Assembly (NCBI GenBank): GCA_963796105.1
Contig: CAWCKJ010000002.1
Coordinates: 192,001 to 256,000, forward strand
Source of the DNA: a candidate division FCPU426 bacterium
GTDB lineage: Bacteria; Oederibacteriota; Muellerivitia; Muellerivitales; Muellerivitaceae
Length of the DNA stretch: 64,000 nucleotides
Direction: 5' to 3'
Shown here: positions 1 through 64,000 of the stretch, in pieces
Position numbering within the stretch: position 1 is the stretch's first letter
How the letters are laid out: each line of letters opens with the position of its first letter
Notes under the pieces: model-generated
Databases searched by the model: none
Told to the model about the DNA's origin: nothing
The model's input: only the letters and a program-made list of their open reading frames with translations
Made by a program: the position numbers and the translations under genes

Positions 1-625
1 ACAAAGCGGCCAAAGCTGGGGCGTATGTCACGCCATTACCGGAAAACCCGTAAGTAACGCTAGCGTTTCCGGCCCCTTCATCCCCCCATTTCCAATAAAC
101 CTTGGGTTGCGAGGAAGTGTCCTGTACCGTCCATACTCTCTTGACAGATCCTGTTACCGTTCCTCCAGTAATGGATAAAGTTGGTGATGTGCTCTTCGTA
201 ATTGAAAGAGTTAAATTGTAGGTTCGGAGATTGCTCACTGCGTGGACTATTCGGGAATGAGGACCAGAAGGAAGAGTTCCGTTGCCGATCACGTAATAGT
301 ATTCGTTAAAAGTGAGGCCGTCGGGATTATCGGTAATGGTTATGAAATCTCCACCGACGCTCACTGTGGTAACAGGGGAAAAACTGCTCCCGTCAGAACT
401 GTCCCAAAAGCCATAATTTTTGACATAGGGGCTTGTGTCAACCGCCCAAAATACCTGCGCATAACCCTGCGGAGAATAGTCGCCCAAAACTCCCATCGGG
501 GTAGGAAGAATGGAAGGAGTTGCGGTTGGGGTGGGCGCTAAGGGGGATATATGAATATCTTTTTGGCAATTCAGACTTAAGAGTGCGATGGTTATAACGC
601 AAAAGGCTAGAAGCAGATTTTTCAC
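1..625 (-). CDS. Lipoprotein of unknown function (runs off left edge)
   Basis: Hand translation from GTG at 625 with GGAGG RBS: MKNLLLAFCVITIALLSLNC (lipobox-like), short PTPT linker, beta-rich body, no stop before position 1. Absent from the ORF track. Confidence 0.8.
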   Translation of the reverse strand, partial: MKNLLLAFCVITIALLSLNCQKDIHISPLAPTPTATPSILPTPMGVLGDYSPQGYAQVFWAVDTSPYVKNYGFWDSSDGSSFSPVTTVSVGGDFITITDNPDGLTFNEYYYVIGNGTLPSGPHSRIVHAVSNLRTYNLTLSITKSTSPTLSITGGTVTGSVKRVWTVQDTSSQPKVYWKWGDEGAGNASVTYGFSGNGVTYAPALAAL

Positions 626-801
626 GAGCAGGATTCCTCCATAATCTTGAAAGATAATTTTATCACAATCTGGTTGATTGTATTTTTGAATAGCAGGGAA
701 CCGACTTTAATAACCATTTTGAACTTATTTGCCTAGCAAATATGAAATTCGATTCCGTAAAGTGTTCAAACCGCTGTATTTTCTCATTTTTTATTAAAGG
801 C

Positions 802-820
802 AATATTGTTAAACAATATT
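802..820. promoter_or_regulatory. 9-1-9 palindrome in AT-rich divergent promoter region
   Basis: AATATTGTT-A-AACAATATT between the divergent genes at 625 and 1011; regulator unknown. Confidence 0.35.
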
Positions 821-1010
821 TATCAACCGACGAAATCTTTTTTTATATTAAAAATCAAGTGTTTTAACGAAAAACCAGTTACTATTAGTGGTATAATTCA
901 ACTATTGAAAGTTAAACCCTTTTGGGGAAATCTCCTTAAATTTTAACAAAAATTTTTTTAAAAATTTAGCTTCTTAATAAACCTCTCACTTAATTTTTCT
1001 GGAAATATAA

Positions 1011-4000
1011 ATGAAAAAAGTAAAATTTCCATCCAGCCATCCAAAATATTTTTTCTATCCTTTTTTGGAAGGCATTAAAAGCTTCTGCTTAGCCTTTTCC
1101 TTTTTAGCTGTCTCGAACATTGTTTTATGTCTTACTGCCCAACCCGCAAGTGCCCAATGTCCTATCGGCTTTAGTTCCGCCGCGACCTATACCGGCACCG
1201 CCAAGAGTGCTGTAATTAACGCGACGGTCGGGGGAACCCAAACACTTCTACTTTTACAGGTAAGCATCCAGAATGCCTCGAATTCTGTGACCCAGGCGAC
1301 TTATAACGGTACTTCTTTCATTAGGGTTCGTCGGGGTGTGGACACTACGAATGGAGTTTCACTGGAAACTTGGTATCTGGTCAACCCGCCATCTGGTACC
1401 TACCCTGTGACAGTTAAAACCAACAGCTTGACCGCGCGAGTCCTACACATCGGGGCGGTTTGTTATGATTTAGTGAACCAAACAAATCCCATCGGCGCGT
1501 CAAACGCTGTCACGAACCAGGCTTCCAACAGAAACCATTCCATTGGGCTTACCACCAAATACGCCCAAAGCATGATCGTCTCCATGTGTATGGTGGCAAA
1601 CAGCACTGGATCTCGAACAATTACCTCGGCTGCTGGTCAAAACCAAAGATGGAGGGAGCTGAACAATAAAACGACCGCGGGGGACGACAAACTTTCAACT
1701 ACGGTCGGCGCTTACACCATGGCTTATACTTTCAACAGGTCCCAAAGGGCGGATATTCAGGCAGTGGAAATTATCGCGGCTGGTTGCACCCCGACACCAA
1801 CACTTACCAATACCGTTACAAGAACCCCAACGATAACCAACAGCCCCACCCCCTGGCCGACTGGTGTTCCAACTTGGACTTCCACCAACACGCCGACCAT
1901 TACCCACACTCCTACCGCGACGGCAACAACGACTTTCACCCCAGCCCCTTATGACATCACTTCCTTTATCAATGGAACCTGCGTCACGGGAAACACGACC
2001 GGACTTGTCGATAACTACAACGAATCAATAGATGGCATTCCATTTGGGCAAGGAGCTCCTGACACTATTTATTCTTTCAGCCTGACCCAAACAACTAATC
2101 TTTTCATCAATCTCTGTGGCGCTAATTTTGATTCAGTGGTTTATTTAAGGACTAATCCGAACGATCCAAACACAACCTTGGCATTTGATGATGATTCCGA
2201 CTTTTGCGCCACTTCCTCCTCCTCTTTTGTGATAGGTGACCTTCAACCAGGCATATATTACATAATTGTGGATGGAAATAGTCCGGGTGATTACGGGACT
2301 TTCTCGCTTTGTGTCACTACCTTTAGCCCCACTTGCTCCTTGACTCCCGCGGCGACGCCGGTGGCGCTGCAAAGCCCGACCAGCACCACCAACCTGGGAA
2401 TCGTGTTGACGACGGCAGTGGGAACCGGTCACTTTGATTATGATTTCGAGTACACGAACAGTTGGACTTTTACTCCAGGGAAAATAGGATCCTATGAAAT
2501 TTCGCTGGACTGCTTTGATGACGCAACGGGCAAGGCCCGTGTGGCTTACGATTTATTTGATTCGGGTGGTAACTTGATAACGAGTTCAGCGGGGAGCACC
2601 CCCTTGGACCAAATGGCCGCGAACCTGACCATTCAACAATACACTGTGGTGGTTTACGCATTTTCCGCTGGTGCCCCGAGCGGGGATTACCATTTGATCA
2701 TCCAGGCGCCGCTACCGACGGCCACGCCTACGCCTACATCCACCGCTACTAAAACGATGACTCCCACTTCCACGCCAACCAATTTGAACGGCTATACCAA
2801 CACCCCAACCTTGACACCTACGTTAACCCCTACTAACTTGAACGGCTATACCAGCACCCCTTCATACACTAAAACATCCACCCTCACCAGTACGCCCACA
2901 CCGACCCCTACCCTCGTTCCAGGCGTCACAGACATCACCTCCAGCATCGGAGTATCATGCATAACGGGAGATACGACCGGGCTTACAGACAACTACAACG
3001 AGACAGCAGACGGTATACCTTATGGTTCCGGGGCCCCTGACACCATTTTCTCGTTCATCTTGACCCAAACCACCAGCCTATTCATTAACCTATGTGGGTC
3101 TGATTACAACTCAGTGATTTATTTGAGGACCAATCCGAATGATCCAGCTACCACCCTTAACTTGGACAATGATTCGGACTTCTGCGACACCCCTACCGGT
3201 TCCTCGCTTGTCACGGGTAATCTTGCTCCTGGGACCTATTACGTGATTGTGGATGGCTATGGTTCGGGGGATTATGGAACCTTCTCCCTTTGCCTCACCC
3301 CCTTCAGCCCTACCTGCTCGTTGACGCCTATCGCAACACCGGTGGCGTTGCAGAGCCCCACCGGCACCACTGACCTGGGAACTGTGATTGTGGACGCGGT
3401 TGGAATCGGCCATGTGGATTATTATTTCGAATACACCAATAGCTGGACCTTTACGCCGGCAACGGCTGGTTCCTTCGCGATCTCTCTGGACTGCTTTGAC
3501 GACGGAACTGGCAAGGCCCGCGCGGCGTTTGACCTTTTCGATTCCATCGGCAACTTTGTTGGGAGTTCCACTGGGAATACACCCTTAGACCAACTCGCTG
3601 AGAACATGACCGTACAACAGTACACTGTGGTTGTTTACGCTTTCTCTGAAGGGGCTCCGAGCGCAGATTACCGTTTGGTCATCCAAACACCCTCCACAAT
3701 ACCCACTCCCACTCCGACCGTCACAGACACTTCAACAAATACTCAAACACCGTCCAACACCCCGACTTCAACACCAACCTATAGCCCGACACTCAGTTCG
3801 ACATCAACGCCTAGCGATACACCAACCTCGACTTCTTCAAATACACGCACTCCTACCGTTACCTTTACACCCACTGCCACAGATACGCCCACTGTCACCA
3901 ATAGCCCCACCCCTTGGCCCACGGGAGTTCCCACTTGGACTTCCACTGACACTCCAACCACCACCGACACTCCGACGGATACCCAAACGCCGACAAACAC

Positions 4001-4892
4001 CCTGACTTTAACACCAACCTATAGCCCGACACCCAGTTCGACATCAACGCCCAGCAATACACCCACCTCGACAGCCTCGAATACACCTACTCCGACCGCT
4101 ACCCTTACATCCACTCTCACGGATACGCCCACTATCACCAATAGTCCCACCCCTTGGCCGACGGGCGTACCTACTTGGACTCCCACCAACACTCCAACTG
4201 TCACAGATACACCCACAAATACACTGATGGCAACGAATACCCAAACCTACACCAAGACGGCTAGTCCAACCGCAACTCTAACAGCAACTTCCACGGATAC
4301 GCCTACTATCACCAATAGTCCCACCCCTTGGCCGACGGGTGTGCCCACTTGGACTTCGACTAATACATCGACTGTCACAGAAACTCCCACAAAAACCCTG
4401 ACATCAACCTCCACTTTGACGCGGACTCCGACTATGACCCCAACAACCACCCTGACCTTGACTCGGACCCCGACCGCAACGCCAAGTCTGACCCGAACAC
4501 CGAGTGACACTCCAACTGATACTTATACTGTTACGTCCACGTCGACTCCCACTTTTACTCCGACTAATTTGGGTGGTTATACCAGCACTCCTACGGCAAC
4601 CCCTGGTTCTTCCTTCTCGTTAAGCATCAACCAAATGAATTCAATATCGGGACCACCTCTAGGTATTAATTACCAGGTTGTCCAGGGCGGAAAGGTTCAA
4701 TTGGAGGTTTTCAACGATGTGGGAAAAAAGATGAGGGATTTAGCCGATGACAACCAAGTACCAGGTTATTACAGCATCAATTGGGATGGGAAGGACAACT
4801 TGGGCCAGCCACTTTCGACAGGGCTTTATTTGATCGTTTATGTGGAGAATTCAAACACTCAGATCAAAAAAGTTATAGTGATTAAACGATGA
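1011..4892 (+). CDS. Secreted Pro/Thr-rich multidomain surface protein with duplicated PPC-like modules and C-terminal FlgD-Ig/T9SS-CTD-like domain
   Basis: Signal peptide ending ASA|QC; two ~255-aa copies of a Cys-containing module; PT linkers; C-terminus [14 protein letters not shown]...[16 protein letters not shown]...KKVIVIKR. Confidence 0.8.
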
Positions 4893-6709
4893 GAACATTA
4901 AGCCTTTTCCTCGCACTAGTTATATTTTTTGGATTATATTTCCGGGCAATGGGAAGCGGTTTGTCCACCGGCGCTGATTTTCTAACCGCCACCACCGGCG
5001 CCAGGCCTGCGGCCATGGGCGAGGCTTTTAGCGCCTTGTCGGATGATATCAACTCTCTGGCAGTCAATCCGGCCGGATTGGGAAACCTTCACTTACCTCA
5101 GGTCGCTTTCTGCCATTACCAATTCGTGTCCGACCTCGCCTATGATTTCGCCGCCGCGGGAATCCCCTTGGGCACGGCAGGAACCCTTGGGATAAGTTAT
5201 TTGGGCCTGGGAGTTCCTCCTTTCAATAGCACCTTGAATCCTTTGGCGACCTTGGGCACGGATTCGGAGGGGAATCTGACAGCTGGATGGGGAAATTCCT
5301 GGGGTATCTTTCAGGCTGGCGCGGCATTGAAATATATTTACCGGGATGTCGGAACCGTGAGCGGAAAAACCTGGGCGGCTGACCTAGGAGTTAGATTAAG
5401 ACCCATGACCCGCCTCTCCTTCGCGGGAAGTTTGCTGAACCTTGGTCCCTCCATCAGCCTTTCCAGCGAGGAAAGTCTTCCTACTGAGTTGAAATTAGGG
5501 GCGGCTTGGCGGGCTCTGGAACATTCGGAGCACTCTTTAGATTTGGCCTGCGAAACCAACGTGGCCCTGGCTTCCAGCCAGCTTCCGCGTTTCGGGTTCG
5601 GGATGGAATATTGGTACAAGGATCTTTGCGCCTTGCGAGCGGGCTATTTGGTTGACACCAGCTCGGAAGGGTTCACCGCTGGAGCGGGCATTCAATTATA
5701 TGGATTGGAAGTGGATTACGCTTACCAGCCTTTCGACCAACTAGGTGCGACCAACCGAATCTCCGGGTTATACCGCTGGGATGGGCCCTGGATTTCCGGT
5801 GGGGAATTGAATCCACCGAGACTTTTAACTATTCGCACCAGCCCCAAAGGGGCGGTGGCTTCCTGGATCGAGCCAAAAGGGCCGGTGGATCATTATGAAT
5901 TGACGGTTGTTCTTCTGGAGGATAAAAAAATCCAGGTGTTTGACAATATCCCTAAATCCCCGGTTGTCTTGAAGCACCTGAAGGAAGGAGTCCTCTATAA
6001 GGCCGAAGTTGTCGCTGTTGGGAAAGGAGGTGGAAAGAGTATGCCATCCAACACGGCATTCTTGAAAACCTCGTCGGAGATCACACCAGAGGGTGCCCCG
6101 GTGACCGCGTCCTCCAAGGAAACTGAAAAGCCGCAGACAACTATTACTACGACGATTCAGGGCCAGGTGGATGAAGTAGGACTTAAATTAACGTGGGAAC
6201 CGATAGCCGGGTTTTCGACGAAAGGTTATTATCTTTACCGAAAATCCATTGACGGCAAATTGGAAAAACTAACCGGTACTCCCAAAAAGGGAATTGTCCT
6301 GTGGATAGATGATATTTTAGGCTTGGAGGGAGCGGAATGGATTGTCACCTCCGTGAACGCCGAGGATGAAACCGAAAAAACGGTTGGTTCCTTTGTTTGG
6401 AAACCAGGGCCGAAAGACGTTGATATTCTCAAAATCAAACCCCAAGTTAAGGTTTCTGCGATCCCTCAAAAAGAGGGAAAAGTCCTGATGGAATGGGAAC
6501 ACAGCCATGCCGCTGGTTCGCTTCTGTTCGTGTCTCGATCCCAGGAACATGTTTTCTCGCTTGTGGGTAAATTGAATACTCAAATGTCCAAGAACCTATT
6601 AAAGGGGTTTGAGAAGGGTCAGGAGTACCAGTTTATTATTGTTAATTTGGACGCTAACGGTGCCTGGCTGAGTCATAGTAGGGTGGTTTCTGCCAAAATA
6701 TCCGACTAA
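4889..6709 (+). CDS. PorV/PorQ-family (UPF0164-like) outer-membrane beta-barrel with C-terminal Fn3-like domains
   Basis: [34 protein letters not shown] is the typical PorV N-terminal motif; barrel end LRAGY...GAGI...VDYAY; beta-sandwich extension; ATGA overlap with the upstream gene. Confidence 0.8.
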
Positions 6710-7042
6710 TTCCTCGCTCAAAAAGACTTTTATGGGTAACGTTTATTAATCCCGAAATATTCGATCATTCTTTCCTCATGGATGAAAAAACATAGCTGGG
6801 GATACATTGGTTTTGCCAGCCTCTTCATCCATTTAAAAGCCTTCATCCGGAAGCTCTTGGTAAGTTAAACGTCTTAAAACCTCCTGCTGTGGCAAAAAAC
6901 CTTGTAAATAGGCCCCAATTCATTGCGATTTCCATATGGCAATGTTATAGTAAAAAGGCTGTTCAAAGCTAACCATCGATAAAATTCTAACCCAAAGGGT
7001 ATTTTTTTGGGTTTTTTCGCCGGGTGAAAAGTCAGGGGTTTT

Positions 7043-9643
7043 ATGGCCGATTCGGGTAATGTCGATAAAAAAAACATTGTCAAAATGGCCTATATATATT
7101 TCCAAGAAGGCCGTTGGGACAAGGCTATTGAAGAATACAAGAAGCTGATCTCTTTGGACCCCGAAGACACCAACGCCCACAATATGTTGGGCGATGTTTA
7201 CGTCAAAAAGGGGGCTATTCGTGAGGCCTTTGAGGAATATAACCGTGTTTCCACCGATCTCTCAACCCGAGGCCAAACGGAAAAAGTCATTATTGTTAAC
7301 AAAAAAATAGCCTCGCTTGACCCCACCCTTCTTCCCGCGGACGCTCAGAAAAAACAAAGTCTCATCAAACAGACTTTCAAGGCCGAGAACGCCATGGAAC
7401 ATGGCGACATGGAGTCGGCCATCGGGGCCTTGAGTGAAGTCATCAAATTGGATCCCGATAATCTTGCGGCTTATTCCAAATTGGGGGACCTTTTCGAGAA
7501 AAACGGCCGTTTCGAGGAGGCTGTGAAGGAATATTTGGTGCTGGGAGAAGTTTTCCTGAAAAACCGCCTTTACAAGAAAGCCCAGGAAATGTTCCAAAAA
7601 GTTGTCCAACTTGAACCCAATAACACCGATGCGAGGGTAAATCTCGCCCAAATTTATATCAAACAGGGTTCTGAAGGCGACGCGAAAAAGGAATTTCTCA
7701 TCATCGCCGAACTCGCATTGAACCAGAATGACATGGAGCGAGCCACTCTTTACTCCCAAAAGGCTGTTGAATTCAAGAGTATTGAGGCCCATTACATCCT
7801 TGGCATGGTTTATTTCCGAAAACAACAATTCTCAGAGGCCAAGGTGGAATTTGAAAACCTCCTCCGATTCAAAGTCAACCATGTCGGTGCTTTAGCGCAC
7901 CTGGGCAAGGTCTTGTTGTTGCAAAACCAAGCAGATAAGGCGACAGAAATAATTCAAAAAGCTTTGAAATTGGAAAAAGATAACCTGATGGCACTCGAAG
8001 TTTTCGTGGAACTTTCCTTAAAAAAAGGCGCCAAAAACGAAGCTACCCAAACTTTGAATTTATTGGTGGATCGTTATGACGCGAAAAAGGACACGAAGAA
8101 AGCCATAGAATTCGCCAGGTACCTGGTTTCTGTGAACGAGTCAGATCCGGCGCCTGAGACGAGGCTAGGGGATCTTTTATTGCGCGAGGGGGATAAGGAT
8201 GGGGCGGCAGACGCCTACTTCAAGGCGGCCATGGCATTTGATAAACATGAAAAAAAGCCTCAAGCCCAGGAGTTCTTGAGAAAAGCTTTGGAATTGAATC
8301 CTGGGCATTCAGAGGCTCAAAAGCGGGTCATGGGGGAAGTCGTTGCAAAGGCCCCACAAGCGGAGGAAAAACAGGCTGTGCCTCAACCCTCGGTTCCTGC
8401 CGCGCCGGCAAAGGCCTCCAAAACCGATGTTTTGGATTTGGAACAGGAAGTGGATAATTCCCCAACACCTCCGCCCAAGCAAGTTCCCGCCCCTGCTGCA
8501 CCATCCACTCCTCCTTCTCCGGTGAAATCAACCGTGATGGAATTGGAATCTTCCGATGATTGGAGGACGGAGCTCTCTATTGCCGACAATTACGTCAAAC
8601 AGGAGATGGTGGAGGAGGCGATCGAAATATATCAACGTTTGGCTGAAGCCCATCCCGAGGAAGCCGGAATCAAGGAAAAATTAAATCAGGCTTATACCGC
8701 TTATGTGAAAACCGGGGAGGATGTTTTGGGAGCCCTCGAGGCGGAGAAAAAGGTCAAGGAGGAGGAAGACAAACGAATTCACGCGGAGATGGAGAAAAAA
8801 GCCCAGGAAGAGGTTAGGCGTCTCCAATTGGAAATGGAACAAAAAGCCAGGATGGAGGCTGAAGTCAGAATACGGATGGAATTGGAGCGCAAAGCCAAAG
8901 AGGATGTGGAGAGAAAGATTCAGGAGGAAGCTGAAAGAAAAATCAGGGAGGAGGCTGAGCGAAAAGTCCAGGAAGAAGCCGAGCGAAATGCCCGGGAAGG
9001 GGCAGAACGGAAAATCAGGGAAGAAGCAGAACGTAAAGTCCGAGAAGAGGCTGAAAGAAAAGTCAGGGAAGAAGCTGAGCGCAGGGCCCGGGAAGAAATG
9101 GATAAACGCGCACATGAAGAAGCCGTTAGAAAGGTTAAGGAAGAGGCTGAGCGGAAAGTCAGGGACGAGGAGCAAAGGAAAATCCGAGAGGAGGCGGAAG
9201 CCCGTCGAAAAGAGCGCGAGGAGAAGGAAAGGAAAAACCGGGAGGAGTCGGAAAAAAACAGCAAGAAGAACGCGCCGATTGGAAACATAAAGGTTTTTCG
9301 CGAGGAGCCAACCTCTAAAAGCGATAGTTTGGTGGAGGATGGAAAGGATGAATTTATGACTATTGCCGTGGCGGATATTTACGCGCGCCAAGGACTTCTT
9401 GAAGAAGCCATTAAAATATACAAACGCATTTTACAAATGGAACCTGACAATCTTGAGGCCTCCAAAAAGTTAAAGGATGTTGAAAGCCGCTTTAAATCTA
9501 TTACCCCGGTTGTTTCCGCTCCCATTGAAGCTGCTCCTGCACTTAAAAATCCAGCGCCCATTCCGGTGGAATCCCAAACTGACCCACCTCGTGAGAAAAA
9601 TTCGGATGGCAAAAAGAAATCAAATAGGGTAGGCTACGTTTAA
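7043..9643 (+). CDS. Large TPR-repeat protein with charged EEAERK repeat region
   Basis: Many TPR motifs (AIEEYKKLISLDPED...), Pro-rich linker, tandem REEAERK(V/I) repeats, C-terminal TPR. Confidence 0.85.
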   Translation: MADSGNVDKKNIVKMAYIYFQEGRWDKAIEEYKKLISLDPEDTNAHNMLGDVYVKKGAIREAFEEYNRVSTDLSTRGQTEKVIIVNKKIASLDPTLLPADAQKKQSLIKQTFKAENAMEHGDMESAIGALSEVIKLDPDNLAAYSKLGDLFEKNGRFEEAVKEYLVLGEVFLKNRLYKKAQEMFQKVVQLEPNNTDARVNLAQIYIKQGSEGDAKKEFLIIAELALNQNDMERATLYSQKAVEFKSIEAHYILGMVYFRKQQFSEAKVEFENLLRFKVNHVGALAHLGKVLLLQNQADKATEIIQKALKLEKDNLMALEVFVELSLKKGAKNEATQTLNLLVDRYDAKKDTKKAIEFARYLVSVNESDPAPETRLGDLLLREGDKDGAADAYFKAAMAFDKHEKKPQAQEFLRKALELNPGHSEAQKRVMGEVVAKAPQAEEKQAVPQPSVPAAPAKASKTDVLDLEQEVDNSPTPPPKQVPAPAAPSTPPSPVKSTVMELESSDDWRTELSIADNYVKQEMVEEAIEIYQRLAEAHPEEAGIKEKLNQAYTAYVKTGEDVLGALEAEKKVKEEEDKRIHAEMEKKAQEEVRRLQLEMEQKARMEAEVRIRMELERKAKEDVERKIQEEAERKIREEAERKVQEEAERNAREGAERKIREEAERKVREEAERKVREEAERRAREEMDKRAHEEAVRKVKEEAERKVRDEEQRKIREEAEARRKEREEKERKNREESEKNSKKNAPIGNIKVFREEPTSKSDSLVEDGKDEFMTIAVADIYARQGLLEEAIKIYKRILQMEPDNLEASKKLKDVESRFKSITPVVSAPIEAAPALKNPAPIPVESQTDPPREKNSDGKKKSNRVGYV
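8900..9240 (+). repeat. Degenerate 24-bp coding tandem repeat (R/QEEAERKV/I)
   Basis: Visible 8-aa periodic repeats in the translation; boundaries approximate. Confidence 0.75.
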
Positions 9644-9856
9644 TATTTCCGTTAATGTCATTTGCTTCCCGAAAAACCACAAGCATTAAATCAACGGAAT
9701 TAAGTTCTCTATGTGTTTTCTTTTCCTCGTGTTTTCGGGTTGTTATGAATATTGGCGAATTTTTCCCTTTTGACTGACTGTACCTAAAAGTCAATCCCTT
9801 TGACTAACAGGTTATAATGTTCATTAAGGTCGGGAAACATTTGGAAGGGATCCAGT

Positions 9857-10678
9857 ATGAGCTATGAAAACTTTTACGGCTTGAAGGAACAAGCGTTTTC
9901 AAACGCGCCTGACAGCCGCTTTTATTTTGAAAGCAGCCAACATTCCGAAGCCATGGTTCGCATGTTGCATGCGGTGGACACCATGAAAGGCCTAACGGTC
10001 GTTGTCGGGGACATCGGCACGGGGAAAACCCTGCTAGCTCGAAAAGCGCTCGAAATGCTGGAACAGGATCATCAATACGAAGCCACCCTGCTTGTGATTG
10101 TCCATAGTGAAATCACTGCTGAATGGATGTTGAAAAAAATCGCCCACCAATTGGGAGTGGAAAATCCCAGCGACGCCAAAGCCCAGATCATTTCCCAATT
10201 ATACGAACGCCTCATGAAAATTTACGAAGAGGGCCGCAAGGCGGTTGTGGTCATCGACGAAGCAAATATGCTTCAAAAGAAAGAGATTTTCGAGGAGTTC
10301 CGGGGTTTGCTGAACCTGGAGGTTCCCGGAAGGAAACTCATATCCTTTGTCTTGTTGGGCCTTCCTGAGCTGGAGAAATACCTGGCCTTGGATCCGCCGC
10401 TTTTCCAGAGAGTGGCCATGAAATTTTTCATCAAATCCTTGACTCGTGAATCCACGGAACAGTATATCCGCCACCGTTTAAGTGTCGCGGGTTGCACCAG
10501 GGATCTTTTTACCGCCAACGCTTACCAGAAAATTTTCGATTACACGAAGGGAATTCCCCGCTTGATCAACACCTCCTGCGATAACGCCATGCTGGAAGGT
10601 TACCTTTTAAAAAGGGAAGCCATCGACGCGGACATTATCGAACAGGTTGTCAAAGATTTGGGGTTGAAAAAAGATTAG
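9857..10678 (+). CDS. exeA: ExeA/GspA-family AAA ATPase
   Basis: YENFYGLKEQAFSNAPD N-terminus, Walker A GDIGTGKT, Walker B VVIDEA, GIPRLINTSCDNAM. Confidence 0.85.
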   Translation: MSYENFYGLKEQAFSNAPDSRFYFESSQHSEAMVRMLHAVDTMKGLTVVVGDIGTGKTLLARKALEMLEQDHQYEATLLVIVHSEITAEWMLKKIAHQLGVENPSDAKAQIISQLYERLMKIYEEGRKAVVVIDEANMLQKKEIFEEFRGLLNLEVPGRKLISFVLLGLPELEKYLALDPPLFQRVAMKFFIKSLTRESTEQYIRHRLSVAGCTRDLFTANAYQKIFDYTKGIPRLINTSCDNAMLEGYLLKREAIDADIIEQVVKDLGLKKD

Positions 10679-10820
10679 CTATCCTCCCTGCATCAATCCG
10701 AACTTCTCCCAGTCTCCCCAAAAACGATCGTTTCAGTTGAGCCCTATTGGATTTTGCTTACCGGATTGAAAAGGCATGGAAAAACAGGGCCTAAAATTTT
10801 AGATTCACCCATCACGGTTT

Positions 10821-11651
10821 TCATTGCCAAGGTGTAAAAGCCCAAACCATCAGACGGAATTTCTCGAAAAAAATAGTTGAAAGAACGCCGGCGCATAAAA
10901 AAGGCCCAAAGGGAATGGGAGATTTTGGCTTCAGCCTGCCGGTCAACATTAGAAGAAGACCCAAAAACCCCGCGGTAATGGAACCCGCAAATAGCGCGTC
11001 GATCACTCTTTCCCATCCGACAAAGATCCCGAAGGACGCTAAAAGCTTGATGTCACCGCCGCCCATGGCTTCCTGCTTCAAGAATTTTTCACCAAGCCAG
11101 GCCATGAGAAGCAAAACGCCGCCGCCCGTGAGGAATCCTAATAAGGCTGATTCCACGCGGTCCGGCCAGCGCCCTCCTAAAAAGGGATTGAATGGAGCGA
11201 AACATAGGGCTGAAACCAGGAACGGAAAAACAATTTTATTGGGAATGGTATAAGTCCTGAGGTCGATTGCGGAGACGAGAATAGAAACGAGAACCATGAT
11301 TTCTAATATGACTAAGCTCAAAGGCGAATTGCTGAATTTCAGGTAGGCCCATAGAAACAGGACGCCAGTCACGGCCTCGACAAGGGGATATTGCCAGGAA
11401 ATCACTTTGCGGCAATAACGGCATCGGCCTCTCAAAAGTAAGAAACTGAGCAAAGGGATATTATCCCGCCACTTCAAGCGTTTTTTACATCTGGGGCAAT
11501 GGGACGGCGGACGCACGATGGACCGGCCCGAGGGAATGCGCAGGATGCAGACGTTCAAGAAGCTTCCAATGGTTAAACCGAACGTTAAAACAACCAGGGA
11601 GGGAAAAGACTGTCCTGCCCAGATTATGACGCTTGAAGCCATGCTTAACAC
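10821..11651 (-). CDS. pilD: Prepilin peptidase/N-methyltransferase (A24)
   Basis: GSFLNVCILRIP, SHCPRC and RCRYC Zn motifs, MGGGDIKL, IPFGPFL. Confidence 0.92.
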   Translation of the reverse strand: MLSMASSVIIWAGQSFPSLVVLTFGLTIGSFLNVCILRIPSGRSIVRPPSHCPRCKKRLKWRDNIPLLSFLLLRGRCRYCRKVISWQYPLVEAVTGVLFLWAYLKFSNSPLSLVILEIMVLVSILVSAIDLRTYTIPNKIVFPFLVSALCFAPFNPFLGGRWPDRVESALLGFLTGGGVLLLMAWLGEKFLKQEAMGGGDIKLLASFGIFVGWERVIDALFAGSITAGFLGLLLMLTGRLKPKSPIPFGPFLCAGVLSTIFFEKFRLMVWAFTPWQ

Positions 11652-11900
11652 CCCTAAATCCTAAAACTGAAAATGGAATTTCCCGTAGATCGTGCAGACA
11701 GGACTGATTTTGAAAAAGTTAACCCCATAGTAACGTCTGGGAATATTTGACACAAGATTATAGGTAAAAATGCGCTTGCCTCAACGGGGCCTGAATTAAA
11801 AATAAAGTTGAAACGCAGAAAGAAAAAATAAATGGCTTTTCAAGATTCGGGACAATTAAAGGACCCAATTTGACTGTGGAACGTCATTGAAGCTAGGTGA

Positions 11901-12554
11901 TCAATGAGGGGCTGATAAAAGGGTTTGAAGAAAAGAAAACCATTCTTCCAGGCCTTCTCCCGTTTTGCAGGATGTCTGAAAATACCGATGGTGGGGATTG
12001 AGCTTATGGCAATCCTCCTTGACCCGGTCGACTCTGAAATCGACGTAGGGCAAAAGATCGGCCTTGGTCAAAACGACAGCCCCTGCCCGAAGGAAAAGGG
12101 CCGGGTACTTCATGGGCTTCTCATCGCCCTCGGCGACGCTTAAGAGGGCCACTTTCAGGTCCTCACCCAAGTCGTAGGTGGATGGGCATACCAAGTTGCC
12201 GATGTTCTCGATCACGAGAATTCTGGTTTCTTTTAATTCCAATTCAAAAAGCTTGCTCTTGACCATGGCGGCCGTCAGGTGGCAGGTGCCATGTGTCTCA
12301 ATTTGGACCGCTTGGCTGCCGGCGGCGCGGATGCGGTCGGCGTCAAATGTCATTTGAATGTCGCCGGTGATGACGGCCATCTTGGGACCGTAACGCTTGG
12401 CCATGGCTTCCAATAGGGAGGTTTTACCCGATCCGGGGGAGCTCAGGAAATTCAGGGTGACGAGACCCTTTTCCTTGAAAAACGCGCGATTCTCGGCCGC
12501 TACCTGGTTGTTGAGAGTTTGCGCGGATGCCTTGACCTCAATTTTCTCCGCCAT
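11901..12554 (-). CDS. hypB: Hydrogenase nickel incorporation GTPase HypB
   Basis: SPGSGKT, CHL, ENIGNLVCP, EGDEKPMKYP, TKAD. Confidence 0.95.
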   Translation of the reverse strand: MAEKIEVKASAQTLNNQVAAENRAFFKEKGLVTLNFLSSPGSGKTSLLEAMAKRYGPKMAVITGDIQMTFDADRIRAAGSQAVQIETHGTCHLTAAMVKSKLFELELKETRILVIENIGNLVCPSTYDLGEDLKVALLSVAEGDEKPMKYPALFLRAGAVVLTKADLLPYVDFRVDRVKEDCHKLNPHHRYFQTSCKTGEGLEEWFSFLQTLLSAPH

Positions 12555-12882
12555 CGTTCACCTCGATACTTTCCACCCGGCAATCATTTCCGGTAGTGAT
12601 TTTCCGGTCGTATCCGCCACAAGAGGGGCAGGACTCCGCCATATTCTTAACTTCATAGGATTTTCCACAAACGCAAAGGAACGTCGCGGGCGTGAAATGG
12701 GCCTCCAACCGGACGCCTTTTTGCCCCTTTTCCTCGAAAACCAATTGTAAATACATCTCAAGGGATTCGTAGGCAATGCCGGAAAGGGCTCCGACGCTTA
12801 AGTGGACCTTCTCTAGCCGTTTTCCGAGGCTGTGCTGGAGGACCAAATCGGCAATATTCAACGCAACCGAGTACTCGTGCAT
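12538..12882 (-). CDS. hypA: Hydrogenase maturation nickel chaperone HypA
   Basis: Starts MHEYS; CxC and CPxC Zn ligands. Confidence 0.92.
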   Translation of the reverse strand: MHEYSVALNIADLVLQHSLGKRLEKVHLSVGALSGIAYESLEMYLQLVFEEKGQKGVRLEAHFTPATFLCVCGKSYEVKNMAESCPSCGGYDRKITTGNDCRVESIEVNDGGEN

Positions 12883-12933
12883 GTGATTATTCACGCATGG
12901 CGTCAGGCGAAAGTCAAGATCCCTGCAATCGGG

Positions 12934-13329
12934 TCAAGCCGGATTCGCGGGTGGAGCCGTAGCCGCGGGTTTGGGCGGAGGATTCTCCTGCGTCCAAGTT
13001 AACACCCCGCGTTTGTCGGTGGGAGGAGCGTAATGATCGGCGATATGGATGGAGTTTTTCGTCAAACAGGCATCCACACAGGCCCCACAGAGAACGCACT
13101 TGAAGCGGTCCAGCTTGAAGACCCGAGGCTGGCTTTTTCGGTCCATCTCGATGGCGCCGGTAGGGCATTTCCGTTGGCAAAGGGTGCAGAAAGTGCAATT
13201 CTCGATGTGCATGTCGATGCGCCCCCGGGTTTTCGGGATGTCGGGCCTGATCTCGAAGGGATACCGCCGGGTGGCAGGTTTTGAAAAAGCGCTCTTCATC
13301 GCGGTCTTAGACATTTTAAAGTAGGGCAT
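12934..13329 (-). CDS. echF: Ech hydrogenase 2[4Fe-4S] subunit EchF
   Basis: PATRRYPF; two CxxCxxCxxxC motifs; start set at MPYF. Confidence 0.88.
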   Translation of the reverse strand: MPYFKMSKTAMKSAFSKPATRRYPFEIRPDIPKTRGRIDMHIENCTFCTLCQRKCPTGAIEMDRKSQPRVFKLDRFKCVLCGACVDACLTKNSIHIADHYAPPTDKRGVLTWTQENPPPKPAATAPPANPA

Positions 13330-13330
13330 T

Positions 13331-14410
13331 TTATCTCTCCGTACAGCTGATACAGGGGTCAATGCTCAACACGATCACGGGTACATCGGCTAACTGGCAT
13401 CCGCCCAACATATGAACTAGAGGAGGAACGTTGGCGAAAGTGGGCGTCCTGACGCGGTAGCGTTCCAGGAACTTCGTTCCGTTCCCCTTTACATAATGGA
13501 TCACCTCACCGCGGGGCTGCTCCAACCGGTTGAAATACTCGCCTGAAGGGGTTCCAGTTACTTTCACATCGATCGGCCCCGTGGGGATCTTCTCGATAGT
13601 CTGGCGGATCATGCCAAAGGACTGGTAAATCTCCCGGCAGCGCACCATCGTGCGGGAATAGCAGTCTCCCCCGGTTTCCACGACGGGCTCGAAAACAAGC
13701 GCACCATAGGCCCCATATTTCAACATTCGTGCGTCGGAGGCCCATCCGCTGGCGCGAAGTACCGGCCCGACTGCTCCCAAGAGATAGGCGTCATCTTTGG
13801 AAAGCACGCCCACCCCGACTGTCCGGCGCTTGACGGAGTTGTCATTCACAAAAACCGCGGTGATATCATGACATTGTTCCTCAATCTCCCTTAGCTCCTT
13901 GAAGACGTTCGTCATAGCGTCGGTTTGGATGTCGCGGCGGACGCCGCCTACCTTTGAGGCGCCAAAAATGACCCGGCCGCCGGTCGTGTTTTCTACCAGG
14001 TCCAATAGCCTCTCCCGGATTTTCCAGGAAAGCATGAAGAGATTCTCGAAACCGAAAGAGTCCGCCATCAAGCCCAGCCAAAGCAAGTGGCTGTGGATAC
14101 GGGAAATTTCCGACCAGATCACTCGCAGGAATTTGGCCCTCTCCGGAACCTCGATCTTCATGACGTTTTCCAAAGCCTGACAATAGGCGGTGCTGTGGAT
14201 GAAACTGCAGATTCCACAAATGCGCTCGGCCACATACACCATCTCGGTGAATTCCTTTTTCTCGGCCAGGCGTTCAAGACCCCGGTGGATGAAACCGATG
14301 GAAGGGATCGCCTGGACAACTTTCTCATCCTCCAGGACCAAGTCCAAGTGGATAGGCTCTGGAAGAACCGGATGTTGAGGCCCGAAAGGAACTATTGTTT
14401 GTTTACCCAT
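13331..14410 (-). CDS. echE: Ech [NiFe]-hydrogenase large subunit EchE (group 4)
   Basis: PFGPQHP; Ni-binding RICGIC and DPCISCTER; no cleavable C-terminal extension. Confidence 0.95.
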   Translation of the reverse strand: MGKQTIVPFGPQHPVLPEPIHLDLVLEDEKVVQAIPSIGFIHRGLERLAEKKEFTEMVYVAERICGICSFIHSTAYCQALENVMKIEVPERAKFLRVIWSEISRIHSHLLWLGLMADSFGFENLFMLSWKIRERLLDLVENTTGGRVIFGASKVGGVRRDIQTDAMTNVFKELREIEEQCHDITAVFVNDNSVKRRTVGVGVLSKDDAYLLGAVGPVLRASGWASDARMLKYGAYGALVFEPVVETGGDCYSRTMVRCREIYQSFGMIRQTIEKIPTGPIDVKVTGTPSGEYFNRLEQPRGEVIHYVKGNGTKFLERYRVRTPTFANVPPLVHMLGGCQLADVPVIVLSIDPCISCTER

Positions 14411-14411
14411 G

Positions 14412-14786
14412 TTATTTTCCCTGTACCGAAGTTTTATCATCAGCGAACGGCGTCTTCTTGGCCAATTGGTAGAAGTTGCCGTTGAAATTCAGCTTCAAGT
14501 CAGTCACTTTCAACCCAAAGAGGTCCTGCAGCTCGTTCTCGTAGGAAAAGGCCCCGAAATACTCCCCGGTGATGCTGGGAATGACCGCGTCGGAACGGGG
14601 GACCATCAGCCGCAGGCTGATGAATTTGCCGTTTTTATCAAAACTGTATGAAATCTCGAAATTTTCGGGCATTGTCGTGGCGCAGATCTGAACCATGCGG
14701 TACCCGTCTTTCCTGAGTTCCGCAACCTTGGCCACCAGCTGAGACCGGTCCAAGGAAACTAATGTTTGTTCCTCGATGTTCATCAT
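14412..14786 (-). CDS. echD: Ech hydrogenase subunit EchD (NuoC-like)
   Basis: IPSIT...AFSYENELQDLFGL; operon position. Confidence 0.88.
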   Translation of the reverse strand: MMNIEEQTLVSLDRSQLVAKVAELRKDGYRMVQICATTMPENFEISYSFDKNGKFISLRLMVPRSDAVIPSITGEYFGAFSYENELQDLFGLKVTDLKLNFNGNFYQLAKKTPFADDKTSVQGK

Positions 14787-15241
14787 GACACCAACGCCTT
14801 TCCCGCGGTTTTTCCGGCTTTGTACTCCGCCGCCTTTTTTTCCAGGGCGCCAAGGCCCTGTACCACACCGTCAATAATGGCCTCAGGCCGGGCAGCGCAG
14901 CCCGGCACGTAAACGTCGACTGGGATGGTGGAATCCACGCCCTGGTGGATGTTGTAGCATTCCCGGAAGATGCCCCCGGAAAGCGCGCAGGCGCCGATGG
15001 CCACCACGACCTTGGGCTCCGGCATCTGGTTGTAGAGGTTTTTCACCACTTCCTGGTTCTGCTCGTTGACGGAACCAGTGATAAGAAGGATGTCGGCGTG
15101 CTTGGGGTTTCCGGTGTTGATGATACCGAAGCGTTCCACGTCATAAAGCGGGGTCAGGCAGGCCAGAACCTCGATGTCGCATCCATTGCAGCTGGAGGCA
15201 TCGTAATGCAAGACCCAGGGAGATTTTTTTAGGAAGCTCAA
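14783..15241 (-). CDS. echC: Ech hydrogenase small subunit EchC (NuoB-like)
   Basis: SCNGCDIE, GACALSGGIF, YVPGCAARP. Confidence 0.93.
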   Translation of the reverse strand: MSFLKKSPWVLHYDASSCNGCDIEVLACLTPLYDVERFGIINTGNPKHADILLITGSVNEQNQEVVKNLYNQMPEPKVVVAIGACALSGGIFRECYNIHQGVDSTIPVDVYVPGCAARPEAIIDGVVQGLGALEKKAAEYKAGKTAGKALVS

Positions 15242-15245
15242 GGCG

Positions 15246-18062
15246 TCACCTCGCGATCAAGTTGTAAAAAAGATACAAAACATTTCCGGCGCCCAGAACC
15301 GCCGTCACCCCCCAAGCCGACTTCAGGGTGAACTGCCAAGTCAATCGGGCGTAGGAGTTGTCGATCAGTATCTCAAACAGGAAAATGACCAGGGTAGCCG
15401 TCAGGGCGATCCAGGGGGAGAAGGCCGCGAAAAACAGGTAAACCAGGCCCAGCAGGAGGACATTCTCGTACCAGTGACCCACCTCGATCATGGCCAGCTG
15501 GGAGCCCGAGAATTCGGTGGTCAAGCCCTTCACCAGCTCCTGGTGCCCGTGGTGCGAGGTGGAAAGATCAAATGGGGACTTCCGCAGTTTGATGGTCAGG
15601 ATGAAGATGAAACCCAGGAAAATTCCCGGGAGGGTGTAGAGCAGGGGATGGACCGAGGTCATGAGGGAGCTCACGTGGAAGCTTTTGACCGATTGGTACA
15701 TTCCAAGGACCATCAAGAGAAGCATGGGCTCGTAAGCCATCATTTGCAGAAGCTCCCGCTCCGCTCCGATGTTGCTATAGGGAGAGTTGGGGGAATAGCC
15801 GGCCAAAACGAGGAAGATGGAGGCGACGGTCAGCGCGAAAACCACCAATAAAAGGTCGCCGCCCATGAAGAAGAGCGCACCCGTCAGGACCACGAACAGG
15901 AGGAAGCAGAATACATAATAGGCCTGGGCGTGATTGACGACGACAGTCCGTTTTTCCATGAGCTTCATCACGTCATAGAAGGGCTGAAGAAGCGGCGGTC
16001 CCACCCGGCCCTGCATGCGGGCGGTCACGATGCGGTCGAAACCAGCAAGGAGGCAGCCCAAGATGGGGGCGCCAACGATAAAGGCTATAAAGAGTGCCAA
16101 TTTTACCATTGGATCCATGGGAAGAGCCGGGGCTAGGCTTTGAACCAGGGGCTCCACACCGCCTCGATAGGAAAAAGCCATCCAAATCAAACCCAGGATC
16201 AAGCCCTGACAGCAGATCCTACCCACCAATGACAGGGTGGTTTCATTCAATATCGAACTCAGGTAGTAATTGCGCATTTCAACACCCATGGAACGGCCGA
16301 TGGCTCCCTTGAATTGGGAGCTTCCATTATTCAGGTTCGCCCCCGCCAAGTAGGAGGTCACCTCGGTTTCCTTCCGGGGGATGAACCGTAAAAGGGGAGG
16401 AAGGATCAGGAAAGAACCCAACATGATGAACATAATGGACATATTTCCCTGTGTGAGAGGTTCCATAACACCCGCGGGGGCTTGCAGATAAGGCATGATC
16501 ATGTAGAGGGAAATAAGGGGAAAAAGAGCGCAGGCGGCGATGGTCAAGACTGAAAGGGTTCCCAGGGAAGTCCACTCATCCCCGCTGAGGGCGCCTTTGG
16601 CCCTCTCCACGGTAGGCATGCTGATGAGCTTGCCCATCCATTTGGCCCAGAAAAAGAGGGTTGGTGCGCTTCCGAAAGCCAGGAGAATGGCCAGCATGGG
16701 ATTGCTTTGAATGAAGGCTTCCAAGCAGGCCCATTTGCTGATGAGCATTCCGAAGGGCGCCAGGAACATGCCCAAAATGCCCACCAGAAGGACGAAGGCC
16801 AATCCTGGGCGGGTGACTATCAAGCCATCCATGTCCTCAATATCCCTGCTTCCAATCTTATGCTCGACGGAACCGACCGCCTGGAATAAAAGGCCCTTGG
16901 CGATGGCATGGAAAATGATCAGAAGAATCGCGGCCCAAATGGCTTGGGGAGTCCCGACCCCGGCGCAGGCCACCACCAAGCCCAGATTGGCGATGGTGGA
17001 ATAGGCCAGGACGCGCTTGGCGTTGCTCTGGGTCACGGCCGCGAGGGAAGCGATCAGGAAGGTGACTCCGCCCACCATACCGAGGAAAAAGCCAACGCTC
17101 GGGTTTTTTTCCATCACGGGGGCGAACTTGACGATGATAAAGACGCCGGCTTTCACCATGGTGCTGGAATGAAGAAGGGCGGAAACGGGGGTGGGGGCCA
17201 CCATGGCTCCCAGGAGCCAGGAACTGAAGGGAAGCTGGGCGGATTTCGCAAGGCCCGCGAAACAGATCAAGACCGCGGGAAGAACCGCCACTAAGGCGCC
17301 CGTTTTGCCCAAAGTAATGACCAGATCCAGGGCTGGCGCCTGACTATTGGCTGATAAAAATAGAAGGGCTGCGGAAAAACCCAAGCCTCCTATCAAATTC
17401 AGGCCTAGGGCTTTGAAAGCATTGCGTTTAGCCTCTTCCTCCTCGGTGTAGCCAATCATGAGGTAGGAACAGAGGGTGGTTATTTCCCAGAAAAAGAAAA
17501 GCCAGCCTAGGTGGTTCGAGAATACCACCCCAAACATACCCGTGAGGAAGAAGAAAAGCTGGAAGAAAAAACCCCGGCGCTTGTCCTTGAGCTTGGGATG
17601 GTGTTCGTGGAAATCTTTCATATAAGCGATGGCGTAAACACAAATCAACCCACCGATGACACCGATAATGACCGCCATGATCAGGGAAAAATTATCGACA
17701 TAAAGCTCGTTCAGAACCGGCTGGGAGGGAAAACCGAGTTCGGTATAGGCTGTTACCCCGGCTTGCAAAACCAAAAGGACAGGAATCCAGGCTTCTTTAG
17801 GCCGGATGTCCTTGCAACAATATAGAAGGTAAAGGGTCAGGAGGAAGTCCCCGGCCAGGAGTGCCTTATCCGTCCAAGGCTGATCCACCCTGAAATAAGT
17901 GGTGGAAGGCCCCATGTATAGGTAGACCGTGGCCATTGAGGCGGCGATGATCGCCAATACGCTCAACCGGACCACCCAGGCTCGAAGCGTTTGGTTGGTT
18001 GTCACCAATAATATCAAGGCTGGAACCAGCGGGAATAAAATCAGGAAGCTTATTAGATTCAC
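15246..18062 (-). CDS. echAB: Fused Ech membrane subunits EchA (NuoL/MrpA-like) and EchB (NuoH-like)
   Basis: N-part has KSAQLPFSSWLLGAMVAPTPVSALLHSSTMVKAG; C-part has RMQGRVGPPLLQPFYD and PFDLSTSHHGHQELVKG; one 938-aa ORF. Confidence 0.88.
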   Translation of the reverse strand: MNLISFLILFPLVPALILLVTTNQTLRAWVVRLSVLAIIAASMATVYLYMGPSTTYFRVDQPWTDKALLAGDFLLTLYLLYCCKDIRPKEAWIPVLLVLQAGVTAYTELGFPSQPVLNELYVDNFSLIMAVIIGVIGGLICVYAIAYMKDFHEHHPKLKDKRRGFFFQLFFFLTGMFGVVFSNHLGWLFFFWEITTLCSYLMIGYTEEEEAKRNAFKALGLNLIGGLGFSAALLFLSANSQAPALDLVITLGKTGALVAVLPAVLICFAGLAKSAQLPFSSWLLGAMVAPTPVSALLHSSTMVKAGVFIIVKFAPVMEKNPSVGFFLGMVGGVTFLIASLAAVTQSNAKRVLAYSTIANLGLVVACAGVGTPQAIWAAILLIIFHAIAKGLLFQAVGSVEHKIGSRDIEDMDGLIVTRPGLAFVLLVGILGMFLAPFGMLISKWACLEAFIQSNPMLAILLAFGSAPTLFFWAKWMGKLISMPTVERAKGALSGDEWTSLGTLSVLTIAACALFPLISLYMIMPYLQAPAGVMEPLTQGNMSIMFIMLGSFLILPPLLRFIPRKETEVTSYLAGANLNNGSSQFKGAIGRSMGVEMRNYYLSSILNETTLSLVGRICCQGLILGLIWMAFSYRGGVEPLVQSLAPALPMDPMVKLALFIAFIVGAPILGCLLAGFDRIVTARMQGRVGPPLLQPFYDVMKLMEKRTVVVNHAQAYYVFCFLLFVVLTGALFFMGGDLLLVVFALTVASIFLVLAGYSPNSPYSNIGAERELLQMMAYEPMLLLMVLGMYQSVKSFHVSSLMTSVHPLLYTLPGIFLGFIFILTIKLRKSPFDLSTSHHGHQELVKGLTTEFSGSQLAMIEVGHWYENVLLLGLVYLFFAAFSPWIALTATLVIFLFEILIDNSYARLTWQFTLKSAWGVTAVLGAGNVLYLFYNLIAR

Positions 18063-18432
18063 GGGACCCCTCTTGGAAATGGGATTTATTAAGATGACCT
18101 TATTTTATGGCCAAGTTTAATTTTGATTATGACCCCCGTCACACAAAAAAAATATTTCAATTGGTTCAAATTAAACTTTTTGAAGAATCGGAACTTACGG
18201 ATTTGATTGAGTTCTGCCATATTCAATTTGTTCCTAATGTTGTCTTCGATTTTTTAAAAACCACGAGAATCGAAAAGATGAAAAAGCAGGCTATCGCCAC
18301 TTGGGGATCAATTGGCGGTATTCCTTCGTTTTTTAAAGGCCCCGCGTCCATTTTCCAGGTTGACCTCTTCACTTGAGTGTGGCAATCTCCTTCCGGCATT
18401 TTAGAAATTCATTACACCTGCCCGGAGGGAAC

Positions 18433-19059
18433 ATGTTCAACTTTCTGATTCCGAAGGAATACGGCTTTTTCGAGGTGTTTGATCAGCACGCGGCGGCCTT
18501 GGTGGAGGGCTCCCAGATTCTCGTGGATATGCTGGAACATTACCAGGAGGCGCCGGCCAAGGTCCGCCGCCTGAAAGAAGCCGAGCACAGGGCCGACGAG
18601 CTCACTCACCACACCATGGAAATGCTTCACAAGACCTTCATTACTCCCATTGACCGGGACCAGATCCACCAGCTCATTTCCCTCATGGATGACGTGATTG
18701 ACTTCACCGACGGGGCAGCCCGCCGAATGATGCTTTACGGCGTCACGGAAATACCACCCGAACTCATCGAGCTCGCGAAAATTCTCCACCGTTCCGTTTT
18801 AGAAGTCCAGAAGGCAGTTGCCGGCCTGAAGAATCTGAAACACGCGAGTCAAATACAGGCTTCCTGTATCGAGATCAACAAGTTGGAGAACGACGGCGAC
18901 GCCGTTAGGGACGCGGCCATCGCGAAACTTTTCAAGGAAGAGAAGGACGCGGTCAAGGTCCTTATCTGGAAGGAAATTTTCGAAAATATCGAGACGGCCG
19001 TGGACCGCTGTGAGGACGTGGCGAACATCATCGAGGGAGTGGTTCTGGAAAACGCCTAA
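18433..19059 (+). CDS. DUF47 family phosphate-transport regulator (PhoU-like fold)
   Basis: EHRADELTH...LHKTFITPIDRDQI...DRCEDVANIIEGVVLENA; ATG 18433 with GGAGG RBS; adjacent to PiT. Confidence 0.9.
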   Translation: MFNFLIPKEYGFFEVFDQHAAALVEGSQILVDMLEHYQEAPAKVRRLKEAEHRADELTHHTMEMLHKTFITPIDRDQIHQLISLMDDVIDFTDGAARRMMLYGVTEIPPELIELAKILHRSVLEVQKAVAGLKNLKHASQIQASCIEINKLENDGDAVRDAAIAKLFKEEKDAVKVLIWKEIFENIETAVDRCEDVANIIEGVVLENA

Positions 19060-19126
19060 ATCTTTCTTTTGAGATCGGATGAAATTTTAGGGGCCTGAAG
19101 GAATTATAAATATTGGGAGAGGTTCT

Positions 19127-20146
19127 TTGAATCCGGAAATGACGGTTATTGTCCTGGTCATTGTGGTCGCGCTGGCCTTCGACTTCCTGAATGGTTTTCA
19201 CGACGCGGCTAACGCAATCGCAACGGTTGTTTCCACAAGGGTTTTAAGCCCCGGTCAGGCCGTTGTCTGGGCCGCTATATTCAACTTCGGGGCCGCCTTT
19301 TTCGTGGGTACGCATGTGGCAAATACGGTTGGAAAAGGGCTGGTACAACCTTCCGGTATCACGGTTTTCGTCATCTTGGCCGCGCTCATCGGAGCCATTG
19401 TTTGGGACCTTATCACCTGGTATTACGGGCTACCCACCAGTTCCTCGCACGCCTTGATTGGGGGGTTTGGGGGAGCGGCGGTGGTTTACGCTGGCTGGAA
19501 AGTTCTCATCTTGGCGGGTTTCCAAAAAACAATTCTCTTTATCTTTATAGCGCCTTTTCTCGGCATATTTTTAGGTGCTTTCCTGATGACCATTGTTTTC
19601 AACTTGTTCCATAAGTTCACTCCTTCCGCTGTGGACAGCATATTCAGAATTGTCCAATATTTCTCCTCCGCAGCCTATTGCGTGAGCCATGGCGCCAACG
19701 ACTCCCAGAAGACCATGGGCATTATCGTGGCGCTTTTGGTGGCTTCCAACCAGGCTCAGTTGACCCACCGGGGAAACGGCCAGGATATCGCCTGGTGGAT
19801 TATCATTTGTTGTTACGCGGCCATGGGTTTGGGCACCATGTCGGGCGGGTGGAGAATCGTCAAGACGATGGGCCAAAAGATCACTAAGTTGAGGCCTGTG
19901 GGAGGCGCTTGCGCCGAGACTGGAGGGGCTCTTTCGATCTTTTTCGCGACTTATCTTGGAATCCCGGTTTCAACCACACACACCATCACGGGTTCCATCA
20001 TTGGAGTGGGAAGTGTCACTTCGATCTCCTCGGTAAAGTGGGGGGTGGCTGGCCGTATCGTCTGGGCCTGGATACTGACTATTCCCGCCAGCGCGCTCAT
20101 CGCGGCTTTTTTCGAGTGGATTTTTCTCTCAGCGGGTTGGAAATAA
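19127..20146 (+). CDS. pit: PiT-family inorganic phosphate transporter
   Basis: NGFHDAANAIAT and HGANDSQK signatures, PTSSSH, PVSTTH. Confidence 0.95.
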   Translation: MNPEMTVIVLVIVVALAFDFLNGFHDAANAIATVVSTRVLSPGQAVVWAAIFNFGAAFFVGTHVANTVGKGLVQPSGITVFVILAALIGAIVWDLITWYYGLPTSSSHALIGGFGGAAVVYAGWKVLILAGFQKTILFIFIAPFLGIFLGAFLMTIVFNLFHKFTPSAVDSIFRIVQYFSSAAYCVSHGANDSQKTMGIIVALLVASNQAQLTHRGNGQDIAWWIIICCYAAMGLGTMSGGWRIVKTMGQKITKLRPVGGACAETGGALSIFFATYLGIPVSTTHTITGSIIGVGSVTSISSVKWGVAGRIVWAWILTIPASALIAAFFEWIFLSAGWK

Positions 20147-21358
20147 AAAGGGCTTGACAGCCTGTTCCCATTGTTTGTCCCAACCCAGCTTTTTGTTAAA
20201 TTTTCCATTAGTTGTTTTGAGGTTCGCGGGGATCGAATTATTGTTTTTTTCCGCGAGTTCCCGGCAGGTTTCCAATAATTTTCCGTTGATTTCCAGCCAG
20301 TCATAAGAGGCCGCTGTTTCGAGGGCCCCTTTTGATAAGTGTTCCCTGAGTCTTTGTCTTAGAAGCAAGGGTTCAATTTTCGAGGCGAAGTCGTGGGGAT
20401 TCTTGGGTTTGGAAAGATAACCATTCACTCCGGAATGGACCAAGTCCGCTGAACCGCCCTGATTCGCGGCGATGACCGGCAGGCCCGAGGAAAAAGCCTC
20501 CAGGATGACATTCCCGAAAGTTTCCGTGGTCGAGGGAAAAACAAACAAGTCCGAGGACGCGTAAAGTTCCGCCAAATCCCGGCCTTGGACGAAACCCAAA
20601 TAATGATCCTGGGGCAGTTTTTTTTCCAAAACGGACCTGTAAGGGCCGTCGCCCGCGAATACCAATTGGAACTTATGGCCTTTGGCCCTTAACAGGACCG
20701 CGGCATCCGACAAGACTTCCAGGTTTTTCTCGGAAACCATCCGGCCCACAAATAAAAGCAGAGGATCTTTCCCGCCTAATTTTTTTCTTAAACGATCACG
20801 CCTGAATTGGGGCGAGAACTTCCGCCGATCCACGCCCCTCGACCATAAGCGAACATTCTTGAAACCCCGGTTTTTAAGTTCCCGGACGGTTCCGGGCGTC
20901 GGCGCGAATGTCAATTTGTTGCGGTTGTAAAACCATTTCATCCATTTCCAACCCAAACTCTCGGCCCATCGCAGTCCGTAATAGGGGAAATAGTCCACAA
21001 AGTGCGTGTGATAACTCGCCACAGTGGGAAGATTCCTCCGCATGGCGTAGTTTTGACCGTACAGACACAGACCCGTGGGAGCCCCCACCTGGACAAGGTC
21101 AGGTTTAAACCGGTCCAGGACCTTGTCTAGTTTCGGCGGATAGGGTATTCCCAGCCGGTAATACCGGTAGAGAGGAAATGGCACGGAAGGAACCCAGACC
21201 ACCCTGCCTCTCCATGGCTCTTTTTCAGCGGGAAGTTTGGGCGCGATAAAAAGAAAATCCAAACCTTTATGGTTAAGGGTTTCCGCAAGGCGGGTGTAGG
21301 TACGGGCGACGCCGTCAGTGAGGGGAGGAAGGCTTTCCGTGAAGTAGGCGATTCTCAA
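20129..21358 (-). CDS. GT4 glycosyltransferase (SqdX/Agt/MgtA-like)
   Basis: RIAYFTESLPPLTDGV, ASYHTHF, RGVD, ETFGNVILEA; start set at TTG 21358 behind GGAGG. Confidence 0.85.
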   Translation of the reverse strand: MRIAYFTESLPPLTDGVARTYTRLAETLNHKGLDFLFIAPKLPAEKEPWRGRVVWVPSVPFPLYRYYRLGIPYPPKLDKVLDRFKPDLVQVGAPTGLCLYGQNYAMRRNLPTVASYHTHFVDYFPYYGLRWAESLGWKWMKWFYNRNKLTFAPTPGTVRELKNRGFKNVRLWSRGVDRRKFSPQFRRDRLRKKLGGKDPLLLFVGRMVSEKNLEVLSDAAVLLRAKGHKFQLVFAGDGPYRSVLEKKLPQDHYLGFVQGRDLAELYASSDLFVFPSTTETFGNVILEAFSSGLPVIAANQGGSADLVHSGVNGYLSKPKNPHDFASKIEPLLLRQRLREHLSKGALETAASYDWLEINGKLLETCRELAEKNNNSIPANLKTTNGKFNKKLGWDKQWEQAVKPFLFPTR

Positions 21359-21429
21359 AAAACCTCCCATCCTGAGGTGGATGTGTACAGTTTCACGCCT
21401 TAAAAGATAGGGAACCTTCAACCGTGGGG

Positions 21430-21506
21430 AATGAACGGGGGGTTACGAGAAGGTTAAAATAAAAGGAATACCCTCCAATCAGCTGTTTATTCACATACTG
21501 TTAACA
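21430..21506. promoter_or_regulatory. Divergent Pho-box-like direct repeats (11-bp period)
   Basis: Minus strand TTAACC-N5-GTAACC-N5-TTCATT (21457-21430) facing the GT4 gene; plus strand TTCACA-N5-TTAACA (21490-21506) facing the phosphoesterase. Confidence 0.6.
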
Positions 21507-21599
21507 CCATTTCGATTGCCTCCGAATCGTCAAAAAACCAAAATGAAGTCATCCCTGTAAACATACACGGAAGGGATTATTTCTTTGCGAGGTTGATTC

Positions 21600-24278
21600 A
21601 TGCGAAAAATCCTTTTGCTGCATTGCTTGATGTTGTTTTTATTTATCAGCGGGCCATCCGTGGCTGATGAGGATGACGGCGCCCCAGGCCTGGATGTGCC
21701 TGGTCAGGAGCAAAAACTCAACGCCGAATTGTGGCGGTTCGCCAAGAATACCAGCTATGAGGCCCTTCAAAAGGACCTGAAAGAAACCCAGGAGGAATCC
21801 AAAAAGAACATACCCGCAGAAGTACGGCTTCCCACAGGCTGGCGATTCACCCCAGCCGGAAACCAATTGGAGGCCGGCCGGTATCCCCTGGTCATTACCC
21901 CCTTCGCCGGAAACCTGGTGGTTTTGAACAACGGCTATTACGTGGAAACCAACCCGGAAGTTTCGGTCGTCAGCGGGGACGGATCACAGGTGCTGAAGAC
22001 CTTCACGGTTCCTTCCCTTTTTCCATCGGCCAAGGTCGGACCGGACGGAATTCTTTACATCAGCGGCGGATATGACCAGACCATCCGAGGTTACAACGAT
22101 AAATTCGAGGAGGTAAGGGATTTTACGGTCAACGGCTATAGCGCGGGCCTCGCCCCTGTGGGGAAGTCCCTCTTGGCCGTGGCTTATATGCTTATCGACA
22201 ACAACAAGGGAGGCTATAAAAGCCAGGGCCGATTGGCTCTGATCAACACCCAAACCGGGGAATTGAAGGATGAGTTGGACTGCGGAAGGATGCCTTACGC
22301 CCTCGAATACCAGGATGGAAAACTTTTCGCGAGCCTTCTTCAGGACGACAAGGTTGCGGTTTACTCTGCGCCGGGAAACCGGTTAAAACTATTGAGGAGC
22401 CTCCCGGTCGGGAAGAATCCCACCGCCTTCGCGGCCGACCCGAAGCGCCACCGCTTGTACGTGATAAACCAGAACTCGGATGAGATCAGCGTCCTGGACA
22501 CCCTGAAGGGCAAGAAAACAGCGACCTGGAACCTGCGCCAGGGGGGCTTCAAGTTTGGCGTCGCACCCACCTCGGGCTATGTCCTGGAAAACAGGCTTTT
22601 CGTGACCTTGTCCCGCTACAACGCTCTTGCAGTTTTGAATCTTAAAGACGGTCACGTAGAGGGTTTCATTCCCACAGGCTGGTATCCCACCTGCGTGACC
22701 GGATACGGTCAAAACCTTTATACCCTTAGCGCCAAAGGCATCCATGAGCGCCGTCCCAATGCCGCGGGCCCCCAGCCGACTAAGAAACGCGAGGAGCCGG
22801 GATATGTGCTGACTCTTTTAAAAGGCTCCGTAGGAACCATCCCACTTCCCGATCTTAACGGCAAACTCGGGGACTGGACCCAGGCGGTCACCCAAAGCTC
22901 CCCGATTTATAATCCGGCCCAGGGGTTTAACTTACCCATTAAATATATTTTCTACATCGTGAAAGAAAACCGGACTTATGACCAGGTCTTAGGCGACCTT
23001 GGCAAGGGAAACGGGGACAAGGACCTGACCATCTTTGGTAAAGAAGTCACTCCCAACCACCACCAGATGGCGGAGGAATTCGTTGATTTGGACAACTTTT
23101 TCGTGGACGGCGAGATCAGTGTACTCGGCCACAGCTACACTACCAGCGCCTATGCCAGCCCTTTCCTGGAATGGCTTGGCATGAACGATTACGCCGGGCG
23201 CCTCGGCGCCAAGGACGCCACCAACCCGCGCAAGAACGAGGATTTCTGGCCTTTTGGGACAGTGCCTTTCACATTTTCCCCTTCCTACATATGGGATTCA
23301 CTCGACTCCCGTAAGGTGGATTACCGTATTTATGGGGAGGACTATTATGTTTTTTGCAAACCCTACAAGATCATCGCGGACAAATTCGGGGAAGAGAATG
23401 AGTTGACCCGCAAGTGCTACGACCAGCTTATGGCCATTTCCAAGGACAAAAAAAGGGACTATGCCTTCAACCAATTGGTTTATCCATATCTGGGCCATAA
23501 TGACAGCCCCGAGAAAGCCGCTGAGCTTTTGGACAATCCCGATTTTCTCTCCAAATTCTCGGAATTTTATTCCGGGGGCCAGGAATTGGCAGTGGCCGTT
23601 GGGAAAGACCCGGGGTTCAAGGCTCAATGGGCTGATTTCCTCTACCATTACGCCTTTGATTTCGCGGGTTGGGACCTTAGCTATTCGGACTTGGGAAGGG
23701 TGGCCTGTTGGCAAAGGGATTTCCAGCGCCAATTGGACGGCCAAAGAGTCTTTCCCCTTCAATATATATGGCTCCCCAACGACCATACTGCGGGAATGGA
23801 TCCCAAGTCCTTGAATCCGAACCAGTTCCTGGCCCAAAACGATGCGGCGGTGGGGATCATTTTGGACACTATCTCCAAAAGCCCCGTTTGGAAGGACAGT
23901 TTGGTTTTCTGCATCGAGGATGACTCCCAGAACGGCCCGGACCACGTGGACGCCATGCGCTCTATCGCCTTCGCTGTGGGACCCAACGTGAAAAGGCAGT
24001 CCGTGGTGAGCGATCTTTACGACCAATTGGGTATGCTGAGGACGATGGAATTGATTTTGGGCTTGGAGCCCATGAACATGAACGACGGAATGGCCGCACC
24101 TATGTTTTCCATCTTCACGGACACACCGGACCTGAGTCCCTACAACCTGCCCCCGCCCTCACGCTACCTGACGGAGAAGGACCGGGAGATTTACGAATAC
24201 CTGCTCAAGCCGGTCAAGGCCAGGCCCTCAAAGGCGCCCACGGGATCAGAAGGTTACAACCCCACGACCGTCCGCTAA
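21600..24278 (+). CDS. Secreted YncE beta-propeller / alkaline-phosphatase-superfamily phosphoesterase
   Basis: Signal peptide; LPTGW, GWYPT propeller blades; YIVKENRTYDQVLGD, LPNDHT, EDDSQNGPDHVD. Confidence 0.88.
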   Translation: MRKILLLHCLMLFLFISGPSVADEDDGAPGLDVPGQEQKLNAELWRFAKNTSYEALQKDLKETQEESKKNIPAEVRLPTGWRFTPAGNQLEAGRYPLVITPFAGNLVVLNNGYYVETNPEVSVVSGDGSQVLKTFTVPSLFPSAKVGPDGILYISGGYDQTIRGYNDKFEEVRDFTVNGYSAGLAPVGKSLLAVAYMLIDNNKGGYKSQGRLALINTQTGELKDELDCGRMPYALEYQDGKLFASLLQDDKVAVYSAPGNRLKLLRSLPVGKNPTAFAADPKRHRLYVINQNSDEISVLDTLKGKKTATWNLRQGGFKFGVAPTSGYVLENRLFVTLSRYNALAVLNLKDGHVEGFIPTGWYPTCVTGYGQNLYTLSAKGIHERRPNAAGPQPTKKREEPGYVLTLLKGSVGTIPLPDLNGKLGDWTQAVTQSSPIYNPAQGFNLPIKYIFYIVKENRTYDQVLGDLGKGNGDKDLTIFGKEVTPNHHQMAEEFVDLDNFFVDGEISVLGHSYTTSAYASPFLEWLGMNDYAGRLGAKDATNPRKNEDFWPFGTVPFTFSPSYIWDSLDSRKVDYRIYGEDYYVFCKPYKIIADKFGEENELTRKCYDQLMAISKDKKRDYAFNQLVYPYLGHNDSPEKAAELLDNPDFLSKFSEFYSGGQELAVAVGKDPGFKAQWADFLYHYAFDFAGWDLSYSDLGRVACWQRDFQRQLDGQRVFPLQYIWLPNDHTAGMDPKSLNPNQFLAQNDAAVGIILDTISKSPVWKDSLVFCIEDDSQNGPDHVDAMRSIAFAVGPNVKRQSVVSDLYDQLGMLRTMELILGLEPMNMNDGMAAPMFSIFTDTPDLSPYNLPPPSRYLTEKDREIYEYLLKPVKARPSKAPTGSEGYNPTTVR

Positions 24279-24309
24279 ATTAAGCTTTGCGCTTAAGACG
24301 GAGCCTGGT

Positions 24310-24702
24310 TTAAACCAGGGCCAATTCCACCCGCGTTTCCCCCTTAGAAAGCAGATCCAGGAGCTTTTTTCGGACGGTTTCACCTTGGCAAGGTTTGACG
24401 AAAGCGAAACCCGCCCCGAAGGTAAAACTGTTTTCAATGGGTTTGAGGGTAGCCATCCGGATCAGTGAGATGATCGGTATTGAATTTTTCGGGTATTTCC
24501 TGCGGACTTGATCCAGGAAAATCGAGGCGTGTAAACCATCTGCCAAAGGGTCGAGCAGTAGCGCGTCGGGCTTGAACAAACTGAACAGTTCCCAGGCTTT
24601 GTCTCCCCTGCTGCAAATCAAGACATTGAATTCCTTGGATAAAGCATCGCTCAACTTTCTCAGGTGGGCGACATCCGAATCAATCAGCATAATTTTTTTC
24701 AT
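24310..24702 (-). CDS. Stand-alone receiver-domain protein (atypical)
   Basis: KIMLIDSD, PDALLLD, FVKP; acidic pocket and Thr/Ser switch look degenerate. Confidence 0.7.
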   Translation of the reverse strand: MKKIMLIDSDVAHLRKLSDALSKEFNVLICSRGDKAWELFSLFKPDALLLDPLADGLHASIFLDQVRRKYPKNSIPIISLIRMATLKPIENSFTFGAGFAFVKPCQGETVRKKLLDLLSKGETRVELALV

Positions 24703-24799
24703 TTTATCCTCCCCGTTCTTTGACGTTGAAAGGATAGGCAATGGAGGAAAGATTCGTTTAAAAGTCTGGTTAATTGGAGGTTAAATCATTTGAATAACA

Positions 24800-25735
24800 T
24801 TAAGCCGTCATGGTGCCTTCCGAGGAAAGATCCACCTCGTTTTCCAATTGTACCCGGGCCAATTCCAGGCGTTTCCTCCGTTCGGCAGTGAGTTTGGGGT
24901 ACTCCAGTCCCAGTGAGCATATGGTCCCGGTGAGAATGTCCGCTACCAGGGAGCGGGAAGCCCATTTGTGGTTGGAAGGGATGATGTGCCAGGGGGCCCA
25001 CTCGGTGGAGGTGGCGGCAAGGGCGTCCTCGTAGGCTCTCATATATTCGTCCCAATAGGCCCGCTCGGGCAGGTCGGAATCGGAAAATTTCCAATGCTTG
25101 GCTGGGTTGTTCAACCGATCCAGGAGCCGGCGGCGTTGCTCATCCTTGGAAATGTGCAGGTAAAACTTAAGGATGATGATGCCGTTGCGGGTCAGGTGCT
25201 TCTCGAAATGGTTGATGTCGCTGTAACGGTGTTTCCAAAGATTCTCGGTTTTCACCCCCGGTGGCAGTTTCTGGTTATCCAGGTGCTCCGGGTGGACCTT
25301 CACCACTAGGACGTCCTCGTAATAGGATCGGTTGAAGATGCCGATGCGCCCCCTCTGGGGCAGGTTCTTCATGTAGCGCCAAAGAAAATTGTGGTCCAGT
25401 TCGTCGGGGGTGGGTTTCTTGAAGTTGTGCACCATGCAGGCCTGGGGATTCAAACCCGACATCACGTGCCGGATGATTCCGTCCTTGCCCGCGGCGTCCA
25501 TGGCCTGCAAAATCACCAGGATGCCATAAGTGTCGGATGCCCATAAAAGGTTCTGGGCTTCCGCCAGGTTATCCAGGTTCCGTTTGAGGATCTTATGGGC
25601 GATTTTTCTTACCCTTTCCTCTCCAAACCGGTCCAAAAGGTCCTTGTGGGACGCCCAGCCAGGGTCGAGATCCTTTAGGTAAACCCGGCTTCCCGGTTTC
25701 ACGACGAATTTATTGACGAAGCTTTTTTGCATCAT
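24800..25735 (-). CDS. ppk2: Polyphosphate kinase 2 family (polyP:nucleotide phosphotransferase, class III-like)
   Basis: QAMDAAGKDG, FNRSYYEDVL, KHWKF..SD; real start set at MMQK (25735), not 26158. Confidence 0.93.
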   Translation of the reverse strand: MMQKSFVNKFVVKPGSRVYLKDLDPGWASHKDLLDRFGEERVRKIAHKILKRNLDNLAEAQNLLWASDTYGILVILQAMDAAGKDGIIRHVMSGLNPQACMVHNFKKPTPDELDHNFLWRYMKNLPQRGRIGIFNRSYYEDVLVVKVHPEHLDNQKLPPGVKTENLWKHRYSDINHFEKHLTRNGIIILKFYLHISKDEQRRRLLDRLNNPAKHWKFSDSDLPERAYWDEYMRAYEDALAATSTEWAPWHIIPSNHKWASRSLVADILTGTICSLGLEYPKLTAERRKRLELARVQLENEVDLSSEGTMTA

Positions 25736-25866
25736 GAGAGAATCCCTTGGAATGAAGTCGGAACCATTATCTGGAAAAGAGAGGGTCCGAAAAGGCTGGA
25801 TTGAATTGTTTACGCAAAAGTAACAAGGTTTAAAAACCGTGATACTGCTGTAGGAAGGCCCTGAAT

Positions 25867-26268
25867 TTAAAGGCTTGAAATGATCATTCCCGCCAACAGC
25901 ATCAAAACGGCCGCGAGGGCGTCTTTCCAAGGTGTCGGGGATTTTGTTTTTTGGTGTAACAGGTAATTGGCCCAAAACAAGCCGGTACAGAATAAAACAC
26001 AGATCAACGGGATCGTATATTTCAAGAGAGCATTCGGCGCTTGGCCGGTCAGAACTGGATAAAACAGCAATAGCATAGCTACCACTAGGAATCCCAAACC
26101 GGAAACTCTCATCAGGGCCAGGAGGACCGCCTGTAGGGAAGAATCTATTCGATCCCAAGACATTCCGGCGGCCTTTTCGTGGAAAGGGATAAGCTTATTT
26201 GAGAATAGGCATTTATAGGCCATGACCAGGGATAAAACGCCAACTAGCAGGTACATAACATTGGGCAT
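25867..26268 (-). CDS. Small four-helix membrane protein, unknown function
   Basis: Hydrophobic segments; PFHEKAAGMSW and TKSPTPWK loops; start uncertain. Confidence 0.65.
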   Translation of the reverse strand: MPNVMYLLVGVLSLVMAYKCLFSNKLIPFHEKAAGMSWDRIDSSLQAVLLALMRVSGLGFLVVAMLLLFYPVLTGQAPNALLKYTIPLICVLFCTGLFWANYLLHQKTKSPTPWKDALAAVLMLLAGMIISSL

Positions 26269-26479
26269 TAGATTTACAACTTCTCTCACGCACGGCTCCT
26301 GAATAAAGCTGGATTCGGATCTCCACAACAGATTGAGAAAGCGGATATTCCTTAACGATTTATGCATTGTAACAAAAAGGGAACCATCCATAAGTCCCAA
26401 CCCTATAATGCCAATGTTTCAAATCAAATAAGTTCCTATGTGTTATGATTTTCCGTTCAAGATTCTATCGAGGTAAACA

Positions 26480-29400
26480 TTGAACTTATCCGAACTTTCC
26501 ATCAAGCGGCCTGTCTTCGCCTGGATGCTCATGGCGGGGCTCATCATCTTCGGGGCCATCTCCTTCTCGCGAATGGGGATCAGCCAGCTTCCGGACGTGG
26601 ACTACCCGGTCATTTCGGTGAATATCCGCCTGGAGGGGGCCGCCCCGGAGGTGATCGAGACCTCCATCGTGGACATCGTCGAGGACGCGGTCATGGGCAT
26701 CCAAAGCGTGCGCAATGTTACCTCCGAGTCCGAGGACAGCGAAGGAACCGTCACCATCGAGTTCGAGCTCAACCGCAATATCGACCTGGCGGTGCAGGAC
26801 GTCCAGGCCAAGGTCGATTCGATCCTCCAGAAACTTCCCAAGGAAATAACATCCCCCACCATCCGCAAATCCAACCCCGAGGATCAGCCCATCCTGTCGC
26901 TGACCCTCTCCAGCGATAAATACCAGCTCAAGGACCTCATGCTTTACGTGAACGACCGCCTGAAGGACCAGTTCTCCATGGTCTCCGGAGTGGGGGACAT
27001 CACCCTGGGCGGCTACCGGGACCCCAACCTACGCGTCTGGGTGGATGGCAAGGCCCTCGGCCGCTATGAGCTTACCGTCAACGACGTCATCTATACGATC
27101 CAGAACGAGCACTTGGAATCCCCCTCTGGCCAACTTGAGGAGGGAAAACAGCAATTGAACGTGCGCACCATGGGCGAGGCAAAAACCGTCGGGGAATTCA
27201 GCGACCTGCTCATCAACCAGCGCGGGGGCCAGCCCAACTACATCCCCATCCATTTGAGCCGGGTGGCCCGGGTGGAGGAGGGAATGGCGGACGTCCTGAG
27301 CCTAAGCCGCGCCGTCGGCGTCCCCTGCGTCACGCTGAACATCCTCAAGCAGAGGGGATCCAACGCGGTTTCGGTGGCGAAGGCCGTCCGGGCCAAGGCC
27401 GTGGAGATCCAGAAGGGCCTGCCGGGGGGCATGAAGCTGGCGGTCAACTTCGACGCCACCCGCTATACCGAAAGCGCGGTTCGGGAACTGGACTTTACCC
27501 TGGTGCTATCGGCCCTCTTGACCGCCTTAGTGTGCTGGATGTTCCTGGGGAGCTGGTCCTCCACCCTGAATGTGATCCTGGCGATACCCACGTCCATCGT
27601 CGGCGCCTTCACCGTGCTTTATTTCGCCGGCTTCACCTTGAACACTTTCACCCTGCTGGGATTGAGCCTCTCCATCGGAATCGTGGTGGATGACGCCATC
27701 ATGGTGCTGGAGAACATCATCCGACACCAGGAGATGGGGAAGGACCGTTTCCGGGCGGCCCTGGACGGGTCCCGCGAGATCACCTTCGCGGCCATGGCCG
27801 CCACGGTCTCCATCGTGGCCATCTTCCTTCCGGTCGCCTTCATGAGCGGAATTATCGGGAAATTTTTCTTCCAGTTCGGGGTGACCATCACGGTGGCGGT
27901 GGCGCTTTCCCTCCTGGAGGCCCTCACCCTGACCCCCATGCGCTGTTCCCAGTTCGTGGACATCAACCCCCGGGATACGCGCCTCGGCAAAATGATGGAA
28001 AACCTGTTTGATAAAACGGCTGTGTTGTATGAAAAGACCCTGGGAACGGCCCTGGATCACCGCTGGAAAGTGATTCTCGCAGCGCTCATCCTCTTCGCCA
28101 TGAGCTGTTCGGCTTATTTGGTGTTGAACAAGGAATTCATCCCGCCCCAGGACCAGAGCCGGTTCAACATACGCCTCAAGACCCCGGTCGGCTCGGGCCT
28201 GTCCTATTCCAACCAGACCTTCAGCAAGGCCGAGCAGTTCCTGGCGTCCCGGAGCGAGGTGGACCGATACGTGATCCAGGTCGGGGGAGGAAGCCCCGGG
28301 GATTCCAACAGCGGCTCGATCCTGGTCACGATGAAGGACTCCGGCAAACGGGGCGTCGACCCGAAAATGGGCCACGAACTGCGCCAGCAGGAATTCATGG
28401 CCGTCTGCCGTAAGGAGCTCAAGAAGATCCCCGACCTCAGCGTGGTCATCCAGGACCTCTCGACCAAGGCCTTCACGGCCTCCCGGGGCTTCCCCATCGA
28501 GTTCACGATCCAGGGGCCCGAGTGGGACCCCTTGGCGGAATATTCCAAAAAGATCATGGCGGAGCTGGATAAGACGGGCCTTGTCACAGACTTGGACACC
28601 AATTACGCCCTGGGCCAGCCCGAGCTTCACGTGGTCCCGGACCACAAGAAGGCCTCCGAGCGGGGGGTGAGCATCGCCAGCATTTCCCAGACCGTGGAGG
28701 CCATGATCGGGGGCGTCCTAGTGGGCACCTATGAGAAGGGCGGACACCGCTACGACATCCGCTTGAAACTGGAGGAGAACAACCTGGACCCGCGCGCCAA
28801 GGTAAACGGCTTATACGTGCGCAACAACCGGGGGGAACTGGTCCCCCTGTCGTCCCTCGTCACCTTCGAGAATAAGCAGGGCATGGTGGCCATCTGGCGC
28901 AGCAACCGGGAAAGGTCCATCACGGTTTATGCCAACGTCAAGGCGGGGGAGTCCCAGCAGGGGGCGCTCCAGGCCGCCCAGGAGATTGCCAAGCGAATCC
29001 TGCCGCCTGAATACCACATCACCCTGACAGGCAGCTCCCAGACTTTCATCGAGTCCCTCAAGAGTCTCTTTTGGGTGCTGATCCTGGGCATCCTGGTGGC
29101 CTACATGGTGCTGGCCAGCCAGTTCAACAGCTTCATCGACCCGCTGTCGGTGCTCATGGCCCTGCCGTTCTCAATCTCCGGGGCGCTCCTAGCCCTATTG
29201 GCCACCCACCATTCTATCAATGTCTACAGTGTCATCGGGCTCATCCTTCTGATGGGGATCGTCAAGAAAAACTCGATATTGCTGGTGGATTTCACGAACC
29301 AGATTAGGGAAAAGGGGGAAGAGTCCCTTCGGAAAGCCCTCCTGACCGCTTGTCCCATCCGCCTTCGTCCCATCCTCATGACCTCGGTGGCCACGGTCGC

Positions 29401-29608
29401 GGGGGCCGTCCCAGCCGCCCTGGCTTTGGGTCCGGACTCGGAGACCCGCAACCCTATGGCGGTAGCGGTCATCGGCGGGGTGGTCTTCTCGACCCTGCTT
29501 ACGCTCTACGTGGTGCCGTGCTTTTACAGCGTGATGTCGCGATTCGAGAAAAAGAAGGCGCACGCCGCTCTCTTGGCGAGCGTCGAACCTGAAAAAGAAA
29601 AGATATGA
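26480..29608 (+). CDS. RND efflux permease (AcrB/AcrD/AcrF family)
   Basis: LSIKRPV, GIVVDDAIMVLENI, GIVKKNSILLVD, RLRPILMT; 1042 aa. Confidence 0.95.
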   Translation: MNLSELSIKRPVFAWMLMAGLIIFGAISFSRMGISQLPDVDYPVISVNIRLEGAAPEVIETSIVDIVEDAVMGIQSVRNVTSESEDSEGTVTIEFELNRNIDLAVQDVQAKVDSILQKLPKEITSPTIRKSNPEDQPILSLTLSSDKYQLKDLMLYVNDRLKDQFSMVSGVGDITLGGYRDPNLRVWVDGKALGRYELTVNDVIYTIQNEHLESPSGQLEEGKQQLNVRTMGEAKTVGEFSDLLINQRGGQPNYIPIHLSRVARVEEGMADVLSLSRAVGVPCVTLNILKQRGSNAVSVAKAVRAKAVEIQKGLPGGMKLAVNFDATRYTESAVRELDFTLVLSALLTALVCWMFLGSWSSTLNVILAIPTSIVGAFTVLYFAGFTLNTFTLLGLSLSIGIVVDDAIMVLENIIRHQEMGKDRFRAALDGSREITFAAMAATVSIVAIFLPVAFMSGIIGKFFFQFGVTITVAVALSLLEALTLTPMRCSQFVDINPRDTRLGKMMENLFDKTAVLYEKTLGTALDHRWKVILAALILFAMSCSAYLVLNKEFIPPQDQSRFNIRLKTPVGSGLSYSNQTFSKAEQFLASRSEVDRYVIQVGGGSPGDSNSGSILVTMKDSGKRGVDPKMGHELRQQEFMAVCRKELKKIPDLSVVIQDLSTKAFTASRGFPIEFTIQGPEWDPLAEYSKKIMAELDKTGLVTDLDTNYALGQPELHVVPDHKKASERGVSIASISQTVEAMIGGVLVGTYEKGGHRYDIRLKLEENNLDPRAKVNGLYVRNNRGELVPLSSLVTFENKQGMVAIWRSNRERSITVYANVKAGESQQGALQAAQEIAKRILPPEYHITLTGSSQTFIESLKSLFWVLILGILVAYMVLASQFNSFIDPLSVLMALPFSISGALLALLATHHSINVYSVIGLILLMGIVKKNSILLVDFTNQIREKGEESLRKALLTACPIRLRPILMTSVATVAGAVPAALALGPDSETRNPMAVAVIGGVVFSTLLTLYVVPCFYSVMSRFEKKKAHAALLASVEPEKEKI

Positions 29609-30408
29609 CCCAGTCCAGGTTTAATGACGAAAGCACCGCCAAAATTTACCAAGACTTGCTCCTGCCTTTGATTTTTGAGCCTTGGGGCCGCTTGCTCATC
29701 GGAAAGGCAGGCCTCAAGACGGGTGACCAAGTCTTGGATGTGGCCACGGGCCCCGGGACCTTGGCCCGCATGGCGGCGCAAACGCTTGGTCCAAAGGGCG
29801 GGGTGGTTGGAATTGATAATAGTCCCCAGATGCTGGCCCAGGCGAAAGCCGCACCTCCCGTCGTCAATGGCGCCAAGTTGGATTTCGTTGAAGCCTCGGC
29901 ACAATCCCTTCCTTTTCCTGATCAGCAATTCGATAAGGTCTTTTGCCAGCAAGGGATTCAGTTTTTTTCGGACCAGTTGGGCGTGCTCAAGGAAATGAAA
30001 AGGGTGCTGAAGCCAGGTGGTTGCTTGGCCCTGGCTCTTTGGAGTGACGGCAGGGCGATGTCCCTTTTTGCTGCGATTCATGAAGCCCTAGAGGCGGCTA
30101 TGCCGGACCAGCCAAGGAGACCGCCCCCGAATTGGCTGAATCCTTCCAATCTCCGGGATTTGTTTGTGGGCGCCGGTTTTGCGAATCCTATCATTACAGA
30201 AGAAACCTTGACCGTGGTTTTAGACCGTGGTTTTCCCCAGGCGTTGGAATGCGCGATTGGCACCACTTCGGGCCCGGCCATCCGGGCTTTGAGCAAGAGT
30301 GATCGTGCCAGCTTCGAGGAAAAACTCTTCAAAAACCTGTCGCCATGGCTCAAGGGTCAGGTTGTTTTCGCCCCAGCCAGGGCGCTGGTTGCTGTGGCGA
30401 TAAATTAA
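29605..30408 (+). CDS. Class I SAM-dependent methyltransferase (UbiE-like)
   Basis: VLDVATGPG, LPFPDQQFD, RVLKPGG. Confidence 0.88.
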   Translation: MTQSRFNDESTAKIYQDLLLPLIFEPWGRLLIGKAGLKTGDQVLDVATGPGTLARMAAQTLGPKGGVVGIDNSPQMLAQAKAAPPVVNGAKLDFVEASAQSLPFPDQQFDKVFCQQGIQFFSDQLGVLKEMKRVLKPGGCLALALWSDGRAMSLFAAIHEALEAAMPDQPRRPPPNWLNPSNLRDLFVGAGFANPIITEETLTVVLDRGFPQALECAIGTTSGPAIRALSKSDRASFEEKLFKNLSPWLKGQVVFAPARALVAVAIN

Positions 30409-30475
30409 TTCTGATCCGAAAACTTTCTCCCCCCTTTTTTGACCTGAAGGATTTTACAAAAATTTAACTTGATTA

Positions 30476-30493
30476 TATCGTATATATACGATA
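30476..30493. promoter_or_regulatory. Probable ArsR operator
   Basis: Perfect 18-bp palindrome TATCGTATATATACGATA ending 9 bp before the arsR start. Confidence 0.75.
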
Positions 30494-30502
30494 AAAGAGC
30501 AC

Positions 30503-30856
30503 ATGGCTTATTCCAAAGAAGATCAATTCCATCCGAAAGACGGGGACCTTGCGAAGTACGCCTCGGCTTTGAGTCATCCCGCCCGCATCGCCATCCTGAA
30601 AACCCTGGCCAAACAAAAGGAATGTGTTTGCGGGGAGATCGTGAAGGTTATGCCCCTGGCGCAATCCACGGTTTCCCAGCACCTCAAGGTGCTCCTGGAG
30701 GCCGGCCTCATCCAGGGCGAGGTGGACGGCCCCAAATCCTGCTACTGCCTGAATCCCAAGGCCATCGAGGAACTCTCCGATTTGTTTCACAAGCTCCTGG
30801 GGGAACTGCCGAAAACGAAAGGAAAAAACGATGGAAAAAGAAACAGCTGCTGCTGA
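30503..30856 (+). CDS. arsR: ArsR/SmtB transcriptional repressor
   Basis: ALSHPARIAIL, CVCGEI, QSTVSQHLK, C-terminal CC. Confidence 0.92.
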   Translation: MAYSKEDQFHPKDGDLAKYASALSHPARIAILKTLAKQKECVCGEIVKVMPLAQSTVSQHLKVLLEAGLIQGEVDGPKSCYCLNPKAIEELSDLFHKLLGELPKTKGKNDGKRNSCC

Positions 30857-31691
30857 GAAGATCAAATCGACCGTTCGGGAAAAATACGGGCAAATCGCCA
30901 AGTCCGCGGTGAAAACATCCTGTTGCGGCATGGAAAGCCCAAAGGAGCAAGAATCCTCATGCTGTTGCGGCGGCGAGAAAAAAGCGGAGGGGTTCTCCTA
31001 TAGTTTTATCGGGGAAGACTACGCGAAGCTTCCCGGATACCAGCCCGAGGCCGACTTGGGGTTGGGCTGCGGTTTGCCCACCCAATTGGCTCAAATTCGT
31101 GAAGGTGACACGGTGTTGGATTTAGGAAGCGGGGCGGGAAACGATGCCTTCGTGGCCCGCAGGGAAGTCGGCGAGAAAGGCCGGGTGATCGGCGTGGACA
31201 TGACTCCCGAGATGATCGAGCGCGCCAGGGAGAACAACCGCAAACTGGGTTTTAAAAACGTGGATTTTTATTTGGGAGAGATCGAGAAACTGCCGGTTGA
31301 GAGCGCGGAAGTGAATGTGGTGGTCAGCAACTGCGTGCTCAACCTGGTGCCGGACAAGGCCAAGGCTTTCCAAGAAATCTATCGTGTTCTCAAGCCTGGC
31401 GGCCATTTCAATGTCTCGGACATTGTCTTAAACGGCGATTTGCCCGGGAAAATCAAGTCGGAAGCCGAGCTGTATGTTGGCTGCGTGGCCGGCGCGGTCA
31501 AGCGGGAGGAGTACATGGGTTTCGTCCGGCAGGCCGGTTTCCAAAACGTCAAGATTTTGAAGGACCGTCCAGTGGAAGTTCCACGGGAAGTCCTGTTGAA
31601 ATACCTGACGGAAAACGAAGTCCGGGATTTGGAAAAATCCGGCATGGGAATATTCAGCGTGACGGTTTGGGGTGAGAAGCCTAAAGATTAA
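30831..31691 (+). CDS. arsM: Arsenite S-adenosylmethionine methyltransferase
   Basis: LGLGCGLP, VLDLGSGAG, SNCVLNL, GCVAGA; Cys-rich N-terminus. Confidence 0.93.
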   Translation: MEKETAAAEKIKSTVREKYGQIAKSAVKTSCCGMESPKEQESSCCCGGEKKAEGFSYSFIGEDYAKLPGYQPEADLGLGCGLPTQLAQIREGDTVLDLGSGAGNDAFVARREVGEKGRVIGVDMTPEMIERARENNRKLGFKNVDFYLGEIEKLPVESAEVNVVVSNCVLNLVPDKAKAFQEIYRVLKPGGHFNVSDIVLNGDLPGKIKSEAELYVGCVAGAVKREEYMGFVRQAGFQNVKILKDRPVEVPREVLLKYLTENEVRDLEKSGMGIFSVTVWGEKPKD

Positions 31692-31742
31692 AAGAAATCA
31701 GCACGATGTTGGCAGGGCCGTAAAAAATTTGGGAGGCGCCTA

Positions 31743-32183
31743 ATGGCACAGAAAGTCTTGATCTTATGCACCAAAAATTCATGCAGGTCCCAGATGGCCG
31801 AAGGGGTCCTGAGGCATTATGGCAAAGACAAGTTCATCGTGGAAAGCGCGGGCCTGGAGCCGTCGCACGTCAATAAAAACGCCATCAAGGTCATGAAAGA
31901 GATAGGCATTGATATCTCCAGCCATAAATCAAAAAATGTCGTGGATTTCCTGGGCCAGTATTTTGGATATATCATCACGGTATGCTCGGATGCGGATAAA
32001 AGATGCCCCATCTTTCCAGGTGTTTCACAACGATTCTATTGGCCTTTTAACGACCCTCCCCAAACCGAGGAGGAGTCGGAGGAAATCTTGAACGAGTTCC
32101 GGAAAGTCCGGGACGAGATCCACGTCAAATTCAAGCAGGTTGCGGAAAAGGGGTTTGATGTCGTCCCGCTTCACAGAAACTAA
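31743..32183 (+). CDS. arsC: Thioredoxin-type arsenate reductase (LMW-PTP fold)
   Basis: CTKNSCRSQMAE; resolving Cys pair VCSDADKRCP. Confidence 0.9.
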   Translation: MAQKVLILCTKNSCRSQMAEGVLRHYGKDKFIVESAGLEPSHVNKNAIKVMKEIGIDISSHKSKNVVDFLGQYFGYIITVCSDADKRCPIFPGVSQRFYWPFNDPPQTEEESEEILNEFRKVRDEIHVKFKQVAEKGFDVVPLHRN

Positions 32184-32195
32184 GAAAGGCATAAA

Positions 32196-33257
32196 ATGAG
32201 CGGGCTATCCCAGAAAATGAACGTTTTTGAGCGTTACCTGACCCTATGGGTGGCGCTCTGCATGGGACTGGGAATTTTGATCGGCAAAACCATGCCTCAA
32301 ATCATCACGTCCCTCCAGGGCATGGAATTCGGGTCCGGTAGCCATATCAATATCCCCATCGCTATCCTTATCTGGCTCATGATCTATCCCATGATGCTCA
32401 AGATTGATTTCGCGTCCCTCAAGGGCGTGGGGAAGAGGCCCAAGGGATTGCTGGTGACCTTGTTCGTCAACTGGCTGGTGAAGCCCTTTTCAATGGCTTT
32501 TTTCGGGTGGGTTTTCCTCAAAGTGTTTTTTGCCCCCTTCATGGGACCTGAGATGGCAAACCAATATTTGGCGGGCCTCATCATCCTGGCCGCCGCGCCC
32601 TGCACCGCCATGGTTTTCGTCTGGTCTTATTTGGCGGGAGGGGACGCCGCCTACACCTTGGTCCAGGTCTCCGTGAACGACCTCATCATGCTGGTGGCTT
32701 TCGCGCCCATTGTGCGCTTCCTCGTCTCGGGGGCCTCGGGTTTAGAGGTGCCTTTCCAAGTCCTTTTGTATTCCGTGGCCATATTCGTGGTGATACCCCT
32801 GGTCCTGGGAGCCTTGAGCCGCTGGGCACTCATCCGGAAGAATGGGGCGGAATGGTTCAACGGAAAATTCCTTCCGGTATTCCATCCCGTGACCATCCTG
32901 GCGCTGTTGGCCACGCTGGTTTTGATTTTCGCCTTCCAGGCGGGGAACATCACCAACCGCTGGCTGGACGTATTCTTGATCGCTATCCCCATCCTGATAC
33001 AGGTCTATTTCAACGCGGGGCTGGCTTACGGGTTGATGAAATTCCTCAAGGTGTCCTATGCCGTGGCGGCGCCGGGGGCCTTGATCGGGGCCTCGAACTT
33101 CTTCGAACTGGCCGTGGCCACCGCCATCGCGCTTTACGGCCCGGGAAGCGGGGCCGCCCTGGCCACGGTCGTGGGGGTTCTCGTTGAAGTTCCTGTCATG
33201 CTGTCGGTCTGTTCCATATGCACAAGAACCACCGGATGGTTTGAGAAGGAGGGCTAG
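32196..33257 (+). CDS. acr3: ACR3 arsenite efflux transporter
   Basis: FERYLTLWV, AAPCTAMVFVW, SNFFELAVA, VEVPVML. Confidence 0.95.
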   Translation: MSGLSQKMNVFERYLTLWVALCMGLGILIGKTMPQIITSLQGMEFGSGSHINIPIAILIWLMIYPMMLKIDFASLKGVGKRPKGLLVTLFVNWLVKPFSMAFFGWVFLKVFFAPFMGPEMANQYLAGLIILAAAPCTAMVFVWSYLAGGDAAYTLVQVSVNDLIMLVAFAPIVRFLVSGASGLEVPFQVLLYSVAIFVVIPLVLGALSRWALIRKNGAEWFNGKFLPVFHPVTILALLATLVLIFAFQAGNITNRWLDVFLIAIPILIQVYFNAGLAYGLMKFLKVSYAVAAPGALIGASNFFELAVATAIALYGPGSGAALATVVGVLVEVPVMLSVCSICTRTTGWFEKEG

Positions 33258-33659
33258 GTGGAAAAAATTCTTTTTCTTTGTGTCGCCAATTCCGCGAGAA
33301 GCCAGATGGCAGAGGGCCTGGCCAGGCATCTTTTGGGGGACAAAGCCATGATCCAAAGCGCCGGCTCAAAACCTTCCAGCGTCAATCCCTTCGCCATCAA
33401 AGCCATGGCGGAAATAGGCATTGATATCTCCAAACAACGCTCCAAATCGGTGGAGGAAATCGACCCCAAGACCGTGGATACGGTGATTACCCTCTGCGCG
33501 GAGGAAGTCTGCCCGGTTTTCCTGGGGAAGGCCGAGCGGCTCCATTGGGGCCTGCCGGACCCGGGGGTCGGGAAAAACACTGACGGTGAAAAGCTTCAAA
33601 GTTTCCGGGAAGTTAGGGATGAGATCAAAAAAAGGATAAAGGCGCTTTATCACGTATAA
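33258..33659 (+). CDS. arsC: Second thioredoxin-type arsenate reductase
   Basis: [27 protein letters not shown]. Confidence 0.9.
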
Positions 33660-33669
33660 GGAGATTAAT

Positions 33670-34117
33670 ATGACGCATAAAGCGGATGAGGCTGTAGCCC
33701 TGTTCCAGAAGGGCTTCAATTGCGCCCAAAGTGTCCTGGGTTCCTTCGGCCCGGATACTGGCCTGGATAGGGAATCGTGTTTACGGGTGGGGGGGAGTTT
33801 TGGCGCGGGAATGGCCCGTAAGGCGGAAACTTGCGGAGCGGTCACCGGGGGGGTTGATGGTGATAGGCCTCCACCATGCCATGGTGATGGAAGGGGACGC
33901 CCAAGCTAAGAAAACAAACTATGACGAGGCAGGAAAGTTCATGGATGAATTTAAAAAAACCAATGGGTCCCTTATTTGCAGGGAATTATTGGGTTGCGAC
34001 ATCTTCACGCCGGAGGGTTCGAAAATCGCCGCGGACAAGAAATTAACGGCCACTCTTTGCCCTAAACTGGTAAGAAGCGCGGCTGAAATATTGGAAAACC
34101 AATTTGGCAATCGGTAA
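33670..34117 (+). pseudogene. C_GCAxxG_C_C family putative redox protein, frameshifted at a G7 run
   Basis: GFNCAQSV...TCGAVTGG in one frame; LMVIGL...CRELLG...CPKLV in the next; removing one G at 33847-33853 restores one ORF. Confidence 0.8.
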
Positions 34118-34153
34118 TTCGCGATGAAACCTTTAATGGGATCACGGGAATAA

Positions 34154-34534
34154 ATGGATAAAGCGAAAGGTAGGAAGTTTAGGATCATTTTATTGTACGC
34201 GTTGATCGGCTGGGCGGTTTGCGCCATGACCATGGGGGTTGGAATGGCGTTTTTACCGGCTCATATTGTATTTGTGATCCATGCCTTGGTTGCCCCCCTG
34301 GCTTTTGCCTTCCTATCGTACCATTACCACAAAAACCATCATTTCACTGAACCTTTTCAAACAGCTTTGATCTTCGTGTCTGTTGTTGGGTTGGTTGATT
34401 TTTTCCTAGTGGCCTTGGTTATTCTTAAGAGTTTGGATATGTTTAAAAGCCTTCTGGGGACATGGATTCCCTTGGTATTGATCTTTAGTTCCACCCTTGT
34501 TGTGGGGTTATTTACCCGAAAAAATAACGTTTAA
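34154..34534 (+). CDS. Small membrane protein, unknown function
   Basis: Four hydrophobic segments; 126 aa. Confidence 0.7.
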   Translation: MDKAKGRKFRIILLYALIGWAVCAMTMGVGMAFLPAHIVFVIHALVAPLAFAFLSYHYHKNHHFTEPFQTALIFVSVVGLVDFFLVALVILKSLDMFKSLLGTWIPLVLIFSSTLVVGLFTRKNNV

Positions 34535-34624
34535 ACCACCCACCTAGGGAATAAATCAACTGAGTCCCGAAGTATAATCAATTCCAATTCTTGCCTTCGC
34601 CGGCAACACACCTGGGAATTTAAA

Positions 34625-35220
34625 ATGTTTAATCAGGGGATTTGGATAATCAGCGGTCTCGGACTGCTCATGGGATTGGTTTTGTTGACGCCTTTTTTCT
34701 ACAAAAAAGCGGAGGTGGAACTCGAGACATTTCTTTTTATTATGGGATTGGCGGCGGTCAGCATCTCCAACCTTTGGTCATGGCCATTGGTGGTGGAAGC
34801 CTTGAAGGAGCCCATCCCCATCACCCTGGCGGTTTTGGCGGCGTGATCTTCCGGGCCATAAAAATTTATTTGTTTGTGGCGGGACTTATCCTGCTGGGAA
34901 CGGGCATGACGCCCATGGTAGCCCGGTTCTTAACCGGCTTACCGCCCAGTGTCCTCTATTGGGTCAATATGACTTCGGCGGTCTTGGATAACGCTAGCAT
35001 GGCGGCCGCTGAAATAAACCCGATGATGTCCTTGGCGACTGTTCAATACGTGATGCTGGGGCTTTTGCTCTCGGGAATCATGCTCATTCCCGGAAACCTC
35101 CCGAACATCATTACGGCAAACAAACTCGGGATTAAAAGCTCCGAATGGGCCAAATGGGCTTTTCCATTGGGCCTGTTGTTGATGATGACTTATTTTTTAC
35201 TGCTCATTGGATTGCGCTAG
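34625..35220 (+). pseudogene. DUF1646-like membrane protein with out-of-frame internal deletion
   Basis: N-terminus (LETFLFIMG...ALKEP) stops at 34846; C-terminal motifs (LYWVN..SAVLDNA, MLIPGNLPNII, EWA) follow at once in another frame; the middle of the protein appears to be missing. Confidence 0.65.
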
Positions 35221-35509
35221 GCCATTCGGCCAAGCAGAGTAAAGGCCCTTCTGAAATCCCCCCTGTACCACCCGGATTCTCACAGTCATTTCGCTTTCGT
35301 GGAAATAACCCCACTTTTAAAGTCCTGATGTGTTTTTGGATCAGCACTTTCCTTTGGTAACCTAGTTGAAAACAGCTATCAAAATCGTTTTCCTCTCCTG
35401 GAAAGCGGTTTCCTGCGTATCGAAATTATTCCGCAACTATTTCGCCGAGGGCCTATCAATCCGATCCAGAGGGGCGGTACTATTTTTTTGAAGATGCATC
35501 AGAATGTTC

Positions 35510-35534
35510 CCGGCTTAAAACGATTTTAAGCCGG
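35510..35534. promoter_or_regulatory. Perfect 11-bp-stem inverted repeat upstream of the giant surface-protein gene
   Basis: CCGGCTTAAAA-CGA-TTTTAAGCCGG. Confidence 0.45.
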
Positions 35535-35593
35535 CACTTGGAGTGAAAAGAAAACCCGCGGAAAACTCCCGCCACGAATGGTTAGGGGAGAAA

Positions 35594-38500
35594 ATGGCCA
35601 AGCGAAGAAAAGAATTTTTAACCGCCCTGATCCTTTTCACCGTTGGAATGTCCTTCTTTACCCTCCCGAAAACCGCCTCGGCCCAGTGTACGCCCTCAAG
35701 CGCGAGAATCTGCGTGGCCAGCGACGACTGGTCCCAGATCTATGTCGGCGGGGTTTACCTGGGCCAGATCAATTATTGCAACTGGGACGGGACGGGGAGC
35801 TGTCCTCCCGGTTGTATCACCGTCCCCACCTCGCTCATCTCCGGCAGCCAGGTTTATATTTCCGTCTACACCCAAAACACCGCTTGCAACAACGTCTATT
35901 CCTCCTGGGACCTGGATATCACCTGCACCAACGGCCAGCATTCCGAAATTACCAGCGCCAGCGGCGGCGTATCGCTGGACTATATCAGCTCAGGAAATCC
36001 TACCACCCCTCCCGCCTCCAACTGGTACGCGACCAATTTCACCGGCGGTACTTGGCAGACCCCCGCGGTGGTCAACACCACCGCCGGTGATTGCTGTTGG
36101 GGCCAAAGCATCTATAACCCTGTGACGGGCCAGACGGTACCCTTCACGTCCACCGATACCTCGGGCGCCTACAGTACGAGCAATTGCGGCGGTGCGCTTT
36201 TCTACTCCCAGGCCACTACGATCCCGCCTCCCGCCGCGACCGTGGGGCCGGCCACCATGACCGTCACGAAATCCCTGGTCGCGGGCCAGCCCGTCACCAA
36301 TACCAACAATGACATGTTCGTGACCTTCCAAGTGGTGGTTTGTAATACCGGCGGACCCGTGACGAGCGGAGGCGTGACCCTGACCGACACGCAAGCCGGG
36401 GGAACTGCCTTTGCCTTCATCGGCTGGATCATTCCCGCGCAATCACCCATCTCCATCGATTACAACGCGAACGCGAGCTGGCCGGTTCCGGCGGCCAGCG
36501 GGGGAAGCCCCGCGACCTGGGGCAATTTTCCAGGGAACTCCTGCGTAACCCTTCTTGCCAGCATGGAGGATTATTACTGGGAAGGGAACGCCTGCCAAAC
36601 GATCACCAATACGGCCAGCATAGCTTATTCCGGGGGAACGAAAAATTCTGGGATCGTGACGGTGGGCCGGCCCTGTACTCAGGGCACCCCCACCTTCACC
36701 AACACTTACACCTTCACCTATACCCATACTTTCACCTTCACCAACACTTTCACGCCGACCAGGACTCCCACGCCGACCAACAGCCCCACGAGGACTCCGA
36801 CGCCCACTCTCACCAACACCCCCACCAACACGTCCACTCCCACGAATACCCCCACCCGGACGCCGACCCCGACACCCACTAACACCCCGACTCCCACCCC
36901 CACGAATACGCCCACCCCAACCCCCACACCGACACCCACGAGAACACCGACTCCCACGCTTACGAACACACCTACACCGACCCCAACGAACACCCCTACG
37001 CCGACACCATCACCCACACCTACTCCAACAAGGACGCCGACCCCGACACCCACTAACACTCCTACCCCAACACCCACTCCATCACCCACACCTACCCCGA
37101 CCCGGACGCCGACACCTACACCCACCAACACACCTACGCCAACCCCCACCCCTTCGCCCACTCCTACCCCGACTAGGACGCCAACGCCTACACCCACCAA
37201 TACTCCGACTCCTACTCCGACACCTTCACCTACGCCTACGCCCACGGTTTCACCAACCCCTACTCCAACCAGGACACCCACTCCAACTCCCACGAACACC
37301 CCAACCCTAACACCTACAAACACTCCCACTCCGACACCCACACACACCCCGACGCCTACTCCGACTAACACTCCTACCCCCACCCCGACCGTAACGCCTA
37401 CTCCCACGCCAACCAAGACACCAACACCCACTCCTACGCCTACACCTTCGCCGACCCCTACCAATACGCCTACTCCTACACCCACCACGACGCCAACACC
37501 AACCCCAACCAGGACTCCTACTCCCACACCCACCAACACTCCGACTCCTACCCCGACGACAACCCCTACCCCAACCCCCACGAATACTCCCACTTCGACC
37601 CCTACAAGGACACCTACACCGACGCCAACAACAACACCCACACCAACGCCTACCAATACCCCAACTCCGACACCCACCAACACGCCGACTCAAACCCCGA
37701 CCAGAACCCCGACGAACACCCCTACTCCGACTCCCACCAATACACCCACGAATACGCCCACACCCACACCCACGACTACTCCAACGCCTACCCCGACGAG
37801 GACTCCAACGCCAACCCCTACCAACACCCCGACCCCCACGCCTACAACGACGCCGACTCCGACACCCACCAATACACCAACTCCAACTCCCACACATACT
37901 CCGACTCCAACACCGACAACCACCCCTACCCCGACCCCGACGAACACACCGACCAGGACTCCCACGCCGACTCCGACTCCTACTCCGACAACGACGCCTA
38001 CCCCCACTCCAACTAATACACCAACCATTACTCCAACACCCACTAATAGCCCCACGGGAACCCAGTCGCCCACAAATACGCCCACTATTACCCCAACCAA
38101 GACTCCGACCCCGACTCCCACCAATACACCCACGATTACGCCTACACCAACACCTACCAATACCCCGACTCGGACACCAACCCCTACCCCGACACCCACC
38201 CCAACAACAACTCCCACGCCAACGCCGACGAATACCCCGACACCCACCCCAACCAATACGCCTACGCCTACTCCAACCACGACGCCGACACCTACCCCCA
38301 CGAGGACTCCGACACCAACTCCTACCAATACTCCGACTCCCACCCCGACAACGACGCCTACTCCAACACCCACTAATACGCCCACTCCAACCCCCACGAG
38401 GACGCCCACTCCCACATCCACCACCACCCCATCACCCACTCCAACCAATACTCCTACTCCTACCCCCACGAATACCCCGACACCCACTCCTACAACTACC

Positions 38501-41434
38501 CCGACCCCTACTCCAACGAGAACCCCGACGCCTACCCCTACAAATACGCCTACTCCAACGCCAACCACCACACCCACTCCCACACCCACCAATACCCCGA
38601 CTCCTACTCCCACGAATACTCCTACACCCACCCCCACGACCACCCCGACACCTACTCCGACTAGGACACCGACACCCACTCCTACCTCCACGAATACCCC
38701 TACACCCACCACAACCCCCACTCCGACCCCCACCAACACGCCAACCATCACCCCGACTCCGACCAATACGCCCACAGGGACCCAGTCTCCCACGAATACG
38801 CCCACCATCACCCCGACCAAGACCCCGACCCCGACACCTACCTCTACCCCGACTGTGACACCTACTCCCACTCCCACGAATACCCCGACTTCTACTCCTA
38901 CCAACACCCCTACGCCCACGCCCACTACGACGCCAACTCCAACACCGACTTCCACCCCAACTAGGACTCCAACATCCACACCAACTCCTACTCCTACGAC
39001 CACCTCCACCCCAACACCCACTAATACGGCTACCTCTACCCCAACTAATACCCCGACACCCACCCCAACCCTGACACCCTCGCCGACTCCCACTAAAACT
39101 CCGACGAATACACCTACTTCCACGCCAACCCCAACCCCCACCATTACGCCCACCCCGACGAACACCTCGACCGGTACGACTTCTCCCACGAACACCTTTA
39201 CGGTCACTCCGACCCTGACTCCTTCACCCACTCCCACGAATACCCCTACGAATACGCCGACACCCACCCCAACCCCCACACCTACTTCAACACCGTCCAA
39301 TACCCCGACTTCCACACCCACTTCCACCCCGACACCCACACCCAGCAATACCCCTACAACTACTCCCACCCCCACTTACACGCCTACTCCCACCCAGACT
39401 CCAACTCCCACATCAACCGACACTCCGACCGACACGCCTCCTTTCACCTATACAAACACCAATACCCCAACAAACACATCCTCCCCGACGGATACCTATA
39501 CATCCACTCCCACTCCGACTAACACCCCTACCCCGACTCCAACTAACACTTCCACAAACACCAACACTCCGACCGACACACCAACCAATACCCCGACCCC
39601 CACACCCACAAACACTCCCACCAATACCAATACCCCGACACCGACTTTCACGGACACACCAACATCCACGCCAACGCCTACTCCTACCGCCACCCCGACT
39701 GATACACCTCCATTCACCTATACAAACACCAATACCCCTACCGACACTTCCACCCCCACAAACACCAACACACCCACGAATACGCCGACTAATACCCCCA
39801 CTCCAACACCCACTAACACTCCCACCAACACCAATACCCCGACAGATACCGCCACACCGACCAATACCAATACCGCTACCAATACCTATACAGCGACCAA
39901 CACTCCGACCAACACCAATACGCCCACTAATACCCCCACCGCTACCAACACCTCTACTCCTACCAACACCTATACGGCCACCAATACCCCCACCAATACC
40001 AACACCCCGACTAACACCAATACTCCTACCAATACGCCTACTCCTACTCCCACCAGGACGCCTACTAACACTTCCACTCCCACGAATACGCTTACAGCCA
40101 CGAATACACCCACTAATACTAATACCCTGACACCTACCCCCACGGCGACCTTCACTCCCACCCCCACGCCTGCCGCGGTATTGGCCTTGCAAAAACAGGA
40201 GTCAGAATCAACAGGTTCCTCGGGGGATATGGTGACCTATACCTTGAATGTGAATGTCTCCAACGCCAACGCTCCCGGGGTAGTGGTGCAGGACCAACTG
40301 CCTCCCAACTGCACTTTCACGGCCTTCGGGGTCTCACCAGCAGGAACATCGGCCGTAACCACCGTTTCAGGCGGGGTGACCATGATGAACTGGACATTGC
40401 CCACCCTTATCCCTGGAAGCTACCAATTGACTTATACAGTCTCGATTAACAGCTTCACGCCCGCGGGACCCATTGTGAACTGCGCGGTCTTAAACTATCC
40501 GGGAATCTCACCATTGAGTTCCTGTGCCACATTAATGGTGACAGGGAGCTACACGGTGAAGATCGGGGTGTATAACGAGGCAGGAGAACTGGTAAAGACA
40601 CTGTTGGTAACCCAATATTCCCAGCCCTTGGTGGACCTGCAGTTGAAGAACGGGGATCTGATTAATGGGCTGAATGATCCCATCCTGATATATGACCAGA
40701 ATACCCAGATCACGGTGTGGAACGGGACAGACCAGAACGGGAACCCGGTGCCCAATGGTGATTATTACGTGAAAGTGGACAATGTCGATTCCTTCGGGGT
40801 GGATAAGAGCGTGGTATTGAACGTGGTGGTGAGCAGGTCGTTGGAGAAGGTGACGATCGACATATATAACGAGGCTGGAGAGATCGTGGACACGCTCTAC
40901 AGCGTGGTGGAGGACCCACAAGGGACGGTGATCACAGGGGTGAAGCTGTCAGGGACGGTTTTGGAGCCAGGGTCGCCGACGGATGGGAACCTGATCATTA
41001 CAACCAATAACGGCGTGACAGCCACATGGACAGGCTATTCCTCAAGCGGGGCGGTGGTACCCAACGGGAAATACTTCATCGAGGTGCACTCCACCGATGG
41101 AAAAGGCGGGGAGACGGTGATCGTGACATCGGTGATGGTGTTGAACAATCCGAAACAGACGGTGCCGAAAGTCTGGGCCTATCCGAACCCGTTAACCGGG
41201 GGATTCAGCCAAGTGGAGTTCCAGGCCTCAAATCTTGGGATTAACCTGACGGTGAGGATTTACGACCTGGCGGGAGAGCTGGTGACGGAACTCAAAGGCG
41301 CCGGGGGAACGAGCCGGGTGACCTGGAATGCCGCAGGAATCTCAAGCGGGCTCTACATCGCCAAGGTGGAACAGAAGGACCTGACCGGGAAGATCATCGC
41401 CAAGCAGACACTCAAGATCCTGGTACAAAAATAA
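35594..41434 (+). CDS. Giant secreted surface protein: Cys-rich head, DUF11-like domains, ~1160-aa Pro/Thr stalk, tandem FlgD-Ig-like domains and T9SS type-A-like CTD
   Basis: ATG 35594 behind GGGGAG; signal peptide ending ASA|QC; C-terminal VWAYPNP...IYDLAGELV...SSGLYIAK...KILVQK. Confidence 0.85.
36680..40172 (+). repeat. Low-complexity Pro/Thr ([10 protein letters not shown]) coding repeat tract
   Basis: ~3.5 kb of (A/C)CN codons with varied third positions. Confidence 0.95.
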
Positions 41435-42162
41435 GAAATAAGTGAAACTATTTTTGGGCACTTATTCTTTAGTTTTATTCATTACGTGTCAATACTACAA
41501 AATTGTCAGGTCAGTCGGACATTTCATGTATATCCCAGTTTGAATCTTTGAGGGGTTTTTAATGAAAAAGTATTTATTCAGAACTTTATATTGGTTTTAA
41601 TCTTTGGAAAACCCGCCTTAAAGTTTTATTCCTATTCCCTCGAGGTGTTTTTCTATTTTTAATTCCTTGTAAAAACTTGGCATGGGCCTTGCCTTATTTC
41701 CTTAAACGGGTAAATCATTGTCGTGGTTCGCGATGATGAGTTCCGGCATACGCCGGAGGGAGGCAAGCCATGCAAAAAAGGATAATTTCCAACGACCCCA
41801 GGGACTACCAAGCAGGGAACTTATCCCAAGCCTCTTTCCGGGAAACCCCCGGGATTTTTCTGGAGCCGGATGTTCATTCGAACCACAACAGGGCATCCGG
41901 TTTGGAGGCCCATGGCACAAAAAAAATTCAGGAAATTCAGGAAATTTAGGAAAGGGGGATTCCACCGGCTTGTTCAGCCGCTTGGATCATTGGGATGAGC
42001 GGGCCCAGGGAATCCTGGAGCGCTTTATCCTCAAATTTTGGCTGGAGGGTTTCCGGGCTTCCAGGGGCGGGAAATCCCCATCAGCGCTGGCGGATTTAAG
42101 GAGGCACCGGGGTTTTCCGGAGCGGATGCCCCGCAGGGATTAATTTTCAAGGAGGCAACGAT

Positions 42163-43203
42163 ATGGTGACTCCCCCCCTTCCGCCCGATGAGGAGGCCAG
42201 GATCAGGGAACTGGACCGTCTCCATCAAATGGATACCCCCGATGAGGAACGTTTCGACAAGCTTGTCCGGCTCGCCGCGGGTCTTTTCAACGTGCCGGTC
42301 GCCCTGATTACCCTGGTGGATGAAAACCGTGTTTGGTTCAAGGCCCGGCACGGCCTGGAAACCCAGGAAGTCCCCAGGGAACTTTCCTTTTGCGCCCACG
42401 CCATCCTTTCCCCGGAGCCTTTCCTGGTGCCGGACGCCAGGTCGGACGACCGTTTCAAGGACAACCCCTTCGTGAAAGGGGAACCCCATATCCAGTTCTA
42501 CGCCGGTTATCCCCTGAGCGGAGCCCAGGGACAAAGGGTGGGAAACCTCTGCCTGGTGGATTACAAGCCCAGGGAAATAGGCCAGGAACACCTGCAAGCC
42601 CTGAAAGACCTGGCGGACCTGGCAGTGATGGAATTGGAGATACAGCAAATCCACCAGGCCAACCAGGCCCTCCTCAAGGAAAGAAATTTTTTGCGCAACC
42701 AGGCCCTGGTGGATTCCCTGACCCGTCTCTGGAACCGGGGCGCCATCCTGGAAATATTGGAGTTGGAATGGAGGAAAGCGGCCCGGGAAGGCTCCTCGGT
42801 GGGGGTGATCATGGCCGATTTGGACCATTTCAAGAACATCAATGACACCTTCGGCCATCCGGTCGGCGACGTGGTCCTGCTTGAAACGGCCCATATGATC
42901 AGGTCTTGCCTGCGCTCCAGCGACTCGGCGGGGAGGTACGGCGGTGAGGAGTTCCTCATGGTTTTTCCCGGGGTGGGAGCCTCCCTGGTCCGGGAGATCG
43001 GCGAGAGGATCCGCTCCGCCATGGAATCCAAAGCCATCATCACCCCGAAAGGCATCCTGAAAACCACCATCAGCATGGGATGCGGGGTCACCCCCGTGGA
43101 CCGCAAGATTCCCTTGGACACTCTCATCGCCCAGGTTGACAAGTCCCTCTACCAGGCGAAGAGGGAAGGGAGGAACAGGGTCTGCCAAACCGCGCTGGAA
43201 TAA
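42163..43203 (+). CDS. GAF-GGDEF diguanylate cyclase
   Basis: SFCAHAIL, RF.DNPFV, FYAGYPL GAF domain; RxxD I-site and RYGGEEF. Confidence 0.93.
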   Translation: MVTPPLPPDEEARIRELDRLHQMDTPDEERFDKLVRLAAGLFNVPVALITLVDENRVWFKARHGLETQEVPRELSFCAHAILSPEPFLVPDARSDDRFKDNPFVKGEPHIQFYAGYPLSGAQGQRVGNLCLVDYKPREIGQEHLQALKDLADLAVMELEIQQIHQANQALLKERNFLRNQALVDSLTRLWNRGAILEILELEWRKAAREGSSVGVIMADLDHFKNINDTFGHPVGDVVLLETAHMIRSCLRSSDSAGRYGGEEFLMVFPGVGASLVREIGERIRSAMESKAIITPKGILKTTISMGCGVTPVDRKIPLDTLIAQVDKSLYQAKREGRNRVCQTALE

Positions 43204-43247
43204 GCATTTCTTTAAAAAGTGTTTTCAAATTTGCCGGTCCCGGCCGG

Positions 43248-45257
43248 TCAGGGGGTCGGGGTCGAAACTGTTCCCTCGGTGGGGGCGGGGCTGGGGTTGG
43301 TTTGGGGCCGGGGATTGAAGTCGGCCGGGACGGGGTTCGGCAGTCCCAGGGTCTGGTCAATCGGGACGACCCCGATGTCCTTTAAGCCGTACCCGCTATT
43401 TTGCGGAAGAGTACCCACGATGGTTTCGGGAATGGAGACATAATCGGGCTGGAGAATCGAAACCGCGCCGCTGAGGCGGGCCGGGTCGAAAGCCGCCACC
43501 AGGTCGGAGACATCCGGCGTAAGTGCGTCATCCGGCCCCCAATTGTCCTGCCCCAGGTTCTTCTTACCGAGTTTCCGCCCTTTCATCTCATCCGGGAGTT
43601 TAGCCAGGGGGGTAAGCCCGAAGACCGTATCCACGAACTTCACGACCGAACCATGGTCGCCCGTTTCATGCACGACCGTATGGACCCTCGCGTAAGGGGA
43701 AATGAGAAGGAAGGGAACCCTGGGCCCGTCGCTGATGGCTTCCTTATCCGGGCCGAAGACGCGCAGGGGGGGCGGGACGTGGTCGTAGAATCCCCCGTCG
43801 TCATCCCAGGTGATGATGATGGCGCAGTTGTTCCAATATTGGCTCTTGGCGATGGCGTTGATCATCTTGGCCAGCATGGCCTCGCTGATCTGGGAGTCCG
43901 AACCGCCGGGATGGTCGTCGTCCCCCAGGTACTTTTTCTGGACCGCCGGGTCCTGGTCGGCCGGTTTCATGCCTAATAGGTTCCAATGGCCGCCCTTCAC
44001 GTAATAAACGCCCCCCTCTTGGGAAAGGGTTCCCTTGGAGACGGCGGGAATAAAATCCCTCAGGTCCTGGAGACAGCCGGCCATGGCCGGACTGTGGACG
44101 ATGTAACCGAAATATTGCGGGCCGTTATGGTGGGTGACATAGGAGAAGTGGGCTCCTTCGGCGTCGGTCGGATCCTCACCGCCGGGGATTGGTTCGCCAT
44201 AGCCTTCCTGGTACCAGCCCCAGGAGACCGCTTTGCTCCCCTTTTGGTTTAAATAGGCCACGTCGTCCTGCAGGTCCTCAAGGTCGGATTCCTTCTCCGG
44301 GTCCTCGGAGGTCTGGCTTCCCGCCTCGGAGCCCGCCAGGGAAAGGGCCAGGGTGGCGTAGGTCTGGTTATTTTGGACATCATCCTGCTTCTTTTTGGAG
44401 AAGTCCTTCGGGTTCACGGGCATTTTGGGGTTGGACTGGGTGTCCTCCGGGGACCCCCAGTAAGGGTCGGAGCTGTTCAGGACAGGTTCGCCCGCGCCTT
44501 TTTTCCCGAAATCCTTCTCCATCTTCTCGGGGTGGAGGACGCCCTCGGTTTGCCCGCTTTGGGCGGCGATGATGGACAGGTTGCCGGGCGTGGAGGGGCC
44601 GACCATCAGCTGGAAAAAGCGGTCGAAGAGGACGAAACGGTTGGCCCAGTGCCAGAGGAAGGGGATGGTTTCGCCGTCGAGATGGGCCATGGTGATTTCC
44701 CCCAATTGCTTGGCTTGAAGGGTGGGAAGGCCGGTCGGGAATTTTTTCATCTCCTCCGACAGGGCGAACTTGTCCATCAGCGGTTTCCCGTCCACTACGT
44801 CCATCTTTTGGGTCAGCAAAAAGTGCCCGTGGCCGACGTCATCCAGGTCGGAGGCGTATTCCTTGGATCCGATCCGGAAGGGTTGGATCTGCTCCGTGGT
44901 TCCGTCGGGGTTTTCGATGGGCTGGTTAAAGCCTGGAGTCTCGCTTTGGGGGTGGGAATAGATGCCCTCCACGCCCGGGAAGGTGCCGAAATAGGAGTCG
45001 AACGATCGGTTTTCCTGGTAGAGAATAAATACATACTTGATGTTTTGACGCAGGAGCGAAACCAGTTTCTTCCGGCTGAGGCGCGGTTCATTGGCTTTCG
45101 GGACCTCCAAAGGGGCGATCTCAGCGTCGCCCGTGGGGGGCAGGGATTCGACTATTGATTTGGAAACAGTTTGGGAAAGAGCCCGGGATTGCGGGCCGAA
45201 GACCGTGAAAATTACCAACAAGCAGAGAACCCCTACGGCTGTTCGAATGAAATTCAT
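43248..45257 (-). CDS. Secreted phosphoesterase (AcpA acid phosphatase / phospholipase C superfamily)
   Basis: Signal peptide; QENRSFDSYFG, GPSTPG (Ser-nucleophile type as in Francisella AcpA), DDHPG, TWDDDGGFYDHVPPP, GPRVP. Confidence 0.9.
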   Translation of the reverse strand: MNFIRTAVGVLCLLVIFTVFGPQSRALSQTVSKSIVESLPPTGDAEIAPLEVPKANEPRLSRKKLVSLLRQNIKYVFILYQENRSFDSYFGTFPGVEGIYSHPQSETPGFNQPIENPDGTTEQIQPFRIGSKEYASDLDDVGHGHFLLTQKMDVVDGKPLMDKFALSEEMKKFPTGLPTLQAKQLGEITMAHLDGETIPFLWHWANRFVLFDRFFQLMVGPSTPGNLSIIAAQSGQTEGVLHPEKMEKDFGKKGAGEPVLNSSDPYWGSPEDTQSNPKMPVNPKDFSKKKQDDVQNNQTYATLALSLAGSEAGSQTSEDPEKESDLEDLQDDVAYLNQKGSKAVSWGWYQEGYGEPIPGGEDPTDAEGAHFSYVTHHNGPQYFGYIVHSPAMAGCLQDLRDFIPAVSKGTLSQEGGVYYVKGGHWNLLGMKPADQDPAVQKKYLGDDDHPGGSDSQISEAMLAKMINAIAKSQYWNNCAIIITWDDDGGFYDHVPPPLRVFGPDKEAISDGPRVPFLLISPYARVHTVVHETGDHGSVVKFVDTVFGLTPLAKLPDEMKGRKLGKKNLGQDNWGPDDALTPDVSDLVAAFDPARLSGAVSILQPDYVSIPETIVGTLPQNSGYGLKDIGVVPIDQTLGLPNPVPADFNPRPQTNPSPAPTEGTVSTPTP

Positions 45258-45403
45258 TTTTTACTCCTTTTCAACACAAATCGAACTATGACACTTCAAA
45301 AACTGACTAAGCCTATGTACAAAACACCTGCGGTCTATTGGTTTTTTTAATCTTCCCCCTTTGAAAGAGGGGGATAGAGGGGAAGTTAGCCTTTTATGTA
45401 TTA

Positions 45404-47047
45404 CCTGAATTTTGCACCGAGTTTACCGATTCCGTGGCCAGATCGGCCTGAATCGGGACCCGACAGTGGCCATTTTCATCAGAAGTGAACTTATGTGCAA
45501 AGAATTTTTTGCACCAAGCCACTTCTAGGCCGCCCTGGGTCTTTCCAATCGTTTTCGATCAAGGTATTTGAGGAAACCCAATAGGCCCGCTGTCCTATCA
45601 TCATGGATTGAATACCTCACCACATCCCGATGGCCGTGATACTGGATTCGGGCGGCTACAAAGAGCATCTTCAAACGTGCGATCCGAAGGGTATGGTCCG
45701 GCATGGTGATCTGTTCCTTCTCCTGTGGCTTCTTTCCCGGTCGCTTTTCTTTTCCACAATGGCCCACCATTAGTTTCATCCACCTCCAGAGGTTGTAAGC
45801 CAGCATCACGATCTGGAAAAAAGCATGGTGGCTTTGGAAACTCTTAGAGGGAATTGCTAATAACCCCTCCCGTTGCGCCTCACCAATCAGGTTTTCCACA
45901 TCCGCGCGCAGGTCGTATTCCTCAACCACCCGATGGGGTGCTCCCAGACAGTTGGTCGCGAAGATTCGGTAGACATATCCTTCCATTTCAGGAAGGCTCA
46001 ATTGTTTCTCCCGCGCTTTTTCATCCAGCGTCCTCATCGCCACAAACCGGACTGGTTGTTGCCAGCCTATGGGTTGATGGACACATTCGTTGTATTCGTG
46101 TTCTCCATGGCGGTACCAACCCTTTTTCGTGAAAGGCGGGTCATGCCGCTTGTTCCCGAAGATGAAAGAAAACCCTTCTTTTTCACAGGCTTTCACGCTT
46201 TCCCAGCCGATCATTTCACCGTCACCGCGCACCAGAATCGTCCGGACACAGGACGGCAAGAGTCGCCGGAATTGTCTAATTTGGCGGGCCACTTCCTCAG
46301 AACTAAGGGTGGTTCCGCGTCTTTGGGTTCCGCACAAATATTCCCGGGTTTCCTGGAGAAAACACAGAATGGGCCTCAGTCCCTTCTTGCCCCGGTGCTT
46401 GGGGTTGTATCCTTTTCGGCTTCCCTCGATATTTCCGTAGACCGTTGCGGTGGTGGTATCGATGTTGATCTCCACCTTCTTGGGGGCATATTTCACCTGT
46501 CCCCAAACCTTGGCCCGTAACGCCCCACTCAGATTCAGCAACGATGCCGACTGCCCGATCCCCAGCGACCTCAGGTATCTCCAAAAAGTTGTCACTACCG
46601 GCAACAAGGGAACCCGCAGTAAACCGCACAGCATGACCTCACCCCGCAGGTAGGCAAAATGGCCAAGTCTTTGGAACCCGATGAAAAGAAGCATTAGGAT
46701 GCCGCTTACCATCCGGTAGTGGCCCAAATTCGGAAGGCGTTTAGGTGCGGCATAGTGTTTTTTGAATTCCCGCTCAAAATCAAGAAGGTCGAACATCTTC
46801 GCCAATGCCAACAATCCGCCAAAAGCTGTTAGGCGGTCTTCGCAAATACCTACGGGAGTATTGGCCGTAATCTTGGGCGCGATTCTCCCGTTTCGATTGG
46901 CTTTTTTCTGGACTTGCGGGTTTGATTTCTGAGGCGTATCTTGACGTTTCACCATCTGGGGGACCCTCTTTTAGGATGAGTTGGCTTCGCAACCCTTATC
47001 CTATAATGGTTTCCTAGATGGTTTTTTTATTAGGCGCAAAATTCAGG
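45404..47047 (-). mobile_element. IS1380-family insertion sequence, 1644 bp
   Basis: Terminal IRs CCTGAATTTTGC(A/G)CC; 5-bp target duplication TATTA at 45399-45403 and 47048-47052. Confidence 0.92.
45525..46955 (-). CDS. IS1380-family DDE transposase
   Basis: LTAFGGL, IDTT...YG...GYNP, VRGDG, Y..RADVENLIGE. Confidence 0.9.
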   Translation of the reverse strand: MVKRQDTPQKSNPQVQKKANRNGRIAPKITANTPVGICEDRLTAFGGLLALAKMFDLLDFEREFKKHYAAPKRLPNLGHYRMVSGILMLLFIGFQRLGHFAYLRGEVMLCGLLRVPLLPVVTTFWRYLRSLGIGQSASLLNLSGALRAKVWGQVKYAPKKVEINIDTTTATVYGNIEGSRKGYNPKHRGKKGLRPILCFLQETREYLCGTQRRGTTLSSEEVARQIRQFRRLLPSCVRTILVRGDGEMIGWESVKACEKEGFSFIFGNKRHDPPFTKKGWYRHGEHEYNECVHQPIGWQQPVRFVAMRTLDEKAREKQLSLPEMEGYVYRIFATNCLGAPHRVVEEYDLRADVENLIGEAQREGLLAIPSKSFQSHHAFFQIVMLAYNLWRWMKLMVGHCGKEKRPGKKPQEKEQITMPDHTLRIARLKMLFVAARIQYHGHRDVVRYSIHDDRTAGLLGFLKYLDRKRLERPRAA

Positions 47048-47336
47048 TATTAATTAGAGAACGACTAATACCCCCCACCCAAAGGCGCTCATAGGAAAAA
47101 CCCCCTATGTACAACGAACTCATAGGGAAGAGCCCCTATGTACCCACGAAACCGAAATGCCCACAAACCGAAAAGCCCCATTTTCACCCCCATTTCATCC
47201 ATGTGATAATAATAAATGGAAAATGGGGACGTCCCCATTCCCAATATCTTTGTTTTTCAAAGAGGCATGGGGGAAAGGGGGGAATTAGCACCAGCAACAT
47301 GTTTTTCGAAATTTGCCAATGTTGAGACAATTATTT

Positions 47337-47876
47337 TTAATTCAGCTTAAAGGCGATGGGAAGCCGCACGCGGCAATTAATCGGCTGGCCCGATGCGTCC
47401 AGGGCCGGCCTGAACCTGGCGTCCTGCAGTTTTGCCATGACCACCGTGTTGAACTCGGGCGTACTGCCCTGGACGATGCTGACGGACTTCACCTTTCCCT
47501 CGATATTGATGAGAAGCTCCGCCACCACCCTGCCTTCCTTCTTTTGCTTGCGCATCTCAATGGGGTAATCATCCTCGCCGATCATACCCCCTACCCAGGA
47601 GGGCTGGCGGCTGGCGACGACCGCCACGGCCAAATCAGGCTCGGGAGTGGGCTTGATTGTGGGCGGCGTGGGGGATTTCCCTTTTTTGGCCATGATCCAG
47701 GTCTCGATGACCGGGGTGGCTTGTGTCCCTACGGATAAAAGCGGGGTGCTTTTCATGTCGATGTCGACGCGGTATTCGGTATGGGCTTCCCCCCAGGCGA
47801 TAAGCCCCAAGGCCCCGCCGAATAGGCCGCCGTGGATCAGGCTCGAAATCAGGATTCCCCTGAATAGGCGGTTCAT
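47337..47876 (-). CDS. tonB: TonB energy transducer (short linker)
   Basis: SSLIHG TM anchor; C-domain YP...EGRVV...ARFRPA...PIAFKL. Confidence 0.88.
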   Translation of the reverse strand: MNRLFRGILISSLIHGGLFGGALGLIAWGEAHTEYRVDIDMKSTPLLSVGTQATPVIETWIMAKKGKSPTPPTIKPTPEPDLAVAVVASRQPSWVGGMIGEDDYPIEMRKQKKEGRVVAELLINIEGKVKSVSIVQGSTPEFNTVVMAKLQDARFRPALDASGQPINCRVRLPIAFKLN

Positions 47877-48277
47877 TATTTCCGGTCCATCGCGAGAGCC
47901 ACTTTCTGGACCCCGCCCATCTTGATGGCGTCCAGGACCTGCGCCACTTTCTCATAGGTGATTTCCTTGGGCGCCTTGAGGATCACCTTAACGCCGGGAT
48001 TCACGCCGGACTCAACCGTCATTTGCTGGGTCAGGCGGGGCAGGTCGATGTCCTGGAGGTTGAACTTGAGTTCGCCGTTCAAGCCAAGGCTGACAGTCAA
48101 GGCTGGCTGGGGGGCCATTTCCTCCTTGACCACCTTGGGCAGATGAACCTGGAGGGCCTGCTCGCTGACGAAGGTGGCAGTTACCATGAAAATAATCAGC
48201 AAAACCAGCGTGATGTCCACCAAGGGCGTGACGTTGATGCCCGTGACCAGGTTGCTTTCGTCGGAGGCGGGGACCAT
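47876..48277 (-). CDS. exbD: ExbD/TolR
   Basis: INVTPLVDITLVLLIIFMVT. Confidence 0.93.
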   Translation of the reverse strand: MVPASDESNLVTGINVTPLVDITLVLLIIFMVTATFVSEQALQVHLPKVVKEEMAPQPALTVSLGLNGELKFNLQDIDLPRLTQQMTVESGVNPGVKVILKAPKEITYEKVAQVLDAIKMGGVQKVALAMDRK

Positions 48278-48903
48278 TACTTCACCTTCTCTTGCTTGAG
48301 GTAGGCCAGGAGGACCCTGGAAAGGCTGTCGGTGTTGGTCTGGATCTCCCTTAACCGTGTCAGGAAAAAGTTGTTGGCCACGACCGCCGGGATGGCCACC
48401 AGGATGCCGAAGGCGGTGGCGATCAAGGCGGCGGAGATGCCCGACATGACGACCGAGACGCCGCTTTGGCCGGTCATCCCCAGGTCGTTAAAGGCCTTGA
48501 TGACTCCCAGGACCGTCCCGAAAAGCCCTACGAAGGGGGCGTTGTTGCCGAGGGTTCCCAGGATGATCAAGTACCTTTCCAACTCCAGCTTTTCCCTCAA
48601 CCAGCGGGAGGCCATCACTTCCTCCACCGCCGGGGCGCCTTTCTTGAAGCTCTTCAAGCCGGCCAGGGCCACCCGGGCCTCCACCCTGGCGCTCTTCTCG
48701 GCCCTTTCCACCGCCCCGGGAACGTCATGCTTCTCCAGGCTCGCCGCCAGGCCGTCCATCAACGCCGACAGGTCGCCCCGGTTCTTGTGGAAGACCAGCC
48801 AGCGCTCGATCATGACCCCGATGGAAACAACTGAAGCTATGATCAGCAAAACGATGACCCAGGTGTCCCCCACCAAGGCCATGTGCATGAAAATCGAGTT
48901 CAT
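48277..48903 (-). CDS. exbB: ExbB/TolQ/MotA proton channel
   Basis: APFVGLFGTVLGV, GISAALIATAFGILVAIPA. Confidence 0.93.
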   Translation of the reverse strand: MNSIFMHMALVGDTWVIVLLIIASVVSIGVMIERWLVFHKNRGDLSALMDGLAASLEKHDVPGAVERAEKSARVEARVALAGLKSFKKGAPAVEEVMASRWLREKLELERYLIILGTLGNNAPFVGLFGTVLGVIKAFNDLGMTGQSGVSVVMSGISAALIATAFGILVAIPAVVANNFFLTRLREIQTNTDSLSRVLLAYLKQEKVK

Positions 48904-48964
48904 TGAAAACTCCCCTTTAATTATTTTTTAAACCGGTGTAACAAACGTCACGTACATAAAAATA

Positions 48965-49032
48965 GTCCGAACCCGGCGCACGGTTTCGGTCCCTGAAGCC
49001 GAAACCGTTCTGGGGTACACGCCGGGTTGGAC
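48965..49032. other. Intercistronic two-tier stem-loop between TBDR and exbB
   Basis: Outer stem AACCCGGCG/CGCCGGGTT enclosing inner stem CGGTTTCGG/CCGAAACCG. Confidence 0.6.
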
Positions 49033-49077
49033 AGGAGATGATTGCTGATTCCCCTTTAATCCTTTTTTCTTGAAGCC

Positions 49078-51762
49078 TTAAAAATCGACCTTTACGCCTC
49101 CGTCGAAGGAAGCCCCGTAATACTCGTTCTGGATCGGGAAATTGGGGGAGCCCTGGTAAAAACGATGGTTCGCGTTGTTCAGGTTGTTCCCGTCGGCATA
49201 GATCGTGAAGTCCTTGCTTAAGGCGTACTGGGCCTTCGCGTCGATCTGGAAATAATCGTCATAATAAATGTTCGGGGAGTTGTCCTGGGTTGGGTCCCCG
49301 ATCGTGGTCAGGTTTTTTCCGGTAAAAGATCCGCCAATGTCGAAAGTGAATCCGTATTTCTTGTAAAAGATACCGGTGTTCCAAATCAGGTCGGACTGGC
49401 TGGGCAGTTCGGAATAGACATTCGGCACGATCTCGCCCGAGGAACCGATAAAGGAAATGGACCCGCGGAAACCCAGCCCATTCAGGGGTTCGGGCAGCAT
49501 GGTGTATTGCTGTTGGTACTGGAATTCCGCCCCGTAGATCTGGGAATAGGGAATGTTAACGTAGGAGACCGTATTGGTGACTCCCCCCGAGCTATCCGCC
49601 TTTGAGTAATCGGTCGCGAAATAGTTGGCGATGTCCTTGAGGAAAAAATCGGCGGCCAGGATAGCGCCCTTGGCCGGATAAAACTCCCAAGAACTGTCGA
49701 TGTTGTTCGAGATCATCGGCTTCAGGTTGGGGTTGCCGGATTGAAAATTAATGACCGAGTCCCCTTGTTGCGCATCGAGAGCCGCCCCTAAGCTAAACGA
49801 GGGGATATACTGGTTTTGGGTTGGACGGGCGATGGTCTGCGAATAGTTGGTCCGGGTGACGAACTGGGGATTGAACGTGTACTTCATTCCCAGGCTCGGC
49901 AGGGCATTGGTATAGTCGATGGTCCCCGTATGGGCGATTGGGGCGGATAATTCTGTTTTCGTATAATTCCCGAAGGCGTCATAGGCGTAAGACTGCCACC
50001 AGTTGTATTGAATGTGCGTGGCCTCGACCCGGACGCCGCCCATGATCTCCATTTTTCCGCTTTTGATGGTGTCCATGGCGTAAACCGCGTAGACATCTTC
50101 CCAGTTGTTATAGTCACCCCCCTGGTCATCAATAGGGTCGCCTTGGTAATAAGGACCCTGGTAGGCGTTCGAGCCACTAAGAAGTTTTGTTGTCATGCTG
50201 AGGCTTGGAAGCGGCCCCATGTTATAGATGTTGCCGGGATAGTAGGGCGTACTGCTGGAACCCAAGACTTGATCCATTGTAAGGGTTCCGGTTTGGTCTG
50301 AGGTGAGGCTCACTTGGTTGAAGACGGAGTATTCTAACCGCGCTGCCGCGCCGAATTTGACCGTTCCTGTATCGTCCCCTCCGAGGGGCGTATCGAACTT
50401 GCCGTCGGCCTTGAGGCCATACTGATTCACGTTGTAGGTGCTTGTGCCGTCACTTGAGCCGGTATAGGTGAACAGGCTCGGGTCGTTCTGCCCGGTCATG
50501 TTGCTCATGTTGATGGTGGGGTTATTCCCGTTATTAGCGGTATTGTTGTAAGTGAGCGAGCCTGTAAGATTATTTTTATTTGCGAAACCATAACCAAAGT
50601 CATAGGGCACATTCTGGTCCGCATAGGCAAAACTGGCCTTATAGTCCAGGATGAACCCGCCGAGATTGTTTTCGCCCCCCACTCCCGTGGCCAAGGTGCG
50701 GAACTGGGTTAATTCATTCGTCATGCTTTTTTTATCTTGAACCCCGGCGGCCTGGACATCGGGAATCGTAATGCTTCCGTCGGGATTCACGACGGCGGCA
50801 CCTTCCGCATCCAGGTTTTTAATATCCGTGTGCCATACGGGATTGCGGTATTCGTCATAACCGCTATACATTAAATTGGCGTAGAGCTTGTTTTCTTTGT
50901 CCATTGAGAGGTCGATATTCGCCCCGATCCCGCCCCGGTCACGCTCATAGTCGTAATAACGGAAATCATAGTCCGTGACGGAATTAGGGACTAAAGGCGG
51001 ATCAGCGGGGTCGCTATAGCCGTTCTCCAAGTCGTCGATCCCGAACCTTTCATACTGGTACGAGGCCGCGACCAGGATCCCCAGATTGGTTTTCCCCCCG
51101 AGGTTGAGGGTCTCGCCCCAGGTTAAATCCTCCTTCGTGGTGGCTTGGCTGCGCTCCGGAACATAACCCCCCTCGACCTGGAGTTCGTGGAAGCTTCCGG
51201 GATAATCGAAGGCTGATTTTGGGACGAGGTTCATCTGACCGCCGACACCCTGCGCGTCCATATCCGGCAGGATGGTCTTGAAGACTTCCATTTCACCCGC
51301 CATGCCGGCCGGGATGGCGTCGAGGTCCACAGACCTCGCCGCTTCATCATAGGAGGGGATGATGGTGTTATTGAACGTGATGATGTTCAGGTTCGAGTCC
51401 GTGCCCCGGATGTCGATATAACGGGGCTCGCCGGTGTCATGCTGGACCCCGACCCCGGGCAATTGCTGGGCCGCCTGGGCGACGGTCTTGGCCGGCGTCT
51501 GGTTGATCTGGTCCTGGGAAAGGATGTTCACCTTGTTCAGGGAATCGTGCATCTCGTCGAAGGACTGGGCCTGGTCGATGCCGTGGGCCTTCACCGTGAT
51601 CTCGGGAAGCTCCGAGACCGCGGTCGTGGAGGCCGACAGGGTATCACCCTGGCTGTCCGCCTGTTTGTCGTCAGCCACAGCGGCCCGGATATCCAGGCAT
51701 AAAATCGAAACTATCGAGAGCATCAGCGTGATAAAATTCAAACCCAGCTTATTCATCCTCAT
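49078..51762 (-). CDS. TonB-dependent outer-membrane receptor
   Basis: Signal peptide; TonB-box-like EITV; plug LPGV...DTGEPRYIDIRG; GNPNLKP; NLNN; terminal Phe. Confidence 0.93.
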   Translation of the reverse strand: MRMNKLGLNFITLMLSIVSILCLDIRAAVADDKQADSQGDTLSASTTAVSELPEITVKAHGIDQAQSFDEMHDSLNKVNILSQDQINQTPAKTVAQAAQQLPGVGVQHDTGEPRYIDIRGTDSNLNIITFNNTIIPSYDEAARSVDLDAIPAGMAGEMEVFKTILPDMDAQGVGGQMNLVPKSAFDYPGSFHELQVEGGYVPERSQATTKEDLTWGETLNLGGKTNLGILVAASYQYERFGIDDLENGYSDPADPPLVPNSVTDYDFRYYDYERDRGGIGANIDLSMDKENKLYANLMYSGYDEYRNPVWHTDIKNLDAEGAAVVNPDGSITIPDVQAAGVQDKKSMTNELTQFRTLATGVGGENNLGGFILDYKASFAYADQNVPYDFGYGFANKNNLTGSLTYNNTANNGNNPTINMSNMTGQNDPSLFTYTGSSDGTSTYNVNQYGLKADGKFDTPLGGDDTGTVKFGAAARLEYSVFNQVSLTSDQTGTLTMDQVLGSSSTPYYPGNIYNMGPLPSLSMTTKLLSGSNAYQGPYYQGDPIDDQGGDYNNWEDVYAVYAMDTIKSGKMEIMGGVRVEATHIQYNWWQSYAYDAFGNYTKTELSAPIAHTGTIDYTNALPSLGMKYTFNPQFVTRTNYSQTIARPTQNQYIPSFSLGAALDAQQGDSVINFQSGNPNLKPMISNNIDSSWEFYPAKGAILAADFFLKDIANYFATDYSKADSSGGVTNTVSYVNIPYSQIYGAEFQYQQQYTMLPEPLNGLGFRGSISFIGSSGEIVPNVYSELPSQSDLIWNTGIFYKKYGFTFDIGGSFTGKNLTTIGDPTQDNSPNIYYDDYFQIDAKAQYALSKDFTIYADGNNLNNANHRFYQGSPNFPIQNEYYGASFDGGVKVDF

Positions 51763-51890
51763 AACGACTTCCTTTCCCGATCAGAAGAAATAAAAAACAT
51801 CCAAGGGATTCCATTGCTTGATATTCGAGGGGTGTCCTGATGGAACCGGCTTATGACGGGGGAGAATTTAACGGAAAGACATCCGCTTAT

Positions 51891-51941
51891 TGTTATGGAG
51901 AGGTTAATTGGAGGTAACGATACGATGACGAAATCGTCATC
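51891..51941. promoter_or_regulatory. OmpR/PhoB-family operator array
   Basis: Hexamers TGTTAT, GGTTAA, GGTAAC, GATGAC at 51891, 51902, 51913, 51924 (11-bp period); the last forms the palindrome GATGACGAAATCGTCATC, matching CusR-box geometry ATGAC-N6-GTCAT. Confidence 0.7.
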
Positions 51942-52115
51942 TTCGATATTTATATATTCCCGGTACTATGATGGGGATCATTTACGTGAAAGTGGTTACC
52001 AGCAGAAACTGCGCGGCTTTAGAATGTCTCGGCGGACCGCCAGTCCATAAAATTAAATTTTGTTCATCTTCCAAATTTAGCTTGATACTTCTGCCGGATT
52101 AAATTACATAGACCC

Positions 52116-52790
52116 ATGAGAATCTTGATCATCGAGGACGAACCGAAAACTTTGGCCTACTTGGCCAAAGGCCTTTCCGAGAACGGCTTTACTGTGGACC
52201 GCTCCGGGAACGGCGGGGACGGATTCCGGATGGCCCTGGCGGGCTCCTACGACCTTCTCATCCTGGACATCATGCTCCCGGGCAAGGACGGCTGGTCGAT
52301 CCTGTCGGACTTGCGCGGCTCAGGACGAAGGATTCCCGTTCTTTTCCTGACCGCGCTGGACGCGGTGGAGGACCGCGTGAAGGGGCTGGAATCGGGGGCG
52401 GACGACTACCTGGTGAAACCCTTCGCTTTCACGGAGCTATTGGCCAGGGTGCATACCCTTTTGAGAAGGGGCCAAGCCCAGCCGCCGGAAGCTCTCAAGA
52501 TAGCCGACCTTGAAATCGACCCCATCAGCCACAAGACCCTGAGGTCCGGACGGAAACTCGACCTCACCCCCAAGGAATTCTCCCTCCTATATCTACTCGC
52601 TTCCAAGAACGGGGAAGTTTTGTCCCGGGCCCGCCTGGCGGAACTGGTATGGGACATGAGTTTCGACAGCGGCACCAACGTGGTGGATGTCCATGTCCGC
52701 CGGCTTCGTTCCAAAGTGGATGACTTATTCAACCCGAAACTGATCCATACCGTCAGGGGGGTGGGCTATGTCCTCGAAGACCGCGGATAA
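52116..52790 (+). CDS. Heavy-metal-type response regulator (CusR/CopR/CzcR/IrlR-like)
   Basis: LDIMLPGKDGW, GADDYLVKPFAF, VWDMSFDSGTNVVDVHVRRLRSKVD. Confidence 0.92.
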   Translation: MRILIIEDEPKTLAYLAKGLSENGFTVDRSGNGGDGFRMALAGSYDLLILDIMLPGKDGWSILSDLRGSGRRIPVLFLTALDAVEDRVKGLESGADDYLVKPFAFTELLARVHTLLRRGQAQPPEALKIADLEIDPISHKTLRSGRKLDLTPKEFSLLYLLASKNGEVLSRARLAELVWDMSFDSGTNVVDVHVRRLRSKVDDLFNPKLIHTVRGVGYVLEDRG

Positions 52791-54204
52791 AAAGGGGCTG
52801 GGTTGGTTCGGCTCCCTGGCCGCCCGCATGACCCTCTGGTACGCCCTTTCCGCCTTCGCGCTCGTCCTGACGACTTCCGGTTTCATCTATCACGCCCTTA
52901 CCGACAGCCTGGCCCACGAGGATGATGTCCTGCTTTCTGAAAATGTTAAAAATTTAAACGCTTTGGCCAAAAAGTCCCAGGGTGACCTGGAGGATATCCA
53001 GGAGTTCGTGGGCGAAACTCCAAAGTGGTACAGGGAAATCTCGTTTTGGACGAGGATATTGGACAGCAGTGGGCGGGTCTTGACCGAGACCCCTGGAATG
53101 TCCCAAACTTTGCCCTTGCGTTTGTTTTTGGGAGGTTTGCCGGACGACCGGAATTCCACGGTCCGCTCCGGGGAGGGAAAGCCCTTTCGGATCAGGTCGT
53201 CCCAGGAGGTTTGGCCCGGTAATGCCCCCGCCCGCGTTACCGTCCAAATGGCGATGGACATGAGTTCCGACGAGATCATCCTGAGAAAATTCCGGGCGGA
53301 GCTTATGACCATCCAATGCTTTTCCCTCCTGGCTTGCGCCTTGGCGGGCTACTGGATCGCCCAGAGGGGCATCCGGCCCGTGAGGAGAATGGCGGATACC
53401 GCCGCCCGGATCAGGTCCAGCACACTTTATGAGCGGTTGGGCCGGTCCGGCCTTCCCTCCGAGCTTTCCGACTTAGCCGCGACTTTCAATGACATGCTGG
53501 ACCGCCTGGAAGAATCCTTCGCCAGGCTGTCCCGTTTCAGCTCCGATATCGCGCATGAACTCCGCACCCCCATCCAGAACCTCCGCGGGGAAGCGGAAGT
53601 GGTCCTGAGCAAGGAGCGGGAGCCGGGAGAGTACCAGGACCTCCTGGGTTCCTCCCTGGAGGAATACCAGCGTCTTTCCAGCCTCATTGACAACCTCCTT
53701 TTCCTCGCGCGGGCGGAAAATCCCCAAACCCAAATCCAGCGGGAGGAATTGGACTTGAAAAAAGAACTGGGGCTTCTCCAGGACTTTTACGGCCCATCGG
53801 CGTGGGAATCGGGTATCGCTTTACGGGTGGATGCCCCGGAACCTTTGCGGGCGCACATGGACCGTTCCTTATTCCAACGGGCCGTGGGTAACTTGGTCGA
53901 AAACGCCTTGAAGCACACTTCCTCGGGAGGGAACCTGCTTTTGAAAGCCTCCGCCAGCGATGGAAAAGTTCTTGTGGAAGTTACCGACACGGGAAAGGGG
54001 ATTCCCCCGGACCGGATTTCCAGGGTCTTTGACCGATTTTACAGGGTGGACCCCTCGCGCTCCCCCTCTTCCGGGGGCGCCGGGTTGGGGCTTTCCATCG
54101 TGAAAAGCATCATGGACTTGCATGGGGGGACAGTGGAAATCCGGAGTGAAGTTTCCAAGGGGACCACCGTCACGCTTTTGTTTCCCGCTGTTGGGTCTGT
54201 TTGA
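52768..54204 (+). CDS. Heavy-metal-type sensor histidine kinase (CusS-like)
   Basis: 2 TM + HAMP; FSSDIAHELRTP; FDRFYRVD; GAGLGLSIV. Confidence 0.92.
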   Translation: MSSKTADKKGLGWFGSLAARMTLWYALSAFALVLTTSGFIYHALTDSLAHEDDVLLSENVKNLNALAKKSQGDLEDIQEFVGETPKWYREISFWTRILDSSGRVLTETPGMSQTLPLRLFLGGLPDDRNSTVRSGEGKPFRIRSSQEVWPGNAPARVTVQMAMDMSSDEIILRKFRAELMTIQCFSLLACALAGYWIAQRGIRPVRRMADTAARIRSSTLYERLGRSGLPSELSDLAATFNDMLDRLEESFARLSRFSSDIAHELRTPIQNLRGEAEVVLSKEREPGEYQDLLGSSLEEYQRLSSLIDNLLFLARAENPQTQIQREELDLKKELGLLQDFYGPSAWESGIALRVDAPEPLRAHMDRSLFQRAVGNLVENALKHTSSGGNLLLKASASDGKVLVEVTDTGKGIPPDRISRVFDRFYRVDPSRSPSSGGAGLGLSIVKSIMDLHGGTVEIRSEVSKGTTVTLLFPAVGSV

Positions 54205-54271
54205 GCTTCATATGCTTTGTTGTTCCGTTTGCCGGGGCGTTAATAGGTTTTCACCATCCGCCCCGGAAAAA

Positions 54272-54298
54272 ATTACGCCGCTGTAATTTGGCTGTCAT
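54272..54298 (+). promoter_or_regulatory. Cop-box-like site upstream of the yncE gene cluster
   Basis: ATTAC-N6-GTAAT followed 11 bp later by TGTCAT. Confidence 0.6.
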
Positions 54299-54463
54299 AT
54301 CAATGACTTACCTTGATGTAAAAATAAAATGGGAGTTTATGGAGTCAAAAGGTTTAACGCATATTAATTTGATAGCAGGAGAGTTGTTGAAGCCTGAAAT
54401 TAAGCTTTGAGGCGTCTTAAGGTGTGTTCCTAGTTAAAGTAAAATTTTTTTACGGGGGTCGTT

Positions 54464-55498
54464 ATGAACTGCTTTAAACTGTTTTTGCTGATAGGGCTTT
54501 TGACCGCATCAATAGGCTTGGCCGGCGCGCAGGAGGCGGGGAAGAGCGGATACAAGATCCTCCAAAAAGTTTCCCTGCCGGGGGACGGGGGCTGGGATTT
54601 TCTGACCGTGGACAGCGTGAACCGCCGGGTTTACGTCACCCATAACAACAGCGTGCAGGTGCTCGACGCGGATTCCTTGAAATTGGTGGGGACCATCGAG
54701 AACGTGCCCCATCCCCACGGGGTGGTGGTCCTGCCTGATTTAGGAAAAGGCTACGCCACCAGCGGTGTCCCGGGAAGCGTGGTGGTCTTTGACCTGAAAA
54801 CCTTGAAGCGTATTACCGAGATACCGGACTCCAAGGATGCGGACGTGATTTTCTATGACGAATCCTCTGGGAAGGTTTTGACTTTCAACGGCGACAGCGA
54901 AAATGCCGAAGTTATCGATCCCGCCACCGACAGGGTGGTTAAAACCGTTGAACTGGGAGGGAAACCGGAAGTCGCGGTGTCCGACGGAAAAGGCCACCTC
55001 TATGACAACCTGGAGGATAAAAGCGTGATTCTCAAGATCAATGCCAAGACCATGAAAATCACCCAGCGCTGGCCTTTGGCGCCGGGAGAATCCCCCTCCG
55101 GGCTTTCCATGGACGTAAAAAACAACCGGCTCTTCAGCGGCTGCCACAACAAGAACCTGGTGGTGATGAACGCGAAGAACGGGAAGGTCGTACAGACCCT
55201 GCCCATCGGCGACCACGTGGACGGCACCTGTTTCGATCCCGAATCCGGCACCATTTTCAGCTCCAACGGGGACGGCACCTTGACGGTGATCCACGAGGAT
55301 TCACCGGACCAATACACCCTGGTGGAAAACGTCAAAACCGAACCCGGCGCCAAGACCATGGCTTTCGATTCCAAGACGGGAAGGGTTTTCATGACAACGG
55401 CCCGGATGGAGCCGCAGTCCACGCCTACCGAAAAAGACCCCAAGCCGCACCACAAGCCTGTGCCTGGGACCTTTCATGTCCTGGTATTGGGGAAATAA
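54464..55498 (+). CDS. Secreted YncE-family beta-propeller protein
   Basis: Signal peptide AGA|QE; GDGGWDFL; repeated blades; GAKTMAFD. Confidence 0.85.
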   Translation: MNCFKLFLLIGLLTASIGLAGAQEAGKSGYKILQKVSLPGDGGWDFLTVDSVNRRVYVTHNNSVQVLDADSLKLVGTIENVPHPHGVVVLPDLGKGYATSGVPGSVVVFDLKTLKRITEIPDSKDADVIFYDESSGKVLTFNGDSENAEVIDPATDRVVKTVELGGKPEVAVSDGKGHLYDNLEDKSVILKINAKTMKITQRWPLAPGESPSGLSMDVKNNRLFSGCHNKNLVVMNAKNGKVVQTLPIGDHVDGTCFDPESGTIFSSNGDGTLTVIHEDSPDQYTLVENVKTEPGAKTMAFDSKTGRVFMTTARMEPQSTPTEKDPKPHHKPVPGTFHVLVLGK

Positions 55499-56264
55499 GC
55501 CTTTGGAAAAAAACGGGAACGGAATCGCATTGAGCAAGGTTCCCGAGCTGACCTTGCTCTTTTGGATCATTAAGATCGCCGCCACCACCCTGGGTGAGAC
55601 AGGCGGGGACACGGTTTCGATGTCCATGAACCTGGGATACCTGGTGGGTACGGGGATCTTCGCGGTCATTTTCCTGGGGGCCGTCGCCATCCAGATCAAG
55701 GCCAAGAAGTTCCATCCCTATATCTACTGGTTCACCATCATCGCCACCACCACCGTCGGCACGACCCTGGCGGATTTCTCGGACAGGTCCCTCGGCATCG
55801 GTTACGCCGGGGGTTCGGCGATTCTTTTTTGCCTTCTCATGGGCTCCCTCTACGTTTGGAAAAGGACCCTGGGGACGGTAGCGGTGGATTCGGTCAAGGA
55901 CCCGAAATCCGAGATGTTCTATTGGGTCACCATCATGTTCTCGCAGACCCTGGGGACCGCCTTGGGGGACTGGACCGCCGACTCCGCCGGCCTGGGGTAC
56001 CTGGGGGGAGGGGCCTTGTTCTTCCTGCTTTTGGCGGTGGTGGCGGGGCTTTATTACGGGACCAAGATCTCCCGGACCATCCTCTTTTGGTCGGCCTTCA
56101 TCTTGACCCGCCCCTTAGGCGCGGTTTTGGGGGATTTCCTGGATAAGCCCATTGATCACGGGGGGGTGGCCTTGAGCCGTTATTCCGCCTCCGGGGTGTT
56201 ACTTCTCTTCATCTTGGGCTGTATCTTTTTCTTCCAACATCGGCCCGCCCGGAAAGTCCATTGA
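55476..56264 (+). CDS. COG4705/DUF347-repeat membrane protein
   Basis: SKVPELTLLFWIIKIAATTLGETGGD, SQTLGTALGD, ILTRPLGA; true start probably a few codons downstream. Confidence 0.85.
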   Translation: MSWYWGNKPLEKNGNGIALSKVPELTLLFWIIKIAATTLGETGGDTVSMSMNLGYLVGTGIFAVIFLGAVAIQIKAKKFHPYIYWFTIIATTTVGTTLADFSDRSLGIGYAGGSAILFCLLMGSLYVWKRTLGTVAVDSVKDPKSEMFYWVTIMFSQTLGTALGDWTADSAGLGYLGGGALFFLLLAVVAGLYYGTKISRTILFWSAFILTRPLGAVLGDFLDKPIDHGGVALSRYSASGVLLLFILGCIFFFQHRPARKVH

Positions 56265-56452
56265 ATTGTCAGCCGCTTCAAGATTTTCCCAAGGAGAAAT
56301 CGGCGCCCAAACCGGCTGGTAAATCCAAACCATTCCGGCCCTAAAGGTGTCAATGCTATGGCTCCATTCAAGTTTTCCATCCCTCTTGCCAGGCCAAAAC
56401 CACCTCGTGAAAAAATAATGGGAAGTTTTGTTATTCCGTTGCGATCCATATA

Positions 56453-57238
56453 ATGTGGAACATGCTCAAACCGATCTTCGGGTTGAAACGATGCTTGAGA
56501 ATGCTCCTCGGAATGGCGGCGGTCCTTAGTTTCGTCCCCGCGGCTTGGGCTGGCCCCCCTTTTGAAACCGACGATCCCGAGCCGACGGAACTGGGCCATT
56601 GGGAAATCTACCTGGGGGGAACCGCACTTCAAATCCAGGACGATTTTTCCGGGACAGCCCCTTTCTTTTCCGTAAATTACGGAGCCTTGCCGGATGTCCA
56701 GTTAAGCCTGACCCCACAAGCTTCTTTTAATTTTCCAACAGGCAATATCCAGTACTTTGGTTTTGGGGATACCCTGGTTGGCCTGAAGTACCGTTTTCTC
56801 CATGAAAGCCCGGATATACCCCAGGCCGCTTTTTTCCCCCAGGTCAATTTCCCCACAGGCGATGCCGGGAAGGGGTTGGGGTTCGGGCAGTACCAGTTAC
56901 TGCTTCCCCTCTGGGTCCAAAAGAGCTGGGGCCCCTGGACCACTTTTGGGGGCGGGGGCTATTGGGTGAACCCGGGAGCCGGCAGCCAGAATTGGGTTTT
57001 CCTGGGTTGGGAAATCCAAAGGGACCTCTCGCCCCTGTTCACCCTGGGAGGGGAAATTTTTTTTCACAGCGCCAATGAAATTGGCGAAAAGGACAGTGTG
57101 GGATTCAATCTCGGGGGATTCATTAATTTCGACCAGGTGAACCACATCGTTTTCTCTGCGGGAAGGGACATCTTCCAGCCCGAGTATCAATTCACGGGTT
57201 ATTTGGCCTACGAATGGACATTCCCCAAGGGTGAATAA
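56453..57238 (+). CDS. Putative outer-membrane beta-barrel transporter (phenol MetA-deg/CoxB-like)
   Basis: AWA|GPPFETDDPEP, GFGDT.VG.KYRF, PTGD, alternating beta strands; start uncertain. Confidence 0.7.
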   Translation: MWNMLKPIFGLKRCLRMLLGMAAVLSFVPAAWAGPPFETDDPEPTELGHWEIYLGGTALQIQDDFSGTAPFFSVNYGALPDVQLSLTPQASFNFPTGNIQYFGFGDTLVGLKYRFLHESPDIPQAAFFPQVNFPTGDAGKGLGFGQYQLLLPLWVQKSWGPWTTFGGGGYWVNPGAGSQNWVFLGWEIQRDLSPLFTLGGEIFFHSANEIGEKDSVGFNLGGFINFDQVNHIVFSAGRDIFQPEYQFTGYLAYEWTFPKGE

Positions 57239-57277
57239 AATAATATTCCATGGTCATATGCTTTAAGAAAAAGTCAT

Positions 57278-57662
57278 TAGAACCTATTTCAAAATCAATT
57301 TTGCTTATTCAACAAAACACGAACAATATGGAGTCTCCCCTTCTGTGCTAAAGCACTATGCTGTTCTCATTTTTTAAATTTTATATGAGGAACAGTATGA
57401 AAGAGGGGCATTTCGGTTTGTGGGTACCATAGGGGTTTTCCCTATGAGCGCTTTTGGAACAAGGGGGAGTTAGCCTTTTCGTCATGTTTTATTAACAACT
57501 AATATCCCCTATCCCCCTTTTTCACCCCCATTTCATCCATTTGATAGTTATAAATGAAAAATGGGGAAGTCCCCATCCTCAATGACTTTGCTTTTCAAAG
57601 TGGCATGGGGGAAGGGGGAACCTGCTATCGCCCGTTCAATAGGTATTTTGAGATAGGTTCTA
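57278..57662. mobile_element. MITE-like element copy 1 (385 bp incl. flanking TA)
   Basis: Ends TAGAACCTATTTCAAAAT / ATTTTGAGATAGGTTCTA (17/18 inverted match); non-coding, hairpin-rich interior. Confidence 0.8.
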
Positions 57663-57842
57663 AATGATCACGCACCCAATCCCTTACCCGTCGAATTCTT
57701 TATCACAATGTTAAATCTAATTTTGTCCCGTTCAGTCCTGTTGTCGGAAATTAGATTCAACGATAATATTTATCCGGGGAGACTTCTGGGATTGTTTTTA
57801 AACCTAACGGATTTTAAGGTGATTATTTTTTAGGAGGTCCCC

Positions 57843-59825
57843 ATGCGCCGATTCGCACAGAAAAGAAATAATTACATCTGGTTTTACGTCCTTTTCTTAG
57901 GGATCACTGCGGCGGTTATCGGTGCCTGCAGTAGTTCCAAGAGTCCTAGCTCCCCCGCACATTCCTCAGCCACCAGCACCTACACCTACACCCCCTGCAC
58001 GGATGGAAACGGCTACACCTGCACTCCGACTTCAACCAACACGGCTTGCATGGTGAACGGCACGCCCTGCACCAAGACGCAGACTTTCACCCCGACCCAG
58101 ACCTTCACCCAAACATGGACTAATACCCCGACCAACACATCCACGGTCACTTCGACCATCACCCCCTATCCCACCGCGACGGTAGGACTTTACGTCATCG
58201 AAGGACAGGTTCAATACAACGGATCCACCAATTTATCGGGAAAAGCGCTCCAGGTGTGTGGAAGTCCTGGCTTGATGGCCTGCGGGGTAACTTTCAGCGG
58301 CGACACCATTAAAAACGAGCTGTCCGCTCCCGGTCCCGTTGCCTATTCACTCAGTTTTCCAGGGAACGGCTCCTACGTTGTTTGGGCAAATCTTTGCCGC
58401 CCCGAGAACGAGATAGAAGTATTGGGCGGCGTAACGACCACCAGCCTGATCGGTTCCGCTTATGTTAACGCTCCCTACGCGATTTACGCGGGCACGACCA
58501 ACGCATGCTTCAACTCCGGTACCCCCACGACCTTCACTTTCAGCGGGCCCAATACCTTCACCGGCGTCAACCTCACCTTCGGCGACACCTGCGAGTTACC
58601 CGGCATATCCGGCACCATCACCTATACCGGCGCCAACGTGGTCAACGCGCAAAACGCCCTCTTTGTCCAGGCTTATAGCAACAGTAATTACACCGGTGGC
58701 CTCTTTTCTTCGATGGTGTCTGAGAATGGTGGAGCGTTCAAGGTGCTTCCTCCCTTGTGCGGCGGGCCCGTCTATCTCCAGGCCTATTCTTCCCCCGGGA
58801 ATTATTTATTAGCGGACTGCGATCCCGTGACGGACCTGGGTGCGATGGCGGCGAATTACGAGAACATCACCAACTACGCCATCACACTAACCGATGCCAA
58901 CCTGTATAACTGTACTTTCACCGCGACCCCCTCCGTAACGTCCACCCCCACCAATACCGTCTGCACGGATTCCAACGGCTATACCTGCACCCCGACTGGA
59001 ACTTTCACCCCCACCCCCACCAATACCGCCTGCGTGGACTCCAACGGATACACCTGCACCCCTACCCCCACCCCGACTGACACGAAAACACCGACCTCGA
59101 CCTTCACCAGCACCTTCACGCATACACCCACCCACACCTGGTCTCCCACCCCGAGCCCGACGATCATTCCTGACGCTTCCATCGGGTTCTATACCAACTC
59201 CCCCTTAGCGGTCCAAGCGGGTGTGCCCATACCCGCATCGACCAACCTGGCCAACAGCGCCTACGGGGGGACATCCCCCTATTATTACGAGGTGGGCACC
59301 CTCGCGGAGGGGACACCGCCCCTGGGGACCGTGGTGGACCTGAACGGAAACCTGGACGGCACGCCCTCCACCGTCGGTAGCAATGTCTTCGATGTCTGCG
59401 CCGTGGACTCCACCGGCAGGGGAAGCTGCCAGCCCGTCACCGTGGACGTGGTATCGGTGACCGTCACTTCCATCGTCCAGACCCTGGGGACCAAGGTTTT
59501 TGATGGAAACTGCGGCGACTACGGAAATTCCGAATACGTCACCATCACCGTCAACGGAACCGCGGCAGGGCCAGTCAGCACCTACCTCGACCTCGATATC
59601 GCCGGGGGAATGAATTACACCTGCCCCAGTTGGACCGTCGGGACCCAGACGGGACAGTTCTACCGGGCCACCGGCCAACCCTTGAGCGTGTCGTTCTCGC
59701 TCCAATACGTGGATTTCCTGACCAATTGCAATTCGGATACGGGCGGCTATTACAGCGCCGAGGTTGTCGCGGACGGATATGACTTTTTCAGCCTCAACCC
59801 CAATTTCACCGTCTTCTGGCAATAA
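57843..59825 (+). CDS. Cys/Thr-rich surface lipoprotein with Ig-like domains
   Basis: AGGAGG RBS; lipobox IGA|C; PT linkers with CxDxNGYTC loops; putative Ig segment (GGTSPYYY...G.LDGTP). Confidence 0.82.
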   Translation: MRRFAQKRNNYIWFYVLFLGITAAVIGACSSSKSPSSPAHSSATSTYTYTPCTDGNGYTCTPTSTNTACMVNGTPCTKTQTFTPTQTFTQTWTNTPTNTSTVTSTITPYPTATVGLYVIEGQVQYNGSTNLSGKALQVCGSPGLMACGVTFSGDTIKNELSAPGPVAYSLSFPGNGSYVVWANLCRPENEIEVLGGVTTTSLIGSAYVNAPYAIYAGTTNACFNSGTPTTFTFSGPNTFTGVNLTFGDTCELPGISGTITYTGANVVNAQNALFVQAYSNSNYTGGLFSSMVSENGGAFKVLPPLCGGPVYLQAYSSPGNYLLADCDPVTDLGAMAANYENITNYAITLTDANLYNCTFTATPSVTSTPTNTVCTDSNGYTCTPTGTFTPTPTNTACVDSNGYTCTPTPTPTDTKTPTSTFTSTFTHTPTHTWSPTPSPTIIPDASIGFYTNSPLAVQAGVPIPASTNLANSAYGGTSPYYYEVGTLAEGTPPLGTVVDLNGNLDGTPSTVGSNVFDVCAVDSTGRGSCQPVTVDVVSVTVTSIVQTLGTKVFDGNCGDYGNSEYVTITVNGTAAGPVSTYLDLDIAGGMNYTCPSWTVGTQTGQFYRATGQPLSVSFSLQYVDFLTNCNSDTGGYYSAEVVADGYDFFSLNPNFTVFWQ

Positions 59826-59838
59826 TAAAACGCTAGCG

Positions 59839-59858
59839 GCCCCGGTTTGGGGCTTTTT
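59839..59858 (+). terminator. Rho-independent terminator
   Basis: GCCCC-GGTTT-GGGGC followed by TTTTT just after the stop codon. Confidence 0.6.
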
Positions 59859-59899
59859 CAATTTATTGTCCCTAAAATCCTAAATTCCTTAAAAGTTAC

Positions 59900-60228
59900 T
59901 AGAACCAATCTCAAAATCAATTTTGCTAATTTGACAAACCACGAACAACATGTAGTCTCCCCCTCTGTGCTAAAGCACTATGCTGTTCTCATTTTTTAAA
60001 TTTTATATGAGGAACAGTATGAAAGAGGGGCATTTCGGTTTGTGGGTACCATAGGGGGTTTTCCCTATGAGCGCTTTTGGAACAAGGGGAAGTTGGTTTT
60101 TCCGTTGAGCATTATTAACAGCTAATACCCCCCTGCCCCCTTTTTCAAAGGGGGATTATCACTAGCGCCATACTTTTCGAAATTTGCCAAAGTTGAGCCG
60201 CTTAGAAGTAATTTTGAGATAGGTTCTA
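59900..60228. mobile_element. MITE-like element copy 2 (329 bp incl. flanking TA)
   Basis: Ends TAGAACCAATCTCAAAAT / ATTTTGAGATAGGTTCTA; same orientation as copy 1 with a near-identical ~120-bp core. Confidence 0.8.
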
Positions 60229-60316
60229 ATAGATACTACCCTCATCCCTTTGGGAACCCTCGACCTGATACCCCGGGAAATCAATCCCATGAGCCATTTG
60301 GAACCTGAAAATTTAC

Positions 60317-61465
60317 ATGAATTTTAACATGGACGAAACACATGGGCGCCCAGGGGGGATAACATGTTGTCCTAACGTCCGGCCAAAACCCATTCTCCCC
60401 CCCATCGGCATCGAGCCCCCGGCCTGGTTTAAATCGCTTTCCTTTTCCCTGTGTAAGGCGGCCGGCATGGAGGCAGAAATCCTCCGCTTAAAAGTTTCCC
60501 CAATGATCAATAAGAAAAAAGAAAATGCGGGCCTTATCCAGCGTCTATTGGTGCCGGTACCGCCGGTGGGCCCCGAAGCCCCATGCGAGGAGGTTTACCG
60601 CCTCTTCGCCGAGGACAAAGCCCTCCAATCCATCGCCGTGGTGGAGGACGAGAAACCGGTGGGCTTGGTGAACCGCTACGCGCTCGTGGACCGGTTCTCC
60701 CGGAGATACTTCAGGGACCTATACGCGCTCAAGCCCATCCATTTGATCATGGAAAAAAACCCCCTCATCGTGGACCGCACGGTTTCCCTGGACAACTTGA
60801 GCGCCATTGTCGCGGATGAGGAGGAAAGGTACCTTTATGAGGGCTTCATCATCACCGAGGAAGGGAAGTACCGGGGCATCGGCACGGGCCAAAGGCTGAT
60901 CAAGGAAATCATGGAACAAAAGCAGGCCGACCTCTACCATTTGGCGCACCACGACGCCCTGACGGGACTTCCCAACCGTCTTTTGTTTTACGACCGGCTC
61001 TCCCAGGCCCTCGCGCAGGCCCAGCGCAACGTGAAGCGGTTGGGCGTGCTTTTTATCGACCTGGATCATTTCAAAAACGTCAATGACTCTCTGGGGCACG
61101 GGGCGGGTGACAACCTTTTGAGGGAAACGGCCCTGAGGATTTCGGGGTGCTTGCGCGAGGGAGACACGGTGGCCAGGCTGGGCGGGGACGAGTTCACGGT
61201 TATCTTGACGGACATCGCAAATCCCGCGGACGCGGCCCTGGTCGGGAAGAAGATCATGGAAACCATGGTCCAGCCTTTCTCCCTGTCGGGAAACGAAGTC
61301 CGCGTATCCTGCTCCATCGGGGCGAGCCTTTTTCCGGACGACGGCGCGGACATGGAAACCCTCGTCAAAAACGCCGACACGGCGGTTTACCGCTCCAAGA
61401 AAACCAGGAATTGTTTCTCTTATTTCGGGACGGATGTCCGACAGGAAAAAGCCGGGCAAACATGA
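60317..61465 (+). CDS. CBS-pair + GGDEF diguanylate cyclase
   Basis: CBS pair (PVGLVNR...GFIITEEGKYRGIGT); HDALTGLPNR; RxxD and RLGGDEF; true start likely ~60470-60500. Confidence 0.88.
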   Translation: MNFNMDETHGRPGGITCCPNVRPKPILPPIGIEPPAWFKSLSFSLCKAAGMEAEILRLKVSPMINKKKENAGLIQRLLVPVPPVGPEAPCEEVYRLFAEDKALQSIAVVEDEKPVGLVNRYALVDRFSRRYFRDLYALKPIHLIMEKNPLIVDRTVSLDNLSAIVADEEERYLYEGFIITEEGKYRGIGTGQRLIKEIMEQKQADLYHLAHHDALTGLPNRLLFYDRLSQALAQAQRNVKRLGVLFIDLDHFKNVNDSLGHGAGDNLLRETALRISGCLREGDTVARLGGDEFTVILTDIANPADAALVGKKIMETMVQPFSLSGNEVRVSCSIGASLFPDDGADMETLVKNADTAVYRSKKTRNCFSYFGTDVRQEKAGQT

Positions 61466-61477
61466 CCGCCGGGCCCG

Positions 61478-62797
61478 TTAATCCCCGGAAAAGGCCATCA
61501 GCCTTCCCATCCGCTGAAAATAGGTGGGGACCACGTCCACGCAGAGGATGTTGATATTCCCGAGCTTGTCGGTGAAAAGTGTGGAGATGGTCAGGCAAAA
61601 AAGCCCCGTGGCCGGGGAGATATAAGGGTCGGTGGTGAACGTTTTTCGGGTGAATCCTGGCTGGGTGAGGACGTAAAAATAATCCCTTGAGGAATGGTCC
61701 GTCCCCGGGGGGGGCAATTTGAAAAAACCCTTCCGGGCCTGGATATCCCTTTTGCAGGACATGTCCGTCAGCTGGATACCCGACTGGTCAAGGACGTAAA
61801 CGGCCTTCGTGACCGGGTTGCCCAGGATGGTTTGGCAGGCTTTCTCCTGCATTTCCGGCCTGTCCATCCGCGAAAAATCATCGACAAGGTATTGGATGAT
61901 TTGGCCGTAACGCTCGTGCTGGTGCTTCCGGATATTCAGCTTATCCAGCATGTACTTCTTGTAATGCCCCACCACCGAATCCATCTTTCCCGCCATCCCT
62001 TCCATGAAACCGGCGCGGGGCAGCTCGGGTTTGGAAAAATAATAACCCTGGAGGAGGTTGGCTCCCAGTTCCATGGAACACAAAACCTCATCCTCCGTTT
62101 CGACGCCCTCGGCCAGGGCGTAGGCCCCGATCTTGTGGGCCAACTGCACGAGGGCCTTGAAGATTTCCTGCCGGTAATAATCATCCTGGATGTTCGAGAC
62201 CAGGGACCGGTCAATCTTGATGATGTCGGGCTGGATGACCGGGATTCGGTCCAGGTTCGAGTGTCCCTTGCCCACGTCGTCCAGCGCCACCAGGAAGCCC
62301 AGCGCGTGGTGGGCGCGGATGAAGTTGTCCAAGGCCTGTACGTTCCGCACCTTGGATTCCAGTATCTCGATCACGATGTTCCCCGGGTTCAATCCCAAAC
62401 GCCTGCAAAGTTCCGCGAGGTGGGGTGTCCCATTTTCCTGGTCGAGGATGGAAGTCTCGAGGTTGAGGCAGAGGATCAGGTCATGGGGCTGGGGGAAAGC
62501 CCCGCGGAAGCTCTCAAGAATTTTTTTGCGGAAAAGGCGGTCCAGCTCCAGGGTCCGGTTGTTTTCCCTGGCGGTTTTGAGGAGGGCCATGGGAGGAATC
62601 AAGCCGTGTGTCACGGGATGAATTCCACGGGATAAGCCCTCGAACGCCACGATTTTCCTCTCGTGGATCGAGAAGATGGGCTGGAAATGGACTTGCACCA
62701 GTTCCTCATCGAGGATTTTCTGGAATTCGAGTTCTTTGCCGGTGGTTAAAAGCATGGGAAATCTCCTGGGAACGCTATTATCCAAGGAGGGGTCCAA
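61478..62797 (-). CDS. EAL phosphodiesterase with C-terminal Cache domain (YkuI-like)
   Basis: FQPI...EGL, EILE, ALDDVG, KID, AEGVE, QGYYF; C-terminal YVLD..GIQ...DHS.R.YF...PYIS. Confidence 0.88.
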   Translation of the reverse strand: MDPSLDNSVPRRFPMLLTTGKELEFQKILDEELVQVHFQPIFSIHERKIVAFEGLSRGIHPVTHGLIPPMALLKTARENNRTLELDRLFRKKILESFRGAFPQPHDLILCLNLETSILDQENGTPHLAELCRRLGLNPGNIVIEILESKVRNVQALDNFIRAHHALGFLVALDDVGKGHSNLDRIPVIQPDIIKIDRSLVSNIQDDYYRQEIFKALVQLAHKIGAYALAEGVETEDEVLCSMELGANLLQGYYFSKPELPRAGFMEGMAGKMDSVVGHYKKYMLDKLNIRKHQHERYGQIIQYLVDDFSRMDRPEMQEKACQTILGNPVTKAVYVLDQSGIQLTDMSCKRDIQARKGFFKLPPPGTDHSSRDYFYVLTQPGFTRKTFTTDPYISPATGLFCLTISTLFTDKLGNINILCVDVVPTYFQRMGRLMAFSGD

Positions 62798-62959
62798 TCC
62801 TGATGTTTTTTCTGTGTTAATTAGTAAGTTTTTTGTGATGGATCAGGACTTGTGCAAAATGGGAAGCGGCAGGGCCGTGAAAAACTTCCATTCCCCATCC
62901 GCTTGAAAGGATGGGATCGAATAACAGACCGAAAGGCCGCTTATTTCCGGCCGAAAGTA

Positions 62960-62987
62960 TAAACCTACTTTTTACCTTCCCTTAACA
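62960..62987 (+). promoter_or_regulatory. Pho-box-like triple direct repeat
   Basis: TAAACC-N5-TTTACC-N5-TTAACA, followed by TAGAAT at 63008, upstream of the sigma-factor gene. Confidence 0.55.
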
Positions 62988-63148
62988 TCCCCCCCGGTCC
63001 CGTGAAATAGAATCAACTCTCACACCACGCCCACGCCGGCAGAATCCTCCTTGTGAAAACGGAATGAACCAGACTGGTTGTTTCAAGCATGAGCGGGGCC
63101 GCGAACCGGATGAAAATACGGTTCGCCTTACCCGGAATCGGGGGAATC

Positions 63149-64000
63149 ATGGACTCGGAAACCTTCAAGGCTGAACGCGCCAGGAATATTCTCGCCTTCG
63201 CCAGGGAAAAAGGCTACATCACCTACAAGCAGGTGAACGACATCCTGCCGGAGGAGGCCGTCTCCGCCGAGGAGGTCGATGAAATCCTGTTCATGCTGGA
63301 TGAAAACGACGTCCAGGTCGTGGAGCACGTGAAGGATGTCGACGGCCTGGAGGAGGAAGGAAAGGAACCGTTCCCCGCTCCGGGGGCTTCCGCGGAGGAA
63401 GATGAGCCTGGGACACAGCCTGGACCGGAAAAGGACGGCGAGGCCGCCCGATCCAACGCCCCCATGTCCGACCTGGTCAAAATGTACATGAATGACATGG
63501 GCCGGATCCCGCTTTTGTCCCGCGATGAGGAAATCGCCATCGCCAAGCGCATCGAGGCAGGCGAGTTCAGGCGGGAAAAGATCGTGCTGGGATCGGCCCT
63601 GGGATTCGTGGAACTGGGCGGCCTCCTTGAGGACATCCTTCTAAAAAGGAAAAGCATCCAGGAAACCATCGACATGGAGCCCTACGAGGACCTGCCGGAG
63701 GGGCCGCCGGAAGGGAAAATACTCTTAAAACTCAGGAGGAGGCAAAACAGGCTGAAGGCCCTGGAGTCCCGGATCAAGTCCCTTCAGCGCCGGGTTGAAT
63801 CGCGGTCCCTGGGAATTGAAAAACGAAAGCTCCTGGCCAAACAGCTGGATGACCTGCTCGTTGACCTGGTCTGGCTGGTGAAGGACTGCCAATTCCAGGG
63901 AAAGGTCAAGGAACGCCTTCTGGGTTGTTTCCGTGAGACCGGAGAGGCCCTTGAGGAGCAGGAATATATCATGCGCCAGCAGGAGAAAAAGCTGAGGCTC
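63149..64000 (+). CDS. RpoD-like sigma-70 factor (partial, runs off right edge)
   Basis: Hand translation: region 1.1 KGYITYKQVNDILP; region 1.2 DLVKMYMNDMGRIPLLSRDEEIAIAKRIEAG. Absent from the ORF track. Confidence 0.88.
   Translation, partial: MDSETFKAERARNILAFAREKGYITYKQVNDILPEEAVSAEEVDEILFMLDENDVQVVEHVKDVDGLEEEGKEPFPAPGASAEEDEPGTQPGPEKDGEAARSNAPMSDLVKMYMNDMGRIPLLSRDEEIAIAKRIEAGEFRREKIVLGSALGFVELGGLLEDILLKRKSIQETIDMEPYEDLPEGPPEGKILLKLRRRQNRLKALESRIKSLQRRVESRSLGIEKRKLLAKQLDDLLVDLVWLVKDCQFQGKVKERLLGCFRETGEALEEQEYIMRQQEKKLRL

Follow-up and report, generated by a model that had tools for sequence, protein, structure and literature searches.

The window analyzed here, a 64-kb stretch of bacterial DNA, carries near its start two overlapping genes, one for a cargo protein and one for an outer-membrane barrel, and a second cargo gene lies further along. 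The features are as follows:

1011–4892, + strand: cargo gene, 1293 aa (ORF list)
1953–3686, + strand: duplicated passenger module (aa 315–565 and aa 641–892)
3687–4595, + strand: Pro/Thr/Ser-rich stalk (about aa 893–1195)
4596–4892, + strand: C-terminal FlgD-Ig/type-A-CTD-like β-sandwich (aa 1196–1293)
4889–4892, + strand: ATGA stop/start overlap of the cargo and barrel genes
4889–6709, + strand: PorV-family outer-membrane barrel gene, 606 aa
4967–5776, + strand: 14-strand barrel of the FadL/PorV fold, including a hatch at the N-terminus (about aa 27–296; structure model)
5813–6697, + strand: three Fn3-type domains after the final barrel strand (Pfam match and structure model)
35594–41434, + strand: second cargo gene, unpaired; the TP stalk is very long (ORF 35543–41434, ATG at 35594)

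The cargo is laid out as a predicted signal region, an N-terminal head, two repeats, the Pro/Thr stalk, and a C-terminal domain that resembles a sorting tail. The head has no match in Pfam or the PDB. The two copies of the passenger module share 72% identity, and the first gives a weak match to PPC. Threonine, proline, and serine account for 0.6–0.8 of the residues in the stalk (about aa 881–1200), and the C-terminal domain contains a conserved lysine, Lys1287. The ATGA overlap suggests translational coupling of cargo and barrel; promoter and terminator scans gave chance-level results, and no Rfam match was found within the 64-kb window. Open reading frames, composition, and profile matches together confirm the initial annotation of a cargo–barrel pair with an ATGA overlap, a Pro/Thr linker, and a FlgD-Ig/CTD-like end.

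In terms of family, the cargo tail is nearer FlgD in sequence. The FlgD_ig profile matches the C-terminus with E = 4e-5 and 23.9 bits, below the Pfam cut-off of 27, and a six-frame search gives the tail 30.2 bits. The type A CTD model TIGR04183 scores 17.5 bits against a cut-off of 23, and 18 of the 21 tails of the subfamily described below match it at E = 0.1 or better. The tail fold aligns with the PorU tail with a Z-score of 11.0, with generic Ig domains level with it (Z = 10.5 and 10.3). Tails across the genome score mostly as FlgD_ig; elsewhere in the genome the same domain forms part of barrel fusions and of short proteins that resemble anti-sigma factors, and thus is not always an export tag. 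The second cargo, reported earlier at 35594 with a YPNP-type CTD, is real: it has the YPNP motif and scores 36.3 bits with Por_Secre_tail (PF18962; cut-off 27). Its tail is one of a 12-copy subtype in the genome, and no PorV gene lies beside it.

The barrel protein scores 139.8 bits with NF033709 (NCBIfam PorV_fam; cut-off 90) and 53.6 bits with the PorV equivalog model NF033710 (cut-off 250), and is therefore a member of the PorV family, not a PorV orthologue. PorV (6H3I_F) was the only match in a PDB sequence search. The model superimposes on PorV with Z = 34.2 (rmsd 2.8, 278 aligned residues, 21% identity) and on the best FadL with Z = 30.8 (rmsd 3.2, 266 aligned residues, 13% identity), and Toluene_X (PF03349) gave no match at E = 0.01. 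With the hydrophobic-compound channels FadL and TodX (PDB 1T16, 3PGR), the barrel has in common 14 strands, an N-terminal hatch, and an NPA motif; unlike them, it is gene-coupled to secreted proteins. A FadL identity is rejected, given the ranking of PorV above FadL in both sequence and structure and the lack of a PF03349 match at that threshold; the barrel is nearer to PorV. The profile score, the Fn3 match, and the 14-strand model bear out the earlier assignment of a PorV-family barrel with extra Fn3-like domains. Given β-barrel topology, the Fn3 domains would lie on the periplasmic side.

The suspicion that this lineage may not be Bacteroidota was borne out by 16S and RecA comparisons. Among 700 records, the 16S sequence is closer to Bacillus (80.2% identity) than to Rufibacter (75.2%) or Segatella (73.7%), and the named RecA relatives outside the organism's own clade are Bacillota (68–69%); a Bacteroidota origin is rejected on both counts. 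This uncultured bacterium probably belongs to Goldbacteria (FCPU426), an assignment drawn from Atlas clusters with a recorded phylum for only 2–3 members. The window also contains putative hydrogenase genes, which may encode an Ech hydrogenase, and profile matches place genes for an ExeA-like ATPase and PilD near the pair. No link between any of these neighbours and the cargo–barrel pair was found.

One protein of the genome lies above the curated cut-off for SprA (TIGR04189, 207.6 bits over the whole protein; cut-off 200). This SprA, which carries N-terminal Fn3-like domains, was identified by profiles only and was missed by single-sequence Pfam and PDB searches; its profile matches PDB 6H3I_A with E = 5e-41, and HHalign gives 99.95% to an annotated Parabacteroides SprA. 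Across the phylum, 58 of 61 genomes have a SprA match.

Co-folding of the cargo tail with the barrel, an experiment proposed in the initial annotation, yielded a high-scoring predicted interface (ipSAE 0.93; best control, which had retained the tail, 0.51) on the odd, extracellular loops, the predicted tail-binding surface. The runs share at least 99% of contacts, and the partner pLDDT is at least 89; the mark for such co-folds is reached by 116 of 157 solved pairs and by 2 of 215 mismatched pairs. The cargo tail is thus predicted to bind the barrel; the score, which may reflect resemblance to solved PorV–CTD complexes, bears on binding and not on specificity.

The genome encodes 18 PorV-family barrels, many with Fn3, TPR, or OmpA extensions, and 123 CTD-ended open reading frames. 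Adjacency of PorV paralogs to FlgD-Ig/CTD genes is enriched: 10 of the 18 barrels lie immediately 3′ of a CTD gene, versus 6 of 4041 other genes (Fisher p about 1e-21). A first scan of the genome collection returned three distant barrels only; a CTD gene directly precedes 41 of the 71 barrels encoded by four less closely related genomes. For the PorV-Fn3x3 barrel subfamily, to which the barrel at 4889–6709 belongs, all 21 loci are found behind one tail subtype, the one that ends the cargo described here. When a profile built from 18 paired tails of other genera was run on the 123 tails, the genome's two Fn3x3-paired tails ranked first and second (137.9 and 113.9 bits; next 71.1 bits). The passengers in front of these barrels vary (626–3384 aa; lectin, NHL, SBBP, β-helix), and they differ even at a syntenic site within the same genus.

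These observations could also arise if the barrels were promiscuous, type-A-style carriers on a SprA route, with pairing due to co-regulation and joint inheritance and not to specific recognition. About 113 of the 123 tails have no adjoining barrel, so that shared carriers must exist; overall tail–barrel covariation across distant genomes is weak (Spearman 0.115, equalled in 5 of 1000 permutations) and can stem from operon co-inheritance; and Flavobacterium johnsoniae PorV accommodates varied type A tails via a plastic pocket (PMC10994853). However, the tail subtype is retained while the passenger changes, and when only barrels with a near counterpart in a second genome are considered (at least 38% identity, a threshold set afterwards), the tail of the partner comes out on top in 11 of 12 non-independent rows. 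We consider such promiscuity unlikely.

Searches for further T9SS components left GldL, GldM, GldN, PorU, and PorP undetectable. GldL and GldM gave no match at E = 1 in the organism's own genome, GldN gave none, and across the phylum GldM and GldN were found in 0 of 61 genomes and GldL in 0 of 41; these Gld profiles had no match in a T9SS-positive control, a Parabacteroides record that carries sprA giving none for GldM, and very divergent homologues could escape them. The GldK model gave only partial matches (63 bits or less; cut-off 350) to what are presumably generic FGE-sulfatase-type proteins. The PorU sortase (peptidase C25) was found neither in the genome nor in the family (0 of 11 genomes); the C25 search does match in 7 of 61 phylum genomes. 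The single PorP (PF11751) match in the genome falls on a PorV-family barrel at 16.2 bits, under the cut-off of 22.3. At 21 SprA loci no motor-like gene cluster is apparent, and lptF/lptG is a recurring neighbour (15 of 21). The three outcomes that the initial annotation would have taken as a refutation did not come about: this is not a Bacteroidota genome with a full canonical T9SS, the barrel is not closer to FadL, and cargo–barrel adjacency is enriched. The earlier description of a "minimal" variant holds for the core components only, since carriers have multiplied (18 here, 10–55 matches in relatives).

A system energised like the canonical T9SS might still operate, either with a motor and track that have diverged beyond reach of the Gld profiles or with an ExbBD/MotAB-type motor that takes their place and works on the periplasmic Fn3, TPR, or OmpA tails of the barrels. 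The extensions on many barrels, the Fn3-like domains of SprA, and the energy dependence of release in Bacteroidota (PMC10994853) are consistent with this idea; the phylum-wide Gld searches and the SprA neighbourhoods argue against it, and we regard it as rather improbable. Least likely, and quite doubtful, is that the cargo bypasses SprA through type II/pilus export or stays periplasmic, the barrel being a FadL-like channel or passive anchor, since the nearby ExeA-like ATPase and PilD genes, the close second place of FadL, and the occurrence of FlgD-Ig outside export tags are set against a near-universal full-length SprA in the phylum, the ranking of PorV over FadL, and a predicted interface on extracellular loops.

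We favor, as the probable reading, that the pair forms a dedicated carrier/anchor for a likely surface adhesin in a motor-less T9SS-like route that has SprA and no detectable GldL/M/N or PorU. Sec would carry both proteins across the inner membrane. The cargo tail would then enter the single SprA pore and, at the lateral gate, bind its cognate barrel on the outer loops, and the barrel–cargo pair would exit sideways, remaining joined and uncleaved. An exchangeable binding head would be displayed on the Pro/Thr stalk, with the three Fn3 domains hanging in the periplasm, where they may tether or dock the complex. Each coupled barrel would be made with its cargo and never recycled; such single-use carriers would have less need for motor-driven extraction. 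Passage through SprA, surface retention, the power for release, and adhesin function are all inferred. The F. johnsoniae translocon requires energy for release (PMC10994853), which leaves one step of a motor-less route unexplained.

The proposed route resembles the SprA/Sov–PorV system for type A cargo of F. johnsoniae (PDB 6H3I, 8GL6; TIGR04189, NF033710, TIGR04183) in its giant SprA barrel and 14-strand PorV-fold carrier, and in an Ig-like tail that ends the cargo, has a conserved lysine close to its terminus, and binds, here by prediction, to the outer loops of the carrier. It differs in that F. johnsoniae uses a single PorV for every type A cargo, whereas the present genome has 18 PorV-family barrels, of which 10 are gene-coupled to cargo; in that GldKLMN drive release there and no GldL/M/N or PorU is detectable here; and in the periplasmic Fn3/TPR/OmpA tails of many barrels, the Fn3 domains on SprA, and the predominance of FlgD_ig tails. 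Type B CTD systems with PorP/SprF (SprB–SprF and Fjoh_3952–Fjoh_3951–PorE; PMC12618676) likewise place a cargo gene beside a dedicated 14-strand surface-anchoring carrier, with orphan cargo sharing carriers and proposed cell-wall tethering. Their carriers, however, belong to PF11751, whereas those here are PorV-family with type-A/FlgD-like tails, and tethering is supplied by PorE there and would fall to domains fused to the barrel here.

Reviews and structural papers assign T9SS to Bacteroidota or the FCB group and take the energy-requiring step to be motor-driven extraction. No published description of such a system outside FCB was found, and supplementary distribution tables might bear on its novelty. 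Because a tail–barrel pair and a SprA pore are present and a motor is undetectable, the export route probably operates in a hitherto undescribed form. SprA/CTD genes are reportedly mentioned in motor-less FCB members by Kulkarni 2017 and McBride & Zhu 2013. We offer only tentatively the notion that SprA, PorV-family carriers, and the CTD tag constitute an older, motor-independent module across non-FCB phyla that used single-use anchoring carriers, to which the Gld motor, track, and sortase were later Bacteroidota additions.

A non-FCB phylum with conserved SprA, dozens of carriers, more than 100 tagged proteins, and no detectable motor or sortase opens two questions to testing: can the translocon function when the Gld energy chain is missing, and is it older than gliding? 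With their swappable passengers, the matched tail–barrel pairs provide a natural panel for carrier specificity, and the tail may serve as a modular surface-display tag.

The pair consists of two genes called as ORFs in the window:

1011..4892, + strand: cargo, a predicted secreted, stalked protein of 1293 aa
4889..6709, + strand: barrel, a PorV-family protein of 606 aa

The two frames share the ATGA overlap described in the initial annotation. The cargo has an N-terminal hydrophobic region, as read from its sequence, a head without a match in Pfam or the PDB, two repeats that are 72% identical to each other, and a T/P/S-rich stalk. The FlgD-Ig/CTD-like end ascribed to it (the tail) is present as a terminal FlgD_ig-like domain below the Pfam cut-off (E 4e-5). 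The predicted structure of the tail is an Ig-like sandwich (pLDDT 94), whose best structural match, the PorU C-terminus (Z 11.0, rmsd 2.7, 94 aligned), is tied with generic Ig domains; PorZ scores Z 9.9. The tail is closest to FlgD by sequence and reaches a sub-threshold 17.5 bits with TIGR04183, a model to which 18 of 21 related tails show matches at E 0.1 or better. The modeled fold thus fits a type A sorting domain but does not establish one. The second proposed cargo, starting at 35594, does carry the YPNP motif and passes the Por_Secre_tail cut-off; it has no barrel neighbor.

The barrel passes the NCBIfam PorV_fam cut-off (139.8 bits; cut-off 90) without reaching the PorV or PorQ equivalogs, and contains a Pfam Fn3 match, in agreement with its description as a PorV-family barrel with extra Fn3-like domains. 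An AlphaFold2 model built on 51 sequences (mean pLDDT 89) has 14 strands followed by three β-sandwich domains. Foldseek ranks PorV highest (8GL6_F and 6H3I_F), and VIA-align gives Z 34.2 for PorV (rmsd 2.8, 278 aligned, 21% identity) versus Z 30.8 for the best FadL (rmsd 3.2, 266 aligned, 13% identity); PorV is also the sole PDB sequence match. Outer-membrane barrels have their C-termini in the periplasm, from which we infer that the Fn3 domains are periplasmic. Database entries for such barrels from Firestonebacteria, Elusimicrobiota, and WOR-3 already carry the label "PorV/PorQ family".

The suspicion that the lineage is not Bacteroidota is borne out. Over its length, the 16S rRNA of the source genome (4.98 Mb, 96.8% complete) shares at most ~80% identity with any of 700 records that it matched, with lower values for two Bacteroidota among those listed (75.2% and 73.7%), and the named RecA relatives outside its own clade are Bacillota (68–69%); the organism is therefore not a member of the Bacteroidota. 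In the Atlas clusters nearest to the barrel, 2–3 members are assigned to Candidatus Goldiibacteriota, and the accessible text of PMC7031533 equates FCPU426 with Goldbacteria, to which the organism probably belongs.

The cargo–barrel pair is a real feature. PorV paralogs prove enriched beside CTD genes: 10 of the 18 PorV-family ORFs in the source genome (19 matches) directly follow a tail-ended gene, at gaps of 0 to −28 nt, versus 6/4041 other genes at gaps of ≤30 (p ~1e-21) and 47/4041 at gaps of <300. Barrels with three Fn3 domains (Fn3x3) occur in 18/31 family genomes, with a tail-ended ORF directly upstream at all 21 loci. In four more distant genomes such an ORF precedes 41/71 barrels (25/35, 8/15, 4/10, and 4/11), against 0/221 opposite-strand frames, a weak control. 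PorV-family matches number 10–55 per genome in 31/31 genomes searched.

At these loci, the tail is kept and the passenger ahead of it is exchanged. A profile of 18 paired tails, with the source genome and its genus left out, ranks the two Fn3x3-paired tails of the source genome first and second of 123, and the partner of a third Fn3-barrel fourth. In most Fn3x3 pairs the passengers are unrelated (contig ends truncate 8/21); among their domains are L-type lectin, NHL, SBBP, and β-helix. At the same-genus syntenic locus, the DNA can be aligned with window positions 15–693 and 3877–8148 but, apart from short stalk repeats, not with the passenger; the head there is a lectin domain. Barrel and tail identities correlate weakly across five genomes (51 pairs; Spearman 0.115, matched or exceeded in 5/1000 within-genome permutations), and the tail of the nearest foreign barrel is in the top three in 20/51 cases; kin in the sample are statistically non-independent, and such a correlation could arise from co-inheritance alone. 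The passenger swaps carry more weight. Synteny extends to at least window position 8148, and the pair is followed at 7043–11651 by a TPR protein (weak SgmX-like match), an ExeA-like AAA ATPase, and a prepilin peptidase.

The proposed co-fold of tail with barrel (ESMFold2) scored 0.93 versus 0.51 for the best control; runs shared ≥99% of their contacts, and the pLDDT of the partner was ≥89. The mark is reached by 116/157 solved and 2/215 mismatched pairs, figures that are approximate with the alignments used here. The predicted contacts involve the hatch and odd-numbered extracellular loops of the barrel, and a nearly invariant tail lysine touches barrel Phe112; in the accessible text of PMC10994853, RemZ Lys1110 bonds PorV Asn87 and Phe115. 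The score may reflect likeness to solved complexes, and specificity lies outside its scope. Promiscuous rather than dedicated carriers seem improbable to us.

An iterated profile finds 123 tail-ended ORFs in the source genome, a few of which resemble anti-sigma factors and are unlikely to be cargo. They sum to ~151,000 aa (median 1217 aa), 87/123 are Pro/Thr-rich, and their tails form a few expanded subtypes (36, 19, 19, 12, and 9 members) with one adjacent barrel or none. Short proteins of 216–349 aa ending in FlgD_ig (L099:7567-11600, L096:3968-7751, and L096:14949-17552, loci in retrieved sequences), one directly after a sigma-factor-like ORF, we take to be anti-sigma-factor look-alikes. 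They adjoin tail-ended cargo (PA14+CBM9; NHL) and PorV barrels, 2/3 with TPR tails, and are possibly a cell-surface signaling variant. At L092:8848-12589, two PorV-family genes sit in tandem within a flagellar cluster, immediately ahead of its rod genes. A 660-aa ORF at window 57843–59825 with strong negative GC skew has no match in Pfam or NCBIfam.

In the source genome, GldM, GldN, and GldL were not detectable by profile searches, nor were they in 61, 61, and 41 phylum genomes, respectively; "not detectable" is the sense of these absences, since the searches lacked a T9SS-positive control genome. The GldK model gave only partial low matches, and no ORF qualified as PorP/SprF. Peptidase C25 (PorU) was absent from the source genome and from 11/11 family genomes searched, and was found in 7/61 phylum genomes overall. 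A motor that these profiles fail to recognize would account for the same result, and we consider it slightly less probable than promiscuity. The search for SprA returned a single gene (2017 aa), whose full-length product scores above the TIGR04189 cut-off (207.6 bits; cut-off 200). A profile of 21 orthologues matches F. johnsoniae SprA (E 5e-41) and aligns with annotated Parabacteroides SprA (99.95% probability). With SprA matches in 58/61 phylum genomes, an SprA-independent route is the least probable alternative. The gene adjoins lptF/lptG in 15/21 loci and, in this family, an lpxD/C/A/I cluster (L003:9688-18343 and L052-L071); a large Fn3-rich gene often follows, ending in the tail in the source genome. 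Three further genomes, two of them Poribacteria (G081–G083; loci L007–L009), have SprA-like matches (frames of ~2170 aa in two) and PorV-like barrels; GldM was not found in these three, nor GldN in 21 genomes around G081.

We favor, with reasonable though limited confidence, a dedicated carrier and anchor exporting its cargo through the single SprA pore, each carrier perhaps being used once. With no sortase to cut it, the cargo would remain intact and attached to its barrel; the accessible text of PMC12618676 describes this for type B cargo and PorP/SprF shuttles. The Fn3, TPR, or FlgD-Ig+OmpA tails fused to the barrels would stand in for PorE; three PorV-family barrels (L093:13357-15105, L097:6318-8522, and L100:7380-9773) that contain an internal FlgD-Ig and end in an OmpA domain of the peptidoglycan-binding type resemble a PorP-PorE fusion. 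Single use would, as a guess, apply at the release step; in F. johnsoniae, loading is energy-free and release requires energy (PMC10994853, accessible text).

The proposed system resembles the outer-membrane core of the T9SS and differs from the canonical T9SS in having no detectable motor, ring, or sortase. As far as their accessible texts go, published accounts confine the T9SS to Bacteroidetes (PMC5445135) or keep the system, or its tail, within the FCB group (PMC11205867, PMC5317091, and PMC4737851), and propose its origin within Bacteroidota gliding (PMC12635249); among the literature listings we found no account, outside FCB, of SprA together with PorV-family barrels coupled to cargo. 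On the boldest reading, which we hold less likely than not, the pair would belong to a motor-independent module older than gliding.

Follow-up and report, generated by a model that had tools for sequence, protein, structure and literature searches.

Organisation of the locus

We analysed a 64,000-nt window of contig CAWCKJ010000002.1 (GCA_963796105.1; genome 4.98 Mb), in which positions 43248..57238 hold a module of importer, phosphoesterase, sensor and accessory genes. Profile searches of the module proteins bore out both the coordinates and the family assignments given to the named genes by an earlier, sequence-only reading, and its observation that the module lacks an efflux pump or oxidase held for all 14 proteins scanned. 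The features are as follows.

43248..45257, minus strand: secreted AcpA/phospholipase-C-superfamily phosphoesterase (PF04185), 669 aa; profile and motifs
45404..47047, minus strand: IS1380-like element, transposase at 45525-46955, 5-bp target duplication
47053..47330, no strand: multicopy intergenic repeats (10-12 genome copies), terminator-like hairpin at 47242-47219 on the minus strand
47337..47876, minus strand: TonB (TonB_C), the sole match to this query genome-wide
47876..48277, minus strand: ExbD/TolR-family protein; profile match
48277..48903, minus strand: ExbB/TolQ-family protein (MotA_ExbB); profile match
49078..51762, minus strand: TonB-dependent receptor (TIGR01782); profile, and membership of a clade that associates with propellers and acid phosphatases
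51865..51870, minus strand: predicted -10 hexamer TAAATT, ~21 nt past the third Pho half-site
51892..51918, minus strand: three-half-site Pho-type array GTTAC-N6-TTAAC-N6-ATAAC, oriented towards the receptor
51924..51941, no strand: CusR/CzcR-type palindrome GATGAC-N6-GTCATC, phased with the Pho array at 11 bp
52116..52790, plus strand: heavy-metal-type response regulator (TIGR01387); profile cut-off passed
52768..54204, plus strand: heavy-metal-type sensor kinase (TIGR01386); profile cut-off passed
54272..54298, plus strand: second motif ATTAC-N6-GTAAT-N6-GTCAT, present in this genome only
54464..55498, plus strand: secreted seven-bladed YncE-like propeller, the receptor clade's tightest partner
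55476..56264, plus strand: DUF347/COG4705 membrane protein, four DUF347 repeats, eight predicted helices
56453..57238, plus strand: predicted small outer-membrane barrel with a weak PF13557 match; accessory

The receptor clade is linked to propellers and acid phosphatases

The receptor scores 358 bits against a TIGR01782 cut-off of 310, and both its plug (PF07715) and its barrel (PF00593) are matched. It occurs in 11 of 24 genomes of the same family and falls in a clade of 28 receptors (SH-aLRT 99). Within 7 kb of the receptor, 24 of the 28 clade loci have a propeller (2 of 24 outside the clade), 16 have an acid phosphatase of AcpA or histidine type (1 of 24 outside) and 15 have a regulator-kinase pair (2 of 24 outside). 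Beta-propeller phytases appear at 9 of the 24 loci outside the clade. At all eight betaproteobacterial loci of the next group, and also on a Sphingomonas plasmid, a PF02333 phytase stands directly behind the receptor; PF02333 was found only outside the clade and has no match among the module proteins. Lim et al. (2007) reportedly describe loci of receptor and beta-propeller phytase in Proteobacteria. A phosphatase is nearby at five of six plasmid receptor loci inspected, out of 81 records, and acidobacterial receptors, present in 10 of 151 genomes, lie beyond the clade and have mixed neighbours. The receptor groups with phosphatase-linked receptors and not, as the sequence-only reading had allowed for, with siderophore or B12 receptors. 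Two observations count against an organophosphate role: no acid phosphatase was detected in the 7-kb test at 12 of the 28 clade loci, and three clade receptors (L143, L144 and L147), whose downstream flanks are shorter than 3 kb, have no partner genes.

Among 29 longer relatives of the propeller, 18 are fused to PF04185, PF00149, PF00328 or PF00245 phosphatases, and at L158 a propeller-PF04185 fusion stands behind the receptor. A structural search placed E. coli YncE among the closest folds (TM 0.76, 15% identity) and otherwise gave generic seven-bladed propellers, with YncE/YVTN clusters alone in the Atlas; the protein scores far under the YncE equivalog cut-off (NF052280; 42 against 400 bits). 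It had been assigned to the sensor arm, but goes with the receptor core instead. Its neighbours elsewhere include RND pumps, a P-type ATPase and chromate genes, which counts against an organophosphate role; at ten hand-picked propeller loci, RND pumps occur at four and other metal-resistance genes at two.

The phosphoesterase matches PF04185 at 190 bits against 23. It keeps the motifs QENRSFD, GPSTPG (Ser222), HH376-377, H449 and D485/D492/H493, which align with PDB 2d1g and which we take to have the corresponding metal and nucleophile roles. It lies below the cut-offs for AcpA (TIGR03397, 107 against 363) and PC-PLC (TIGR03396, 101 against 580); the phosphoesterase that replaces it in G019 passes TIGR03397 (411). 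Linkage to the receptor holds in 10 of the 11 receptor-bearing family genomes, in one over a contig break, and the single phosphoesterase slot is filled by three alternating subfamilies (4, 2 and 4 genomes; 22-32% alike). The IS1380-like element, with 20 full-length copies in the genome, is inserted within a multicopy palindromic repeat (10-14 copies) and parts the phosphoesterase from tonB and its operon in this genome, where it probably lowers phosphoesterase expression.

A conserved module with lineage-specific additions

The cluster is a conserved module: in five family genomes all parts but the barrel lie on one contig, in shuffled order. Its cross-phylum core is the receptor, the YncE-like propeller and an acid phosphatase, and this core is kept without the sensor or DUF347 in G019, L155, L158 and L131. 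The co-occurrence expected by the sequence-only reading is found within the family and for the core, but not as one system across phyla: DUF347 adjoins the receptor at only 6 of the 28 clade loci, and these six are of this lineage's type. Conversely, the receptor adjoins only 2 of the best 80 DUF347 loci. Ten genomes were reached via DUF347 loci; with the queries used, the receptor was not found in eight and gave only weak partial matches in one, and the module was present in the other (G198). Of 24 family genomes, 16 encode DUF347, often away from the module; in five relatives it lies downstream of the receptor on the same strand, and in three the barrel is directly behind the propeller. Neither DUF347 nor the barrel belongs to the core; both are additions of this lineage. 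At 13 of the best 80 loci a PAP2-like phosphatase is found no more than 5 kb from DUF347, as against 4-6 matches in the whole 4.98-Mb genome that holds the window. With the predicted DUF347 fold as query, Foldseek found nothing at E<=0.001, and VIA-align was uninformative: its best row (Z 7.1) had an rmsd of 8.4 across 209 residues, and MFS-like rows came next. The real start of the DUF347 protein is probably a little downstream of the ORF call.

The sensor pair and the receptor promoter

Both sensor proteins exceed the heavy-metal family cut-offs (regulator, TIGR01387, 323 against 279; kinase, TIGR01386, 406 against 293). They miss those of the CusR and CusS models (288 against 420 and 249 against 423), and the HprR cut-off was also missed. 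CusRS proper has His/Met copper sites in its sensor domain. Here, the kinase periplasmic domain shows His50 in 12 of 14 sequences, Met111 in 14 of 14, Met161 in 13 of 14 and invariant acidic residues, with no Met cluster, and it matched no solved sensor domain. The module contains no divergent metal efflux operon; an RND pump follows an orthologous pair in G013 only, where pair and box stand upstream of PepSY, DUF347 and the pump (best model CusA/CzcA, 654 bits against a cut-off of 701) with no receptor, which counts against an organophosphate role. Betaproteobacterial receptor loci carry a QseB/PmrA-like pair in place of the heavy-metal pair.

CusR/Cop-shaped palindromes were confirmed at 51924 and 54272, as were the Pho-like repeats adjoining the first. 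The pattern ATKAC-N6-GTMAT, picked after the sites were seen, has 23 matches in the 4.98-Mb genome, two of them in the module. A Pho pattern modelled on E. coli picked up little at the pst genes of this genome, so we built a lineage matrix, trained solely on 22 pst-promoter sites of this lineage and independent of the receptor promoters; on the window's own genome it ranks the pst operon 1st and pstS 3rd. With a register picked after the alignments were viewed, and among kin that are not independent and include some near-duplicate loci, the Pho site beside the palindrome ranks among the highest-scoring 0.1% of positions genome-wide at 16 of 17 loci, whereas none of the 17 has such a site on the palindrome's other side. 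The palindrome itself is present at all 17 sensor-bearing loci and missing from G019 (99% complete, without a kinase orthologue), L151, L155 and L158. Its gap to the Pho array is a constant 6 bp, against 49 to 329 bp to the regulator gene, and extra GTCAT half-sites occur toward that gene at 9 and 8 of 16 loci. The ~21-nt spacing between the -10 hexamer and the third half-site matches pst-porin promoters of relatives. Two results on the Pho sites count against an organophosphate role: the window's own site scores only moderately (6.4 bits in register, with the best site at rank 65), and about ten of 16 top genome sites inspected lie upstream of genes without an obvious phosphate role. Overall, the pairing of array and palindrome supports the earlier suggestion that the receptor arm has predicted phosphate and CusR-type inputs. 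The box at 54272 fared less well as a shared control site: it is absent from the two relatives in which kinase and propeller follow each other as they do here. It could be read by either regulator. Scans for sigma-70 promoters and terminators gave no excess over shuffles (10 against 8.4 and 22 against 22.9).

Riboswitch or Fur control of the receptor found no support, with 0 Rfam matches in 43000-58000 and a best match to a Fur consensus of 12/19 here (9-14 in relatives).

Comparison with known systems

Our literature search, mainly of the open literature, did not find the module described, nor anything under the name COG4705; Caulobacter or Burkholderia Pho-regulon tables could already list clade members. 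Flavobacterium receptor-phosphatase loci are induced by low phosphate (PMC8115612) and PusCD is required for growth on phosphatidylinositol (10.64898/2026.09.03.749221). PUS/PusCD and the Flavobacterium receptor-phytase pair resemble the module in setting a TonB receptor by periplasmic phosphatases, here a co-located acid phosphatase, and in phosphate-starvation control, which here is predicted from the promoter; organophosphate import is proposed or shown there (PMC8115612, 10.64898/2026.09.03.749221). PUS has a SusD-type lid, whereas no SusD family is represented among the module proteins and a propeller accompanies the receptor; the module also differs in its own exbBD-tonB, its AcpA-type or histidine acid phosphatase and a second promoter site, of CusR type. 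Receptor-phytase loci of Proteobacteria (PMC3400609) have related receptors with a PF02333 phytase right behind, whereas the module belongs to a separate clade partnered by acid phosphatases and a YncE-like propeller without a PF02333 match.

The sensor side shares with CusRS, CzcRS and HprRS the TIGR01387/TIGR01386 families, a divergent layout and a 5-N6-5 box resembling the CzcR motif GAAAC-N6-GTAAT (PMC13209446). It differs in having an importer as predicted target, under a promoter that also carries a Pho array, with no efflux pump and no Met cluster. Caulobacter UrpRS-phytase and Frankia UppP-DUF347 are alike in tying a metal-responsive input to a phosphatase and in placing DUF347 near phosphatases; they involve other phosphatase families, and the accessible text describes no coupled TonB importer or dual promoter (PMC8963506, PMC4531530). 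The Frankia DUF347 role is there a proposal (PMC4531530). E. coli YncE and Arthrobacter ChrK (PMC2751784) are likewise secreted YVTN-type seven-bladed propellers, and a YncE-family gene beside a chromate transporter on an FB24 plasmid matches the module propeller at 26%. Unlike YncE, to which it is 15% identical, the module propeller belongs to a distinct subfamily tied to phosphatases. On our best reading, the module is a variant of the known TonB-phosphatase loci, concerned with scavenging organophosphates of inositol-phosphate-like type.

A proposed model for organophosphate scavenging

We lean towards interpreting the cluster as an organophosphate-scavenging system that a cation or acid sensor helps to gate. 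The receptor would draw a large phosphorylated molecule into the periplasm; candidates would be inositol phosphates, lipid head groups and their metal complexes. Once there, the molecule would be held and cleaved by propeller and phosphoesterase, and the freed phosphate would enter via Pst. PhoB would occupy the array, placed at -35, and the palindrome just upstream, centred near -72 from the predicted start, would be bound by the CusR-type regulator. Operon expression would be strongest when low phosphate coincides with a metal cation or acid signal, when cations lock phosphate up, and DUF347 and the barrel would be further sensor targets in this lineage. Where the sequence-only reading had left organophosphate capture beside metal sequestration, capture emerges as the likelier job, supported by the clade linkage to phosphatases, the phytase-linked sister receptors and the propeller-phosphatase fusions.

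Metal defence, in which the sensor detects a toxic cation, phosphate cleaved from imported organophosphate precipitates it within the periplasm and DUF347 acts as its exporter, is in our view unlikely. It would account for the heavy-metal family scores of regulator and kinase, the G013 pair preceding DUF347 and a CusA/CzcA-like RND pump, the PAP2-like phosphatases near DUF347 (13 of the best 80 loci) and the RND or other metal-resistance genes at four and two of ten hand-picked propeller loci. Frankia UppP and DUF347 feature in an export-precipitation proposal (PMC4531530) and Caulobacter UrpRS controls a uranium-induced phytase, which seems, however, to be required for growth on phytate and not necessarily for biomineralisation (PMC8963506). 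The Pho architecture of the receptor promoter also argues against metal defence, since the promoter would be on at phosphate scarcity, a poor time for spending phosphate. Furthermore, the core persists without sensor or DUF347 at the four loci named above, and DUF347, whose model has eight helices and no convincing solved relative, is here a putative exporter.

It is improbable that two units simply came to adjoin in one family, namely a Pho-controlled receptor-propeller-phosphatase core and a sensor-DUF347 stress island whose palindrome serves the sensor side only. Such a division would fit the loose linkage of DUF347 to the receptor (6/28) and its frequent location elsewhere in the 16 of 24 family genomes, the receptor-free pair in G013, the GTCAT half-sites toward the regulator gene and the QseB/PmrA-like pair of betaproteobacterial loci. 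The palindrome, however, holds its 6-bp spacing to the Pho array across loci that differ in how far it lies from the regulator gene, the regulator-kinase pair is enriched at clade loci (15/28 against 2/24), and DUF347 follows on the receptor strand in five relatives. The usual cargo of TonB receptors is a metal chelate, and the receptor could instead import a cation, iron or another, as its phytate or polyphosphate chelate, the phosphatase freeing the metal or using it as cofactor. The heavy-metal family of the sensor pair and the YncE-like propeller fold (TM 0.76) suit this account; the Pho promoter architecture and the poor Fur-like matches (12/19; 9-14 in relatives) do not, and heavy-metal regulators of this family usually activate their targets at metal excess. 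We hold metal import to be improbable as well.

Returning to organophosphate scavenging, a broader version is possible but doubtful: a distinct cross-phylum importer class in which the secreted propeller hands over in the periplasm from the receptor to any acid phosphatase encoded alongside, joined in this lineage to a two-input PhoB and CusR-type promoter whose kinase senses Al/Fe-like phosphate-locking cations or acid. If true, this would give the propeller subfamily its first function and show a metal-efflux regulator family repurposed for phosphorus acquisition. Bacterial uptake of metal-bound organic phosphorus in soils is an open question for which the module offers testable parts: a short promoter with two predicted inputs, dissectable by reporters, a propeller subfamily that accompanies phosphatases of several folds, and a connection between DUF347 and a defined regulator. 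The receptor clade also has cultured carriers, on Paraburkholderia and Polymorphobacter plasmids.

Gene content and conservation of the module

The sequence-only reading proposed an envelope system for organophosphates or metals, and its gene list stands: 11 ORFs within 43248-57238 match the description (ORF list; Pfam and NCBIfam). The leftward arm encodes a PF04185 (AcpA/phospholipase-C-superfamily) phosphoesterase, an IS1380-like transposase, TonB, ExbD, ExbB and a TIGR01782 receptor; the rightward arm encodes a regulator/kinase pair exceeding both NCBIfam cut-offs (TIGR01387, TIGR01386), a YncE-like propeller, DUF347 and a barrel with a weak PF13557 match. The receptor, TonB, phosphoesterase, DUF347 and barrel are single-copy, matching only themselves in an own-genome search.

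Among 24 same-family genomes, 11 carry the receptor, 10 a kinase orthologue, 16 DUF347 and 19 propeller relatives; the receptor was found in 0/16 more distant genomes searched. The sensor pair is divergent from the receptor in 9 of the 11 carriers. G019 (99% complete) carries the receptor without it, and the contig of G014 (63% complete) stops within the receptor. The expected co-occurrence was borne out in five relatives (G002, G004, G016, G018, G022), where receptor, exbB, tonB, both regulators, propeller, DUF347 and phosphoesterase, that is, the module minus the barrel, share one contig in differing gene order. Kin are non-independent, and some loci are duplicates or near-duplicates (L001/L112, L153/G016, L160/G011).

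A phosphoesterase is linked in 10/11 receptor carriers, nine on the receptor contig and one (G006) across a break in tonB. These are of three types, mutually 22-32% alike: the window's in four genomes, TIGR03397 in two and a third in four. Such repeated refilling of the slot argues, from sequence, that phosphoesterase activity is retained and not the particular gene. In the window, the IS1380-like element (45404-47047; 5-bp duplication; 20 full-length copies in the genome) lies inside a multicopy repeat, and a pst-trained matrix found no Pho site in the 135 bp preceding the phosphoesterase. The enzyme may therefore be partly disconnected from its operon by the IS in this genome.

The multicopy palindromic intergenic repeats, one of which holds the IS1380 insertion, lie at 45306-45403, 47053-47330, 57269-57660 and 59891-60231. 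On either side of the module (35543-41434 and 57843-59825) lie large proteins that look secreted and contain long Pro/Thr repeats; ORF, repeat and Pfam scans of the window found no tie between them and the module. A 119-aa protein without a Pfam match (L001 10759-11118) recurs inside the module of G002, G004, G011, G018, G022, L002 and L159, and is absent from the window. The sensor-less module of G019 (L122, 3804-16077) has a class A acid phosphatase and a 905-aa propeller-PF04185 protein as flanking neighbours, both with their own Pho-type site, so that three phosphatases surround one receptor.

A predicted two-input promoter at the receptor

The relevant features are:

51892..51918, receptor strand (leftward), Pho-type array
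51924..51941, CusR/CzcR-type palindrome
52116..52790, rightward, heavy-metal-type regulator
52768..54204, rightward, kinase
54272..54298, second box

Palindromes had been claimed before both arms, the first merged with Pho-like repeats. This held for the first, which is kept in 17/17 receptor-regulator intergenic regions, 16 of them also with a high-scoring Pho-type site. The second box scores 11.3 bits on the Pho matrix, is readable as either site type, and is missing from two loci that share the kinase-propeller order, G021 and L154. The first palindrome is the top site in the genome (31.5 vs 21.5) by a matrix that itself includes it, and its 5-N6-5 form is compatible with the CzcR motif (PMC13209446, in excerpt). 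For CusR, binding to a box in the region that separates divergent operons is known (PMC10920338, in excerpt). With one mismatch tolerated, the palindrome was not found 5' of four receptors that have no sensor nearby (G019, L151, L155, L158).

The Pho matrix was built exclusively from relatives, using 22 sites in 13 of their pst stretches. In the window's genome it ranks the pst operon first and pstS third; judged from translations, a PHP-type phosphoesterase is second, a ppx-like gene seventh and a class A acid phosphatase-like gene eleventh, and about 10 of 16 inspected sites have no obvious phosphate connection. On the receptor strand, at six bases beyond the palindrome, the score reaches the top 0.1% of genome positions in 16/17 loci, as against 0/17 on the regulator side, in a register fixed only after the alignments had been viewed. 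A -10-like hexamer lies ~21 nt past the third half-site, matching pst-porin promoters. In G019, one Pho array faces the receptor and another the divergent class A acid phosphatase. Neither a riboswitch nor a good Fur match, the controls named as contrary signs by the sequence-only reading, was found in the module region.

The fourth-best Pho-type site of the genome (C2:260585), ~4.6 kb past the window end, lies 5' of a 642-aa receptor-like ORF. Many relatives (L174-L186) conserve a GC-rich hairpin between a porin-like gene and pstS, 5' of an internal Pho site (here C3:773242-773400 and C7:166598-166790). The two porin-pstS pairs of this genome (C7:165579-168166 and C3:772223-774877) have pstS genes 88% alike; no pstCAB adjoins the C7 pair in the ORF list.

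In the periplasmic part of the sensor, Asp76, Asp99, Glu107, Asp164 and Asp168 are invariant across 14 orthologues; His50 is present in 12/14, with an acidic residue at 53, and the 14 show no methionine cluster. These residues would fit a cation or pH signal, with no particular one indicated.

The receptor clade beyond the family

In a tree of 52 receptors (a quick IQ-TREE run, midpoint-rooted and without bootstrap, with long-branch warnings outside the clade; short, partial, frameshifted and near-duplicate loci excluded), the window falls within a 28-row clade (SH-aLRT 99). By a uniform tally, a propeller lies near the receptor in 24/28 loci inside the clade vs 2/24 outside, an acid phosphatase in 16/28 vs 1/24, a regulator pair in 15/28 vs 2/24, DUF347 in 6/28 vs 0/24, and a phytase in 0/28 vs 9/24. 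Three of the 28 clade receptors stand alone on short flanks. A 40%-identical group within the clade (L143-L149) has none of the partner genes within its short flanks.

Three metagenome loci (L155, L158, L151) have the order receptor, propeller; in L155 and L158 a phosphoesterase and exbBD-tonB follow, with neither sensor nor DUF347 in the locus. A Paraburkholderia plasmid groups acpA, receptor, propeller and exbBD-tonB, and a Polymorphobacter plasmid combines a PF04185 gene with a sensor pair, receptor and propeller. Receptor matches occur in 52 of 251 genomes sampled from the family to which the L048 genome (labelled Herbaspirillum) belongs; flanks were taken for the 12 best matches and for 8 of the remaining 40. 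The propeller adjoins the receptor in 11 of the 12 best and a histidine acid phosphatase in 5, and all 8 loci of the next group have a beta-propeller phytase.

Proposed function and alternatives

Gene content, linkage, phosphatase swapping, fusions and motifs form the observed basis for our preferred reading, organophosphate scavenging under joint PhoB and CusR-type control, to which we give somewhat better than even chances. PhoB and the CusR-type regulator would co-activate the module; a phosphorylated compound would be imported through the receptor, driven by TonB, handed over by the propeller and cleaved in the periplasm, and the released phosphate would be taken up by Pst. Among candidate substrates, an inositol phosphate or a lipid head group leads, since phytases are the partners in neighbouring clades, histidine acid phosphatases occur with members of this clade, and growth on phosphatidylinositol requires PusCD (10.64898/2026.09.03.749221, in excerpt). 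In its working the module resembles the Flavobacterium phosphate utilisation system (PMC8115612, in excerpt) and receptor-phytase pairs (PMC3400609, in excerpt), but it lacks the SusD lid of the former and the PF02333 phytase of the latter and belongs to neither. Its sensor pair falls outside CusRS proper; the nearest precedent, Caulobacter UrpRS, responds to metal and drives a phosphatase (PMC8963506, in excerpt). In the literature searched, mostly non-subscription papers without supplements, we found no description of the receptor-propeller-acid-phosphatase clade or of the two-input promoter. Beta-propeller phytases prefer neutral to alkaline pH, and in acid soil phosphate is bound by Al and Fe.

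Precipitation of metals is the strongest of the three alternatives to scavenging, though unlikely. The module could instead be two adjacent units, which we consider improbable; import of a metal through the receptor we rate marginally lower still.

Among the closest 80 of 429 confirmed DUF347 loci, 2 have a receptor nearby, 10 a propeller and 34 a regulator. The orthologous sensor pair of G013, with its matching box, lies ahead of genes for PepSY, a DUF347 of another subtype, TolC, an adaptor and an RND pump (L101, 7002-15713), so regulator targets vary between relatives and DUF347 tracks the sensor rather than the receptor. A PAP2-like phosphatase lies within 5 kb of DUF347 in 13 of these 80 loci, vs 4-6 matches in all of the window's genome. 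The predicted DUF347 structure has eight helices, and fold searches found no convincing relative among solved structures. Frankia genomics proposed DUF347 as a metal exporter (PMC4531530, in excerpt), a proposal restated in PMC9756366 (in excerpt).

The propeller is predicted as a seven-bladed YncE-like fold (pLDDT 91.6; TM 0.76 to E. coli YncE at 15% identity). Phosphatase fusions account for 18 of its 29 longer relatives (PF00149 in 9, PF00245 in 4, PF00328 in 3, PF04185 in 2); the others comprise 9 propeller-only proteins, one with a caspase-like and one with a sulfate-symporter domain. Around 10 plasmid propeller loci, chosen by hand out of 138 records, lie RND pumps (4), two-component pairs (5), PAP2 phosphatases (3), TonB receptors (4), DUF347 (2), CzcE with a P-type ATPase (1) and a chromate cluster (1), neighbourhoods that speak against a purely nutritional role. 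Deletion shows that full chromate resistance requires three accessory genes, one of them encoding the YVTN propeller ChrK (PMC2751784, in excerpt). A stand-alone propeller paralogue (L130, C9:25209-26240; 49%) occurs in the window's own genome and is syntenic in the same-genus G001, itself without the module.

Follow-up and report, generated by a model that had tools for sequence, protein, structure and literature searches.

Precisely inserted gene-less modules of 48–87 nt in nested hairpin repeats of a candidate division FCPU426 bacterium

Three short gene-less modules, here called a, b and c, interrupt hairpin repeats of a candidate division FCPU426 bacterium at precise positions, and they are very probably mobile as units. 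They came to attention in a 64,000-nt stretch of DNA (the window), where a sequence-only reading had described three loci with plug-in modules in a hairpin scaffold. Checking the window sequence confirmed the three loci and the modules at the positions claimed (Table 1). All three loci stem from a genome-wide family, of which we counted 81 hairpin arms; loci B and C are 90% identical across 248 nt by BLAST.

Table 1. Features of the three hairpin loci in the window (a caret marks the bond between two positions)
Feature	Position	Strand	Remarks
Locus A left wrapper, W3 type	45309..45354	+	terminal 16 nt resemble ends of resident ~31-copy IS1595-family element
Locus A left arm, C-run/GAA/G-run hairpin and tail	45355..45389	+	b site 45361^45362 empty
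IS1380-family element, 1644 bp, in scaffold spacer	45404..47047	-	transposase 45525-46955
Locus A right arm, tail	47065..47079	-	
Module c, doubled, right arm	47080..47175	-	two 16-17 nt parts and two 31 nt parts
Locus A right hairpin, half preceding a site	47176..47186	-	
Module a, locus A	47187..47273	.	87 nt twin hairpin
Locus A right hairpin remainder and right wrapper, W2 type	47274..47327	-	
Locus B left wrapper, W1 type	57278..57336	+	17-nt terminal inverted repeat
Locus B left arm	57337..57473	+	split by b and c
Module b, locus B	57344..57397	+	54 nt; invariant small hairpin and covarying hairpin
Module c, locus B	57409..57456	+	48 nt; boundary ambiguous by one G
Locus B right arm	57500..57618	-	split by a; type bracketing DUF559 genes in relatives
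Module a, locus B	57525..57611	.	87 nt twin hairpin
Locus B right wrapper, W1 type	57619..57662	-	
Locus C left wrapper, W1 type	59900..59958	+	
Module b, locus C	59966..60019	+	identical to locus B copy
Module c, locus C	60031..60079	+	49 nt
Locus C right arm	60122..60154	-	a site 60147^60148 empty
Locus C nested right wrappers	60155..60228	-	W2 end (to 60198) within W1 end (to 60228)

The architecture is layered, with a micro-element inside a doublet inside a MITE, and at locus A the stack is also split by an IS. That locus (45351–47326) is a single scaffold divided by an IS1380 element, of which the genome has 20 full copies, with a 5-bp duplication at 45399–45403 and 47048–47052. The earlier suggestion that the scaffold is carried in a MITE was correct, since MITE-like wrappers enclose it. 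Wrapper W3 shares its ends with a resident IS1595 element, and two of the three W3–W3 pairs (IS1595-type ends on both sides) are flanked by duplications of 8–9 bp. Target duplications of 8 bp are the rule in the IS1595 family. A fourth module, d, is an IS1595-type MITE with the shared ends and 8–9 bp duplications, and a full IS1595 occupies its site in a congener. Left and right wrappers are shuffled among scaffold copies, which shows recombination at the arms. This layering shows how composite bacterial repeats build up.

The scaffold itself contains no gene; it is an inverted doublet, and in relatives arms of this type bracket DUF559 nuclease genes. A check for DUF559 genes, recommended by the sequence-only reading, was thus productive in the relatives but gave no DUF559 match in this genome. 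Viral sequences scanned with a DUF559 protein contained one distant match, which lacked scaffold arms.

Genome BLAST found seven copies of module b. Those at loci B and C are identical, as had been stated, but the length given (55 bp) included one C of the host. The noted absence of b from the hairpin at 45355 is real, and b is indeed better conserved than the scaffold, with a mean identity of 98% versus 54% for the 37-nt flank. For module a there are five full copies and one variant; the copy numbers of all three modules are far above chance expectation. Its presence at loci A and B (copies 87% alike) and its absence near 60147 were read correctly, and its identity is 88% versus 53% for the 37-nt flank, a smaller margin over the scaffold than that of b. 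Two details differ from the original description. Module a sits at the border of stem and loop rather than in the loop; and although it produces no net target duplication, two of the five scaffold copies in this genome have one extra junction base (A at 47274, T at C4:1525913). Module c, 48–49 nt long and inserted at a site preceded by GG, has 19 BLAST matches in the genome. It had been called inverted and partly duplicated at about 47070–47180. The doubled form is there, but it is not inverted relative to its target; it looks inverted because the arm that holds it, the right one, runs inverse to the left.

Precise filled and empty sites for a, b and c are seen among repeat copies at different loci. 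In this genome, b occupies 7 of 44 left arms, a occupies 4 of 37 right arms plus one hybrid arm, and c is present in 4 left and 10 right arms. Module b is spread over three outer-flank subtypes, all of which also include empty siblings; copies of a fall into four right-arm clusters. Within the scaffold family, this spread could be explained by gene conversion. A second, unrelated MITE-like repeat with 34 copies carries c in five (four full, one partial) and another insert in two, leaving 27 empty; a occupies 1 of 11 sites of this repeat among those listed. In relatives, the hosts of b are the scaffold, the other DUF559-type arm and the second repeat; a is found in the scaffold and the second repeat as well, and also in heptamer arrays. 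Because each module also occurs in unrelated host repeats, simple deletion derivatives of one fixed long element are ruled out; other scaffold subtypes carry the modules as well. Assembly chimeras are likewise ruled out, because genomes of other genera, assembled separately, show the same junctions again. With both objections removed and unrelated hosts in evidence, the original proposal of tiny non-autonomous elements that target the hairpins of another repeat is supported.

Site comparisons between genomes were less clean. A search for orthologous sites in a congener gave no match to the flanks at E 1e-20. Downstream of the orthologue of gene 56453–57238, one relative (G016) carries an oppositely oriented scaffold that holds only b, another (G034) a scaffold that holds only a, and a third (G006) no scaffold. 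These differences are suggestive of insertion polymorphism, though this is not a clean case.

One could suppose instead that each module goes back to one or a few ancient insertions, made by an ordinary or extinct mechanism, and that the present copies arose only by host amplification and arm recombination. The shuffled wrappers, the similarity of loci B and C and the doubled form of c common to locus A and C4:579xxx all fit such a history. However, unrelated hosts are alike over only 3–5 nt around the insertion site, too little for homologous transfer; a occurs in at least six and b in at least four distinct target contexts across genera; and b is still about 93% identical between genera. We regard this explanation as quite unlikely.

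Both a and b have folds backed by covariation. In the twin hairpin of a, seven pairs include 13 cells changed on both sides (0 of 500 shuffles), and in the long hairpin of b, six pairs include 27 cells; neither these cells nor the target counts below are independent events, because the copies are related by descent and, for b, some from metagenomes match G016 copies exactly. A fold of a based on its ends was rejected: the 7-nt terminal repeat is present but has zero compensatory changes. Target motifs are short. On one strand a is preceded by TT, with AA after it in 20 of 24 sites, and b inserts at YYY^TG, with TG after it in 30 of 32 sites and three pyrimidines before it in 30 of 31.

Good folding (z −2.5 to −3.6 as DNA) together with fixed insertion orientation might indicate small RNAs that were reverse-transcribed into DNA and inserted at hairpins. 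We consider this highly improbable. Rfam gave 0 matches up to E 1 in 45000–61000, and G-T and A-C mismatches are even (6:5 in a, 11:15 in b), so neither RNA strand is favoured; G-U is not in excess over A-C on either strand.

The position of the insertions raises the question of the host's own nucleases. Within the DUF559-type arm, a and b are inserted at one and the same bond, immediately 5' of a T at the apex of the hairpin, and in the other DUF559 arm type b uses the corresponding place. Module a also lies within an arm of an intact DUF559 cassette (L067), and one copy lies at the end of a four-helix-bundle gene, in that gene's heptamer array. Ssn nucleases cleave single-stranded DNA in the vicinity of their own hairpin repeats (PMC11893778). 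By analogy, modules lacking a transposase of their own might be joined by repair or template switching at nicks made by the small nuclease of each host repeat (DUF559 or others). We think this unlikely. Each module keeps its own target motif, and its orientation relative to that motif, across unrelated hosts, so the specificity points to the module itself. In addition, one A-run of the second repeat is entered by a at three different positions, and near-identical copies of b are present in this genome despite the lack of a DUF559 match.

Searches of 31 family genomes and scans of sequence collections turned up no version of a, b or c that carries a gene. The core of a matched four stretches in a collection of genome contigs, three of them true copies and one a chance match, none gene-bearing, and a single stretch in viral sequences that was not the full module. 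The b motif matched 108 loci (88 metagenome, 20 viral), among which we recognised 15 true short copies by eye and zero long ones. Plasmids gave no match, and three DNA sequencing runs with small shares yielded only short pieces, none bridging a module under the rule applied.

The sequence-only reading had also advised looking for RAYT/IS200 and IS110 genes. Y1/HUH matches number 16 in this genome, yet Y1 and IS110 elements have ends unlike the modules: across 105 loci there were only two 15-nt matches, both attributable to chance. Resident Y1, GIY-YIG and IS110 genes were rejected as partners for this reason, and the flanks of the two small GIY-YIG genes contain neither scaffold nor modules. 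Y1 proteins of the family include a 133-aa IS200 type and 318-aa TIRtron types. The 318-aa type occurs in 19 of 30 relatives; as a single query it had no match in the incomplete assemblies of G042 and G040, which carry a, or G036, which carries b.

IS110 deserves separate mention, since b has a TG at either flank in 30 of 32 sites, which would fit either a core or a duplication. The modules, b above all, could be miniature derivatives of IS110-family (bridge recombinase) elements that enter palindromic repeats by recombination at a 2-base core, and IS110 elements of this bacterial family do target other repeats. PMC12288879 describes ISPpu9 and the gene-less MITEPpu9 inserting into REPs with an AG dinucleotide at both ends. 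Yet only 6 of 30 relatives yielded an IS110, and G016 (89% complete), which has eight copies of b, was not among them; the 3' end of b varies along with its stem partner rather than being a fixed sequence; and a has no shared core. Taken with the dissimilar ends, this makes an IS110 origin distinctly improbable.

The explanation we favour, tentatively, is that a, b and c are separate gene-less mobile elements of 48–87 nt, which an HUH/Y1-type enzyme acting in trans pastes in as single strands. Cutting and rejoining of single-stranded hairpin DNA at dinucleotides, CT and CA among them, is documented for HUH enzymes of this class (PMC8266576). Such an enzyme would recognise each module's fold together with a short fixed motif, and hairpin repeats would be targeted for their exposed single-stranded DNA. 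Once inside a mobile host, a module could hitchhike, and could also spread between arms by recombination. Against it, the modules carry no GTAG-type tag, and one enzyme may not serve all three, because a, b and c have no sequence in common. A broader and more doubtful proposal is that they form a class of micro-transposons under 100 nt, defined by fold rather than by terminal repeats, each with its own enzyme and parasitic on nuclease-associated hairpin repeats, with the bond shared by a and b being the DUF559 nick site. If true, that bond would be the first positional clue to what the uncharacterised DUF559 cuts, and it makes the cut site a testable prediction. With their exact junctions, short target rules and folds backed by covariation, the modules are suited as they stand to a cleavage and joining assay, and they bear on how gene-less repeats of less than 100 nt move.

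In the literature covered (main texts, mostly openly available), we found no published description of the modules or of DUF559-bracketing repeats. The scaffold shares with REP/REPIN–RAYT systems and TIRtrons the form of an inverted doublet with arms that elsewhere enclose a single gene, and the modules, too, are hairpin units without net duplication (PMC3116915, PMC3733652, PMC8266576, PMC6006769). As with REP/REPIN, a short palindrome forms inverted doublets dispersed between genes, the 81 scaffold arms being mostly paired. Unlike REP/REPIN–RAYT, the arms bracket DUF559 rather than Y1, the Y1 genes have other ends, and the GTAG/CGTC tag is missing at the hairpin foot in the a and b alignments and the arms listed. 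The ends of resident TIRtrons are also unlike the modules. NTS/SRM repeats with Ssn GIY-YIG nucleases are similar in that hairpins frame a small nuclease gene and are also dispersed without it, but the nuclease family and repeat sequence differ, and the accessible text of PMC11893778 makes no mention of nested micro-inserts. ISPpu9/MITEPpu9 (PMC12288879) offers a gene-less module whose insertion point within a palindromic repeat is fixed and which, like b, has a dinucleotide at each end; it differs from our case in that we see no cognate IS110 with matching ends, no core for a, and several unrelated hosts. IS1595-family MITEs (PF12762) resemble only wrapper W3 and module d, whereas a, b and c have no such duplication or partner. 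The modules also lack features of a classical TIR MITE: the terminal repeats of b and c are at most 4 nt, the 7-nt repeat of a does not covary, and no autonomous IS with module ends was found in the 31 family genomes and collection scans. As to target duplication, a has none, the 2-base TG of b may be a core or a duplication, and c is ambiguous by one G.

SDR-type precedents for the modules exist. The small dispersed repeats (SDRs) of Nostoc and relatives, described by Elhai et al. (2008), reportedly insert precisely, often into other repeats, and are not known to have an enzyme. The modules share with SDRs very short length, absence of genes, possible mobility, and precise filled and empty sites inside other repeats. 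PMC2884548 describes SDRs as very short gene-less units that are possibly mobile. The modules differ in being two to four times longer (48–87 nt versus about 20), in the covarying hairpins of a and b, and in their hosts, DUF559-type doublets and MITEs from a family without cultured members.

The three loci at which the sequence-only reading had placed nested repeats are present in the window as it stated. By BLAST, the genome (G000; 4.98 Mb, 16 contigs, 96.8% complete, with the window on contig C2) holds five full copies and one variant of module a, seven copies of module b and 19 matches to module c, and its repeat matches merge into 61 repeat loci. Module b measures 54 nt, not the 55 bp first given. 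Locus A is a single scaffold interrupted by a 1644-bp IS1380 element with a 5-bp duplication; G000 has 20 full IS1380 copies, with the duplication readable at 19. Loci B and C are direct repeats around a gene whose 660-aa product is Thr/Pro-rich and matches nothing in Pfam; the duplication that would mark a composite transposon is absent. Orthologues of a neighboring gene are followed by a scaffold in three genera and stand without one in a fourth. These scaffolds differ in orientation and in the modules carried, and the region 3' of the orthologue may be a site used repeatedly. Two stretches on contigs C5 and C6 are nearly identical, flanks included, reflecting either segmental duplication or redundant assembly.

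The scaffold consists of two inverted arms of ~35 nt about a variable spacer, and each arm combines a hairpin (C-run/GAA/G-run) and a G-rich tail. Our arm pattern search kept 87 of 179 candidates, of which six were false by eye and removed, so that 44 left arms and 37 right arms remained; the pattern overlooks some arms, such as those carrying a fourth insert, module d. Both filled and empty arms were seen for a, b and c. Module b occupies seven left arms and module a four right arms plus one hybrid arm, and the two split one common bond, directly 5' of the T preceding the GAA loop. Module c lies a few bases beyond that bond in 4 left and 10 right arms. Its orientation relative to the arm is constant everywhere, so that the c unit at 47080, claimed as inverted at ~47070-47180, is inverted in appearance only. 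A palindromic ~36-nt unit, also found in other contexts, sits in the tail of some left arms.

Copies of b are 98% alike, against 54% for their 37-nt flanks, and copies of a 88% alike, against 53%; for b this agrees with the earlier claim of better conservation than the scaffold. When arms were clustered by outer flank, b spanned three subtypes with empty siblings in each, and a spanned four right-arm clusters. This comparison does not tell gene conversion apart from new insertion. We consider it unlikely that the insertions are old and have spread only through hitchhiking and recombination.

Covariation defines module a through its fold, not through terminal repeats. Across 38 copies, a twin-hairpin fold had seven pairs with 13 cells changed on both sides, which none of 500 shuffles equaled. 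A fold pairing the 7-nt ends and a central palindrome yielded zero covarying pairs. Module b (26 copies) has a nearly invariant small hairpin followed by one with six covarying pairs and 27 cells, although by pair count alone 86 of 500 shuffles reach six; the last pair of this stem involves the target's T. Module c has one 7-bp hairpin, and Rfam returned no match up to E 1 across 45000-61000. G-T and A-C mismatches are balanced in a and b, and movement by an RNA route is very improbable.

The modules also occur independently of any one scaffold, as had been proposed: a, b and c are found in unrelated hosts. A second MITE-like repeat has 34 copies (37 rows listed, three non-members removed), and its hairpin apex carries c in five (four full, one partial), a different insert in two and nothing in 27; module a is at 1 of 11 listed sites within it. 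An insert of ~74 nt adjoins the c site at this apex. Twelve of 30 relatives carry module a. Its hosts there are the scaffold (among these copies an arm of a DUF559 cassette that is intact), the second repeat, where it interrupts a single A-run at three different points, and heptamer arrays, in one instance where a four-helix-bundle gene ends. Its core motif turned up in nine of the 30 family genomes and in none of 68 other genomes of the phylum. Module b occurs in seven relatives, in the scaffold, the second repeat and another DUF559 arm type that also hosts c. In tRNA-derived and terminator-like repeats, the c hairpin makes up the right-hand side of longer units with two hairpins; related twin-hairpin units of 60-80 nt are embedded in tandemly repeated terminator-like sequences and tRNA 3' ends.

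The modules thus show precise, oriented insertion into unrelated hairpin hosts under short target rules, with the fold of a and b kept over sequence. AA lies 3' of a in 20 of 24 distinct sites (related rows rather than independent events, with part of the scaffold copies missed by the script), and TG lies 3' of b in 30 of 32 (likewise related rows). G000 has 28,737 YYYTGA sites, yet all six a and seven b copies are confined to the two hosts, roughly estimated at 0.4% of the genome. Capture at nicks by a host nuclease is a rather unlikely account of such insertions.

We infer that the modules are mobilized in trans. According to PMC8266576, HUH/Y1 enzymes act on hairpin DNA in single-stranded form, cutting and rejoining it at dinucleotides, which would fit module insertion best; that such an enzyme moves the modules is our tentative preference. 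G000 has 16 Y1 matches, mostly of the TIRtron kind (cf. PMC3733652). However, Y1 and IS110 ends at 105 loci were unlike any module, and a gene-bearing parent was absent from 31 family genomes and the collection scans, both of which count against the HUH route. Movement by an IS110 element is quite unlikely. A hairpin unit of 25-26 nt (14 copies listed) is precisely inserted into TIRtron-type Y1 elements at their right end, which exists in filled and empty forms; the unit also occurs in other hairpin repeats and once inside another insert within a scaffold. IS110-family elements lie at the terminal repeat of such Y1 elements in several genomes.

The scaffold itself, present in 9 of the 30 relatives (each of the same family), has other associations. 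DUF559, which the sequence-only reading had suggested looking for, had no match in G000, although 20 of the 30 family genomes have one. Scaffold-type inverted arms flank 5 of 29 examined DUF559 loci (two in G016 and one each in G034, G035 and G040; one has a truncated left arm) and a sixth, broken copy in G016, and a related arm type brackets most of the remaining 24. The most fitting reading of the scaffold is thus a DUF559-cassette doublet that lacks the gene, and DUF559 would be its mover.

Three kinds of inverted ends (W1, W2 and W3), mixed and nested among copies, enclose the doublet. The terminal 16 nt of W3 are common to a G000 element of ~31 copies that encodes an IS1595 transposase of 302 aa, and 8-9 bp duplications flank two of three W3-W3 copies. 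An 8-bp duplication accompanies module d (six copies), whose site holds a full IS1595 in the congener G001. Part of the nesting is therefore ordinary DDE transposition. W1 ends start with TA, mostly after a pyrimidine; neither W1 nor W2 yielded a cognate transposase. One 62-bp W2 wrapper has no scaffold; as some of the adjoining wrapper bases are missing too, it may have arisen by deletion.

Coordinates of the features (C, contig of G000; L, examined locus)
Feature	Location
Locus A	window 45351-47326
Locus B	window 57278-57662
Locus C	window 59900-60228
Thr/Pro-rich protein gene	window 57843-59825
Neighboring gene	window 56453-57238
Its orthologues, with or without a scaffold	L325, L327, L326 (G034, G016, G006)
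Near-identical stretches	C5:52770-53032; C6:322613-322876
~36-nt palindromic unit	C3:249039; C4:1525970; L272
~74-nt insert	C2:127072; C12:210354
c-related twin-hairpin units	C4:1010520-1010693; C4:1278502; C4:160097-160203; C3:83736-83880
25-26 nt hairpin unit	C3:497234; C3:665923; C4:1410084; C4:1526006; C3:730988-733161; others
IS110 at Y1 terminal repeat	L116, L122, L117, L124, L366 (G001, G034, G035)
Scaffold-less W2 wrapper	C4:1420223-1420284
Small GIY-YIG gene	C4:166527-166745, minus strand

The structure is real, layered mobile DNA. The modules work like the SDRs of cyanobacteria, reportedly the subject of Elhai (2008) and mentioned briefly in PMC2884548. Our literature search, which covered main texts, returned no account of repeats that bracket DUF559 or of the present modules, and the consulted part of the review PMC3184786 has nothing on nesting. 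The small GIY-YIG gene, flanked by inverted hairpin repeats, has an Ssn/SRM-like layout. As far as the consulted parts of the sources go, the scaffold is built similarly to REPIN-RAYT (PMC3116915, PMC6006769) and NTS-ssnA-NTS (PMC11893778) systems, yet does not qualify as a member of either, and MITEPpu9 (PMC12288879) is the closest tested example of a gene-less module within a palindromic repeat. What is distinctive here is that three unrelated micro-elements share two unrelated hosts, that two of the three share one bond, and that one, module a, is set by a covarying fold instead of terminal repeats.
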